In this document: piece by piece, positions 1 to 64,000 of the stretch
How positions within the stretch are numbered: the stretch's first letter is position 1
Layout: the number at the start of each line of letters is the position of its first letter
From: Antedon mediterranea
Lineage: Eukaryota > Animalia > Echinodermata
DNA: 64,000 nucleotides
Assembly (NCBI RefSeq): GCF_964355755.1
Contig: NC_092678.1
Coordinates: forward strand, 2,744,422 to 2,808,421
Direction of reading: 5' to 3'
The notes under the pieces: generated by a model
What the model was told of the DNA's origin: nothing
The model's input: the letters and a program-made list of their open reading frames with translations, nothing else
Database searches by the model: none
Position numbers and translations under genes: made by a program

Positions 1-2443
1 TTCCATCCGCAAAATTATCATGTGCTGTTTTCGGTATGAATATTGCCCACCATGTCTCTCTACAGTAAAATTTCACCAGCTCTCTTCTCTTCTAAGTTGA
101 AGATGTTGTTAAGCTCCATCTTGTCTTGGTCCCAAGATCACTGCATTTGATGCAGTACATGCTCTCATTCACACCTTCAATTGTGCACTTTTAAGCATGC
201 TTAGCAGTTAAAGTGCTTATTAATCGGCAATATTTAGAAAAAAATTATGAAATAACATAAAACACAAGTCTGTATTAAAGTATACTATTTTGTTCAATAG
301 TGCTCGGGTGCAAAAAGCTACAGTATAACATGGACCTATAAATGTTCTAATTCAGTAAATGAAAATTAACTTCTTTAAACTATGAATAACCTCATAAAAT
401 ATTATGCGACAGAACATAGTCATTGAAAATAAACATAATATTTCATTTCCCGACCATTTACATTATGACTCATGTGTGATAGACAGGGAATATGACGAGC
501 AGGGATGTAAGGAAATAGACGGAGACATAATGTTTACTCCCTCTAATCATTGATAACATTCTTAGTTTTGTTTGTTTTTTGCCTTCATCGTAAGAATTAT
601 TAGATAATTAACGTGGTGCCTGGTTCAATTTCAATGATTTCAATGATTCAATGATTGAATGTAATGTTTTAACCTTGTACATTGATTATAGATGAAATGG
701 TAAAATGTACGCCCACAACCACATTATATCGACTTAGCATCGATACATTATACAATCTAATCATATATAATGTACTGTAACATTGCTTTCATGTACTCCT
801 GGTCTATTTGGTATGTTAAGTATTCTTTCAGTGTCTGTTTAATTTTTATGCAAGTGGCTAGACTCTTCCTCCTTGTCAGAGGAGTCCAAAATATTATATA
901 CTACAGCAAGTTCCGACCTATGCTTGTATCATATGCGTGCATCTTCAAAGTAAAAGATTAGTGGACTGGAAGCCAACTGATCGTACGATCAGTACGAAAA
1001 CTGATCGTACAAGATTAGTGACCTCCATAGAGTTGGCAATATCCTAAATGTTTTTTCTGATCTATATTAATTGCTTCCGTCTTTAAGATTAGTGAAATTG
1101 TAATAATTAATTTGTACTTTTAGAAACCTTTTTCATATAGTCTCTTCACGCTGTAGTTGGAGGAGTATCAAAATATGTCCATGGGTCTAAATAAAAAGAA
1201 CAATACATTTATTTAGCAATGGTTTACAGTATTTACCGTCAATAAATACTTTGTTTTGTTCGTTCATAAGACTTTGGTGTCAATCAAGTGGTCTGAATGG
1301 ACAATACTGCCCGAGGAGGTTTCTCTAAGTTTATCTGACAAAACAACAGTGGATTTACCTTTTATATTTCTATACATCAGTTTAGATTGACATGTGTTAC
1401 TTATATGATTGTGGTTTGTTATTTTTGTTATGATGTTGATTTTAGAGCTGTTTTTCCCTGCAAAGTAAAAAAAATAATGCGTAAAGAATTAGGATGAACC
1501 ATTATTAGTGGTACAGTTTTTTGCTGCAGTGACGTTTTTCTACGCATTATTATTGACAAGTTTCTGAAGCATCAATAACCATCACTTATACCCCCAATCA
1601 AACAATAGATTGATTTAATTTACTTTAAATTAATATTTATAATTTGAATATTTTGAACGTAAACTAGGCTCAATGTTCAATCAAAGAAAAGCCCTGGAAT
1701 CTAGAAAACACTTTCATTTCCTTTTTGTTCCTCCAAGAATTTGGATTTGACACTTCATAAAATAACTGGAATAATAAAAAAAATCTGTTATGATCATCAA
1801 GACTGGTTGTCTCCTTAACATAGCTAAACTTAATACAAAAAACATAACATTCCATTATTAAATAGATTATAATAAAATTACAATAAAAGGAGAATTCTCT
1901 TCTAATAATGAGTTGATGGGAAACTTGTTTTTTACTGTCAATTGAGCTTTGATGAGTAAGGTATTGGATAGTGCCAAAATGTTTGTCTTTGTATCTGTGA
2001 AATATTTAAGTTACATACATTATATTATTGTTGAGTGAGAAACTGAAGTTTCTATAAGTAGTTAACCATGTTTATTTATCAAACTATTTTGATAGGTAAA
2101 TACTAGAGTTTCTGTATTTTAAACAGTAAAATATTTAAATTGAATATGCAGCTGTTTTCAATTTATGACATTCTCTACTTCTTGTTCTCTTTGCCGCCCA
2201 CAAGAGACTGCTATGGGAAACATCAGATATAACATTAATTAAGTTTATATAATAAATCCTGATTCCCCGTAGGCAAGTCTTAACCACAATAGTGGATAAA
2301 GCCAAACATACATTGGCGGTCATAGTTTAAATTTAATTTATTTTCTGTTTATTCTAGGGATACTTTTTGTGTACTTATTTAACATTCTGTAATATTCTGG
2401 TTTTTTTTTTGACTGACCTGTTTGTTTACTCTTGTTTTTGCAG

Positions 2444-4858
2444 TTATCTGAAGGTGACAACGATAACCGACTTCCAATGTGGCTGCATTTCAACTCATCC
2501 AGCAACACTTTGCAAGGAGTGCCATCAGAGGAAGATATCGGTGTGCATTATATATCAATAACAGCTATTGGAAAAAACTCTCAGGACCAAGATACCTTCA
2601 CAATAGACGTCGTTCCTTCACCAGATGCATCTGCATCAGAATCTAAAGGCATTGGTACTGGTGCTGTGAAATGTCAAGCAGATGAACCTGCTGTTTTAGC
2701 AGGAATCGTTCTTGATGCAGAATTATCAAAGATGAGCCCTGCAGCACGTGTTGGCGCCATTCAGAAGATGTCTCAATATTCCATGTTGGCAGAAGATACA
2801 TTTACATTGTTACCGTCAAAGACTGGAGACTCATCAGCGATTATTGCTGGCCCAGGAAATATTAGAAAGCCATTTTATAAAGGAATGGTTGTCAGTTGGC
2901 AGATTGGATGTGGTTCACGAGATTTTTCAAAGCTGCCGTTAGTTACCGTGCTGGAGTCTGCAGCCAAAGATGGCTCAATGGCAGAAAAACTTGGACATAA
3001 TATCATCGGTTGGCATGTAAGATACGATCAACCAGAACATGCTAGAAGAATGCGAAGACAAGCCGAACCTACCAGACCACCTTCAGCTAATACACCATTG
3101 GCTACACCAGTCCCTAATTCAATCCTTCCAACGGTTAAGCCAACTAGCGTTAAAACTGATATTCCACCAACACGTGCTGTTCCAGCAGAAAGCACTATGA
3201 TGGTTATGCCTTCTTCAGTAAGGGCGTCGCCATCTCCATCTATGAAACCTACAATGAAGACACAGTTACCGGTGTCTGGGTTCACAGCCATGCCTACACC
3301 AACTCCTACACCACCAAGAGATGTAGTAACTGAGCTGCAGCCAACACCGATGCCAACCTCCGCTCAAGCTCCTACTAGAACATTCACACCTCCCGTACAG
3401 AGTATGACACCTACTGATGTATTGCCATCTGTTCCAGTTATGACAACTGAACCATCACCTTCTCAAGCTCCAATGGCCACATCATCTATGATCCAACCAA
3501 CTAGTTCTGCAACTGTACCAACAACACAAGTCATTATCCTACCTCCATCTTCACCGCCCCCACCACCAACCAAAAAGCCTACTCCTACCAAGAAACCTCC
3601 TCCAAGGAAACCTACTGCTCAACCACCATCAACCAAGAAGATGGAACAGACAACCACAGAACCCACACCTACAACGAATGCAGCTCCAGTTTTGAATCAA
3701 GATGTTGTGTTTTCCAGACTTGAGGTCAAACAAGGTGAATTCCTTGACTTTAAAATACCAGAGGATCTTTTCTATGATAAGGAAGATGGTGATAATTTAC
3801 ATCTTCAGTTATCCTTTCATACAACTGGTAAACCAGTAACGAAGGCCAACTGGTTCCATTTGGATAAAAAGAATAACAAATTGACTGGTCGAACATTAAC
3901 AGCACAAGATGTTACAGAATACATTTTAAGAGCTCAAGACACGAAAGGCTATTTTGAACAATTCTCTTTTGAAGTGGTTGTGATACCTGCACCAAAACCA
4001 GAGACCGCACCAGTATCTATGGGTTTGACTCTTGACATCGATTTTGATGAATTCATGAAGAACAAGGAGCTGCAGGAGTATGTTCTGAGCAGGCTTGCTG
4101 CCGTTTTTGGCGACAGTGACTCAAGTAACATTGCCATCCTTTCTGTTGAAAGAGGTTCTGTTAAGTTAACTTGGACAAACAGTTCTATTTCTCCAGACTC
4201 TTGTCAGATTGAGCTTATCGAGGCTTTAATGAAAATGATTATGAACGAAGATGGAACACCAACAGATGCGCTGCGAGATGCTTTCAAACCAAAATTTGAA
4301 ATCACTGAAGTAGCAGCAATGCCTTCTGGTGCCTGTGTATCCACAATGGCACCGATGACAACTACCATCACTACTACAAGAATATCTGGTGTTGCACAAC
4401 CTCAAACAGACGATATCTGGATAAGTACGGTACTTCCTGCAGTAGTGGTGGCATTAATTCTGTTGATCGCTGGAATAATAATCTTTATTCTTTATCGGAA
4501 AAACCGCAAAGGCAAACTGTCGGATGAAGATAAACACACATTTATAAGCAAACGAATTCCAATTATTTTACCGAATGAAGTCCAAGAAGCAGAGAAACCA
4601 CCCTCGTCAACGACACCACTTATACTAAAGGAGGAGAAACCACCTCTACCTCCGCCCGATTATTCCGACAAGAAAACTGAACCATTACTTAATGAATATA
4701 GCGAACTAGATAGGAATTCAGTACCTATGGTTGATTTATCTGGCTCACCACCTTATGAACCCCCGCCGCCATTAAATTCAACCCCTTCAGAGAACCGAAC
4801 CACAAGACCTATCAATACCCCAACACACAGGGCACCACCACCATATGTTCCCCCCTAA
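2444..4858 (+). CDS. DAG1: Dystroglycan, large terminal coding exon (5' exons lie left of the window)
   Basis: Acceptor ttttgcag at 2443. The ORF has cadherin-like (LPMWLHFN) and S6-like N-terminal domains, a furin site RRMRR, a P/T-rich mucin region, a second CADG domain, an SEA module with the autoproteolysis site RG/SV, a TM helix, the juxtamembrane RKNRKGK and a C-terminal PPPYVPP. A long AT-rich 3' UTR follows, with AATAAA candidates at about 7833 and 7950. Confidence 0.96.
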   Translation, partial: LSEGDNDNRLPMWLHFNSSSNTLQGVPSEEDIGVHYISITAIGKNSQDQDTFTIDVVPSPDASASESKGIGTGAVKCQADEPAVLAGIVLDAELSKMSPAARVGAIQKMSQYSMLAEDTFTLLPSKTGDSSAIIAGPGNIRKPFYKGMVVSWQIGCGSRDFSKLPLVTVLESAAKDGSMAEKLGHNIIGWHVRYDQPEHARRMRRQAEPTRPPSANTPLATPVPNSILPTVKPTSVKTDIPPTRAVPAESTMMVMPSSVRASPSPSMKPTMKTQLPVSGFTAMPTPTPTPPRDVVTELQPTPMPTSAQAPTRTFTPPVQSMTPTDVLPSVPVMTTEPSPSQAPMATSSMIQPTSSATVPTTQVIILPPSSPPPPPTKKPTPTKKPPPRKPTAQPPSTKKMEQTTTEPTPTTNAAPVLNQDVVFSRLEVKQGEFLDFKIPEDLFYDKEDGDNLHLQLSFHTTGKPVTKANWFHLDKKNNKLTGRTLTAQDVTEYILRAQDTKGYFEQFSFEVVVIPAPKPETAPVSMGLTLDIDFDEFMKNKELQEYVLSRLAAVFGDSDSSNIAILSVERGSVKLTWTNSSISPDSCQIELIEALMKMIMNEDGTPTDALRDAFKPKFEITEVAAMPSGACVSTMAPMTTTITTTRISGVAQPQTDDIWISTVLPAVVVALILLIAGIIIFILYRKNRKGKLSDEDKHTFISKRIPIILPNEVQEAEKPPSSTTPLILKEEKPPLPPPDYSDKKTEPLLNEYSELDRNSVPMVDLSGSPPYEPPPPLNSTPSENRTTRPINTPTHRAPPPYVPP

Positions 4859-7800
4859 TTACCCTCCTAACTTCCATCCATTTATATAAAGATATATGTA
4901 TATGTATATAAATTTGTGTGTGTATATACATATACTGTGTAAACAAACAGGGAAAAAACCCAATTTTGTTTTTTTTTTGGTCGCTTTTATATTATTGCTT
5001 TTTATATATATGTACAGTCTAATTATGTATTTAGCTTTTAGATTATGGTATCTAAAACCAAGTAGTAACCATATTATTTAGTAAATAAGTAATTTTAAAT
5101 AACTGGTCATTTTACATGTGTTCAGTAGATGTTAATTGGCTGTTAATGAAAAGATAAGTTGCTGCAGAACTATTGTTTTACTGCAGTAACTGTACCCTGT
5201 GATACTTTATTATAACTGCTGCCCATTGTCAAATCCTTGCAAATATTTTTGAATAGTATTTACTCAATTGTTGGGGAGTAGAAATCGATTGAGGGGAAAT
5301 AATAATAACAGGGATAGAGAACTATGAATGGGTCATTAATTATCCCAGGCATAAAAAGAAAAGATGCACATTTTAAACCAACCCTGTGTGTCGTTAATTT
5401 CCAAAGACCATGTTATCACACAATGTCTTCCAAGCATACAACACCAAAAACTGGTTTATTCATTTTTTTTAACAACAACCAACCTGTCTTGATATAAATC
5501 CTTTTTATTAAAAAAAAAAGATGCATGTGTTGGTGGGCAGTCATGACAAGAGGGTTTAGTTCATTTTTATTGATATTGAAATATTTGATTGCGAGAAGGG
5601 CGTGGTGGGTTGCGGGTAGCACTCGCGTAAGGTCAGTTTTGGCAGATTCTGTGTAAAGTAAAAACACCTTGTAATTAGTGGTTGAGAGTTCAACATGTAT
5701 GAACAATTTTAATATGTGATCATTGTTGTTTTTAATTTAGGACATTTTATGACACCAATTGACAAAATTATGTATTTACAGTCGGAACAAATTTCACTAT
5801 AGCGTTCTCATTATAGTTTTTAGAAAACATGATCTTAAAAACGACATTACAATGTTTAGCATTTTTTGATATTTATAACAGATGTATAGAGTAGAATTTT
5901 GAGACAATCATTTGTGTTGCCATCATTATGAAAGACAGCTACAGTATATTATTTTAAGAGTTTTTGCACAGGGTTAATTTATTTGGACAATGCACTAGAG
6001 ATTGTATGGACTTTGTATTTCTTAAAACATTAGTAATTTAGTTCATCTCTTCAGTTTAGTCTCAGACTAGATTAAATCCTCTTTGTAGAAGAACATTTTT
6101 ACCCAGTATGTTCTGTCACAAAGGTTGTTTCTAAACCATAAGCCTCTAGAGGGAGTCATTCGATCTTCTGATGCCCTGTTAATTCTTTTGACATGGCCTT
6201 TTTATTTTAAACATGTGTTTATAAAGTACAAGACATATACACTGGCTATAATTAAATTTTACTTTATTTATATTAAGCTATAAAATATAAAAATGTTTTA
6301 GAAGTTTGATATATAAACCTAACCTTTTAAAAACAATTTTAAACACTTTTTAATAAAAAGAATTAAGCAGAATAGTTGTAAAGAGAAAAAAACAAAATTT
6401 CTATAACCTGCGTTTTATCCTGCTCAGCTCCATTTAATATTTACTTGTAAATAGAAGTTTAACCATCAGCATTGTCCACTTTTGTTTTGTATTGTATAGT
6501 GTTATTCCTTGCATCTCTACCACATCATCATAGATTTAGTAAAGTAATATTATAATATTCTTAAGAAAGTAAATTAGCCTACTAATACTGTACAGGCATA
6601 GGTAAGTAGGAAAATCAACAATTTCTACGTCGTGAGTTTAGAATATGTACATATAAACTGGGCTGATTTCAGTAAATATTTGTAACTATAATAAGAGTCA
6701 ACGTTTCTACCTTTCCATTGAAATGTTATATCTGAAAACAACTTATGAAAACATAATTTTTGTATAAATAATTGTGTTTCAATTTGTGTGGAGGAAAATT
6801 TACAAATTAAAGAAAGTGAAATATCAATTTGACTGAAATATCAGTCCAATTTGACTGAAATAGCAGTCCAAATTAACTACCGTTATCTATTTTTTGAATG
6901 TATGGTTACAATCGATTGTAGTAGTGGGGTGTAAGTAATATTACATTAGTGCGGTATTCAAATTTGAATAGATAGACACTCTTTGTGTACTGTTATAAAA
7001 TGTAATTAATATTACAGCAATAGAATCGGTTATGATGTCATGGACATATAACATTTTATGAGTCTCAAAGTTAATTGTGATATTTTAAATATTGTGCAGG
7101 TATTCTTACTTTTTATATTGTGTAGTTAAACTGTGCTACCTTCAATATTGGAATTTTTGGCTAAAAAGAAAGGAGAAAGCCTATAGATTTATAAGAGTGT
7201 GGAACACAGTTGTTTTTAAGAAGCCTTTGTTAGATATTTCTATAATGTTATAATTAATTTCACAATTCAAATATTGCTTAGTATTTGTAATAATTAGTAA
7301 GAAAAAATATGCATTATTGGTAAACAACGGCAACAGTACAATAATTACACACAGCGTGTTAATACAAGCATACCAGCGCTTTTGTGGGTGTTTATTTTTT
7401 ACGGTGTTTGCCTTCCATATTTACGCCTTTTTTTAGCTATTATCTGGGTGCTGTTTTTCATGTACAACAAAAAACACATCTTTTATTTGTGCAAGTTATT
7501 TTTTCCATCTCAACAGTGTTAATATTGTATAATATGTATAACAAATATTTGCTGCTGCACTTAACCAAGCCTCAATTACAACTGCGATTTAAATGTTAGT
7601 TGCCATAACATTTCTGAAGAAATATTAGAGAAACTGCATTTTATTTTGAAAAGAAAGTTTTATTCCATGTTGAAATTTTATTAGCGATTTTATCCATGTT
7701 ATTCACGTTATTGTTTTCTTATATTAATGTTTTATACTGTACAAGTTACTGAAATCATTTTGGGTAATCGTTTTGAAACAGAAATTAAAAATATTTGTTT

Positions 7801-8344
7801 GTAGCAAAGATATTAAACCTTGTTTGTATTTAAATAAAAATATTATAAAGTAGTTATTTTGTATGAAGCATCAAATTGGTTATTGGTAGTTTGTTTGGTG
7901 TATCAATTTGTTGTTGTACTACCTGGGATGGTTGGTAGTATTTTAAACAAATAAAATGTATCAGTTTAAAAAAACTGTAGTTTTCATTTTATAGTATTTG
8001 AAGTTCTTTTGTAAAAAAAATTTTCAGGGTTTTCTTTGGGTTTTTGTTGTGCCAAGGATACCCAGCATTGCAAATATAAATGTTCACCGTTTCACCAACA
8101 ATGTAGAAGTCATGAACTAGATCAATAGCATTTCCATTTGGTACAGAAATTAAGATTCACAATCTATAGGATAAGAAAGACAAATCTAAAAATCCTCAGA
8201 TGTAGAATACCAGGCCAGACTTTAAACTGAAATACTTATTGTACTAATTAATCGTCATTAATAAATAGAATGTTTGTACCGTTGTAAAACCTTATATTTT
8301 TAACTATTTTAAACTTAACTATGTAAATTATTTGGGTTTTTTGG

Positions 8345-8551
8345 GGGTTTTTTAGCCAAGGATACCCATAAAGCGAATTCATTATGTTTCTGAAAGATGG
8401 CAATCCATTCACAGGACAAACATATTACACACAAGATGCTCTACATATAACAAGCTTTTGATGCCAGACTGGAGGTGTTTTTGGTCAGCATTTGAACACA
8501 GGTTTCTGGGATTGGTAGGCAAGCATCTTCACCACCAAGTGACAAATCTAC
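8345..8551 (-). mobile_element. Degenerate tRNA-derived SINE, same family as the 48.5 kb copy
   Basis: Shares 'caggacaaacata..acacaagatgctctacata' and 'ggta..caagcatc..accac' with 48490-48693. Confidence 0.65.
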
Positions 8552-8637
8552 AGATTTAAAATAAAAAGAAATGACAATTGGGACAGGGAATAAATACTAA
8601 TATGTTTTTTGAAATTGTCAATTAAAAATTGAGGCAT

Positions 8638-9768
8638 GTACAGAATTGACATATTTGTATGTACATGTTTTGTTTACGACATTTCATTTCAAACAATGAT
8701 GAACTTTTCATAGGCATCACCGTAAAATTAACTATAGAAAAGTTGAATTGACTTTGAACAAAATTCCTCTGGGTGTGATAATTTGTGAACATAACTTGCC
8801 AACCCGCCACTATAAACATTTATCGAAAACAAACAAATTGCAACAGTCCTTTGTGACTGGAAAGAAATTGAGAGAAAGTAACACAATCCAAATGTTGTGG
8901 AATATTTGGAACATGATGTGGTGAACATTGGGTTTAATGTTTCCAAATCCTTTTATGGAACCTTTATATCATTTTGATTTATTTTCAATTATTTCAATTT
9001 GAAAACAAGGACAGTTCATCTCTCTACACTCATAAAGGAGAAGAAATCTACAAAAAGTACATCTCTACCCACAACCATTACATAAATATTAATATTAATT
9101 TTAAGTCCTCGTTTTAATTCTTTTTTGACATTTTAATACTGTACTTTTCCCTTTGAACAAAACTTTGCATGAGATATGACTACTTATTTACCTATTTATG
9201 ACCCATATTCCAGATATTTAAAAAAACTGGGTACCCTAAAAAAAGTATAGGATTACTAAACAGTATATTCCTAGGACTTATATTACCATGTATGCATGTT
9301 AATTAGTGAAATATTAGAATGATCTAATGTTGAAGTGATTACCAAAAAGTTGTTCCCTGGTATATCTAATTATAAATTAAAACCCCGCCCCCTCTCCAGC
9401 CTATCCAACAATCAGCCAACCAGCGACCATGCTGCTAACGTTTACAAAAGTCATCACCATATATGGAGTAGACTGTTCCAAACAATGCAAAAAGGGGACA
9501 GTCAATTTTCTGCCAACTTCTGTACCTAAAAAGACAATAAAATATCATCACAGTATTAATGTTTAAATATTTAAAAAGTATATATAATTAATACAAGTAC
9601 AATTGATATTAACAATAATAATTTTATCAATTTGAAAGTACTTAAAATTACAATATAAGTAACAATAAATGTTTTTTATTTTCTTCTCCCCTCTTTCAAT
9701 TTTCAGATGGTCCAACTCACTTCCGCCCACAACTTGACAGCGTGAAAATGTGCCTCTGAAGCAAAGAT
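8638..9768 (-). ncRNA. Putative spliced structured lncRNA 'B' (exon 1 about 9768-9721, exon 2 from 9526; 3' end not located)
   Basis: Donor GGAA|GTGAGT at 9721/9720 and acceptor TTTTTAG|GTACAG at 9527/9526. No credible ORF. Nested G-U-rich helices pair 9526-9389 with 8638-8867. Promoter blocks are shared with lncRNA A. Confidence 0.55.
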
Positions 9769-9849
9769 CGTATAGCGCCACGTAGTGGCGCAAGATATGG
9801 AACTGACGCTCGAAAAATGATAATTCCATGGGCAGCCATTCCGGCAAGC
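9760..9849 (-). promoter_or_regulatory. Composite core promoter, copy B
   Basis: On the minus strand: GCTTGCCGGAATGGCTGCCCATGGAATT (9849-9822), GTGGCGCTATA (9781-9771) and ATCTTTGCT (9768-9760). Confidence 0.7.
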
Positions 9850-11769
9850 GGATTACCCAGTAGGCAATGCGGCACGCCACCAAATCAATGTAAACAAATA
9901 GGATTTACATCTACGCGATAAACAGTACGACTTTATTTTATCTTTCGCGTCAAAATGAAAGAACATCTATATAAAATTCGATTATATAAATTTACTCCAT
10001 TTGATATTACACTTACATATGCGTATATCACTGTCCAACCTCAAACGGCTACAGAATAAACACTGACTGTATGGGGGACGAATTTTGTAGGCAGTCGGTT
10101 GAGGCATAGTTATAAATAGTGTCGCGGCGCGCAGCGCGATGCTACGCACTTCACGCCCAAGGTCGGCCGCCTTTGGCCTAGGCTGGGATGATGGCTTAGT
10201 TTATGTGCGAGAGAAGCATTTTTTTGGAGATGAATTGTAATAATTGCCAAATATATTGTCCAAAACTGTCTTTTTAATTAAAAAAAAAAAAATTTATGGG
10301 CAGAGGGATGTTCTTTCCCCTGTTCGGACCCTCTCTTTCTATTTTGTGTGCTTCAGGCCTACAAAGTTATTTCATTGCAAGGGGAATTTTACTACGATCT
10401 GCCACAACTGTAGTATACTGTACATACATTACTAGATACAAAAACAATTGTTACATTTTTTTAATTTCAAAAAAGTAAAAGTATTAAATATTAATTTTAA
10501 AAATTCATAATCATAATTTGTTCTTTTCAACCCACTTTTATTAGCTCAACTTTCAATATTACAGACAGGATTAAAATGCAATAAAAATACTGAAAAATCT
10601 CGCTTTATACAATATTAATAAATAATGGTGGAATAATTAAATACACTCAATAAATAAATTACGAATGTATGGTTTTAGCCTTCTTAAATACAAGGAAAAT
10701 TCTATTATTTTGATTTCTTGTATTAAAAAGAAGCCAATAGGCCTAAACAACAGTACTGATAATAACTGAATTCTGGTTATTTCCTTTCACTTTAAAGTAT
10801 GAGGTGTGTGAAAATAGTGATTTTATTTGTAATCCCATAGGATACTGCTCCTTTTCAAGAATCAAAAATATAAACTATTATTACTATTGGCCTTTGTATT
10901 TAATTCTTGTGTAAAATACCACTTTGCACTCAATCATCTATCTTCTCAATTTTACAGTATGATGACAGACATCTTTCTGAAATAGGGAAAAATATATCAT
11001 TAAATTATTTGGTCACTTTTCGAACTGTTACATAATCATTTGATTACAATATTATAGTATTTTAAAATACTATACATTTTTAAATTCAAAACAAAAGTCA
11101 ATAGCCTACTATTTATTAATATTGTAAGTATTCAAAAATGTTTACATTAATTAACTAAATATTTTTCAAATAAAGATGAAGAACAAAATAAATATGAGGA
11201 TCAAATTTATAATTTAAATTTATTAAATAAAAAAAAAACAAACAATAACATCCTCACGATTTTTTATTTCATTACATTTAATTATTTCTGTTAATGTTAT
11301 TATTAATAAAACGCTATATTGTCTTGTACATTTTTATTAAAAACTCCTAATTCCCGAACAGCTTCAGTTTTTTTCTTAATCTTCCATCCATCCAAGCCTT
11401 GTTTGATCCATCTATCAAGACGCCAATCAATATCATTCATCCTCCCATACTTTTTTTTATTAATCATCATACTAACTAAACTAGGCCTAGGCCTAGTATT
11501 CGGCATTAAATATGCCTACTAGGCATACTACTATCTAGGCCCTAGGCCTAGATCGGATTGCGCAGAAACGCCTGCCTGAACTAAATTTAAACAACAATTT
11601 AATAATTTTGTTAATGTTTACTAACAAAAAAATATATATTCTAAAAACTTACCACTACAATTTACCCAATACAACACGAGAAAACTTCCCGAACAAACAA
11701 TAACACGTCACACGTGGATGTGGTTCAATGGTTTATTATACACTTCCGGGGTATGTGATCGCGTAACTT

Positions 11770-11859
11770 GCTTGCCGGAATGGCTGCCCATGGAATTTCA
11801 CTCATGCGCAGTGTATAAGAGATAGGAGTTCCACGAAGTGGCGCTATAGTATCTTTGCT
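11770..11859 (+). promoter_or_regulatory. Composite core promoter, copy A
   Basis: The same three blocks at 11770-11797, 11838-11848 and 11851-11859, with the same offsets (+68, +81) as copy B. Confidence 0.7.
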
Positions 11860-12683
11860 CTGAAGTCTCCGATTATCGTCTGCTCATGCTGTGTGTACGT
11901 CGAAACTTTCGAAGTATTGTATGTGTGTCTTCTGAAATCGAACAATTTTGATGATATTACTTATGTAAGCTGGTTATTATGTTTATGATATCTATAAATG
12001 ATGTATAAGGGTTAATTATCTTAATTGTATAATCCTTTTACAGGAGTTTAGTGTAGTTTAGAGACCATTTTTTGCTAGGCTAGGATAGAGCCTAGGCTAG
12101 TTTAGCCTTGCCCTAGCTAGCTAGAGCTCGGCCCAGCCAGTCGCAAGACCTACCAAGGCTGGTGGAGGTTGTTCGCCTGCAATACTATGCTCACATTTTG
12201 ACGTTCTACTACTGTATTACTTTTTTATTGACTATTATGGCCTAGGCTATATTGCATTAATACAGGAACTTTTTCTTGTGTATAGGCTACAGCGATTTTC
12301 TTGGCTAGGCCAAAGAAAAGTCATGGTTGGTTTGGAACACGCTGCACTGGCTGGTGTGGTGGTGCGTTTGGACATGATGGGAAATGCAGTAGCAGTAGGC
12401 CTAGGCGCGCCTATGAATGATCAGAAACCTGAAAATGGGTAAGTCTTAGTTGTCTAATGGATTAAAGCAGGGTAAAAATTGGGTGACAGATGAAATTGTT
12501 CATGTTTTATTTTGTTCACGATAAAATCAAAATTCGGTATTTTATAAATTATATGGAGCTATCAGGTAAGTTTGATATTGGTCACGTTATTTGTATTGGC
12601 CGCCCTGTAGATACATTTTTGGTTCGGTATTGTTAAGTTTGCAGCTGTTAAACCATATGTTCATAATGTCTATAATTGTATTA

Positions 12684-13226
12684 CAGTAGAACCTGTGTTT
12701 TACGTACCCTGATTTTACGTTCCCTTGATTTTACGTACGCTTAAAATAACCGATGACGTCATCATTTTCTTACATTGAGGGTGCAATTTAACAACAACAA
12801 AGCACACAAAGCCACAATCATGGCTGTGTGTGGAATTCTGCTGTGTGTTTGAGTCAAGCTACGCACGTGCCATGGCACGTGCATTTAAGCAGCGACTGTT
12901 TTTATTGATAGAAAATACAAGAACATTGATATTTTACACTTTATTTAAACATCTCACAGCCTGTATATACTGTACAGTACTGTACTTTTCTAGTTAGGCC
13001 TCACATCTTGCTAGGCCTGCTAGCCTGGCCTGAATAGTCTAGGCAAGGCCTAGCTAGTGACAACCTGCATGCTGTTCAATACAATAAAGTAGACAAACCG
13101 GGTAGCCTTTATAGCTACGATCTCTACGTATTTGGGGTCAATATAAGGTCAACCTTGATTTTACGAATCCTTTGTTTTACGTACGCCTTTCGGTCCCGTA
13201 CCGTACGTAAAATGGAGGTTCTACTG
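12684..13226. mobile_element. Tc1/mariner (pogo/Tigger-like) MITE
   Basis: TIRs CAGTAGAACCT...AGGTTCTACTG flanked by TA, with subterminal repeats of 'gttttacgtac/gattttacg' at both ends. Confidence 0.85.
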
Positions 13227-13968
13227 TATATTAATTATTTGTTCATTTATTTTCAGACAGTCTTTCTTAGTGGTCTAACAAGAAGAAGATGGTGGTAAAT
13301 TCAGTATGATCCTGCCAAGCTGGCTTAACACAAACCTAGATTGACTGCAAATTGATGATACCACCAGCGGTGAGTTTAAAGCTATATTTTTTTTTGTCAT
13401 GTATATAACTGCATATGCAGTTAGTTTTTAAAAAAACCGAAGAATATATTGATATTGAGGGCGAGGAGGGTAATTTATCATTATCTATAGAGAAATGTGA
13501 ATAGTAGTTGGAAGATAAGAAGATGTTCAATTAAGACTAGAAGACTATTTCTACTACTAGTACTAGATGCTACTCAAGTTTCTTCTGCTGAAAATACAGG
13601 TATATAAAATAGTCAACTTGTTTATGATTATAAATAAACATGCGCATTCATTAAAGACCAGTTATAAACGTGAATTTCAGATATGAAATTTCGTTAAATA
13701 TACAAAAATAATTGTTGTCAGACTTAAATGTGGTCAAATATGGAATTTGGCCAAATTAAAAAAACCAGTCGGCCATTATAACAATAACTGTTGTCTTTCA
13801 ATAAAGTGATAACATTAACATTTTGTTTTCTTTTTTTAGCTTACGCAAGATTGGAGATGGGCAGCTTTATCTATTTATGTATTTATTTTTTTAAGCCGTC
13901 ATAAATTATAAATATAATTAATAAATAGTTAAAATAAATAGCATAAATTACCATTGTAATTAGCAAAT

Positions 13969-15277
13969 CCTCACTAGCAATGAACAAAGTAAGTGCAATT
14001 TTAAAATAATTATAAGTGCAAAAATATAAAGCATAAATGTTTTTTTTTGTTAATTGAAAAGCAACATTTTGTTTTCAAATTCTTAAAAAAACTAACTTTC
14101 TATTAATTTCATAGGGGTTTACTTGTCTCAGAATGTCAAGTGTAAATAAGCCCTGATACCATGGTTTTCATGGTATTCAAATTTACATTTATGTATTTCA
14201 ATTAATAATTAGTATAATTTAATGATTTGTTTTTGCTGGTGAGGTTCTTTTCTGTGTAAGGTGTATTAGCAAATCCTCATAAGCAATGAACAAAATAAGT
14301 GTACACCTTTTCGTTTACTTGAAAAACAAAATTTATTTTCAAATTTCATTTAAAAAAAATCAAATTTTACATAAATTTCATAGAGGTTTACTTGTCTCGG
14401 AATGTCAAGTGTAATCCCTGATGCCATGATTGTTTTTATTTTACATTTTTCTTTTCTTTCCGTTTTACATGGTATTAAAATTTAAAATGTTATACTTTAT
14501 AGCAAACAGTTGCATACAAATTTAATTTATTTAAATGTAAACATTTGTTTTTGCTAATGAGGTTCTTTTTTATTTTTCTCTTGGGTGCAATTGTAATTCA
14601 GAACCCCTCATTAGCAATGAATTTTGTCAATTGTCCTCCCAGATACCATTTATGTTTTATACATTTTTGTTTTTAAATGGTGTCGTAAAAATAAATGTAT
14701 TTCAAAGAAGCATATATTGTGTCTGCACAGTATGTATCAAAATTGTAAGTAAATTATGTTTGTTGGTATAAAGTTTGCGGTACACCACGTGTACTATTAG
14801 TTCTGAGTTGAGTTTCTCGACGCGAGGACGATGAAAGTATATTGATCGAAACGTCGAGAAACTCAACAGTTCTTTTCAGAACTAATACACGTGGTGTACC
14901 GCAAACTTTATATCAACATTTGATTTCGCCATGCAAACCTTAAAAAAATATAAATTATGTTTGCTAATGGGGTTCTGTTTGCTCTTGCCCTGGTCCTTCT
15001 GGTGCAATGTTTAGAGTTCAAATTGTGTACACTCATTAGCAATGAACAAAATAACTGTAATTTTATATTAATTTTTGGCTATTTAAAAAAATAATCCTGC
15101 AATAAAAGGCCATTTATATAATTTCAAATTTAATGTACCTACCCCTCAGGATGTATTCCCTTCTGTGGGTGTCAAGGAAATTGATACTATTTTCTATATT
15201 TTGTTCTGTTGTACATGGTATCGAAAGAAATTATTTAAAATTTAATACAAAATTGAAATTTGGTTTTGCTGATGAGT
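13969..15277 (+). repeat. Four tandem structured units of about 165-290 nt, each closed by a 12-bp stem
   Basis: Stems: 13969-13980/14233-14244, 14275-14286/14551-14562, 14606-14617/14961-14972 and 15031-15042/15266-15277. Each unit has an internal gat(a/g)c(c/t)at...atggt(a/g)t stem. Confidence 0.75.
14763..14950. mobile_element. Palindromic Penelope-like retroelement remnant with a degenerate hammerhead core
   Basis: About 55-bp inverted arms surround gacgatgaaagtatattgatcgaaacgtc. A 13-bp direct repeat TAAATTATGTTTG at 14750-14762 and 14951-14963 looks like a TSD. Confidence 0.6.
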
Positions 15278-15597
15278 TTTTTTTTTCTTTGTACAACTTT
15301 ACAAGTACTGTACTTGCGTGAATAAGCTGCCGTTTAAGAGAGTGCATACTTTGGAGATTCATGTTTAGTAAAAACATTCTATTTGTAAGCATTCTCTTTG
15401 AATTGCTCCTTTAGTACAAAAACATGTTTTTACTGCTTTTTGCCTATGGTTTTCCTACATCTCACAAAAATTTACTAATAATCTTAACATTATGAGTTCT
15501 TTTCGATAACATATATTCCTAAAAGTTGTCTACAAAATTGACGCAAGCACTATAAATTCTGCGTAATGATAGCAAGTACGGTAACTTGCATTATAAA

Positions 15598-15842
15598 AGG
15601 TGGGGGACATGGTTTAAAAAAGGTGGGGGGGGGGGGACATGGTTTAAAAAAAGGTGGGGGGGGGGGACATGGTTTAAAAAAGGTGGGGGGGGGGAGGGTT
15701 TAAAAAAGGTGGGGGGGGGGCATGGTTTAAAAAAGGTGGGGGGGGGGCATGGTTTAAAAAAGGTGGGGGGGCATGGTTTAAAAAAGGTGGGGGGGCATGG
15801 TTTAAAAAAGGTGGGGGGGCATGGTTTAAAAAAGGTGGGGGG
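15598..15842. repeat. G-run minisatellite, unit about (G)6-11CATGGTTTAAAAAAGGT, about 9 copies
   Basis: Directly visible tandem repeat with variable G-tract length, G-quadruplex prone. Confidence 0.9.
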
Positions 15843-17481
15843 ATCTATTTTAATTATGTAGGTATAAAATTGTTTTTAGCTGTGTTTGTTGATCACTTGG
15901 AATTGAAAAGAACCAATGGAAGGGTACCACACATTTTGATGATGTTAAATGGAGAGTTGCTGCATTATTTACAGATGGTTAAATGGTATGTCGCCAATAT
16001 TCAATCTTCATTTTGATTATAATTCATTGAATGTACAACTAGAATCGAACATTATTCTGCACAGTAAAGGAAAATGATGATGTTACCCTAAATAGTATCT
16101 GTAAAAACTAATATATTACAATCAATCAAGGTAGACAAGCCTAACCACTCCTGTTTGATACTCTGCTTGATTGAATTCATGATAACGGTTGAGACAGGGT
16201 AGCATAAAATGGACGCAAGAAATGCTTTTAAAACAACTGAACATTATTGAATAATTATTATGATTACTATTTATTATTGTATCTTTTTAGGTATGCACCA
16301 ATTGAAGACGACTTTCTATGAGAGACTTGGATCAGCCAGCAATTTCAAGATCAACAAACATTTACATATATAATTTCCATTGTAGAATTGTTCAGTGAAG
16401 TGGAATGAATCTTAATGTTCTTTAAATTTAATGAACAAAATTGACTAAATTGTAATTTTTGAAAATTATATATGAAAAACTTTTTCCAAATATTTACTAT
16501 TTCTTTATATTTTGTATCATTTTTCAAATATGAATAGCCTAAATTTTGTTTTGGCAATTGAACTTTTTGGATTTGTTTTGGTTTTTTAAACTTGAGTAGT
16601 TTTTTTTGTAATCACACTTAAAATTACAAATTTCAAACATAATTTTACATGATTTCGGTTGAATATTCTTATAATTCTATAAAATTGAATTCCACTTCAC
16701 TGTGTATATATTATATATTTATAGTTTATAAATGTAATTAGTTTCAGGTTTTTCGAACTCTAAACATTGTTACAAAAAAAGCACCCCTCTGCACACCCCC
16801 TGTGTGCTCCAACCACACCGATGGGTACCGGCCAGCTCGGCTGCACGGTGAATGCTTCTCGGGTCGTGTTCTTTGCTCCTGCTAATTGGTGAGTTTGTTT
16901 TGAGATTTTCTATGGAGGTTTTTGATACTTGTTTCATGTTCTATGTAATCTACATTTTGACCAAATGCTTGTGAGAGTCCTTTACAGTCCTTTGTGGTGT
17001 TGGCATTGTGGCGGTGGCACCATCATCAGTGTATGGGTTTGAAACTAGACAAATCAGGAGTTAAATAACCTAATAAACTGGTTTCAGTATGTTTTATGGT
17101 TCTGTTTTACAATTAAAATTTAATAACTCAAAAGACATTGCATGCATGTACAAACAAAAAATATTTTGGAACTTTGGTGGTTAGACAAACTCTGTGTGAT
17201 ACATTCCTCTTTGATCTGGCTAAGTAAGCAGGCAGGAAGTTATACAATACTATTCTCAAAGTGTGCTTGATATATTTATCTCAAAGATATGGTACCAATT
17301 TAATTTAATACAATCATATAATTTAGCTATAATCCTGTCTTTAAATTTAAAGTTGATAATTCACATTTTCACACATTACACACAATATAATTTATATTTT
17401 ACACTTTTTATATTTGCAACAAAAATATTAATATAAATTAGAAGTAAAAGTGTTTTTATACTGTTAGTATAATGTAAGAAT

Positions 17482-18388
17482 TGCCTGTAAGGGGCACTTT
17501 AAAACTTAGCTGCCTGTAAGGGGAAATTTAAAACTTAGCTGCGCGCCTGTAAGGGGCACTTTAAAACTTAGCTGCCTGTAAGGGGAAATTTAAAACTTAG
17601 CTGCCTGTAAGGGGAAATTTAAACCTTAGCTGCGCGCCTGTAAGGGGCACTTTAAAACTTAGCTGCCTGTAAAGGGAAATTTAAAACTTAGCTGCCTGTA
17701 AGGGGAAATTTAAAACTTAGCTGCCTGTAAGTGGAAATTTAAAACTTAGCTGCCTGTAAGTGGAAATTTAAATTTTAGCAACCTGTAAGGGGAAATTTAA
17801 AACTTAGCTGCTTGTAAGAGGAAACTTAAAACTTGGCTGCCTGTAAGGGGGAAATTTAAAACTTAGTTGACTGTAAGGGGAAATTTAAAACTTAGCTGCT
17901 TGTAAGAGGAAACTTAAAACTTGGCTGCCTGTAAGGGGGAAATTTAAAACTTAGTTGACTGTAAGGGGAAATTTAAAACTTGGCTGCCTGTAAGGGGAAA
18001 TCTAAACTTAGCTGCCTGTAAGGGGAAACTTAAAACTTAGCTGCCTGTAAGGGGAAATCTAAAACTTAGCTGCCTGTAAGGGGAAATCTAAAACTTAGGT
18101 GTCTGTAAAGGGAAATTTAAAACTTAGCTGCCTGTAAGGGGGACATTTAAAACTTAGTTGACTGTAAGGAGAAATCTAAAACTTAGCTGCCTGTAAGGGG
18201 AAATCTAAAACTTAGGTGTCTGTAAAGGGAAATTTAAAACTTAGCTGCCTGTAAGGGGGACATTTAAAACTTAGTTGACTGTAAGGAGAAATTTAAAACG
18301 TAGCTGCCTGTAAGGGAAATTTAAAACTTGGGTGCCTGTAAAGGGAAATTTATAACTTAGGTGATTGTAGGGGGAAATTTAAAACTTT
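17482..18388 (+). repeat. Tandem array 1, about 31 copies of a 29-30 bp unit (AAAACTTAGCTGCCTGTAAGGGGAAATTT)
   Basis: Directly visible. Copy number estimated from length divided by period. Confidence 0.95.
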
Positions 18389-18878
18389 GCTTTAATTTAT
18401 GAAGTAGATTTGCTGACCATTTACAGTACTCTAATTTTTTGTTGCAAATATAATAAAAACAATTTTATAAATACATAAATTAAACTCTGCATAAATGCAT
18501 AATTTATTTTGGTTCGCACAAATTCAAGGAGAAGTCTCATTGAGTATTTTGTAAAGCATCATTCATCATTCAAATGTATTTTCCACCAAAACAAACAACA
18601 ATGATAAATTACTGTAGCTAGGAATAGTTGTTTTAAAAAGCATTGATTGATTTAATTAACATTCAAAAATAAATTAAATGCACTCTTTTAGTGTCCTTAT
18701 AATTTGAATGAAGTTTCAAGTAGGATAAACCAGTTGATACAGTATGCAATAGGCAGACTAATAATATAAACTTTATTTGGGTGATGTAAATTATTTACAG
18801 CATTGACAATTTAATGCTTTGAATAGTTAAATTTAATAAATAAATTTAGGTGTATTTTTTATGTTTACGTCAGTTCAA

Positions 18879-19648
18879 TTTAAAACTTAGCTGCCCGTAA
18901 GGGGCTTTTAAAACTTAGCTGCCCGTAAGGGGCTATTAAAACTTAGCTGCCCGTAAGGGGCTATTAAAACTTGGCTGCCTGTAAGGGGCTATAAAAACTT
19001 AGCTGCCCGTAAGTGGCTATTAAAACTTGGCTGCCCGTAAGGGGCTTTTAAAACTAGGCTGCCCGTAAGGGGCTTTTAAAACGTAGCTGCCCGTAAGTGG
19101 CTATAAAAACTTAGCTGCTCGTAAGTGGCTATTAAAACATAGCTACCCGTAAGGTGCAATTAAAACTTAGCTGCCCGTATTAAGGGGCTATTAAAACTTA
19201 GCTGTCCGTAAGGTGCTATTAAAACTTAGCTGCCCGTAAGGGGCTATTAAAACTTAGCTGCCCTTAAGGTGCTATTAAAACTTAATTGCCTGTTGGTGAC
19301 TTTTAAAACTTAGCTGCCCGTAAGGGGCTGTTCAAACTTAGGTGCCCGTAAGTGGCTATTCAAACTTGGTGCCCGTAAGGGGCTATTCAAACTTTGTTGC
19401 CAATAAGTGGCTTTTATAACTTTGCTGCCAGTAAGGGGCTATTCAAACTTGGGTGCCCATAATGGGCTATTCAAACTTAGGTGCCCGTAAGGGGCTATTC
19501 AAACTTGGGTGCCCGTAAAGGGCTATTCAAACTTAGGTGCCCGTAAGGGGCTATTCAAACTTTGCTGCCAGTAAGGGGCTATTCATACTTTGCTACCAGT
19601 AAGTGGCTATTCAAACTTTGCTGCCAGTAAGGGGCTTTTAAAACTTAG
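18879..19648 (+). repeat. Tandem array 2, about 27 copies of a 28 bp unit (AAAACTTAGCTGCCCGTAAGGGGCTATT)
   Basis: Directly visible. Same orientation and core as array 1, with a different 3' end of the unit. Confidence 0.95.
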
Positions 19649-20803
19649 TCACCAATGAGTGGTGAATTTATACTTAATAATATAATTTAATTAATATAAT
19701 TTAATTAGTATAATTGAATTACATTAAATTGAAATTGTAGCTTAATAGTTTGTTTTGGTTGAGTTTATACATACAGTGGTCTACACACAGTGAACACAAC
19801 ATGCACACAGTTGGTTACTACAAACATTAATAATAATAAAAAAATAAACAAACTTACACTAAAATAAATAATGGCTTCTCTTAAGATAGGAATAGTTGGT
19901 ACCGTATCTGAAGGGTAAATGAGTTGGGCAGTATAACAATTACACTGTGCTGTCCTGAAAACGAAGTCGTTGGGTTTGGTATTACCAGAGAGTCAACCTT
20001 ATTAAATTATATAATCCAAATTATGTACTGCACAATTTGTTTTCTTGAGCTAATTATAGGCATCAAAATTATTGACATCTAATTTTCGGAGACCAGTTTG
20101 GCTTTATTTTCCACAACAAGATTGGTTGCGTTTGTGTCGTGCGAAGCTATGACAAGCTTTGTTCAACATAAATGCGTCTAATTTGATGTTTTGGGAATTT
20201 AGTCTTAGAACCTTTTACCTTTTTTTTACTGTAAATATTAATATAAAATAACCTTTTGGCTAATGATATAGTCGAATGGATATCAAAACTACACAAATAT
20301 CAAATTCTATTAAAAATCATTTGTTTTTAATATATTATTTTATTAATAATGTTTGTTAAATACAGTATTAGTTCAATATCTAAATTTTAATATAAATATA
20401 TATTCAACTATTAATTCCTATGCTCACATATGCATATAATTCCACTCCTGAGAACGTCCGGTGTGCCCAGGGCGATTCCCTCATGTGTCAGCGTCCCTGC
20501 ATTGGAGTATTGGGTTCTCACTTGTGTTAAATGGTTTTTCTGTAGTTTACATTGAACTTTAATCGTTTTCGATTGAAGCTAGTGTCTTTGACTTTCTAGA
20601 TGTCTTGGAGCATTCTTGCAGCTTGGTGGTTGTGGCGGACATGACTTGGGGACATATTCAATGTGTAGTTGTGTGGGTTAACACTCATTGGTGTAGTGGG
20701 GCACATAGGGGGTGTTGCAGAGGGGTGCTTTTTTTTTGGCTCGAAAAATAAACACCACACACAATGTACATTTGTTTGTCTTTTATTAAAGTGGCTGACC
20801 ACC

Positions 20804-21137
20804 AACCGCCAGAGGGCGCCCTTTAAACTACTAGCCACAATGTAGAGGGCGCCCTCATCCAATAAAAAAAATCGGCGTAGGAGTCCCTACAGAGCCAATT
20901 TCCAACCAGATGAGGGCGCCTTTCACACAAACAACACTATAGAGGGCGCACTCCCATTAAAAAACGCCCTCACAAACGAAAAAAAAAATTGGCGTAGGAG
21001 TCCCTTACGAGACCTTTTTCCATCAGATGAGGGCACCCTTTTTGCCAATCACAATATAGAGGGCGCACTTTTTATAGAACGCCCTCATTTAATACAAACG
21101 ATAGTGCCACTTTTTTTTACGCCAAATGAGGGCGCTT
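20804..21137 (+). promoter_or_regulatory. Cluster of CTCF-like (A/T)GAGGGC(G/A)C motifs, partly within a roughly 120-bp duplication
   Basis: CCGCCAGAGGGCGCC at about 20806 fits the CTCF core, and six further partial copies follow. Confidence 0.5.
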
Positions 21138-21624
21138 TCCAGTGGCAGAAAAAGTAATCATTCATTCTACATACCTGTTACTGTTAGCCTTCTTTCTAGC
21201 TGCCAGTACAGCAACTTTTTTTCTTACCTTTACAAATATGCCTACCACTCTACCGCAATTAATAACAATATGCCTACCACTAAATAATAATTATATGCCT
21301 AAACTAAATCGTGTGAATATCTTAAAAGTATATTATCATATGCCAACCAGATTAAACAGTTTTAATAGATTAGAAAATAATAAAATGTGAAATCAGACGA
21401 TAAACAAGTATACATGCCTACATGACTAAAATACAGCATAGAAGATGTGAAATCAGATGATAACATGAAGTATATATATGCCTACCAGACTAAAATATGT
21501 GCAATCATAATGAACAGTTTATAAAAATAAATGCAAACAATTGATGCAATGCTGAAATTCATATGCCTATGACTAAAGATATAATATGCCAATACTAAAA
21601 CTTGAATAAAGTTAAAAAATAGAC

Positions 21625-24435
21625 ACAACACAGGGATTAACTTTATTGAGGTTAGGGCTAATTACAAAGACAATGGCAATCAGATGGAGCAGCTGGATCG
21701 CGGATGATTATGTTGGAAATAGTAGATATAGTTGAAATTCTCTGTACTATAGTACAGCGATTTCCAAAAAAATGGACAAAAGGGCTGTTATATGTGTCAG
21801 TCAAATGAAACTATATTTTGGTGCAGCTGGTGAAAATATATGGTCATGAAAATGTAGCTTTCCACACAAAGAATACTTCATTAAAATCAAGTTTCCAATT
21901 CTGTTTCACCTGAAAGATAACAAAATATAATAAATATTTAATTTTTAGGATTTGTTTTTCTGCTCCTTTTGTTTTGTACACACCTTATTTGAGTTCAGTG
22001 CCAGTAATAGAGTATTTGATATAAATGCTTGAGTGCATCACCAGATGTGTTATGCAAATTTTATGTAAATTAGAACTTTGCATGCTTGAGCAATGTAAGT
22101 TCATTTGGCATGTGTAGCTTGTTGTGCAAGGACACAGCATGGAAGGCTAGTACAATGGTTTATAGGAGCTGACTTAAGCCTGTACTGAAAGGCTTACTAA
22201 GCCTGGAGCTGACACAAGCCTGTACTGAGAGGCAATTACTAAAGTCTAGAACTGACACAAGCCTGCTCAGACTGAGAGAGTTATTAAGCCTGGAGCTGAC
22301 TCAAGCCTAGGCTTTACCTAGAAGCTTGTCTGCGGTTGACTGTAGCAATGAGGGACAGTCAGAAGGAGGTGAGTTAAAATAGAAATGTAATATAAGAGTT
22401 TACCATATAACAATTTTGTGTCTGTATATTTATGATTGCTTTTTATTAATATTGAATTAAAATGATATGTCATTAAATTTCTTTCTTTATAGAGATATAG
22501 AGATTTTTAAATAAATTTTGGTTATAATAAAGAGGGTGGGTGCTTTGTTTATTTAAAGTTAGGCTGGGCGGAATCTACACCCCAGTAGGATTACATAAAT
22601 CAAGCACATGCTATGCTAACATGTTATTTGAAAATTTTATGCAATTTCTTAGTTAAAAATAATGATTGATTCCGAAAGACTGCTCATCACACAAGGGTAA
22701 TTTGCGTCAACTACACCGGACGCTATAGAATCCGTTGTGTTTTTACTTTTTTTAAACTTTAGTTAGGCTGGGTTCAAAATTTGGTGTCCAACTGCAAGTC
22801 ATTTTGTATTTTAAACTAAAAACCATCGAACCTTACATTACCTTTCGTGTTTAGCTACAACAGCTGATCTGTGTTATCATCTAATCTTTATCTGGTTAGA
22901 AGAGTTCCTGAAAAATATTTTGAAAAAAATTATTTTAAAAGTGATCAAAAATATTCAGTAATTCATAACAAATAAACATGTTAAAAAAAAAAGGAATGCA
23001 CTATATTGAAATTAACTGAACAGACTCATAGATGCTTTATTGAGTTATTCAAAATTAGAGGGAGCTGTATACATTAGGACCAATTTGGACGTTGCGCACT
23101 TAAAGTCATAATTAATTGATAATTAGTAGTTTTTTAATTAATGTAGAATAACATTTTTATTTGATATGCCATTTAAGTGTAGCCATGCATAACAAATTGT
23201 AGGCAATGTTTTATAATATTCAACATACCATCATTTTTTTTTCTTTATAAACTGTGATTCAAAAACATACTTCTAGGTAAAAAAGTGATGTTGAGTGTCG
23301 ATGTAGTTCCTGCAAGATTTAAGAAAAATAGTATATTAAGTGATGATATATCTGGTACAATTATTTGCATATTCAAGGTTTCAGTTCAGGATGGAGCTAT
23401 AATTATTATATTACCCACAGCATTGTCATTTTTTCAGTAATTTTCCTTTGGATTTATATATCTTTATCGTTTAAAATTAATTAATTAAATTTCAGTATAT
23501 CACCGGGCAGTTTAGAATTAATGTACTTTGCCTAATGTGTCGATATATATATTTATTTCTGGCTGTTTTACTTATCGTTTTGATTTAACTTTTCGCTTTT
23601 TTTTTTGTATCTCCATTGAGATCCAGCCACTGATACCCACAGCATTGTCATTTTTTCAGTAATTTGCCTTTGGATTAATATATATTTAGCCTTATTATTT
23701 ATTTTTTATTCAGTAGATTTCGTATTGAATACATAATTATTTATGCCCACTACACCAGTACTTATACTATTTTAATCATAAAGCAAACAATTTTATAAAA
23801 TAATACACTTAACTTAAAACTTACTCATAAAATGTCAAAATTATGACTTCTCAGATGTGTCTTCTTAGTACTTTGTCATACCTGAAAATAAAAGATGATA
23901 GTTAAAATCTAGAATGCAAAATTTAAAAATGAATATGGTATGATTAAATTGGCACTTTCGGCCTTTCCCCATTCATATTAAATAAAATTTATTATTTTAA
24001 AAAATAAAATAATTTTTATACAAACTATACTCAGTACCCTCATTTGAAAATAATATTCTATGAATTGTGACAGGTGTGAAGATATTCAAATGTGTAGGGA
24101 TACCCATTGTGTAGGCCTATTAATAATGGAACCATTAACGCGAATGGTGTAGCCAAGCAACAGGGCCTAAGTACGTACTTCGCACTGCACTGGCTGGTGG
24201 TGGTGTGCATCCATCGAACGTGGAAGAGGCCCTAGCGAAGCACCACTTTTATATTAATTAAACTGACGTCTACTGATGTTATAATAATCTTGCATGACTT
24301 TTAAAGATGTACATATTTATATTATATATTTTTTGCCTTCTGTCAAATCAGTAGGCTTATTATACTTACTTTTATTATCGTTTTTTGATGGTGGAAAAGT
24401 CAAGCAGCAGAGGGTCCGCAGCAGAGAAAAAAAGA
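21625..24435 (-). ncRNA. Putative spliced non-coding transcript 'C' with an oligopyrimidine start (exons about 24435-24370, 23881-23826, 21909 to about 21625)
   Basis: Minus-strand CTTTTTTTCTCT start, AAAA|GTAAGT donor, TTTTCAG and CTTTCAG acceptors, TGA|GTAAGT donor and AATAAA at about 21647. No ORF. Confidence 0.45.
22167..22310. repeat. Degenerate tandem repeat of about 40 bp (GGAGCTGACACAAGCCTGTACTGA...), about 3.5 copies
   Basis: Directly visible. Confidence 0.75.
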
Positions 24436-25149
24436 AATCAGCGCAGACAATTGAAAATCCCGTGATCTGATTGGTCAATAGTCAGCTAGGGACTTCTGAC
24501 TCACTCTCTGAAACCCGTCCGATTTGTTTTCAGAGTTGCGCAATCGCAGTATGTATTAAAATATTATTTTTGTTTTTGTTTAAAAGAAAGGTTATTTTGG
24601 TTATAAATAAGTTATCATACTCTTTTTATCTAAAATAAAACGCATAAAATCTTCCAAAAGTTAATTTTTGTCGGAACTTGGTTGACAAAATATTCACGTT
24701 GGTGGCGCTCGTTTTTGTTTATATTGTGACTATTGACGCGTGAACTAGTTTGGTCTTTAAAAAAACACATTTTCCCACATCAATTACTGTATTAGCATAA
24801 GAAATCTGTTTGTTTAGTATGTAGTAACTGATGCCTGTTTGGATATATAGTATGTACAGATAGTGAGAAACAAATTAGATTACAATTTTAACATTTGTAT
24901 ACAGTAGTTTTTATTATAGAGGGCAGGCTAGCTAGCTAGGCCTACTACTTTAGTCTACTGTCTAGTCTCTAGAGAGTATGTAGAGGTCCTACCTGTCCTG
25001 TAACCTAGCTAGCTAGCCTTAACAGAGTCTATCCAGCATACTACTAGCTAGCCTGTAAAAGCACACATTTACACAGTCGACCATGCAGCTAGAAAACTTG
25101 TCTTTTTAGATGTATGCTGATATAATGATAAAATAATATAATTAATCAT

Positions 25150-25500
25150 ATGCATATTTCCAATAATTTTAACTTGTCAAATGCGAGGTACTCAATAGAT
25201 AAATACAAATATTCTTTTTTTCCGCGTATTGTAAGAGCATGGAATGTACTTCCAGAATGCATTAAACAAGCATCATCATTACAAATCTTTAAATCAACAC
25301 TTTGGACAAACATAGATGATTGCACAATCACTATTGCACCACCTAATAGCATGTACTGTCATGGGCTTCAATTTAATGCAGCAATCGATTTATGTGTATT
25401 AATGTATGGACGTTGATTTGTTTGTTTTTTCATTATTGTTTGGTCAGTTTAGTGAAATTGTGAAATTTATAAATTTATAAATAAAAAAAAAAAAAAAAAA
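25150..25500 (+). mobile_element. 5'-truncated LINE 3' end with poly(A) tail
   Basis: YKYSFFPRIVRAWNVLP...SLQIFKS is typical of CR1/L2-group ORF2 C-termini. AATAAA and an A-tract lie at about 25479-25500. Confidence 0.8.
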
Positions 25501-25770
25501 ATTCAGTTAAGTATAATGTTTGCACACCGAGAAACGCACCCCCCTGGCGCATATACCCATGTGGTCCTTCGTCAGTATCCATCCAGATCCAGATTTGACC
25601 GTTCCATTGGCACAGATGGCCGGCCAATAGTCACCAGAGAAAATTTAAAATTCATAAGCCAAATTCATTTTAAATTCATAGTTGATTTAAATAATAATAT
25701 ATATTTATATATTTATATATATATCCAGGTTTCAATAGTGAACACTTAATAGATAGAAAAAAATGTGGGA

Positions 25771-28233
25771 ATGAAAGTTAATATTCCAAAATATATGCAG
25801 CTTTTCCGATGTTTATCAAATCTTCGAAAAATGAGCAAATCTTTGACTTATGATGCTGAACAGATCTTTGAGGTATCAGTCAATTCTGTCCTCCCGCACC
25901 AGATGGTCAAACGGTCACTACTTGTGGATGGCAACAGACTAGTAGTGGATGGATGTAGTTACAGTATCAACCACAATGTTCATATGGTTGGTTTTGGCAA
26001 GGCTGTTATTGGGATGGCAGCTGCTGTTGAAGAGATTCTTGAAGAACATCTGGTTCAGGGTGTTGTCAGTGTGCCGTTTGGTATCCAGGAATCTTTCAGG
26101 GCTTCTGGTCGGAGGTAAACTATTGTCTATATAAATTAATCCTTAATCTTAATAAATTATAAGTTATTACTTTGTACATTATTTTGGATAAACATTTTAA
26201 ATGAATTGATTTGAATTTAATACAATACTATGTTTATTTAAGTAACAGTTTATTGGGATATCATGATTTAAATTACTTTCTTTTATTTCTTTAGTGACCT
26301 ATTATTAAAATTGGAAAGTAAGGTCAAAGTAGTAGAGGGAGCTGCAGATAACCTTCCTGATGAACCTGCAATGAATGCTGCAAAGGAAATCGCGTCAGTG
26401 GCAGAAAATGTTGGAGAAGATGATATTCTGATTGTTTTGATATCAGGTATGTTGAATTATCCAATTCGATATTCTTTAATAGCATACTGTGAATTGTTTC
26501 TACAAAAAAAAAAACATATTTCAGAAAGAAAAGCATTTAGTGCATAAATCATAAAAAAAAATGTTTTAATCTTTTGGTAGCCAGTATATATCTTTGTTAC
26601 TTTTTGACAATTTTTCTTTCAATATGCATCTCACTAAAATGAATCTTTATTAGTGAATGTTAAGAATGAAGGGATTGTAAACTGATTGTTTCTGTTGCAA
26701 CACCCTGATCGCTTGCTTCAAATAAATAAGTGGGAAAAAGCTAAAGTCATTTGGCCAGTTTTCCTTAAAAAATCATCTTTACTATTAAACACAATTATTT
26801 TTGAAAATTTAAATTAAATAGGAGGTGGTTCTGCTTTGCTTCCGTTGCCTGTGGATCCTGTAACACTAAATGATAAGCTGCAAGCTACCAAAATTCTAGC
26901 AAGGAGCGGTGCTACAATACAAGAACTAAATACAGTCAGAAAGAAACTGTCAAAGTTGAAAGGTGGTGGCCTGGCCAGACTTGCAAAACCTGCCAAGGTA
27001 AAGAAATCAAGTTTGGTTTGGGGTACAACTTTATGCAATTTCTATAAATTGATAAACGATGAGCCAATATGTGGTGTGAAGGCAATTGACACAGTCTATT
27101 GACAATGCAGCAAATTCATCATTTCCTATCATCAATGCATTGTTTTCCAGTTGTTTCTTGGCAACATGGACAACTTTATTTTAGACACAGAGTCAACCAT
27201 GTCAATAAAAAACAGACATGGTTGACCATACTGACAGTCTATTCCATACTTTCTACCTCAACTAACCTAAATAAATGTTTTTAAATTTGTTTAGGTAATC
27301 TCCTTTATTTTATCTGATATCATTAACGACCAACTGGACATGATAGCTAGCGGACCAACTGTTGCAGATGCATCAAATACAAATGATGCACTTGCCATCA
27401 TCTCAAAGTTTGGTGAAGAGACTTCAATGCCATCATCAGTCATGGATACGTTAAAAGAGGCTGCTACAAAACATCAAACCAACAGAATAGAGACAAATTT
27501 CTCTCATGTTCAGAATGTTATTGTTGGCAGTAACAAGATAGCATTGCAAAGAGGTTGTGAGAAGGCTCAAGAGCTAGGCTATTATCCACTGATAATGTCT
27601 TCAGGAATTCATGGGGAAGCAAAAGATTTAGCAGATGCTTACTGTAATCTCTCCATGTTGATTGGACTCTTAATGCAGTATAGAAAATCGGTATTGTCAT
27701 ACAAAGGCATTGAGTTGAAACTGTTGGATAGCATAAACATATTGTCTAAATTTGGTGTCTCTAAATCTTTTGGTGGTCATCTTCTTGAATATATTCCATC
27801 TGCAGATAAACCTCTTTGTTTACTAGTGGGAGGAGAACCCACTGTGACATTAAAAGGAAACGGTAAAGGTGGTAGGAACCAGGAGTTAGCTCTTGCTGCA
27901 GCTGTTCATTGGCAAACAAAATCGGTGGAAGACTTAGCCTGCAGCAATACGTTGACAGCAGGGGATAGAGTGAAGACCGGCTGCCAAATGGTGTTGTTGA
28001 GTGCTGGAACTGATGGACAAGATGGGCCTACAGATGCTGCTGGGGCTATAGCTTATCCGTCCCTGTGTAATGAAGCTAGAAACCTACACCCTCAAGAATT
28101 TCTTGATAATAATGATTCATACTCTTTTTATTCTACATTTAACGATGGAATGTATTTGATAAAAACTGGATTAACTGGTACCAATGTTATGGATATACAT
28201 ATTATGCTTTTCAGTCCAAATACTTCACAATAA
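25771..28233 (+). CDS. GLYCTK: Glycerate kinase (MOFRL/DUF4147 class), exons 25771-26114, 26295-26446, 26822-26997, 27295-28233
   Basis: Motifs GFGKA, LISGGGSAL, KGGGLA, GGEPTV...[20 protein letters not shown] and TGTNVMD. The GT-AG junctions keep frame. The start ATG is uncertain. Confidence 0.95.
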
Positions 28234-28560
28234 AGTTAAATTTGAATCGTTTAGTCAATAGCCTTTATTTACACTTTAATGGATGGCGAATGACAACAAC
28301 ATAAAAGACTAAATACATTATACTTCATTAATGTAATTTATTGTACTTTTTGTAATTAATTACATTAAAAATAATAAACTTATTTCTACCCATGAATTGT
28401 CTTTTTTAAGGTGCGAATTTGTAGTCTAATTCTTCGAAGGAGAAAAATCTTGCAAAGAATTGATGTCATTTGTTCTGTATTTCTCTTCATACGTTCTGGT
28501 ACGGCCAACTGAGCTCAGTTCATTCTTCTGTATATTGCACTAAAATAAATCTCCGTAATT

Positions 28561-29084
28561 TCAATTTGTTTTTTTATCCGAGGAAGAACTAGATGGCACA
28601 TCTTCACACCTAAAATAAAGTTAGAATACTTGAGTAATTATTTTACAAAGCTTCTAAACAAATGTATAAATAATTAAAACGTATCTTTTAAGTACTCATT
28701 TACCTTGTACTTGAAAGATCTCGTTCTGGACTAGTTGGATTTGAAAAGACTTTAAAAGAAAAGTTAAAGGTTATTAAGGAAAGTATCGTTAATTCATTCA
28801 TTCTTTTGTAGTACTGTACTAGCAATATTTAACAATCTGGCCCACCACTTTAATGTTATACCTTGTTTGATATACATATTTGATATAACCGGTCCATACA
28901 GCCTCCAAGCAACATAGATAAGAAAAAGTAAAACTATGATGGAGTATACAAGTAGTCGACAAATCCTTATTTGTATGTCATCGGAATACCATAGTTGCAT
29001 GATCCATGTTGTCGTGGTAACTGTAGCAGATATATCTTCCTCATTTTCAAACTGTTTTTCAGTATCCATTGCTTTCAACAACAT
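28561..29084 (-). CDS. TCTA: TCTA-like single-pass membrane protein of about 104 aa, exons 29084-28862, 28749-28704, 28609-28561
   Basis: WYSDDIQIRICRLLVYSIIVLLFLIYVAWRLYGPVISNMY resembles vertebrate TCTA as I recall it (WEAQDMRVTLFKLLLLW...QLAWGFYGNTVTGLY). Size and 3-exon structure fit, and splicing is in frame. Confidence 0.8.
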
Positions 29085-30693
29085 TCTAGCTAGTGTAATG
29101 TAAAAACATTAACAGCAGTCAAAGTGCATTTATAGTTTTGCATTACATTAAGTGTGATGCTGTAAATTATTTTTCAATATAATAGGTTATTTAGCATGTA
29201 AAGTAAACGATATAGAAAGAAAACAAACGTCATTGTGATTTAGACATGTATGTAGGCCTATAATTATTAATACTCAAAATAGCCTTAAATTTGTTTTTGA
29301 AAATGCAAAATTTAATCACGAAATCCTATCATGGTCATACACACGATATAGATTGCCCATTCTCTGGAGTTCTTGGTGTTATGTTGAGTTATAATTTTCC
29401 TAGGCCTAAGAGTTATAGATTTACCTTATTCACATCGGCATGCCAGCACGGCAGCTACCCGTACTTACAAATTAACTTACAGATAGAGGATGCCTAGCCT
29501 AAATTTAGATTATACAGGCTTTGATAATAGTTTTATTTTTGTTTTAAGGTGTCCACAATTAAACAAAACAATTACAGCTTAAATATTTAGGACACAAGTT
29601 TACATTTATGATTATTACCTCATTAATTAGGTTGAATCGAAAAACAAATTAATTTAATTTATGGAGGCATCCATGTTTAGGCTCTCCTAGTCAATTTCTT
29701 TTTGCGAAAAATAAATGAAAATAATCTGGTTAAAAATGTTAGTGTACTATCATTTAAATTATCTATAATTGTCTAAATATTATTTATTTATATTTTGATT
29801 TAAAAAAACAAAATTGAGCTAAATTAAAATAATATTAACTCACAATATTTTTAAAAGTCAACTCGGGGTCGATAATTTGTTTACGGTTGCCAAAAAAGCC
29901 TAGATAGTAGCTAGCTATTACGGAACTTTTACTCGGGTTTATCTTTACTTGTGGTGTTTGCATCTAGTTTTCAACGATACATTTAAATCAAACATACTTC
30001 CTGTCGAACGTAAGTAGGCCTATATAATTAACTAATTGGTTAAATAAATTTAGAACCGCTTCTCTTACCAGCCAGACTGCAGGCAGGCCAGGCTAGCCTA
30101 GCCTAGCCACGTCATCTACTTTTCCGACCAGCCAGCAGGTTTAGACCGCGGCGGGGCCGGGAGTGCTGGGTAAAACCGAGTGCTGCAGCACTGACTGGGC
30201 ATGTATAGGCCTAAGCCCTAGGCCTAGATTCGGCTTATTTGTAAATAAATATATTTTAATTTAAATAAAATAGATTAATACTGTTTATATAGATTTTTAC
30301 AATAGCCTACTAGTAATTTAAAATTATTATTGATTAATAATATTAATAACATTTTTAAAAATGGCTATATTATAAATACATTGTAATCTAGGCGCGCCTA
30401 GGCATATTTATGATTCAGGCTGTTCTTAGGCTCTAATTCCTGCATGCAGTAGACCCTATATAACATTTATTTATATTTAAAATTTCAATTTTGTTTTAAA
30501 TTTTCTTTTTTATACTTTGTGAGAATAAACTAGGCCTAACCAAATGTTTTATTGACTATAAAATATGCATAATTTGTATTATCATGTATTATGTATACTT
30601 TCCACAACTGCTGTAACAAAATAATATTGTTTTACATCAGATAGCATGCAGTTGTGATGTTGTGTTTAGTAACTGCTCAAACGTAGCATTGCC

Positions 30694-33600
30694 ATGCATG
30701 CCAACACAAGAACACCACAATCCACAAGCGTGCGTCACCGTTCCACAAACAGGATGGTACCGAATAATTCAGTTGAGATTGCGAGTGAAGAAGAATCGTC
30801 ATTTATCAATGGAAACGTTATATCAGAGGTTGAATCTGAGGAGGAGATAGAGACAACATTGGTGAAGGCAACAGACAAACAGACCCTCTTGCCAATTGCA
30901 AGAGACCAAGTTAAAGTGAAAGATGAGACGTCTATGAGTGTGTCGTTACAAGTGTTCTTGCCGTTCTTAATTGCTGGATTTGGAACGGTTGGCGCTGGTA
31001 TGGTGTTGGACATTGTACAGGTTTGTAAAACATTATTTATTTGGATACAGTTACAGGTGTATAAATGACATCCCTGCAGCATTAATAGTAGTTATATGTT
31101 CTTTCATTAAAAACATTTGGAATGGAACGCTTAAGAAAAATTAGATAATTGGAGCAAATAATAGGATATACTGTACTTAGTTCAATTCACTTTTATTATC
31201 ACATTACTTTAAAATATATAAAACAAAAGTACAGTATACAGATAAAAAAGATAAAATCGCAACGTATACTTCATTTAAAAGTCTGATGGAATACGGTACA
31301 AATTAATTAAAATATATAACACAATAAATGATGATAATACATGAATGATAAATTATTAAAAATTATTACAATTGAAAAGAACAAGGATTATCTAAGGATT
31401 AATCTGATAGAGAACAGCTGTTATACTTGACTTATCTTCACACGCTAACACATTGTGTTTCCCAATTACAATTATCAGCTCAAGAGTTATGGCATTATTG
31501 GATATCAGTTGTTGAAATTAACACTTTGAATAAAAATGGATGTACAGTAATTTTAGCTTTTTATAACCTTTATACCAGCTTTGACTTTGTTTTTATTTCA
31601 TAGAGTTAAATTGTTTATAATTAATCACTAGAATTGTAATTAAATTAAGTTATGCATGACAACATAGTATGATATTAGATGTACATTTGGTTTCCACTTG
31701 AAATTTGTGAGATTTTCTATTACATTAGCTTCATTTTAATCTAGGGGACTGTTAACCTTTTTTGGAATATGTTAATAAGTTGGTAGAATTGATTTTAAAC
31801 TACTATTTATTTTTACTATCAAAGCACCTGAATTACTATGAACTATCAATGCTTGTACCAATAATAAATTGTGGTTACAACATGTATTGCTTTACATCCT
31901 CCAATAGTTTACATGTACATTATTATTATTAATGTTGTTTTTTTGCTTGTAGCATTGGGATGTTTTTGAGGTTGTTGGTGAGGTATTTATCCTTGTTCCT
32001 GCACTGCTAGGCCTAAAAGGAAATCTTGAGATGACCCTGGCTTCTAGGCTCTCAACTGCTGTAAGTATCATAATGAAATGATGTTCAAATTTAAAGCTCT
32101 GTCTACACTAGCAAACTTTATACATGATAATGTCATATCACTACCATATTTGGGCATATCACTACCATACTTGGGGTATATCACACTCTTGTCAAACTAG
32201 TTTGATAGTGTTGACAGGGCTTTAGGCATTTTTTATTTAACAAAAAGCATTTTTTTATTTGATAGAAAAGAGATATGAATTTTGATAGTTCTCCAGTACT
32301 ATTGAAATATATTTGTCTTTCAGGCAAATCTAGGAACAATTGACAGTCCAAAAGAGTTGTGGAAGATGATTGGTGGAAACATGGCATTGACACAGGTTAG
32401 TAGTAAAAATAATTTGATTGGTACTTGCGTGTTATAACGGGACATCATTGTTAACTCTTTTCTTACCATGGTATTTATACAATTTTGTACAAAACAATGT
32501 TTTTTGTTTGGATGATTCAGAATAGTAACTCATGGGGTACATATATGTTACTTAAATTATAAAATACCTACATACGTGTCATAAAAAAAATCTACTAATA
32601 TTAACTATTGTAAAATGGAGATATATCAAATGCACTGTGTATTTGGGCAATATGTCACTTTAACATCAATCTATTGTAGTCATGTTGCCCTTTTTCAGTG
32701 CCAAGCCATCGTTGTAGGATTCCTAGCCTCTTTAGCTGCCATCCTAATGGGCTGGATACCTGATGGAGAGCTGAATATTAGCCATACTCTGTTACTATGC
32801 GCCAGTAGTCTGGTTACAGCATCTTTAGCCAGTGGCATACTTGGTATGTTTTGTCATGGGTATTTGTTGTGGGTTTCATTTTTCCTTTTTTCCACTTTTA
32901 TTTGGTTACACACTTAGGGTTACTAACACCTCATAATAATAACAACAACAACCTCTTTCAGGAGTAAAAAGGATACATTTTGTAGTTTTGATGTATGGCC
33001 TAAAATAATATAAAGTGGTCCAGAATTGGGATGCTTGTCCAGATTGCCTCCAAGGAGTCGTCTGTGACCACATATGTATCTGTGGTTAGTTTTGACATTA
33101 TCCTGGTAACAAACACACACACAAATATCTATTTCAAACAAAAATGTAACCTCCTAGGCGGAGGAGGTAATTATAAAATAATTAAAAACTGTGTCATCAC
33201 CCTCTCGCAATGTCAGAGATCCGCCAATTCTATACTATTAACTATAATTTTGTTTAATTCTTCAGGGTCCATCATGGTTGCTGTTGTCATTTTGTCTAAG
33301 CGGTGTCATATAAATCCAGACAATGTAGCTACACCAATAGCAGCCAGTCTTGGTGACCTCACGACCCTCTCTCTACTAGCCTGGATTAGTAATATATTAT
33401 ATAAAGCTATAGGTAAATTATATTTCTTTAAATACTGTACCCAGCTTAGAAATGTAGCGCCTGTAATGATGTTTACAGACACCAGAAACCTGTAAATTAA
33501 TATTTGATTTAGTTTTATTTTACAATTTTAAATGCTACCAAAAAATAAATTAGTACTAGCTTTCAAGGACCACCAAGTAGATATTTCAATCTTTTAACAA

Positions 33601-36600
33601 CTAAAGCCAAAGTATAGTCGTTATCTCGGACCATTCTATAGTCACCACCAGGTAGGCTTACTTCATCAAGGCTATGAATAGATGACTAGTTGGGAGCAGG
33701 AATGCTAGTAGACCAAACCCAGTACTGTTTTGATTACGATCATTCGGGAAATTACCTTTCAACGATATTTATCACATTTTATTATTGATATATGTATTTT
33801 TTTCTTTGTAGGTAAACAGCATTGGTTAGCTCCAACAATCATAGTACTATTTTTAATTCTTGTTCCATTGTGGGCATATATTTCATATCATAATATATAT
33901 ACTAAAGAAGTACTGTCTTCTGGCTGGTCACCTGTCATTGCTGCCATGTTAATTAGCAGGTACGTACCACCATAAGTTGAGTTGATAGTATCGTTACACT
34001 GGTTCAATGCACTCAACGACCATTGTTCTGCTGGTAGAACAAATCTTCTTGAAGTCCATTGTACACATCTGGCTTAAAAGAACCCATTACATATTTTGCA
34101 AAGAGTAGGGTGATTCACCGGTCTACCGATCCATTTCTAAACCACAAGAGTAGTCCTATGTCCCAATGGGATGGAAATATTAATAGTAATATTCGTTCTT
34201 ATATAGCGCTTATTGCCTAAGGCCGATTTACCTCTCGGCAAATTAGTTCGCATAAATAAAAATGTAAGCGTGTACGCATGTATATTCATCGTTCCATCTT
34301 TCGAATCCCTCTCTGTGACGAATTATAGTTCCTTGAGTTTTTCCCTAAAGCGAAAATTAGTAGTTTTGCAAAGCGAAAAATTGCACAAACAATCAGAACT
34401 CATGAAATAAGCTATGACACGTAAATGAGCACTCATGCGAATTTAAAAGCTTAGCAGATTTGCGATGAACATGAAACTCGCAACTATTTGGTCTTTCGAT
34501 CTCACTATCGGTAATCAAATGTCCAACACACTGCGTCACACGCTGCTATAACAACCACCATACAAGGAAAATCATATTAAAAATTAATGCCCCATTTGAT
34601 TTAGCACCCCAAAAATTAATTTAATTCTAACTTTTATTTTTATTAAACTACAGTTGTGGAGGACTAGTGTTAGATATTGCAATTCGTAAAAATGCGGGTG
34701 TGGCAGTGTTCAGCCCGGTTATCAACGGTGTTGGCGGAAACCTTGTTGCTGTGCACGCAAGTCGTCTGTCAACATCCTTACACAAGCTGGGTCTTCCTGG
34801 TACCACGGAGGAAGGGCGACAAAAGTCTTGTATCAATCCATGCAGAGTATTTTGTAGCGACTGTAAGTAGAATATTGTTACATGCCTCTGAAACCATGTT
34901 TGATTACGTTGATACTAATTGTGTATCAACATGTTGTACCTCAATAGATCCTTGCAAGGAATTATATTTATTATTATATGTAAAGACAAAATTAGACACC
35001 TAAAAAAGAGCAATATTTTACACACAAAAATTGTAAATCGTAAAGGTTTCGTAAATCGTAAATATTTATTTTGAACATAGCTCATATTTCTAAGCCTCTG
35101 CATTATGTGGTAGGGTGGCCAGTTTCTTTCAACGCTACTAATATCCCCCCCCCCCCCCTGGTCAAATACCATAACCACTCGACTATCACGCAAACATTTA
35201 TATACATACAAATATAGTTTTTTAAATATTTATAGATATGTGTTGTTTCTAGTAATTAATGTTAAACTTTTGTAATCTAAATTCTCTAATTATTTTTCTG
35301 ATTTAAAAAAAAATATTTATAGCTCAACATTCAAAGACAGCGAGAGTACTACTAGTGATGGTAATACCAGGTCAACTTATCTTTTTATATTTGATAGCAT
35401 ATATCAAAGCTGGACATACCTCAATTACTGGAAGAGTGACTTTTATGTATGTGAGTGTGGCCTTAATTCAGGTGAGAATTTCTACTTTACTAGTGCTAGG
35501 TAATTAAAAGTGAGCCCTCTATGTAGTTTTTTCATATACAGTACTGGCATTTTTTTGTTTATCGCTAATCACTCTTATTCTAAAGTGTTGGTTAAATATG
35601 TCTTATAACAATATTGTATTGTATGGTAAATAAAACACTACTAAGGTATAATAAGGTTTGCAGAATACCATGTGGGTAGCAAATACAGTAAAGTTGAGAA
35701 TGTCTGGATGTGTAACGGCCAGGTAGGCTTACTTCATTAAGGCTTCTATGAATGGATGACGAGTTAGAAGCAGGAACGCTAGTAGGCCAAACCCAGTACC
35801 GTTTTTTATTACGATCATGCGGGAAATTACCTCACGAACAGTAATGCAAACGGCACAGTTTAAGGTTATTGATTGTCAAACAATAAGAACCAATCTAGAA
35901 ATTCTAAAACCGATATAAGGGAAAGTATTTATAAATAGTACAGTTAAGGGAATCTGCAAGAATGAGAACAATTTAACTAAACTTCTATTGTAGCTTTAAT
36001 CCACAAGTTAAGTTTTAGCATTAAAAAGAAAGTATATTTATTATACTAACTTAAATAACCATTGTAATTGTTCAATATACTTTGTTAGATAATGTTAAGA
36101 AGCCCTTATTAAAAATTTACAATAGAATTTACAAATTGGGTATTTTCCATCACATCGCTATGAATAATGGTTTTCATTATTAAATTGACAAGGATGTAGC
36201 TTTTCTTTAAGGATTTAATTTTTTTTTGTTCATATTAATGGGGAATTAAAATGTGTAAATATATGAATGATATAAATTTGATTTACATTATATATAGTCA
36301 TATTATTCTTAATTAGCCCACTTATGTTGGTTTATATTTATGTATTTGGTTGTGATGATTCAACTTTGGAACAGTGGCAAACTGGTACAAACCACAAATA
36401 ACTACTATACACTAAAACAGTTATATAAAATAAGAGATAGTACAGGCCAGGATAATTTAGCTTAACTAAACATTATTGTATGGAAGTTGTAGTCAATATT
36501 TATTTTGATTTTATGGGGTTTTCTCTAGCATTTTATATACTAACTATAGAATAGTCATATGGTCCACCGGCAAAAGGGAATGTTTTTTGCTTATCCGAGA

Positions 36601-38966
36601 ATGGTTTTAACTTTACATTGTACACTGGTCTAGTACTAAATCAATTTATATTGTCAATGTTAAAGGTCACTAGTTATATAGTGTATTTCCCTAAATGTTT
36701 ATTGACCCTTAAAATTGTATAATAAACAATAGTAAGAGGCTAATGTCAATATATAAACTCTTCTCATTAGGAAATATTTGATCTATTTGTACATCGTAGA
36801 CTAGTACAGGTACACTAATATTGTACAAAATAAGTTTACTTAGAACTTCATTCCTATCATTATTTAAATTCTCAGTTATATTTCCCTAAATTGAACAAAC
36901 ATATGGTACTATGGTTAACAAAAACACAAATATAGTATGTTTATATATCCACTAGTGAATAGTCTATTATTAGTACACAATCGTACCAAGGTAATCTAAC
37001 AACAAGGTGCTTCAGAGATCAAAAGGTTTATCTATGGCTGCGACACAATCGGTTCCTTGCCCTTAAACAGACACTGCGTGCCATGAAGAATATGTACATT
37101 AGTACAGTACTGATCAGATCAACTGTGTGCCATGAAGAATATGTACATTAGTACAGTACTGATCAGATCAACTGTGTGCCATGAAGAATATGTACATTAG
37201 TACAGTACTGATCAGATCAACTGTGTGCCATGAAGAATATGTACATTAGTACAGTACTGATCAGATCAACTGTGTGCCATGAAGAATATGTACATTAGTA
37301 CAGTACTGATCAGATCAAAGTTTCTATCTTGGCAAGGCGAGCGCAATGTCCTGTTGTAGATTGCCTTGATCATATTAATAAAATACTGCACAGTCATTAA
37401 CAAATTTTTGCTTTAAAAACTTTTAAAATTAATAATCTCAGCTAGTTTTGATATATGATCGTCATGTATGAGTGTTTGTTTGACCCTTCGCATACTGGTA
37501 ACTAGGTACTGGTAACTAGGTAGTTGAAACTTTCATGCAGTAATGTCTTCCTTTCCCTTCTTGTTTTTTTTTGTTGCAAAGAATAAGAAAGCTATTTTTT
37601 GGCTCCTTTTCACACACACATACATTTTATTGTATTGTATTGTACTATTTATGTATGATGATGTGAATAAAGTTGATATCTATCTATCTAAGTTAGCTTC
37701 CTTTTGTGTACAGGGTTAATGGAAGTGAATTGTGCCAATTGTATACACATTCAGGTTGTGGTTTTTTAAAAGGATATATACTTAACCTCTGTATCCTATA
37801 CACATACAGGTATCAAGAATGCTAAGTAGTAAAGTTGATACACAAATAATAACAACATTGTCTACATTGATAGGATACTATTAAAAGACTACCTTACTAA
37901 ATCCAGGTGTAAGGTAACCCATTATAAAAGTCTACCCAATAATGGTTTTCTTTAAAAAAAATTAATCCTTGGTGATAGCCACCAAACCGCCGCACGTTGG
38001 TCCTTACTCTCTTATTACATAATTGCTGAAAAGGGATTTTTCAGGTAAAATATACGATGAAATTAAACCCCATCTGATACAGTAATAAAGGAAATAAATG
38101 ATTGATTAATTCCACAAATAAGAAGCCACCAGATGAGGGTCGATGCCCTTGAAATTATTTCTTTATTAATTAATTGTAAGTGTTATCACAAGAATTAGTT
38201 TTAATAATGTCATTTTTCATATTTTTAGTTTAATCTATATATTAAGGATTTTACTGCTTTAATTTTTACCTGATTTATCTTTTGGAAGCGAAAGTATGTA
38301 CAATTTCAACAATTGATTAAAAAATGACGATTGAAAACATTCAGTAGATTGTCATAACTGGTACTGGTACTGGTTCAAATAACCGTCTCACAGAGACATC
38401 TGGTAGCCATTGACTTAAAGTTGGCATTTGGATGTGTTACTTTTAAATGTACAGTACAAGAGTGACTACTACCAAATTGCACAGTCACAAAACAACTTAT
38501 AAAACAGTTCATATATACAGTTAAAACATTGCTGGGAATTATAAATTTCTGTTGAAGCAGGCTCCAGCTCCAACTGATTAGCAATGATTAAAAAAACTTG
38601 ATTCGCTTGACAAACCTGCCAATAATCTTGTCTGATCTGGCTGTAGTCCAGGTTCACATCCGATTACCTGCATTGAACAGATTTTATTTGCCACACCAAA
38701 GCCTGAATCACTCCAGGTGTGAAAGGCGCTTCAATACTTATTGACTTGCTGTAAAATTGTCATTGTTTCATGTATTTCAGGTTGCTATTTTGTTATACAC
38801 TGCAGATGTTCTTGTCCATTTTCTGTGGGAATTAAAAAAAGATCCAGACAATTTTTCAATACCTTACCTAACAGCATTAGGTGACTTACTAGGAACGGCA
38901 CTGTTAGCATTTGGTTTCTACATCGTCTGGGAAGTTGGTGACAAAGATAGTGACATAGGTGACTGA
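30694..38966 (+). CDS. SLC41A: SLC41 family (MgtE-like) Mg2+ transporter, exons 30694-31020, 31953-32060, 32324-32395, 32699-32843, 33266-33412, 33812-33959, 34654-34862, 35323-35471, 38781-38966
   Basis: Motifs [62 protein letters not shown] and [19 protein letters not shown]. Confidence 0.95.
32095..32221. mobile_element. PIF/Harbinger-like MITE, family 1
   Basis: TIR AGCTCTGTCTACACTA...TAGTGTTGACAGGGCT with TAA/TTA flanks. Related copies at about 53.2, 54.1, 57.7 and 61.2 kb. Confidence 0.75.
33648..33758. repeat. Dispersed repeat, second copy at about 35719-35832
   Basis: ccaggtaggcttacttcat...ttacgatcat.cgggaaattacct occurs in two SLC41 introns. Confidence 0.75.
33975..34190 (+). mobile_element. 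Degenerate SINE with a Deu-domain-like core
   Basis: ttaaaagaacccattacatattttgcaaagagtagggtgattcaccgg resembles the DeuSINE core as I recall it. Confidence 0.4.
37076..37318. repeat. 49-bp tandem repeat, 5 near-perfect copies
   Basis: ccatgaagaatatgtacattagtacagtactgatcagatcaa starts at 37081, 37130, 37179, 37228 and 37277. Confidence 0.95.
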
Positions 38967-40094
38967 AGCCCTCTTAAGGGTGAGTTCACACTGACCAAGG
39001 TACGCTTACAGAAATGGATAAGGTGCGTTGAACGCCAGCAGTCAGCATTGGACAATCGTCAATTCAATTGGTTTTCTGGGTACAAAAAGTAGGCCTACAG
39101 AGGTGGTGGAAGCAGATTTTAAGATTTGTAAAATGCAGAGCAAAGATCTTTAAGCTTATATGCACCTTTAAAAAATAAATAAAGCAAATTATATAACATA
39201 AGCAGTATGCATTATGGAAATAGTAACAAGAAAAAAGGTCACCATATACCACAGTCAGATACCAGCAAATTTAAAGCTGTTCACGGATGGTTTATTTATA
39301 AACTGAAAAGAATTATTTTTCAAAATTTAGGCCCAGCATGAGATAACAGTGAATTTGCAGAAATGTTTAATGGCAGTTGTCACAAATGGTTTATGATAAT
39401 TCAATTCAAGCACAGCCTATGCATATGCACCTTTGGAATGTCAGTTCCGGAAATGTTACAATGTTTTGAAAAAGATAGAATTTTTTTTTTATGTTGATGT
39501 TGTGAGACTGTATAAAAAGTGCCTATGTAAACAGTTACATTTGAAAAAGTGCAAATATTATGAACTCTTTGGAATCATCATGTGGTCTTTCTTTAATAAT
39601 TATGATTATATTAATTTTGTATAATGAAAACATTATTTATATTGATAGTAGTATACAATGTTTCGTGTGAGTTCCCTGATCTGTAAACACTTTAATATTG
39701 GACATTTTCTGTTTTAATCTATGAAATAATTTTATTTTTGGCACCTACACCATTACTGTAGTTTTAAATTCAATTTTAAAAATACAATATAGTTAGTAAC
39801 AACACAGATTTGTTCGATAAAATTAAGATGCAGTATATTTTTAATATACAGATTAAATGAACGCATGGAACATAATTATGAAATAAATATCAATATATGT
39901 CATTAATGATGTTTTGTTTTACATTAATATTTGTATACCATACAATAGACGTTGTGGTAGCTTCCGTAACAACGCCAACTTCCGAAATCAGCTTGGTCGC
40001 TTGCTTAGCAATTTGCAAAGGACGATGGTTTTAAAAGATTATATTTCGTTATCCAGGTTGAATTTTGTGTCCACTCTTAGATTTAACACACAAT

Positions 40095-40312
40095 TGTTTC
40101 TCTCAGCTGGATTACGTCGTTACGTTACGTCACATGACCGATTGAAAAACTCGTTTCTCTCGGCTGAATTTCATCAAACGACCGATTGAAAACTCGTTTC
40201 TCTCAGTAAAATTGCGTCACACGACCGATTGAAAAACTCGTTTCTATCGGCCGAATTTCGTCAAACGACCGATTGAAAAATTAAGTAAAATTGCGTCACA
40301 CGACCGTTGGAA
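40095..40312. repeat. Degenerate tandem repeat of about 40 bp (GACCGATTGAAAAACTCGTTTCTCTC)
   Basis: Five recurrences of gaccg(a/t)t(t/g)gaaaa. Confidence 0.8.
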
Positions 40313-41891
40313 AATTGTATACAATTTTATTATTACAAAATACTGGCGGTTGGTTCGTGAATGGGTGTGAATCATACTAATTGTGATTTAATTCTTAAAT
40401 ATTGTTTACTTACACAATGTGTTTATTGTCAACCTTTGTTGTGATATATAATGTTGCTTACATTGTATCAGGAGACAATACCAAATTACGAGTTTTTGTT
40501 GCGACTGTTTTTGTTCCCATGATAACAAAATCCGGAACAAAAATACGTTTCCGGTTTCCCTGTTGGAAAATGACATAATGATAATAAATTACTTGTTTGT
40601 TGGCTTATTTAATTGTATTTGCTTTTGTGTAATTAACATTTGATTTTGTGTAAAAGTTGATTGAACTTGGAAGTACTTGAATGGTTGTTTGTGTGCCGCT
40701 TAGCATGCAGTAAATGATCGTCTGTTTATGCATTATTATTATTACCGTATTGGATACTATTGTTATTACTTGTGTATTGTGTAGGCCTATTCAATCGTGT
40801 TTCCCTTGATATTTTATTACAGTTTGTATCATTACTACTACTATAGCGGCATGTATATAAGGTATATAGTGTTGCCCGAAAGCTATACTAACTTTTCTGG
40901 TTGTTTTACTTTATCGTTTTGATTTTAGCTTTTCGCTTTTTTTTGTATCTCCATTGACATTGTATTAGGAAATATCTTATATCTTTACTCACATTTTAAA
41001 AGTTGATTTAAATTGAATTACGAATAGGCGATAATTATCCATAATCCCCGGTCCGACGCGACACGAAATGATAATAATTGTATTGTGGATGATTGCCTTT
41101 TTTCACTGGTTAAAAACAATTTAAATCCATGACATTTGACAAAAACCACGACTACTTCGTTTTAACATCTTTCCTATAAATTGCCGGCCGTTTCACTCTG
41201 TCGTGTTATGTGTCACTTGTAGAACTTTAGGCCTATTGGGTGGGTGTGAATAATCAAGTGGAACGGCTGTCGGATACTGTAGAGAGGAAGTGACGTCGAA
41301 TCTCTTTGTTTCCTCTACAAAATGTCACACCTGGATATTTACATAATCTGATATTCGAAGCAAGTTTTACGTCACGTCAGAGGTTGTGGTCAATCATGTG
41401 TTTTAAAATATCTGGCCTTTCGTTCATGCATCGTGGCCGTTGTTTTTCTCCAACTGGTTGGAAATTAAAAGATTTCTTTTGTCGTGACCCCGGCCGGATA
41501 TTGCTTTCGTTTGCATCGTGGCAAATAAGGTCAGTTTAGTATAAGACCCATTTTAGGCCCTGTGTTTTAAAGCTGTTTCAAAAACGTAGCGCTTTTGATA
41601 TTAAGAAATTCGACATCCGGGTTCGACATAGCATACCAGCGTTAGGACAATGCGACCATTTCAAACACCAAGGCCCTACCTGTTATAGTTATATATGTAT
41701 AGTGGTGCCAAATTGCCTAATCGATCCGCGAATGTTAGTCTATGAGTATACATCCATGTAGTCGTGTAGAATTTCTTAGAAGAAACATTAAGGTGTCCCA
41801 TGTGTGCAAACTTGCCGTGTGGACCAGCTAAGTTCATACTACAACGGCACATATCCAGGTGGATATCCACATATGAGCACTGTTTCTATAA

Positions 41892-42017
41892 GCCTGGTTA
41901 GCGACGTAACGCAACGTAAGTGATTTGACCAATCACAAGCGATGGATTACTCGAACAGTCGCTTGTCATTGGTCAACTCGCGTCTACGTCTTTGCGCTGC
42001 GTCCTAGTGGGAACCAA
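41892..42017. mobile_element. Palindromic Harbinger-like MITE, family 2 (also about 44070-44335 and 46398-46544)
   Basis: Shared acgtaacgcaacgtaagtgatt.gaccaatcacaagcg...gcttgtcattggt and GGTTCCCACTA/TAGTGGGAACC ends. Confidence 0.7.
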
Positions 42018-42454
42018 CCAGGAGAAAGGTCCTCATTTTCGATGGCTATATAACCTCTCAAATGTGGAGATGACTCGCGTCGTGCTATCATTCTCTCCCC
42101 TTTTAACATGTTATCAATGCAATCGCTTCAAGTTGATAATATCTTTGTACTTGTAGCCTACATCAAGCAAGGGCCTATTGGGCGTTGGGGGTCAAAAAGC
42201 CACTAAAGTGTGTGCGTGGGCTACCCTTTGTGGGGCTATTGTACGAAATTGTAGGCCTACAGTATCAACATGAATTGCAGTAAATTTGATTTAAAAAAAT
42301 ATAAATACTCCCACGCATTTCCGATACAACATGGTTTTATTGTTGTGTATCCAAAGTGTCCATCCTTTGTAAAATAGTTAAGAAACAATCGAAAATGCTT
42401 GTCATGAACTGGCAACACCCTGCTAGTCTTAGTGCTGTATACCCGTTTATTTGA

Positions 42455-42852
42455 TCAATCTCAGTCAGTGCACTATTTTTTTTATTGTTATAATTTTCAC
42501 AAATATTTTAATGAGTAATAATGATATATCAATCGAGATCTCCGTATTAAAGGAAGAACGGTGGAAATATCTCCAAAGTTTCCGAATCGAATTTGCAATG
42601 TTGTCAGTCTTTGTGTTCATTTTAATGATCTCTTTACAATGATATACCGGTACTGTATATAAATTAGTCAGTGCACTACTTGTATTGTTATAATTTCCAG
42701 AGTATTTTAATGAGTGATATATGGTTTATTAATCTATCCGTATTAAAGCTAGATCGGCGATTGCAAGCAATATCTCCAAACTTTCCGAATCAAAATTGCA
42801 ATTTTGTCAGTTCATTTTAATGATCTCTTTAAAATGATACTGTATATAAATT
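42455..42852. repeat. Diverged tandem duplication of about 200 bp
   Basis: agtcagtgcacta...tccgtattaaag...atatctccaaa.tttccgaatc...tactgtatataaatta occurs twice. Confidence 0.75.
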
Positions 42853-43462
42853 ATAAATATTTAACAAGCAATTCTTCTGGCAGTCGTACGTGCCTCATTT
42901 TATGACATAACCCTCAGTTGTTAAATTTCATTTTCATTTGTATGAAATCCTCAAGGACGATCTTGAGAGGATCATATTTTGTTTACAATCTTCCGTAAAG
43001 GTATTAAATGATTACATTCCTTCAGTATTTGTGTGTATTAATTAACGTATTACCTAAATTCATTTAATCAGCGTCGTGATCTTGAATACTTGTGACGTAG
43101 TGGTTTTTGAACGTGGAAGTCCTGAAGTTCACCCGGATGTGGTTGCTAAACTTCCGGGAAAAGACTAGAAGAATTTCCTCAGTGTTTCAGCGTCTTAACG
43201 TATTTCAACGAATGAAACTTATTGTAAAACAGAATGTTCTGGGTTCATTACCCTCGCGAGTATTAATTTGGTTTCCATATATTTATTATTATAATCATTT
43301 TCATTGACAGTAGGCCTATTTTGTAGATTTGTAACTTCTAAACAGGTAGGCCTATGTTATTAAATATGTTTATTGTTTTGACAATTTACAAATATGTAAT
43401 TTACGGCATTTTATATAAAAGAATCACAGCAAAAAAAATGTAAAAATTACATATATTTATTA

Positions 43463-43650
43463 AGGCCGATTTACACAGACGAGCGGTAACGGTAATACAT
43501 TAACAAAATATAACCTATTCCTTTTGAACATTTACACAAAACGCGGAGCGGACTGGCGGTTTACGCTCAGGATAGATATAGATACTACGTAGGGAACTAC
43601 TACGCGGTTTCTCGCTTACCGTTACCGCTCTCGTCTGTGTAAATTGGCCT
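43463..43650. mobile_element. PIF/Harbinger-like MITE
   Basis: TIR AGGCCGATTTACACAGACGAG...CTCGTCTGTGTAAATTGGCCT with TTA on both sides. Confidence 0.85.
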
Positions 43651-44080
43651 TTAGTACAGTGGAGTCTATTGACTTTCTAGAGATGCCATGACAAATCCAG
43701 ACGAATAAATGCATATTAAATAAAACCAGGACGCATACCATACGCCTACGGAATAAATAAACAAACCAGCTCAACCACAATTGTAAGAAAATATAGCTTT
43801 TTAATAAATGCAAACAAATACAAACAAGTACAAATAATTAATATACAAGGTCTTTTATTAAATACTGTATTATTCATGTAAGCTCAAGCTTAATTTGTTT
43901 TTCTTTTAGCTTTTAGCAAGCAATGGCATAATTAATTATTACTTATAGTACTGTAATGCCAAATGAAGTCTCCCTCTAGTAAGACCGAGTGGATGTGTTT
44001 CCACCTATATTTGCGTTTATCCATGCAATACAAAATTGGCCCTTATAATTATATTCCGTCCCTAAAATTCGTTCACACTT

Positions 44081-44216
44081 GGGACGGATTGCAATAAGGT
44101 ATTAGGCTAGACTTATAGACTTAAGCTCAAGATTAAACCCTTGGCTACGATCGTCTTAGATTTGAGACCATTGCAATAAGAAGCCTAAGCCTGTCTTTAT
44201 ATTGCAATCCGTCCCT
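44081..44216. mobile_element. MITE nested in the terminus of a family-2 MITE
   Basis: 16-bp TIR GGGACGGATTGCAATA/TATTGCAATCCGTCCC splits gttcacact|ggacgcaacgca. Confidence 0.7.
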
Positions 44217-45142
44217 GGACGCAACGCAGAAAGTTCGGCGTAACGCCGCGTGTAGACCAATGACGATTAGGCCTACACATAATCCATCCTTGTGATTGGT
44301 CAAATTACTTGCGTTACGCTTACGTCATTACGTTCTATAAATGTCTTAATTGAAAGGATCGGAGACTGGTGTTAATGGCGCTGCACGCACCTACTAAATT
44401 CCTAGTTCTCTTTGAGAACATTTTTTTTAAACTTTCGATGAAAGCTTTTAAGCGTTTTTAAACGTACGCATTTAAAAACATGTTTTATCCTTCTATTATT
44501 TATACAAAAGCATGCAAAAATCCGATTAATTACCAAGTAGGCTACATATAAGATAGAAATATTAGCTAAAATTCACTAGGCCCATTCTCCAGTGAAACAA
44601 TTAAGTTAAAAAGGCAGTTTTTTAAAATTTAAAAAAACAATACTTGTGAAGTTTATTTTCGCTATCTTACTTAATAATGCCACAACCGAAAATGATTAAA
44701 AACCCTGACAGTGTACTACTGTACTTTATGTACATATCACTATACACACCGTATTACACGTTGCCACCATGCGTGCGATATCACGCGTTGCGTGGGTGTG
44801 TACCCTTATCGTCTTTTATTTCCATTTATGTTCAAGTACTGTAAATGATTGTTTCCGATGACCAAGATAACAAAATGCAGGTGATATAAAGTCTCTATTT
44901 CTCCATGGTTGTTATTGTTAAGTTAAGTGCACACAGTTTCGTTGTGCCGGCCACGGGTTAACATGCGCCGTTCATTTTTTTTTTAAACCAAAAGTTCAGT
45001 TCGTCAGCATTCGACTATATCTTTGTATTTCACGTAGGCCATACTAAAATCAAATTACCACCAGGCCTATGTACCTCTGCAAGATCGTCCAAAAACAGAG
45101 TTGTCCGTTAGTTTATTCGTCACTGCTGTACATCATCAGTGA

Positions 45143-48100
45143 TCATGGTAGGCCTTCAAAACGTACATATCTACGATTGCTATAGTCTGTCTGTGTGTTT
45201 AGCCCCACTGGATAATTGTATCTGCGATGTTCAATGCTATCGTCTGCCTCCGCCTCCCCATGGTATCGCGCGCAGTGATGGCATGACCTACAGTTCTTTA
45301 GCAGACTTCGCGTCTCATCTAATTCACTTTGAATTGTTTTAAGTTCATCTTTTGTTCGCTTATAGTCTTGCAGTAAAGTTCCAATGGTTTCTTCTAAGTA
45401 TTGTAGTCTATTTGATTCGTTTGGTTCTATGTTTAACTTTTTAGATGAGTCTGTAAACGCACTACTCTCGCCGACCACACTAAGATCATTTTCAAACTCT
45501 TGAATGCCAAGAAATTGGTATTCTCCGTTGCTTATCCCATTCAACCATGCGTTGGATTGCCTAGATGGTATAGGTACAGAATTGCGTCTATAAAATGCAA
45601 TGTTTTCTCTTCGGTATTGAGTTTGTCTTGGAGGCAAACCATTATTTGTTGGATGAACAACGTTGTTTTTACTGATACCTAAAAAGGAAATTAATATTTA
45701 TTAATATTAATAATATTCTATTATACGAATCATTTAATTTATATGCCATCGTCATCATTATAATCATCCCTGTTCATCAATATTGATATAATCATTCAAT
45801 GCTAAGTAATAGAATCGGTGTTTTCACCATTGTCACTAATCGTCAACATTAGTCACCAATAATTGCCACTGTCAACACATTATTACTCATCATGGCTATC
45901 AACATTTTCACCATTCGACAATATATCGTCATCCTCATCGGAATCACATTTATTTACAAAAACAACATTACCATCGCAGTTAGTTCCTATCAACATTTCT
46001 TAGGTCCAAAGCACCACATATATTCCTCCATTGTTAGTCCTCTTCAATTTTGTCATTCAATTTTTTTTTTCCTGTTTTTTGATGTATATCAAAAAGTAAG
46101 GCAATTTTACAAACCTTCAAAAAAGAGCTTGTTAAAATAACTGATTACGTCATCTGATCCTTCTTTTTCTGCCTCTTGTATGGCGTTTCTACCCTTTGAA
46201 TTAAGCAACGTGACGTCAGTGCCGGCCTCGATGAGTGCCTTCACAACACCTAGATGGTTTCCTGTTGACGCTAAGTGTAACGCAGTATCTCCAAAATGCG
46301 TTTGTTCGTTGGGCTTACAGTTGTGACTTAAGAGAAGTCTGGAAGAAAACAATTTAACAATTCATTTAGTAAATCTAACGTAAAGAATCTTATATTTTGG
46401 TTCCCACTACAGACGCAACACAAGAACGTAACGCAACGTAAGTGATTCGACCAATCACAAGCGATTATTTAAACTGTTGCTTGTCATTGGTAAACTTGCT
46501 TGCGTTGCGTCTACGTCCTCGCGTTGCGTTTCTAGTGATGACCAAACGACCAAAAAAAGTTTCCCCTATTTGGTTTTGTTACTATATTAGGGCCTATATA
46601 CCATATTGTAAATATAATTGTGTTGCAATTGTATTATCAATAGTATATTGTATTTGATCGTTTTTGTCTTAGTGTGTAGGCCTATATGCGATTCAACTTT
46701 GTTTCTTCATGTTCGGGTTAGGCCCAATTAAACCGTAATATACTCTAATTAAATATAGGCCCTTTTCATACAGTATATTAATCATCTTTCACTGAAATTG
46801 TTCGTGAGTAAAAGTGATTGTTTTTGTTTTGCAAACAATAAATAAAATAGACCTATACTCTGAAACTGAAATGTATGAAAGACCGGAACTGTTTTTATTT
46901 TTATTTTTGATTCATAACCATCTTCCACTATTGTTATACTGAAATTATTCGTGAATAAAAGTAATTGTAGTTTTTAAATTGTTTTTGTTATGCAAATAGA
47001 AACTTAAACACGTAATAGTGAATCAGAAATTATAAAAGAATTGTTTAATTCCAAGAGTGTATAGGGAGCACGTTTCCTGATCCGCCAGAGTGAGTCAGTC
47101 GGTGAATGTGTATGGATAAATCCATTCCATTATGGAAGCACTTAGAACGTGAACTTAACAACCGGGAACTTAAACATTTACAACAAATTAAAACCTACAC
47201 ATCCGGATTGGTGGTATGCCCGGTGGTATGTTGATTGAAACAGAGGATAACCGGTAGTAATCAAAAGATCCGTTTGTGGAATAATTAGCACTTGAAACCA
47301 AGATGAATAAACACAAAAAAATGGAGGCGTTGGCACATTTGCAACGATCACATCACCCACCCACCCACCCCTCTTCAATTAGAGTTTATTTCAGAATCAT
47401 ACTTCGGTAGTGTAAAAGGTCTACTAGAGGGGTAGTAATCTTACTAAGTTTTGGGTCATAATGACATTTGGTAGCTTTCCGTTAGCTTTCCGTTAACTAT
47501 CAACAATATAGGAAGTATTTATATTACTAGGATCAATAGAAATCTTTGTTGAGGGATGGGTTGATCTCCCAATGGAAGTGACGTCATATAATTTTTCGCT
47601 TGAATGGGCAACGTGCTCAGTCAAATCCTCGGATCATTGTTACTGTTATGTATAGCAATTCATATTGACGTCATACGCCTTAAGTTTTGACATTTGAAAT
47701 ACAATAAGGTATAGGTTTGTTAGCTCGTTTTGCGTAGGGGTACAAATACTGTAAAATGAACCCCTCCCATTTATAAACATTTAATTCAATCATAGATAAT
47801 ATAATTTAACAATAGAATTGATGATTTGACAATATTTCATTCTTTGATATTGAACATAACATTTTGGATAGACTTTGGAATTTAAGGCGGTAAACTGAGT
47901 TTGTCTTTTCTAGTCCATTCATAGGCCTATTTATTACTGACTGACTGCTAACTGATTTAGGACCTATGTATGGTACGCTCGATCGGTGCACTGTTACGGT
48001 TATAAAAATACTATCAATGGAAAAATGATTAATTTTATCGTATTATGTATGCATTTATTTATACATAATACAACATAAAATATATATATAAAACGATTAA

Positions 48101-51100
48101 TATTTTTGAAATTTGAAAACTAATCGTAAGACAAAAATAAAAACTCTGAAAAAAATTAAGAATACATTTTAAAATTTATATTAAAAGTAGGAGGTGTGGA
48201 AACTTGTAACATCATCTACTGGAAACTGCTGTACTGTATACCAAATTATACCATAAAACCTAAAAATAGAACAGTGTTTGCACTGTGATGTATAATGTAA
48301 CGGTCCCTTGGATGTTAACTTAAACCGTACCAGGTACATTACGACGTACGAACGGCCGGTATATATCGGAAACTAGTGTTCCTCAAGGATTATAGTATAG
48401 GTCTACTTTAGATGTAAAAGATAACTGAACAAGCTGTTATATTATTTGCTTATTTAAATAATTTTTATTTTTTTTAACCATATTTAATGAGGGTGATCCA
48501 CCCAGCTAATGCTGATCATTAGGGACCCTCAGAGGTTCACAAGACAAACATATACACAAGATGCTCTACATAAACAAAGTCTTATTACAAGTCTTTGGGA
48601 GTGGAGTTGTAAAATCCTAACATGTGACGGGACTTGAACCCAGGACCCTTGGAGTGGTAACCAAGCATCATAACCACAAAGCCACAACTCCACATCAATA
48701 ATGATGTACATATATGATGTAAAGTAACCGCACTAACACATCCTATTTACTAATTACTTGCATTAATTTTCATTTCATGAGTGTTGATCATCGGAAGCCA
48801 TTTTCACATGATGTTCCAAATACAAATACCGTATTTATTTGCATAAACGCCTCTCCAAATAAAAACACCCCCCCCCCCCAACATCATATTGAGAGTAAAC
48901 GCCCCGCCACATGCACTATATACATAATATTGTATTACAATACATATTTACTTGTAGTAGAATTCATTGGATTTACATGATCTACAATTTACCCAGCATT
49001 ATGTTGTATTTTTTTTTTTATATCTAGGGGATATTTATTTGATTTATGTTACCGTGCATATTACACACACGTGACAAAATAAAAGCCTCCCCCGAATAAA
49101 CTCCTCCTCCCCCCCCCCTACAAACCCCGGGCGTTTATTCGAATAAATACGGTAAATATAACAAGGATGATGAATATGAGGAGAGACATCATGTGAATAG
49201 GCTAAATTTTACTACAAAGAAAGTTCTTTTACCTTACTAATTTCTCGTGGCCTGCGTGTGAAGCTGCGTGTAATGGCGTGGCCAACCATTTAGTTTTGAT
49301 ATCTACACGTGCGTGGTTAGCCAATAGACAACTGGCTATTACAAGATCCCCCTTCACACACGCACAGTATAAGGGAGACTCAAAAGTTCGACCGTCTTGT
49401 TGATTTACCAATTCCTTTGTTCCTTCGTACGTCAAAAATTGTTCAACATCTTGTATATTCCCTTTTTTCACTGCCGTAATAAATGAAGACATCACCGCAC
49501 TTTCAAGCTAAGTTTGAAAATAAAATATCAATATATTAGTCTCACGTTTTGTATTGATAATTCTATTCCTAACGTTGATTGGCCCGTGGGAGTATTAGTC
49601 AGATGGCCAATCAGCGTTGCGGAGCGTGTAACTATAAACATTTATAAACATTAGTAGTACTTGGATTCAAGAGGAGTGGGTAGACTTGGATTCAAGAGGA
49701 GTGGGTAGACTAAGTTTATTATTCTAATTGGATTAATTGAGGTTTAATAGGCCTAGAAAATAAATAATAAGATGTGTTGGTGTGCTCAAAGTACCTAACA
49801 TTTGTTAATTGCTCAGAATGTTTCGTTTTACCCTCCCACGTTTCGGGATAAGGCATTTGACACCCGTCAAATACACCGACGATGCAATTTCGTGGTCGCT
49901 TTAATTGGCGCATAAACAAATATAGGCCTAAGTCTAATACAAATAATAAATTTGCAATATCATAATTATTAACTAATCAATGTCATTGTTAAATATAGTA
50001 GCAATTCAACTTTAACACGATTGGAAACGTTTTTTTTACTCTAATTAAATATAAAGCACAGTAGAACTCTTGTGGCACCCCTATATATTCAGGGGATTGT
50101 ACCCCTATGTATGGGGATTATACCCCTATATATTCAGGGGATTGTACCCCTATGTAGTATGGGCGAAATTTCTCGTGAAGCCAATACTTATTTAGAGGAC
50201 ACTCCTATTTACTGGAAGACTTAGTTGGGTAAACTGTGTTGTAGGCCTACGAAATTAAGGACGCAATGAACAAACAGGCCTATCGGAAAAAGCGGTAAAA
50301 AAAATTGGGATATTTTTGGTGCTCTGAAAGGTTACCAAAAGGTGAATTAAAAAGACAAATAATACTATTAACTTACACGGTTAAACAGTTTGTTTGTTGT
50401 TTATGCTACATAAACAGATAATAAACACAAAGCTAAGGGGATATTGACATCAAAGATGGCGCTATTTTATTAGAATTTCTAAATGAACTTTGAGAGTAAA
50501 AGGAACTGTGATTCACAAGGATTGAAATCCTTGTAAAATTTAACTAATTCTACGTACGGTATTATAAAAACGGGAAACTACTTTTGCTGAAACTGTTATA
50601 AATATGACCCCGTGACTCACAGATAAGGATGTAAGTTAGTTAATATGCTTTTGGTTGCCTGTTTTTTAAATATAGACACAGTAATGACAATTTGTTAAAT
50701 AAATTTATAGAGGAGACTTGTACTTGATATAATATTTTATGTAATTAATATTGTTAAAAATACAAAAATATAATAAAATATCATAGATAATAAAATATTG
50801 ATTAATTTTAAGAGATAATATAATAGAGGGCTGGCGAAAAATAGTAGTCGTAGAAAGATATACAAATATTATGGACACGCGCGCGCTTATACGTACAAAG
50901 AATGCGTAAAAACAGAAAGTGTGAAATTCGAAACAACTTTCTAGGTAATTATGATAAAAAATATATTTGTAAACATTGACCCAAATTAATATTTTAATAC
51001 TATTGACTTTATTGAGAATCTTGTCATGAAGTCAATAGGCCTACTTTAATAATCGAATAGGCGCGCCTACGTTAACAAGACCGCATTTAGTATTACAAAA

Positions 51101-51353
51101 TATATAGAATTTAATTAAGATAAATGCGTTGAACTCATGACCAACAAATATACACGTATTGATAATTTAGAACATAAATAATGGTAAAAATAAAGTGGTC
51201 AAAACATCCTATATTAAATTATTGTTCTGGCACAAAAACGAATATTAAATTGAGACACGGTCGATTTTTATGGATAGAGTGAAATTTCAGTCTTTAATGG
51301 GACGGCGTACGTTTTGAATTGTTGACTATAAATATAAAGAATATCCTTACCAT
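45143..51353 (-). CDS. Ankyrin-repeat protein with a C-terminal coiled coil ending in CxxCxxC; exons 51353-51351 (ATG, tentative), 49507-49233, 46338-46115, 45678-45143
   Basis: Ankyrin motifs SPLYCAC, TPLHAASHAGH and GDTALHLASTGNH with in-frame GT-AG junctions. An alternative start is ATG 49492. Confidence 0.85.
48490..48693 (-). mobile_element. tRNA-derived SINE
   Basis: Minus strand has an A box TGGCTTTGTGG and a B box GGTTCAAGTCC in a tRNA-like head, then an unrelated body and an A-rich tail. A second copy lies at 8.4 kb. Confidence 0.8.
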
Positions 51354-54069
51354 ATTGTAGGTCTGATGTTGTTGTTTCGATGAAGCTAGATGCAGAACTA
51401 TCCGAATGTACAAGTATATATTGTGCCTATGAATAGGCCTATATAACATAAATAGACGGTAGGCTACAATTTTCTGTCCAGTACAGTTTCGTAAAAATCC
51501 AGCTATGACCTATATGACATAACGTCTGGGTATTTAAACTTCAGGTCATGAAGGACTTCCCTTATGTTACGTGCAGTCCGGTCAGTTAAAAAAAAAATTA
51601 CCCGGAATTTTATGTTTTTACATTTGTATTGGTCACGTGGTTGTTTCATTACGCGGATTACCGGTTCGGTCAAACGGACATTTTTATCATCAAATATGGT
51701 TTTTATTTTTTATAATGAATCGGAAAAAGTAACAATTTAAAGTCGCGGATAAAACTGTACATGTCGCATAATCAACATTGTACCGAACTCTCATAGATTT
51801 TAGTTTCCAGGAAGTAGGCCTACATAAGCTGATTTCTCATTTTCATGATTTAATATTAAATGTAATAATAAATATGACAACGATGATTATTCTAACAACA
51901 TAAACAAGGAATGCTAACTTAATTATGACGTAAGCAATGAGAATTTAACTCACCCTAAGTTGTAGTGCTTTTGTCATCGCCAAGTGCAACCTGGGACTAT
52001 TCTTCTGTAATGAATGACGTCATATTGGGATTGTTTGCTAGGCAACCGATTTATTATTCCTCCGTAGGCTAAACATATTTCAATATTCGTCCTTGATGAT
52101 TGTATATGAATTATAATATCTCTATGAAGTATAGTGACTGTGTTGCTATACGAAGCTCAAATTGTGTCGTCTTCCTCGCACCGCTGTTGAGAAAAACTAT
52201 TTGCTAGATAATGACGAAGGAATACCGTTTGGGGGATTTCCCCTTTCCGCGTGACTGATAATAAGTCTGTGTTCCATGAGGAATAAAAATACGTCCTGCT
52301 ACGGTGATTTTCTATTACTTAACATATTCCTGTTTTTGTATTTGAACCGTCTTTAAACCCCAGAATAATACCTAAATATTAATAGATAATTATTCCCTCA
52401 ACGTAAATATACACCTCGATTTATCTCCATAAAATATACCGTAATGAGTTAGACTTATTAGTGGGGGTGTGAATATCAAAGTACATTTCGACTAAGTATG
52501 GGGCGCCTGTCGAGATATTTTTATTTAAAATTTAAGGCCCGACTGATTCCCTTATTTTTGTTGTTATCAATTATAAATATATAAAAAAAAGAATGGGATA
52601 TATATGTTAAATGTAAATGTAATTATTCGTCCTCAAGCTTAACTGAGAATATTCGGATTAGGACCTCTGCAGGCTAAAGATAAATATGAGGACAATTTTG
52701 ATAAATTAAATGAAAACTGCAGGAAGTATAATCTCAACTGGTATAAAGCAGATGAACAATGTTTTGGTCGTTCGATTTGCACCATAGCAACATGGGGAGT
52801 TTTGGGGTTTTATTGCCACAGAGTGTTTCCGCATCGGTATGCGGCAACAATCGCGCCAGATTATCAAACAGCGTTCTTGTATTCAAAGTGCTCGTACTTT
52901 AAATATTTTTCTCTTTTGATGTAGTATCTGAAGTTTGTTAATACAGAATTTCGCCATAATCCCGCACGGACGGACGTTTTGAAATATTGTATAATAATAT
53001 CCGAGGAGAAACTGGAAGCAGATAACTACCGGTTTACGTACCTCCGGCGGCCATTGTAACGTTCAGTAAATTCATTTTCTTTAAATGCTCAAATGTTTCT
53101 TTTGTATGTTATAATGGAGAAATAATCTTCATGGTATTATCATTGTATAATTTATGAATATGTATATTTAATAGGCTAAAGCTATGTCGACATTATTAAA
53201 CAAGTTTGACAAAAAATTAAGTGTGATGTCCAAATATGGTAGTGATATGCTTAAATATGGTAGTGATATGACATCATCATGTTCATATACATTGTTTTGT
53301 CACATTAAGTTTGATCAAGGAAGAGTTAAATTACTCTTCCCTGGTTTGATAGTGAAGACAAAACTTGATGGTAATTAGGCCCTACGTCGGTACAGTTTTA
53401 TGATAATTAAATTTACCGATATACAAATTGTACAAATCAAAATAAACGAATATTAATTATAATTTAAGTAAACACGGATTGGAAAGTATTTTCAACTTTT
53501 TTATGGGGACAAAAATAAACATACTTTACGCGTAATTTGCTTTACTATAATTTTGTTAATGAAGAGAGGTCATAAATAAATAGTTTTTATATAAAAACAA
53601 CTGATAATTAACTATTGTGGTTTTACTGTGTATTTGGATATATTTCTTTTATTGTCTTTTTGGGAACTACCGTATCTATATCCTGTACAAAAAATTGTCA
53701 TAGATCGAACATTTCGCAGTCAGAGTCACAATCACAATTGTGACATTACAAATTAATCATATCCTGTTATAATGACAATGTGTTTTACTTTTTATCATTA
53801 TAAATTAATACCAGATTTGTGAACGCCGCTGTAAACTGTAAAATCCCGTTGTGTGCTTGTTGTTGTTTAGATTGAAGTTAGTCAACCATATAATAAATTA
53901 ATTTGCATAATTGGACAGCCGAATCTGTAAATTCCCCCCCCCCCCCATCTCGTTCATTTCTCTGAAAATGTAATGCTTTTTAGCAACGCACACCTTATAT
54001 TGTACTAAACCTTGACACAGTTAATGTTTAATCCGAATTACGTTGCTGGCGGATCTCGTATTAGACTAA

Positions 54070-54213
54070 AGCTCTGTCTACACTATCAGACTAGTTTGAC
54101 CAAAAAACGGTGATACTGTATGTCCAAATATGGTAGTGATGTAACTGCATCATGTCCATATTTGGGTACATCACATTTTTTGTCAAATAAAGTTTGATAG
54201 TGTAAACAGAGCT
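54070..54213. mobile_element. PIF/Harbinger-like MITE, family 1
   Basis: TIR AGCTCTGTCTACACTATCA...TGATAGTGTAAACAGAGCT with TAA/TTA flanks. Confidence 0.8.
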
Positions 54214-54661
54214 TTAGATGAAGTGGAGATATTCAACTTGTTTTTACCACTGTGTGTTGTATCAGTAATTATACAATAACAATAACAAAATGGTGACTCA
54301 ATTAATTTGCATACTTTTTATTGATCTAATAAATGTTATTCTATTTTAATATCAAATAATTATACTTGTTTCTTTACCTAAAAACACATGAATTAAATTA
54401 CTGATATAATAAGAAAAAATATATTGTAATGAAATCTACACTATTTTGGTTCCATAAAATGTAAAACTGTCCCTAATATGGGAATAACAACAAAATATGT
54501 AATCTCTCTTGTATAGAAGATCAAGCATTCTTGGAATTGTAAGATGGAATGATTCCTGGAAAAATCATGAAATATTTCCTGGAACACAAGAGTGGGAATT
54601 ATTCCTGTTTTTTGCCTGGAATAAATACATGTTCTGTAATTTCCTCTTCAATAAAATGCAT

Positions 54662-55378
54662 TCATAATTTTCCTTTCCTTACGGCCATTGACACTCCTTT
54701 TTCAGATTTTATTAAGATGTTTCTAAAAACATAAAAGAAAACTATGTAATGTTTTACATTGGCTCTCCAAGTAACAAATACGCAAGTGTTATATTCCTCA
54801 CAGCAGAAGAACTATTTACCCTTTATCATATTCTAGACAGACGACAGGAACTTTACTGCCATCTGTCGACAGTAAAGTAGCTTGTTGTGCTAATGCTGTC
54901 ACCAGTCCAGCAGATTCAAGTAATGCTTCCCCTTTTACTGTATGAAAAAAAGAATGATTAAAATGCGTATATACTATAGGGCCTATATAGTATATCCTAT
55001 CCATGCAAAATGCTTATTTGTATTTTAAAAGGACAATTAAATATAAGCATCCTTACCTCCCAGACACAACCCCTGTTGATCGGTACAAATAACTCCTGAT
55101 ACTCCCGGAGCAGCCATTCTGAAAACATTATAAAACCCTATTAGCTGGGCCTAACAACCTGGATTTATACCTAAAGGGCTGGCGGGGTTCGCTCGATCTC
55201 GCACCGTTAGGTGGATCGTCAAGAGGAAGTAATTAAGAGCCTAGGTTAAATGCAATTAAAATAAGGATAAAAACAAATTATTTGGTATAAATTTCATCTC
55301 ACGACAAATTTAATATTTCGAAGTATACTTAAATATGATTTACGTTTTTTCCAACTGTGTATCCAATTCGTTTTCCAT
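54662..55378 (-). CDS. LAMTOR5: Ragulator subunit LAMTOR5/HBXIP, 91 aa; exons 55378-55344, 55118-55057, 54937-54820, 54722-54662
   Basis: Spliced translation MENELDTQLEKTMAAPGVSGVICTDQQGLCLGVKGEALLESAGLVTALAQQATLLSTDGSKVPVVCLEYDKGNILIKSEKGVSMAVRKGKL. Confidence 0.93.
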
Positions 55379-55442
55379 TATTGTAATATATTTCCGATCA
55401 AAACACACCGACAATTGTTTTCGTGTTTTTCCTGCGTGTGGT

Positions 55443-55452
55443 GTCACATGAC
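55443..55452. promoter_or_regulatory. CLEAR-like (TFEB/MITF) E-box upstream of LAMTOR5
   Basis: GTCACATGAC, one mismatch from GTCACGTGAC, 65 bp upstream of the ATG of a lysosomal gene. Confidence 0.5.
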
Positions 55453-56125
55453 TCTGGTATTTAAAGTTTGCCAGAATGTCTAGATTAAAGTATTTTTAAC
55501 TTAAATAAATAAATCTTATACTAAAGACTTACTATAGCATAAGAATATAATTTTGAAACGTCATATACTGACTGTACATTCAAGTGATAAAGTGGAAATA
55601 ATAAAAATAAATATATGTTTAGAATAAATAAATGATGTTACCAAATGTGTTAAATAAAATGGGTAAAATGGAAAGGGAATCTGGAAACACACCATTGGAA
55701 GAACGGGAAAAACAAAAGTATACCCTTTTGTCAGCTCAAGTATATTCATTTTTGTACAATTTGTAGGTAAATAAAAGTAACTATAATACTATTCCAAGGT
55801 GGAACATAGTACGATATACTATATGATGTTAACAAACATTTATACGTTATAGAAATTATGTTTTTTAGATAATAATAAAATAGCCTACCTACCTAGGCTA
55901 GCTAGGCCTCTACTATAGCTAGAGAGAGTGTGTAGGTAGGCTAGTCTATGCACCTGTCACCTGTGTAGTTAGGCTACAGGCAGTGCCTACAGAGCACAAT
56001 GACAGTGTGTGACTGGACTTATTATCTTGTTTGACTTATGACAATAGGCGGATCACATGCGTTTATATTGCTCATTTATTTTTAACTAAACTTTATCACT
56101 TCCCTTATTTTCAGACGTCTTGAAG

Positions 56126-59100
56126 ATGCAGGCAGAATCTGACAACCAGAATGCAATTGAAGATGTGTCGGAAAGAAGTCTGTGTGAGGAGACATCAGTT
56201 TCTGATGCTGTAACAAAAGCTTCTTTGGAAGCAAAGAGTAAAGAAAGTGTGTGTCAAGATATGGGGTTATTACATGATCTTAGCTCTCCAGAAAGCAAAG
56301 ACAAAGTATGTGGGTCATTACCAGAAGTTGCCAGTTCTACAACTGAAGTTTCTGAAAGTTTGCATGAAAACTTGTTACCAGTGAAATGTGAAGAAGCAAA
56401 GAGTGCTGCATCAGAAACAGTAGAGAGGACAAGAGAAGGAAGTGATTACAATGGTTCCTCGGCTGATGTTACTCCAGCAGAAGAAGTTTCTGAAAATCCT
56501 GACAATAAACTATCAATTGTTGTTGCTTTACCAGCGGAATGTGATGGAGCAAGGAGTACAGAAATTGTAGAGAATGCAAAGCAAGAAAGTGAGGACAATA
56601 GTTTTTCAGCTAACGTTACAACTCCAGCAGAAGAAGTTGATAAAAATTGGGAGAATAAACTACCAACAGAATGTGAAAATACAAAGAGTGTAGAAGGTGT
56701 TTGTCAAGAGAAGATGCTATGTAGTTCTAACTCAGTAAAAAATTTAGGAAAGAAGACAAGTTCAAGAAATGGTGGTGATCTTTCAATAGCTGCAGTTAGG
56801 CCTAAGATTTTATTACGTAGGTTGCCAGAAAATGTAGAAAAGACAACTAAAGTCAATGATGGTAAGTTCACATGTGAATTACAAACCCAACCAGCCAGGA
56901 ATGCACTTGTCAATTGTATGACCCACCATACGACCCCCGGGAGAGATGCGTCATTTGTCCGATGTGCATCATTTGACGAAAAATATGACTTATCTTTAAG
57001 TGGCCATGACACACCCATTTTGACGCACTGTGACCATGTTGGTATGATGATATGGTGGGTGGTAAAGTGACTGACATTGACACACCATTGTTCACTGATG
57101 TGACGTACCATCTAGGTTTTTTGATGCAACCCTATTATTTGTAAATGATGTATACATGACGAACCCCTCTCCCAAAGGGTCATATAGTGGGTCATACAAT
57201 TGAAAATAGCATTGTGCCACCTCAATTGCATGACTAAAAAGTCTTTCACACCTGTTCCGATCTGGCGCTGGTAAAGAAAGTCATGTGTGAAAGACCGTTT
57301 AACTTTTTTTATTCATCTACGCAGATGTAATTGTATATTGCTTTTTTGTTGTTGCAGAAAGTCAACATTTACGTAAAATAGAAAATGGTGAAATAGGTAA
57401 AGACAGCTCTAATGCATCTGAACAGAAATCAATATTAGCAGAACAAAGTGATTCCAAGGCAGCATCAATTGTCAAGAAGAGAAGAGGCAGAAGAGGTGGC
57501 AAGAAAGTTCAGAATCCTCCAGGTAAGATGATGATGATTGGCATTGGCTTTTAGTGATGTCGATTTTCTTCATGATATGGTACTCAATTATAATATTTTA
57601 ACACTTTATGACATTTTTCAAACTATTTTATCAAAATATATCATGGTTGAATACCAAGGAATATCTTTTCCAGCTACACTATTAAACTTTATGTGACAAA
57701 AAATGTGATCTGCCCATATATGGACATGATGTCATATCACTACCATATTTAAGCATACCACTACCATATTTGAGCACATCACACTTTTTGTTTGTCAAAT
57801 AATAATGAGTGCACTTTGTACACATGCTTATGATTTAAAAACTACACTTTAGTTATGGAACTTCATTTCTACTTTCAGTTTTAGGTTATCATATAGGTTA
57901 CTGCTATGTATGTCACTATGCGTTGTATTCTACAAGAGCGGCCATTAACCATTTCAAAGGAAACCAACATCAAGATAGAATGCAGATGATAGAGGCCATG
58001 ACAAAGAATAGAAATGGTAAGTGACCTCTGTGATATATAAGGGGATCTTACCTACTGAGCTGACTTGATAGTGGTGCGACATGGGCAGGAATTTTAAAAG
58101 CTCACAAAATTTATTGTTTTACATCTAAATGTAATAGGCCTATACTCATTATACAAACTTTGAATGACAATTTATTCCCTCTTTTCTTTCAAAATAATCA
58201 TGTTCATCTCAGCAACAGAAAGACAGACGTCAACCAGGACAACAGATGCAAATAGGAAATTCTTTTGCCAAGTGTGCGAAAAATATGTTAACTCTGCCCA
58301 GCAATTAAGTAAGGTAATTAACTGTGTTATTAAATGTATGAATACTGCCTTCAGACGTTGACCTCATATCATTTCTTTAATGCTTGTATGTTATTATCTT
58401 TTATGTCAGAGTATGTAAATTAATTTTACTTGAAACTTGATTAAAATATAGTCTACCACTGTTAACTTTCCTGAAACCGAACTTAATTAAAAATTACAAC
58501 TTCATATGTTTGTTTTTTTTTACAGCATACAGAAAGTAACAGGCATAAGAAGAAAGTGCAGAACAGAGAAGAAGGGAATGGTTCAAATGATGCATCTGAA
58601 AATGGCAACCAATCACAGAATGCAAATTTGAATGGTGATCAGGTAACCGGTCAAATGGTTCAAAGCAGTAATGCAAAAGATGCGCACAGTAAAGATAGCC
58701 AGGTAACCTGTACAACTTTTAATAACAATTCAAAAGATGCAAATGTTGATTCAAAAGATGCACATGTTGATTCAAAAGATGCACATGTTGATTCAAAAGA
58801 TGCACATGTTGATTCAAAAGATGCACATGTTGATTCAAAAGATGCACATGTTGATTCAAAAGATGCACATGTTGATTCAAAAGATGCACATGTTGATCGT
58901 AACCAAGTAACCAGTGCATCTGTGCATAACAGTTCAGAAGATACAAGAAGCAATAATAAACAATTAAATAATGCAAGCAACCAATCAAAAGATACACATG
59001 TGGATTTGAAGAAGGAAAAACCTATAGTACTCTTAAAACGCAAATTACCAGACAGTAAAAGAGATACAAGTAAAGATGAACAAATTGAAAATAGACACAA

Positions 59101-59452
59101 ACAAACTAATCCAAAAACTTTACCATCACCCTCTGAAATGGATTTCCATAGATACGACGAGTGGTTGCATTGTCAATGGCCAATGGTTCCTCAAGGAAGG
59201 GGTAGGGCATTAAACCTGCACAGAAGAGGGGGTAGAGACGGAACATGGCAAAGCAATATAGAAAATCACCATCCTAGTTTTAACAGTAACATGCACTACT
59301 ATCATGCAGCTCCTTTAAGAGGACGTGGTAGGGGAATTGGACGACAACCGGTTTATAGTCATCTTAGAGAGGAAATCCATTTACGACCTCAATCTTCTTC
59401 AAACTATGCCTATTCTGAATTTGGACATAGTCATGGTTATAACATGCTGTGA
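56126..59452 (+). CDS. Low-complexity protein with two matrin/U1-type C2H2 zinc fingers (ZNF385/ZMAT-like); exons 56126-56861, 57358-57522, 57879-58016, 58213-58313, 58526-59452
   Basis: Fingers YCYVCHYALYSTRAAINHFKGNQH and FCQVCEKYVNSAQQLSKHTESNRH, an acidic N-terminus, a basic KKRRGRRGGKK and an RG-rich C-terminus. Junctions keep frame. Confidence 0.8.
56899..57213. mobile_element. Non-autonomous inverted-repeat element in an intron
   Basis: tcaattgtatgacccac at about 56910 and gtgggtcatacaattga at about 57187. Confidence 0.55.
58730..58897 (+). repeat. Coding 21-bp tandem repeat (DSKDAHV), about 8 copies
   Basis: gattcaaaagatgcacatgtt repeated in frame. Confidence 0.95.
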
Positions 59453-60388
59453 TTTATCAAACTGGTCACTTCACAATCATTGTATTTAATATAGAGTGGT
59501 CAAAATCTTCACTGAATTACTTTGTAGTGGTCAATCCGCTCATCTGTCAATCAAATAACATTGAAGACGGTGTTTTGTAGGAAATGATCAACACATACAT
59601 GGTTTTTTAAAGTGTTGACGCGACCAGAGTTTGCTAGGCAATTTGAAAGTATTTGCGCTTATCACATTCTTTCAGGTCATAGGTATCCAATTAGCTAATT
59701 TTCCTTATTTATTTTCTAATTTTTCATAATCATAACTATAAAAATATATTTTGAAATTAATTAATTTAAAGCTGGTAAAACGACAATACATTAATGATTG
59801 TACTGTATTTGTTTTTATTTTTCTTATTAAGAGTTTATGAATTTATTGTCATTAAAGGTTGAGATAAACATTTTGAAATAAATTATCTAAAATACCACCA
59901 CATAAATATTTGTGATGTATGATTTTTTTATGTATGATGTAGGTATTAGTTTTTAGCAAACACAAAAATATTTTAAGCACAAATTCAAGAGAGTATTCAA
60001 GCGAATATGATATTGTTTTTTGGGTCGATGTGTAGCACCATTACACGTCAATTCAATACATACATACTTTCTATTTTATGTTTGTTATTATAACAATTTC
60101 AAAATAATTTTTTACATAAAGAAACTTTAATATTACATATCACACATTGGGTATGGTTGTCACAAAAAAGTTGTAAAAAAAAAAGTATTAAACTGGGTAC
60201 AAAATAATAGTACCCAGCAATCATATCAGTTTGTTAAAATAAATATATTAAAAACTATATTGCACTAATTTTGATATTCATGAAATTAGTTTAATAAAAT
60301 GGATTTATTTTATGAAATATTTAAAGTTAAAGTTGATTTGAAAATACTTTTAAATTATCCATTTAGGACCATGTCTATAAGGTTCAAT

Positions 60389-63300
60389 CTATATTGTTAG
60401 TGATGACTTTGGCCTAGCCTGTGACCTTGGGGGCTTAGACCTGGCAGAAGTGTACGGCCGGTTATTTATGCTTATTTTCTTGTCAGCTTTACTCTCTGTT
60501 GTAGGTTGTCGCTGTCTACTAGTCTTGGGCCTTTCTAACCAGCGTAGATTGCGTTCATGTATAATCAAAGAGGAGGATCGTTCTGGTGATGGTGGCGTCG
60601 ATGGTATTGTGATAGTCTGGAAAGAACTTGAACCTGAAAAGTGATAATAATTTCAAGAATAACATTTTTTTCAGTTTGGTCAAAACATAGACTATTATCT
60701 AAACTAATTTTCACCTTTACTCCCAATACTTTGTCTACAGTAATGGTCAAGATGATTTGGACATGTGCAGAGGCTCGGTACAAGTATTCTGAAGATTACC
60801 CAAGAGCAAGAGGAGGACAGAAAGATTAAAATGGGGATTATTGGAATAGAGTGGAGAGAGAGATGTTTCCTTTTGGTGAGTATCAAAGCTTAACAATATT
60901 TGTAACTTACTGAGTGAGGACAGTGCTAAACTCTGCTCATTCTTAGTCTGCTTTGGTTGGCCACTCTTTGTCTCTGTGAGATTCTCTAATATGCCATCAA
61001 GCAACGTCTCAAATGAGGTCAAATCATGAGCTGCGAATCTACCTTGCCAGGCTACATGACCTATGAAATAAATTCATAAAATTGTGTATTAGCAACATTC
61101 AGAAGCGTCTGAAAACAGCTCTGAAGTAACAGTTGGTTTATGGAGAGTCCTAGATAATGCCTGTGAAGACTACATAACTACCTCAGATGTAAATTTCTGT
61201 CTACACTATCAAACTTTGTGACATCATATCACTACCCTATTTATATTTGGGCATATCACACATTTTTTGTCAAACTAGTTTAATTGTTCTATTATTTATG
61301 TTTTGTTTTATACTATAAATATTGTTCAGGTAGTGTCCATACCATCAGGATGTAATATAACTAGTGTTGGAACTCCTATCACTCCAAATAACTCTGGAAC
61401 TGAAATCTTGTCATTGTGTGAACTGCGTGTCATGTCTAGACTGACTGTACTGTGACGACGACCTTTACCACTTGAGGCTGTGTGAAACAGAACAAATATT
61501 TTTTAATCTCTACAACCAAAAACCATAAACCAATAAAGTAGAATGAAAATTGTATGTCCGATGATCCACACACACTGAGAATTCACTCCATATGTTAGAC
61601 AAGTTTTCGAGAAAGTTTTATGAGGCACACAAGCCGCGGCTTCATGTATCTCTACTTCAAGGTAATCAAGTTAGGTAGATCTAAATTACTATCACCTGTA
61701 TAATTATGTAAATATATAATTTACATTATATAGATAAGACATTTATATTGAAACAAAACTGTTAAAACGATTACAAACCTAGTAAGATCTTGGAAACCGA
61801 AGATGTTTGTCGTCTTGGGTTTAACCCCGCATGTTTTGTATGACAGCAGCAGCAGTGTCGTATTGTTTTATCGTCCCGCCAATTATTACCCACAATGACT
61901 TGCATCAAAGAATGACGGTGAATACCTGTGGACTCGTTGCTTGCACAACAACAAGCTATACATGACACCTAAAGAGAAGATATAAAAATACCATTGAATT
62001 TTTTTTTATTAGGTCTAAATTGAAGTCTAATTGAAGCTCTAACAAGCAAACAGCAGTAAGTAATTCACACTCCTGGTTTTAACTAAGCTAATTAATATTT
62101 TTTTTGTTTTTTGTGTGCACTTAAAATAAATCTGTTCGGTTACACATGTCACTTTTTAATCAACTTTATAATTTTTTTTTTTCAGTTTATTGGCCAATAA
62201 AATGTTTTACCATTGAAGCTTTCTTCTTTGCATATGCCACGAAAAATGTCAAAATCTTTGAGCTAGCCAGGCACCTGTAACGAGTAAGTAAAGGTAAGGT
62301 AAAATAATCTTGCAGACAAATATTTAGATACTGTAATATGGATGGATAATTGCTTAAAACAGTCATCATTGCACTGTACTGATTATTAATATATGCAATG
62401 TCAATGGCTTCTTTTGATATAATACACACTGTTTATTGCAGTTTATACATTTACAGTCATTATTGCTATAATAATAATAATGTTACTGCAGTAAACACAC
62501 TGCAAGTGCCATAGAATAATGTGACTTGATCCCTTTCTAACAAACAATTGTTACCATTTTGTCCAGAAAAGGATGACGGTTGGATTCCTATTGGTTATTT
62601 TAGTTGGAATCAATAAATGCCATGAGCCATCAAATACGTCAACCACGCTAACAGATGCTGGCGGGATCTTGCGCCTTTTGAAGCCTTGATGCAACGCAGT
62701 GATGTTGTTGAAATTATTCGGGCTGATTTCTCTCATAAGACTGTCAATATATGCACAGCTACCAACTCTTGGAAACCTTGGAAAGACATTTAGAATAAGT
62801 AAGAATTATTTATTATTTTTATTTTATAAAGATGATTATAATATCTTTTGAATTAACTATGGTGTGTCTTTCTTTAAAATTCTGTAGACTAACACAGTAG
62901 AATAATTATTTTATAACACAAGTTACTAGTTACAAAAACTACTAAAACCCAGTGAAATTCTAAAAGTTGTATTTAAATAATTATTCTATTTATACCTTGT
63001 TTCCTTTGAATGAATAGAGTGAAAACAATAACTAGAAAAGGGTTTGAAAGGAGATGTGTTGACAATGATGACATCAGAGGGTTCACTGTCTCCTACAGCA
63101 TGATTCGTTGTTGCTACCACAGTAATCTTGTTGTTTGGATGGTAAGCACTCAACTATAAACAAGATTATTATGAAATGTATATAAATGTGCAGGCATAGA
63201 AAAACTCTAAAAATTAATAAACTTGAAATTATTATGAATTTATAAATGTGAAGATGATGAAATCTGTGAGAATGAGAAAAGGCCACTCCAACCGGAATCT

Positions 63301-64000
63301 TCTGTTTTTAAAACAAGGCATATATACAAATAACAATAAAAGAAATGTTTTCACATCACTAGGTTTTACCGTCATTTCTGTTTCCTTGATTTGATGTTGA
63401 TAACAATATCAATTCAAAGTATTTAATTTCAAATATCTTCTTTCTAGGATCAATAGTACTAAATTGACTGATAATGAAGCTGTAAATGTTCTAGTTACCT
63501 TAAGCACCATTTCATTAACATGTTCATGGACTTGGAAGCCATTTTGTTTGCCATTCACATAGACTTTGTATCCAGTGACAACTGCATCACCATCATCTCT
63601 CACCTGTTCCCAAGTAAGCATTACTTCTACTGCTCCTGTCACAGTACAACAATAAATATGTAAAGTAAGTTTATTATGTTTTGTTTTTTAACTTTAAAAG
63701 TTTTAAAAATTGAATTCAATTAAAACATAAATCCCTACATACCTGTGAAAGCATGTAAAGCCTCTAAGCACTGTTTTAAATAACCTTCGACCTCTCCCAA
63801 GGAACCCAAGACATCTGAAAGCTGTGGATAAAGTTGTATGTGTTAGTATGCTTTGATTGAATATTAAAACTATTCATTTTTAATGTCTTAGTTTCGGAAA
63901 GTAAGTTAGAGAAAGTCTTTGATTGTAATTGGTCTAACCTGAAGGTCAGTCTGTGTGCTCGCTGCTGCATGACGTAGACCCTGACTGCTATGAAACACAA
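60389..64000 (-). CDS. 3' part of a multi-exon gene with a fibronectin type III domain and a C-terminal thioredoxin/TlpA-like domain (gene extends past the window; last-exon frame ambiguous, stop at 60565 or 60389)
   Basis: FN3-like LTWEQ...VTGYKVYVNG at about 63500-63640. Spliced ILFWTKW|CLAS (62554/62274) and FGVIGVPTLVILHPDG|HVAWQG (about 61340/61060). Confidence 0.7.

Follow-up and report, generated by a model that had tools for sequence, protein, structure and literature searches.

The locus lies in the genome of a crinoid, the feather star Antedon, and was analysed within a stretch of 64 kb (hereafter, the window). It comprises a rod domain in which two arms, about 2.5 kb apart, enclose two tandem arrays. 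The features retained, with the evidence on which each was placed, are as follows.

11770..11930, plus strand: putative promoter and first exon of a host non-coding gene (sequence reading), with a start near 11860 that we take to be TCT-like
13258..13370, plus strand: putative internal exon bounded by AG...GT (sequence reading)
16280..16290, plus strand: splice acceptor, the long last exon likely starting at 16291 (contig break, AG context)
16741..17066, plus strand: left outer arm, near-perfect for 40 bp, then an A-poor core rich in G-U and U-U (folds, duplexes, alignment)
17075..17341, plus strand: left inner arm, partner 19883-20099, with weaker strand bias (folds, duplexes, alignment)
17408..17425, plus strand: 5' strand of an 18-bp perfect helix closing array 1 (fold; strand-neutral)
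17482..18391, plus strand: tandem array 1, a 29-mer repeated 31 times (repeat count)
18436..18453, plus strand: 3' strand of the 18-bp helix (fold; strand-neutral)
18880..19648, plus strand: tandem array 2, a related 28-mer repeated 27 times in the orientation of array 1 (repeat count)
19883..20099, plus strand: right inner arm (folds, duplexes)
20100..20204, plus strand: side hairpin, rich in G-U and about 40 bp long, on this strand only (fold against shuffles)
20439..20753, plus strand: right outer arm, A-poor and rich in G-U and U-U (folds, duplexes, alignment)
20747..20784, plus strand: predicted poly(A) site, with AATAAA at 20747-20752, CA at 20769-20770 and a U/GU-rich element at 20771-20784 (sequence)
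20750..20787, minus strand: predicted mirror-image poly(A) site for a convergent RNA, with AATAAA at 20787-20782, then a GU-rich element (sequence)
20806..21135, no strand: 8 clustered motifs, presumably CTCF-like, within the multi-copy block (pattern search)
21624..21909, minus strand: likely spliced exon of a non-coding RNA from the GLYCTK side (contig break at acceptor)

The longest ATG-initiated open reading frame in 16291-20770 has 42 codons. Contig breaks were found at acceptors on both strands: contig 11 of X5 covers 16290-16616, with its first 140 letters lying elsewhere, and contig 5 of X1 is unbroken over 15891-16785, while at the minus-strand acceptor 21910-21911 contig 16 of X5 ceases to follow the genome and contig 7 of X1 is continuous over 21624-22075. 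The plus-strand acceptor with its contig break lies 460 nt upstream of the stem. Among the contigs listed for 11700-22600, which come from runs (9 in all) not recorded as RNA, none joins both arms or reveals the strand. The preliminary description had put the mature 3' end at the base of the stem; the signals present there, namely the AATAAA, a CA 17 nt on and a GU-rich element, support this at the level of sequence. Poly(A) signals stand head-to-head at the stem base, one per strand, and a convergent minus-strand RNA would be predicted to stop just outside the stem, at its own poly(A) site.

Folding of 16700-20800 recovered the arms at the positions first described, the minimum free energy (MFE) structure of the plus strand pairing 16702/20771 through 17341/19883. 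The arms are thereby predicted to form a long imperfect fold-back of 390 pairs, each joining positions over 2.4 kb apart, that is enriched in wobbles (75/390 long-range pairs are G-U), versus 102 pairs on the minus strand; total MFE was -1120 kcal/mol on plus versus -856 on minus. The helix first cited as an example (16856-16871/20637-20652) was found to contain 16 bp including 6 G-U, and the expected inequality between strands was borne out in the outer duplex (16740-16940/20560-20760), at -202.5 kcal/mol on plus (z -19.5) versus -113.7 on minus (z -9.1; 60 dinucleotide shuffles). The same direction was seen in duplexes 16940-17050/20440-20560 (z -5.5 plus, -3.2 minus) and 17040-17345/19870-20110 (z -9.4 plus, -5.3 minus). 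The minus strand of the arm duplexes also folds better than shuffles. In a tile scan of the window (1912 pairs, 500 nt) the arm pair ranked top on plus, scoring 186 versus 92.5 on minus, and the next four tile pairs scored similarly on both strands. The outermost 40 bp of the stem are nearly all Watson-Crick; near-perfect as they are, they suit a Dicer or ADAR substrate more than evasion.

Four arm segments, chosen after viewing the fold, were aligned in a strand-neutral manner, every mismatch costing the same. Over the outer core and middle this gave 157 Watson-Crick, 44 G-U, 4 A-C, 23 U-U, 0 A-A and 14 other positions (p 1.5e-9 for G-U versus A-C; p 2.4e-7 for U-U versus A-A). The claimed excess of G-U over A-C is thus strong in the outer 250 bp (44 versus 4) and weaker in the inner arm, where one segment had 10 G-U, 7 A-C, 12 U-U and 6 A-A and the other 9 G-U, 1 A-C, 1 U-U and 3 A-A; in a loose alignment including AT-rich flanks it falls to about 1.5-2.4 : 1. 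The left outer arm has an A content of 0.16 versus 0.33 across the window, and G+T is 0.65 in each core arm versus 0.46-0.53 in spacers and arrays.

Such a composition might also have arisen if an old inverted repeat, perhaps a foldback-like remnant, had decayed unselected under a mutation bias, linked to transcription, that enriches the plus strand in G and T, an account that we consider improbable. Loss of A alone can yield both G-U and U-U, each strand of the arms beats its shuffles, the block is multi-copy with internal tandem repeats, and the letters specific to the window copy in the arms include C.A and G.A mismatches. The preliminary description had assumed that neutral repeats are symmetric, and five control inverted repeats in the window, which share copies with one another, uphold this for G-U versus A-C, being near-symmetric at 20 versus 13 with a slight lean in the direction of the stem (Fisher p 0.0016 against the stem), but lean to U-U (7 versus 1 A-A), so that the U-U excess of the stem taken alone is not separable from them (p 0.26). 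To explain the stem by mutation, the bias would have to reach 4-fold or more (lower 95% bound), yet the arrays and spacers of the rod domain show none, the distinct array variants comprising 13 A>G or C>T versus 12 T>C or G>A. Strand-biased decay is therefore a poor explanation, because the control repeats are alike on both strands and the arrays lack a transition bias. Retrotransposition of an ADAR-hyperedited RNA was dismissed as the origin: the G of G-U pairs is preceded on its 5' side by G in 20/74 cases, much as in G-C pairs (37/133). CpG decay was dismissed in the same way (U then G in 23/74 versus 49/175). The G-U pairs thus carry neither an ADAR-like nor a CpG neighbour signature, which speaks against unselected decay.

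Selection might instead have acted on pairing in a mobile element's DNA in its single-stranded state. DNA too tolerates G-T, and under DNA energies plus keeps a modest advantage over minus (-94.9 versus -76.6), but the strand gap of the outer duplex is 107 kcal/mol with RNA energies and 18 with DNA energies. In the arm alignment G-A and C-U mismatches are equally common (6 and 6) and U-U is strongly favoured, which is RNA-like given the order of mismatch stabilities in RNA and DNA. As the scanned ORFs also contain no transposase or recombinase family, we regard selection in DNA as very improbable. The claim of selection on plus-strand RNA structure thus passed the controls applied (repeats, arrays, RNA versus DNA energies); the preliminary interpretation as a whole is partly supported.

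Contigs point to about three genomic copies of the block in Antedon, and to copies in a related organism too. The arm bins in X1 reach about 3-7x single-locus depth versus 100-1000x for nearby repeats, contig depth being a rough guide. The check for foldback copies accordingly had a mixed outcome: the block is not a high-copy foldback with many dispersed copies, nor is it single-copy, with about three loci. This depth, 100-1000x below that of the true interspersed repeats of the stretch, speaks against a decaying mobile remnant, as does the absence at the ends of a target-site duplication of at least 7 nt; only four matches of 5-6 nt were found, all in the basal helices. As DNA, the arms are not near-identical terminal inverted repeats (157/242 positions Watson-Crick in outer core and middle).

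Among the listed variant sites with a defined long-stem partner, 8/10 keep the pair versus 0.36 expected per site (p 0.005), and 17048 and 17054 break it; for 6/8 of the pair-keeping variants, unselected decay of the window copy away from perfect repeats would have the same outcome. Among the 40 listed differences of 652, none was a two-sided compensatory change. At seven arm sites the whole depth of the X5 contigs carries the other letter; their source may thus be a paralogue and not the window copy. One X6 joint omits 16771-16857, and the outer helix of that copy seems different. In organism B, single contigs of X9 show 2 differences over 16858-17052 (contig 26) and 20 over 20149-20489.

No known RNA family was recognised, in agreement with the first reading: Rfam 15 gave 0 matches at the gathering threshold in the window, and its 3 weak matches in 8000-25000 (E 1.2-3.2) all lie outside the domain. 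Pfam gave no match at curated cutoffs in ORFs near or within the domain. No paper on the locus or on such an RNA came up in the literature searched, and public annotation may already hold a lncRNA model.

The reading that we prefer, with a probability of about one half, is that a polyadenylated lncRNA, with about three copies in Antedon, has this domain as its final 4-4.5 kb, the two ends of which are predicted to zip into a selected 390-bp rod that would present the arrays as a scaffold. An ancient inverted duplication would have given rise to the two arms; G-U changes, which keep the pair, and tolerated U-U changes would then have been retained, and A-C or A-A purged, so that selection likely holds the rod paired yet imperfect. 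By clasping the RNA ends, the rod may hold out the 58 repeat units of the two arrays as a predicted multivalent protein scaffold. More speculatively, an A-poor rod might attract double-strand RNA proteins and yet serve poorly as a substrate of Dicer, ADAR and dsRNA sensors (for Dicer and sensors such poor service is likely, because the rod is paired but imperfect); it would resemble A-to-I editing written into the genome, and wobble divergence might also rid the DNA of a perfect inverted repeat. Only tentatively, and with considerable doubt, we propose that giant structured lncRNAs of a new class exist in animals, this one being a 'pre-edited' rod of 4 kb. Hundreds of its base pairs would be adjusted by G-U and U-U, allowing the RNA to clasp its ends and dock double-strand RNA proteins and yet be neither diced, edited nor sensed; its 58 repeat units would serve as a condensate or splicing-factor scaffold, in a small crinoid gene family. 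New here are the crinoid host, the about three copies, the side hairpin, the 18-bp helix, the head-to-head poly(A) signals and the contig breaks at acceptors.

The main rival, unlikely in our judgement, is a hairpin-RNA gene from which Dicer (and Microprocessor for the side hairpin) makes small RNAs that silence targets elsewhere, G-U pairs permitting drift that remains diceable. The locus resembles Drosophila hpRNAs (PMC10317233, PMC11840564) in its predicted long imperfect fold-back, which would lie within a likely capped, polyadenylated non-coding transcript, and in its small duplicated family; it differs in that the Antedon arms lie 2.5 kb apart around two arrays and the core is U-U-dense and A-poor. 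Near-perfect outer helices (19+18 bp), the small copy number, the X6 copy skipping 16771-16857 and a side hairpin of pre-miRNA size all fit a hairpin-RNA gene. The side hairpin (plus -41.5 kcal/mol, z -6.2; minus -17.3, z -1.3) is miRNA-precursor-like in its size of about 40 bp, such precursors being stable hairpins of about 35 bp with single-stranded flanks, but its 5' flank is paired within the predicted rod. Pure Watson-Crick runs do not exceed 20 bp and U-rich loops of 2-4 nt break the core, which counts against dicing; in one substrate pair more mismatches accompanied poorer Dicer-2 cleavage, a point offered as speculation by the authors (PMC11840564). The arms show no homology to another gene within the 64-kb window, an Rfam match is lacking, and a hairpin-RNA gene would leave the arrays unexplained.

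The stem might alternatively act in cis: by masking one half of the AATAAA together with a possible acceptor at 16747 it would switch splicing or the 3' end, or it would loop the arrays out as an intron or circle. The basal helices (16741-16756/20741-20753) do cover an acceptor-like TTTCAG/G and part of the AATAAA; GTAAG donor-like words number 47 in the arrays, the density elsewhere being about 0.8 per kb, and the domain contains seven further AATAAA. The basal helices nevertheless have only 4 and 9 bp, a switch needs no 390 bp, and GT..AG ends occur in 0/15 of the joints listed, of 170, so that we hold processing in cis to be quite improbable.

Returning to the scaffold reading, the arrays themselves show no gain in folding over their shuffles (z +0.4 and +1.6), and GUAA-loop hairpins in the array units found no support from folding. 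The 18-bp helix closing array 1 is perfect and strand-neutral, so it does not indicate the folding strand; the stem predicted to close array 2 is AT-rich and near-equal on both strands. The array-unit pattern had 0 matches among metagenome and viral contigs. Xist, Rsx, roX, hsr-omega and NEAT1 are repeat-rich scaffold lncRNAs whose tandem arrays could bind many proteins; the Antedon RNA is like them in being non-coding with tandem repeat arrays and has no sequence relation to them (Rfam blank). None of these lncRNAs is known to have its arrays closed by a terminal wobble rod of giant size. Foldback transposons such as the sea urchin TU elements have long inverted arms, a variable middle and tandem repeats, features that recur here, also in an echinoderm host; unlike them, the Antedon arms are 65% complementary as DNA (core), the repeats lie in the loop, copies are few and the ends lack a clear target-site duplication.

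The C. elegans RNA rncs-1 has a size of about 0.8 kb, and VA-I, EBER1 and nc886 are of Pol III origin. Like rncs-1, discovered as an ADAR substrate (PMC4408787), the Antedon RNA would be an animal non-coding RNA dominated by a long intramolecular duplex, but several times longer and with genome-encoded wobbles and repeat arrays. Wobble-rich stems of adenovirus VA-I, EBER1 and nc886 are described as binding dsRNA sensors and not activating them (PMC6599070), and I:U wobbles have been proposed as an MDA5 block (PMC13501140). With the former, the Antedon RNA shares encoded G-U pairs throughout the duplex and a proposed binding without activation; the known examples, however, are short and have stems of only about 20 bp, versus a predicted 390-bp rod at a spliced locus.

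Large selected lncRNA structures in animals are a long-standing question, with clear cases rare beyond a few model species. For the Antedon rod, one genome and the controls within it suffice to read the sign of selection, and covariation can be tested on the few copies that two related organisms carry. Should the rod indeed evade Dicer, ADAR and sensors through its encoded G-U and U-U pairs, it would show a rule by which nature designs long self duplexes.

Small hairpins upstream were considered as H/ACA and rejected, their spacing not fitting the H/ACA rule and their folds being weak. X5 and X9 contigs are deeper over the domain than upstream, and X9 contigs are absent over 20800-21891 where X6 continues; with one run per study, the former is not taken as level nor the latter as ends. 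All 8 matches of the CTCF-like pattern in the 64-kb window fall in 20806..21135.

The stem domain is located in the 20-kb interval between DAG1 and GLYCTK of a feather star, with the following features (window positions):

2417-4858, DAG1
~16741-17341, left arm of the stem, read as plus-strand RNA
17482-18391, array 1, in the loop
18880-19648, array 2, in the loop
~19883-20753, right arm of the stem, read as plus-strand RNA
20100-20204, side hairpin
27295-28233, GLYCTK exon, 100% identical to a protein named for Antedon mediterranea

The giant RNA stem is real and strand-specific. The plus-strand fold of 16700-20800 contained 390 pairs with a span >2.4 kb (170 A-U, 145 G-C, 75 G-U), and the minus-strand fold 102. 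Duplex z-scores relative to 60 dinucleotide shuffles were -19.5 (plus) and -9.1 (minus) for the outer segment, -5.5 and -3.2 for the middle one, and -9.4 and -5.3 for the inner one; the arm pairing of the preliminary description was thus reproduced, with plus exceeding minus in all three segments. The left inner arm did not pair with the bulge at 20110-20440 (duplex z -0.4). Along the stem, ~40 near-perfect basal pairs are followed by a ~200-bp wobble-dense core and then by a looser inner rod. The strand difference amounted to 107 kcal/mol with RNA energies and 18 with DNA energies; pairing of single-stranded DNA is given a very slight chance.

Since RNA folding prefers G-U by design, the arms were also aligned as DNA, using one cost for every mismatch. 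In segments picked after the fold was seen, the outer core and middle comprised 157 Watson-Crick pairs and 85 mismatches (44 G-U, 4 A-C, 23 U-U, 0 A-A, 6 C-U, 6 G-A, 2 others). The excess of G-U over A-C claimed earlier therefore held in this part (44:4) and was weaker in the inner arm (10:7 and 9:1), and the ratio fell to about 2 in a loose alignment including the AT-rich flanks.

G-U asymmetry is an accepted indicator of reading direction in conserved stems (PMC1892782), and plus-strand pairing is probably under selection here. Neutral biased decay, in which a transcription-linked mutation bias could imitate the asymmetry, is considered distinctly unlikely: the stem had the top plus-strand score among 1912 tile pairs (186 versus 92.5 on the minus strand) and by far the widest strand gap, the next four inverted repeats by this score being symmetric between strands; five other inverted-repeat alignments gave 20 G-U to 13 A-C (p 0.0016 versus the stem's 44:4); distinct variants of arrays 1 and 2 comprised 13 A>G or C>T versus 12 T>C or G>A; and G+T was 0.65 in both core arms, against 0.46-0.53 in spacers and arrays. 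These four controls favour the selection proposed in the preliminary description, but control repeats tilt the same way as the stem, and their U-U:A-A of 7:1 is indistinguishable from its 23:0 (p 0.26). Neighbour bases of G-U pairs carried neither an ADAR nor a CpG signature.

The stretch was matched in nine sequencing runs from two organisms, none recorded as RNA, of which four were compared (contigs only). In run X1, both letters were present at 16828 and 16851 (65/117); a collapsed contig at 16949 had a depth of 142.5 versus 41-46 in single-locus contigs; and run X6 gave three distinct contigs over 16688-16916, with 21-29 differences apiece. We take these data to mean about three loci, present in both organisms, that span roughly 16.7-22.2 kb, contig depth being a rough guide only; the giant stem is probably selected within a small crinoid gene family. 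Among 40 of the 652 differences, 15 lay in the arms, and 8 of the 10 with a defined partner pair while 2 break pairing (p 0.005 versus 0.36 per site). Four of the eight mend a mismatch of the window copy, two change G-U to G-C and two A-U to G-U; six of them would also be expected had the Antedon window copy decayed neutrally. Both breaking variants come from a single contig of run X5, in a weak stretch of the stem, and no two-sided compensatory change occurred among these 40. At seven arm sites X5 has solely the alternative letter, so its contigs may stem mainly from a paralogue.

X5 contigs 11 and 16 depart from the genome at the plus-strand AG 16290 and the minus-strand acceptor 21910, where X1 contigs continue through; from these breaks we infer spliced RNAs from both strands, splice joints being absent among 15 of the 170 joints. 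No contig of the four runs covers both arms or reveals the domain's strand. On the minus strand, a spliced non-coding RNA (21909 to ~20765, plus 22842-22907) likely approaches the stem from the side of the GLYCTK promoter and ends head-to-head with it; its 66-nt exon, 22842-22907, is putative, from sequence reading only.

AATAAA was confirmed at the plus-strand stem base (20747-20752), with CA 17 nt downstream and a U/GU-rich element; a 3' end there is predicted from sequence. A mirror-image AATAAA/CA/GU-rich set on the minus strand opposes it, centred on one palindrome, so that plus RNA would terminate just beyond the stem and convergent minus RNA just short of it. A cis switch acting on splicing or 3' end formation is judged improbable. 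Eight motif matches at 20806-21135, the pattern having no other match in the window, form what we take to be a CTCF-like cluster, which has strong local hairpins on both strands (plus z about -5 to -6) and is common to the paralogous copies, judged by depth.

Two related arrays lie in the loop, array 1 with 31 copies of a 29-mer and array 2 with 27 copies of a 28-mer; a perfect 18-bp helix closes array 1. The 105-nt hairpin in the right-arm bulge (z -6.2 plus, -1.3 minus) is, as modelled, a second plus-only structure besides the stem. The arrays contain 47 GTAAG words, weak donor-like sites through which a U1 snRNP role might be speculated. On the minus strand, the units of array 1 look like a classical splice acceptor, with CAG|G after a pyrimidine tract (24 occurrences); this is probably no more than the donor-like word seen in reverse complement.

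The entire reading, to which we give a probability of about one half, is a scaffold with an imperfect rod: a selected RNA rod would shut a non-coding last exon and display the two repeat arrays. The purpose of the wobbles may be that of other systems: encoded wobbles reduce PKR and OAS1 activation by adenovirus VA-I and are also found in EBER1 and nc886 (PMC6599070), and I:U wobbles are proposed to block MDA5 (PMC13501140). In both core arms the A content is about half (0.16-0.18 versus 0.33 in the window), which is compatible with a duplex poor in editable sites. The basal 40 bp, being near-perfect, agree less with wobble evasion and keep alive a hairpin-RNA (endo-siRNA precursor), an unlikely alternative to the scaffold.

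The stem domain combines the build of a long dsRNA-forming non-coding RNA with that of a repeat-rich scaffold lncRNA, and is assigned to neither class. Drosophila hpRNAs (PMC10317233, PMC11840564) and C. elegans rncs-1 (PMC4408787) are likewise built as long dsRNA-forming non-coding RNAs. As the preliminary description had it, no known RNA family was recognised: no Rfam match reached the gathering score in the whole window, and three matches in 8000-25000 were at chance level, all outside the domain. The longest ATG ORF within 16291-20770 has 42 codons. For a foldback transposon, raised earlier as an alternative, the domain failed the three tests applied. Titles and abstract openings in the literature searched did not describe the locus or architecture. 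Elsewhere, two ORFs >320 codons (56090-57070 and 58487-59452) matched no Pfam family at cutoff.

Upstream, 9822-9849 is an inverted duplicate of a putative promoter at 11770-11797 (28 nt identical by BLAST, longer by eye), which suggests a divergent pair of sister non-coding genes, both with a TCT-like start; no further stem turned up on the left side. The putative intron at 13960-15300 carries small hairpins that recur in two interleaved families, possibly small intronic RNAs: members of the first terminate in a CTGATACCA-like word, and those of the second share a 13-bp stem at the base, vary at the top and often end in ACA; they had no Rfam match and folded weakly (z +0.3 to -2.9). A MITE-like element at 14761-14918 (36-nt arms, 94% complementary) has a depth >1000-fold that of single-copy DNA in X1 and X6. 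A likely G-quadruplex array lies at 15591-15842, upstream of the stem by 0.9 kb: a 24-mer repeated ten times, with long runs of G on the plus strand.

Follow-up and report, generated by a model that had tools for sequence, protein, structure and literature searches.

Why should two arrays of a short tandem repeat lie between complementary sequences in non-coding DNA, and does such a locus act as RNA? The window, the whole 64,000-nucleotide stretch of DNA analysed here, comes from the crinoid (feather star) Antedon mediterranea, and holds two short-repeat arrays within a non-coding stretch of about 4 kb that has complementary ends. The explanation we tentatively favour is a + strand lncRNA of at least 4 kb, predicted to form a long imperfect double-stranded rod, in which the arrays would serve as mostly unpaired, repeated protein-binding sites.

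Layout of the locus

Read on the + strand, the features are nested: the arms of rod A lie outermost and those of rod B next, followed by the stems closing the arrays, with both arrays innermost (Table 1). The nested imperfect duplex around the arrays totals more than 400 bp, and the loop between the arms, which holds the direct-repeat arrays, is about 2.5 kb long. Rfam covariance models gave no matches at gathering score in the window, and none in the element at E values up to 1. Pfam searches of 26 of the 72 ORFs of at least 45 aa within 11.8-24.6 kb, plus two ORFs outside, found no family above the cut-off except the dystroglycan domains, which acted as a control. We also compared four runs (X3, X5, X6 and X10), kept as contigs. 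Their read data cover positions 5000-23900, a range that stops short of the promoter of glycerate kinase and of exon 1 of a possible minus-strand transcript. A search of proteins 57-184 residues long gave no homologue for the ORF at 12125-12439, where X5 cover is near nil.

Table 1. Features of the locus, with positions in the window.
Feature	Position	Strand	Remarks
Rod A 5' arm	16774..16999	+	Alignment with 20495-20735; weaker pairing on to ~17061 and outward to ~16728
Rod B 5' arm	17126..17341	+	Duplex -108 kcal/mol
Left arm of perfect 18-bp stem closing array 1	17408..17425	+	
Array 1, 29-bp unit, 31 copies, block duplications	17482..18391	+	
Right arm of stem closing array 1	18436..18453	+	
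Candidate left closer of array-2 domain (weak)	18539..18572	+	4-kb minimum-energy fold
Array 2, 28-bp unit, 27.4 copies	18880..19648	+	
Candidate right closer of array-2 domain (weak)	19656..19678	+	4-kb minimum-energy fold
Rod B 3' arm	19882..20049	+	Fold and duplex energy
Side hairpin, G-U rich	20107..20198	+	z -4.3
Rod A 3' arm, with candidate A-to-I site 20695	20495..20735	+	
AATAAA, then U/GU-rich tract; candidate polyA site, RNA end near 20770	20747..20752	+	

Repeat units and the hairpin reading

An earlier note on this DNA had described two arrays with about 58 units, and the tandem-repeat coordinates and copy counts bear this out (31.0 copies at 85% matches in array 1). Both arrays belong to one unit family on the same strand; all 48 matches to the unit pattern in the window fall in them, on the + strand, where 0.01 would be expected. 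The flanks of the two arrays have no detectable homology to each other. The units have spread by block duplication. Their best-conserved parts are the linker (UNAAACU) and GUAA, not the G/C stems, and UNAAAC is present in 52 of the 59 linkers. As the A/T columns of array 1 as a whole vary little (0.033), this low variation could account for the retention of the motif. The unit variation gave nothing to suggest that the arrays are under selection, and distinct substitutions within them are balanced at 13:11, unlike the mismatch bias of rod A described below (Fisher p 0.002). Metagenome scans with the unit and with the outer arm gave 0 matches. The window contains no three-unit heat-shock element; one two-unit match, among 16, lies at 16661. 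The sequence GTAAGT occurs in 7 places. A role for the arrays as U1 sites was considered but unsupported.

The same note had read each unit as a hairpin capped by a GNRA loop, with the roughly 58 hairpins forming a multivalent surface. Although the array-2 consensus is able to adopt this hairpin (-7.6 kcal/mol, P 0.31), it prefers a register whose loop has 5 nt (-7.9 kcal/mol, P 0.51), and the array-1 stem is only 3 bp long, at -2.1 kcal/mol. The loop sequence is retained in 21/22 array-1 and 21/25 array-2 units; all pairs are intact in 15 of the 22 array-1 units of length 29, and in only 6 of the 25 array-2 units of length 28. Variant cells keep pairing in 11/20 cases in array 1, above the 22-44% expected, and there are a few two-sided changes (array 1 has one, shared by two copies of a single duplicated block, and array 2 has two). 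Against this, array-2 cells keep pairing in 13/49 cases, at the level expected at random (17-33%), and the paired columns of array 2 are twice as variable as the unpaired ones (0.14 vs 0.07). The pair closing GUAA has a mean probability of 0.076 (22 sites) and 0.095 (29 sites), GUAA is closed as a tetraloop in just 8/52 cases in the 4-kb fold, and array 2 folds no better than shuffled sequence (z -1.11; 3/20 shuffles equally good). Variation is thus near random with respect to pairing, an outcome that the note had itself named as a refutation, and we consider the hairpin reading very improbable.

Stems closing the arrays

The 17-bp perfect stem reported around array 1 does exist, and extends to 18 bp. 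In 500 shuffles of the 100-nt flanks, the longest match was 13, and the pair probabilities of the stem are mostly above 0.95. AAATTAG/CTAATTT and TACTGT/ACAGTA are likewise both present beside array 1, with CTAATTT sharing 2 nt with the stem arm. The proposed bracket of array 2, the 8-bp pair TTCAATTT/AAATTGAA, does exist, yet is no better than chance (on the + strand, the duplex has a z of 0.0), and within the 100-nt flanks of array 2 no perfect match exceeds 10 nt, a length reached in 70/500 shuffles. In the modelled fold, a weak candidate closer (18539-18572/19656-19678; z -2.8, with 1/60 shuffles better) may take its place. The idea that the arrays lie inside closed stems of a likely + strand RNA is supported in outline, but not by way of the array-2 bracket; its main support comes from the outer duplex, which the note had not mentioned.

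Outer duplexes and their mismatches

The outermost inverted homology, rod A, is old and encloses both arrays, with arms that are about 65% identical. Its alignment (strand-neutral, 16775-16999), unchanged across 6 aligner settings, contains 142 Watson-Crick pairs, 45 G-U, 5 A-C, 21 U-U and 0 A-A, with mismatches scored as read on the + strand; further inward than 17000 the alignment shows only symmetric noise, which this count excludes. Tested against the 0.60 skew of the neighbouring + strand sequence, the G-U:A-C ratio of 45:5 has p 3e-6, while 27 control inverted repeats elsewhere in the window are symmetric (84:70 and 47:48). Given these controls, the one-sided bias (45:5; 21:0) argues for selection for pairing as + strand RNA; the wobble pairs likely reflect selection on a long RNA duplex, and the arms seem to have been kept paired by it. 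Such a mismatch-asymmetry test reads both strand and pairing selection from one genome, and could be applied to other unannotated inverted repeats.

Rod A has a predicted energy of -239 kcal/mol on the + strand and -135 on the - strand, compared with -102 +/- 6 for shuffles, and the 4-kb fold contains uninterrupted helices of 20, 17, 16 and 12 bp. Among 40 listed read differences of 844 rows, all six within rod A give a pairing base, two of them at sites where the window's own allele breaks the pair. In organism B the flanks differ by ~6-7% substitutions, about equal to the 4-8% of ordinary intergenic DNA.

The rod B duplex has a z of -9.3 on the + strand and -4.6 on the - strand, whereas seven mismatched partners used as controls gave -0.4 to 0.3; a G-U bias was not seen here (20:16). 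The side hairpin has 8 G-U pairs to 1 A-C, and a z of -0.3 on the - strand. It appears to have a few copies elsewhere, as several contigs were seen at 20160 in X3 and X6. Directly beyond the 3' arm of rod A lies the candidate polyA signal.

Copy number

Copy number was estimated from contig depth, a rough measure. At 85% identity, arm depth is about diploid (447 and 650 in X3, 115 and 167 in X6), while true repeats nearby reach 30 to 1900-fold. Summed array depth is 36 in X3 and 19 in X6; simulation of a single locus gives 8-11, so that the arrays correspond to at most ~2-4 locus equivalents. With arms that appear to be single-locus in two organisms, this unit is no common dispersed satellite, a danger that had been pointed out beforehand. 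We dropped a non-autonomous transposon with 5-20 copies as an explanation; heterozygous sites mark a depth of 290 as haploid, the high depth at 19655 stems from array units, and the arms are single-locus. An origin from a Helitron 3' end was also considered but unsupported.

Transcription and candidate editing

We guess that X5 is an RNA run from its depth behaviour: 309-403 over the dystroglycan 3' UTR, and 8-17 just past it. Its contigs cover both arms, the arrays and the spacer between them, at similar depth in the spacer (24.4) and the arms (25.8-37.6). Transcription of the array region, as the note had assumed, would fit this RNA-like cover of the spacer, although the contigs carry no strand, ends, continuity or level. 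All X5 cover at 20695 (37.6/37.6) reads A>G, as does none in X3, X6 or X10. The site is a UAG opposite CCA, which, according to the accessible part of 10.1101/605972, is the context most efficiently edited by ADAR. We regard it as a candidate A-to-I site; X5 is another sample, so the change may instead be an allele. X5 has no clear A>G excess over 19 kb (39 A>G vs 29 T>C). It has extra cover at 20620 (569, vs 37.6 at 20661), which might come from a related expressed sequence.

Alternative explanations

The locus could be the relic of a foldback/MITE-like transposon. It has the terminal inverted repeats that such elements need, other inverted-repeat elements occur in the window, and elements of this type in sea urchins and elsewhere combine long terminal inverted repeats with internal tandem repeats (PMC4079207, in the portion consulted). 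The turnover of the arrays by block duplication, and their depth of 2-4 times the single-locus simulation, also fit. Neutral decay, however, predicts similar numbers of G-U and A-C pairs, as in the controls, and not the ratio observed. The arms are single-locus in X3 and X6, and 17 of the element's 18 ORFs of at least 45 aa contain no transposase domain. Nor is there a convincing target-site duplication, only two 6-mers that both fall within the homology and, around array 1, low-complexity AT candidates; old age could have erased one. As an account of the present locus, we find this improbable.

Perhaps the rod is instead cut by Dicer into small RNAs, as in a hairpin-RNA (hpRNA) locus, with the arrays as passengers in the loop. 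The selection signal does sit in the duplex and not in the arrays, the uninterrupted helices would suit this, Drosophila hpRNAs are young inverted-repeat transcripts (as described in part of PMC12697358), and the extra X5 cover at 20620 might be a related expressed sequence. Yet the window contains no complementary target, the rod has many U-U mismatches, and the single-locus depth of the arms means that a close third copy, matching at 85% identity along most of the arms, does not exist. This leaves it a credible but unlikely reading. The arms might also pair within a pre-RNA and loop out the arrays, acting in cis to steer splicing, back-splicing to a circular RNA or polyA-site use. Good + strand splice signals lie inside rod A (donor 16889, acceptor 20600), splicing between them could remove the arrays, and the polyA signal abuts rod A; but neither site is used among the 15 joints listed of 269, and X5 covers spacer and arms alike. 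Such a bridge seems quite improbable.

For the structured lncRNA that we favour, transcription and folding on the + strand are together probable, and given these, the predicted scaffold function has about an even chance. The rod would go back to an inverted duplication, or to the long terminal repeats that a foldback-type transposon, now dead, left behind, and its pairing would since have been preserved at the RNA level. ADAR would edit it, the edited duplex would retain the RNA in the nucleus, and the arrays at the rod's end would bring together numerous molecules of an RNA-binding protein with sequence specificity. Scaffold RNAs rich in repeats have been described as a class (PMC7151548, as far as its available part goes). 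The locus might even represent a hitherto undescribed rod-and-loop class of animal lncRNA, in which a wobble-rich, ADAR-edited stalk of more than 400 bp, derived from an old inverted repeat, and two separately closed cassettes with ~58 single-stranded motifs would, in crinoids, link the binding and editing of dsRNA with the multivalent capture of proteins; we consider this broader proposal unlikely. The literature searched yielded no crinoid lncRNA that is structured and carries repeats in this way. If real, the locus would unite in one deuterostome RNA two features that are usually separate, a long-range duplex under selection and arrays of a short motif, and it would be easily targeted with a single repeat probe.

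Comparison with known systems

Like the repeat-enriched architectural lncRNAs (hsr-omega, Firre, PNCTR and meiRNA, with NORAD as a cytoplasmic analogue), the feather-star locus is apparently single, non-coding and rich in copies of a short motif. We saw no sequence relationship to them, and here units of 28-29 nt form two arrays inside a nested imperfect duplex. In hsr-omega, by contrast, the tandem repeats are 280 nt long and induced by heat shock, whereas the window has no full heat-shock element. The UNAAAC hexamer of fission yeast meiRNA, given in the part of PMC7151548 at hand, matches the feather-star linker, probably by coincidence.

Drosophila hpRNAs, which are endo-siRNA precursors, resemble the locus in having an inverted repeat that is long, imperfect, non-coding and, as far as seen, restricted to a lineage. 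The feather-star loop, however, holds direct-repeat arrays across ~2.5 kb, and the host is a deuterostome. Foldback/MITE-like elements such as Tetris, sea urchin TU and pearl also have long terminal inverted repeats, internal tandem repeats and no coding capacity. In the feather star, however, the repeats lie between the arms in one orientation and not inside them, a target-site duplication is lacking, and the diverged arms are single-locus and strand-biased. Edited inverted-repeat RNAs, such as those with inverted Alu pairs, have a long-range duplex near the 3' end with an A-to-I site. The feather-star locus likewise has a predicted duplex near its 3' end and a candidate A-to-I site, but its arms do not belong to an abundant dispersed element, and their pairing seems to have been maintained by selection.

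Repeat arrays in a non-coding gap

The array locus sits within a 20-kb non-coding gap between dystroglycan (coding region 2417-4855) and glycerate kinase (the ORF at 27340-28230, 100% identical to the glycerate kinase of Antedon mediterranea). Tandem Repeats Finder confirmed both arrays, whose consensus units are identical in their first 22 positions except one, and all 48 unit-pattern matches in the window fall within them on the + strand. The observation in the earlier note is partly confirmed. Array 1 is closed by an uninterrupted 18-bp stem that exceeds 500/500 shuffles; for array 2, the suggested 8-bp bracket is no better than chance, and the alternative closer from the 4-kb fold is still weak. 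In the spacer between the arrays, 35 bp (18815-18849) skipped by contigs of read sets X3 and X5 are an allelic insertion.

Features of the array locus (window positions)
Feature	Position	Strand	Details
Array 1	17482-18391	+	29-bp unit, 31.0 copies
Array 2	18880-19648	+	28-bp unit, 27.4 copies
Alternative array-2 closer	18539-18572/19656-19678	+	weak
Rod B	17126-17341/19882-20049	+	z -9.3 on +, -4.6 on -; inside rod A
Side hairpin	20107-20198	+	92 nt, G-U-rich, pre-miRNA size
AATAAA polyA signal	20747	+	directly after 3' arm of rod A
Mirror polyA signal	20782	-	opposite-strand counterpart of 20747

Read evidence consists of contigs only, with depth as a rough guide. Haploid depth from heterozygous sites is ~290 in X3 and 50 in X6 (organism B), and positions in the arms of rod A, the outer duplex, have approximately diploid depth (447 and 650 in X3; 115 and 167 in X6), compared with 17,000 to 1.1 million for dispersed-repeat bins in X3. 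Summed array depth reaches 36 diploid units in X3 and 19 in X6 vs 8-11 simulated for a single locus. This points to a single locus or a few, or to arrays of greater length, and not to a common satellite, which the earlier note had named as a refuting case. In organism B, both arms and the spacer are present along with units from each array; organism C (X10) shows fragments of both arms and of rod B, at low depth.

Outer and nested duplexes

A 54-bp inverted repeat (16774-16826/20683-20735), absent from the earlier note, encloses both arrays. Weighting both transition kinds equally extends the homology to ~225 bp per arm. On the + strand, this duplex (rod A, 16775-16999) contains 142 Watson-Crick, 45 G-U, 5 A-C, 21 U-U and 0 A-A pairs, counts stable across six settings. 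The G*T/A*C ratio of adjacent + strand sequence (1.4-1.5) predicts a G-U share of at most ~60%, against which 45:5 G-U vs A-C is highly skewed (p 3e-6). As controls, substitutions within the arrays split evenly (13:11), and the window's 27 other inverted repeats together give 84:70 for G-U vs A-C and 47:48 for U-U vs A-A, with a few small ones skewed (e.g. 5:1 and 8:3). The duplex is more stable on + (-239 kcal/mol) than on - (-135). We infer that both arms derive from a single inverted duplication, since kept paired as + strand RNA.

For the nested rod B, seven mismatched partners gave z near 0, and no G-U bias was seen (20:16). The 4-kb fold is predicted to be a rod ending in a junction bearing both array domains. 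Judged by depth, two organisms have about 4-5 loci of the side hairpin, which has no match in Rfam. At 20747-20790, the polyA signals stand back to back on both strands, each followed by a GU/U-rich tract, and base skew flips; this suggests that two transcripts converge here, the second of them coming from the direction of the glycerate kinase promoter.

Candidate editing

We treated X5, which its record does not name as RNA, as RNA because its depth drops from 309-403 to 8-17 at the dystroglycan 3' UTR end and it lacks the high depth given by DNA on a 2-kb transposon. Its depth is 25.8 in the 5' arm, 24.4 in the spacer and 37.6 in the 3' arm, compared with 7-8 over the 15-16.3 kb interval and 0.2 over 22.0-22.7 kb. 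A separate depth peak at 20600-20640 (at 20620, 569 in X5 and 1836 in X3, far above adjacent arm positions, and single-locus in X6) is apparently a short match to other, expressed-looking sequence.

Among the 40/844 rows listed, six differences fall in rod A; all yield the pairing base, and two are window-specific pair breaks. A seventh nearby, 20160 T>C, scores as a break in the unreliable inner alignment but, as read from the duplex analysis, converts a G-U pair of the side hairpin to G-C. At 20695, X5 alone has G, in a UAG facing CCA, which is the context that ADAR edits best in the part of 10.1101/605972 consulted; the consulted part of PMC11334849 likewise gives a UAG preference. The G may instead be an allele.

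Hairpins or motifs

The earlier note read each unit as a GNRA hairpin. We scored 25/27 array-2 units (length 28) and 22/30 array-1 units (length 29), leaving out indel units. GNRA is retained in 21/25 and 21/22, respectively, and three two-sided changes occur in unit stems. However, all seven array-2 pairs are intact in only 6/25 units, variant cells keep pairing in 13/49 (7/18 distinct changes) where chance would give 17-33%, and variation is higher in paired than in unpaired columns (0.14 > 0.07). The array-1 stem is 3 bp (-2.1 kcal/mol), intact in 15/22 units, with pairing kept in 11/20 cells vs 22-44% expected. The GUAA-closing pair has mean ensemble probabilities of 0.076 and 0.095, and array 2 folds comparably to its own shuffles (z -1.11). 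Across both arrays, conservation is highest for the linker 4-mers AAAC, AACU and ACUU (88-95%) and for GUAA (84-95%), and 52/59 linkers carry UNAAAC; this pattern is more in keeping with short sequence motifs than with hairpins. Low A/T-column variation in array 1 may partly explain this retention.

Other elements in the window

The 2.05-kb element at 9762-11838 (terminal inverted repeats of ~100 bp, a depth equivalent to roughly 30-55 loci, interior skipped by an X3 joint from 9786 to 11838) is likely a non-autonomous DNA transposon; the one ORF tested had no Pfam match. Hairpin modules based on TGCTAATGAGG / CCTCATTAGCA occur at 13960-15280 (three complete, two partial); each folds better on the + strand. 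They are at near single-locus depth, have no Rfam match, and may belong to the same upstream transcript as a further repeat module. A G-rich minisatellite (15591-15842, 24-bp unit), presumably G-quadruplex-like on +, is apparently shortened or missing in organism B, as an X6 contig skips 15631-15841. Seven GAGGGCRC motifs at 20812-21135, the window's only + strand copies (with three reverse copies), resemble the CTCF core, or alternatively transposon subterminal repeats. Short repeats at 14743-14912 (perfect terminal inverted repeats) and 23412-23718 have very high copy number, with depth indicating hundreds to thousands of loci.

Interpretation

Arrays, arms, mismatch bias and motif retention are observed in the sequence. 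Tentatively, we prefer a nuclear, edited, rod-folded lncRNA with the arrays as repeated single-stranded binding sites. The + strand would be transcribed through both arrays, the transcript would fold into the rod in vivo, and ADAR would edit the duplex (candidate site 20695); the rod-folded RNA may be retained in the nucleus, its arrays putatively binding protein partners and perhaps forming condensates. The earlier interpretation survives in part, on a new structural basis of rod A and rod B duplexes, with motifs instead of unit hairpins.

An siRNA precursor carrying the arrays as passengers is rather unlikely. A neutral foldback relic, set against the G-U bias of rod A, is more so, and a cis-acting bridge for splicing or circularisation is less probable still. 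Hairpin display, with its retained loops and poorly kept stems, is highly improbable.

Comparison with known systems

Tests of the array locus as hsr-omega, as a MITE or foldback element and as a common satellite each came out negative. It has no Rfam match, and our searches (Antedon transposable elements/non-coding RNA, echinoderm lncRNA and dsRNA; subscription papers mostly outside scope) found no literature on it; the automatic genome annotation may hold an lncRNA model of it. Going by the consulted parts of PMC12697358 and PMC4079207, it partly resembles hpRNAs and foldback elements in appearance, a likeness that does not establish membership of either. In proposed mode of action, though likewise not in established membership, it is alike to the repeat-enriched architectural RNAs described in the consulted parts of PMC7151548 and PMC9032817.
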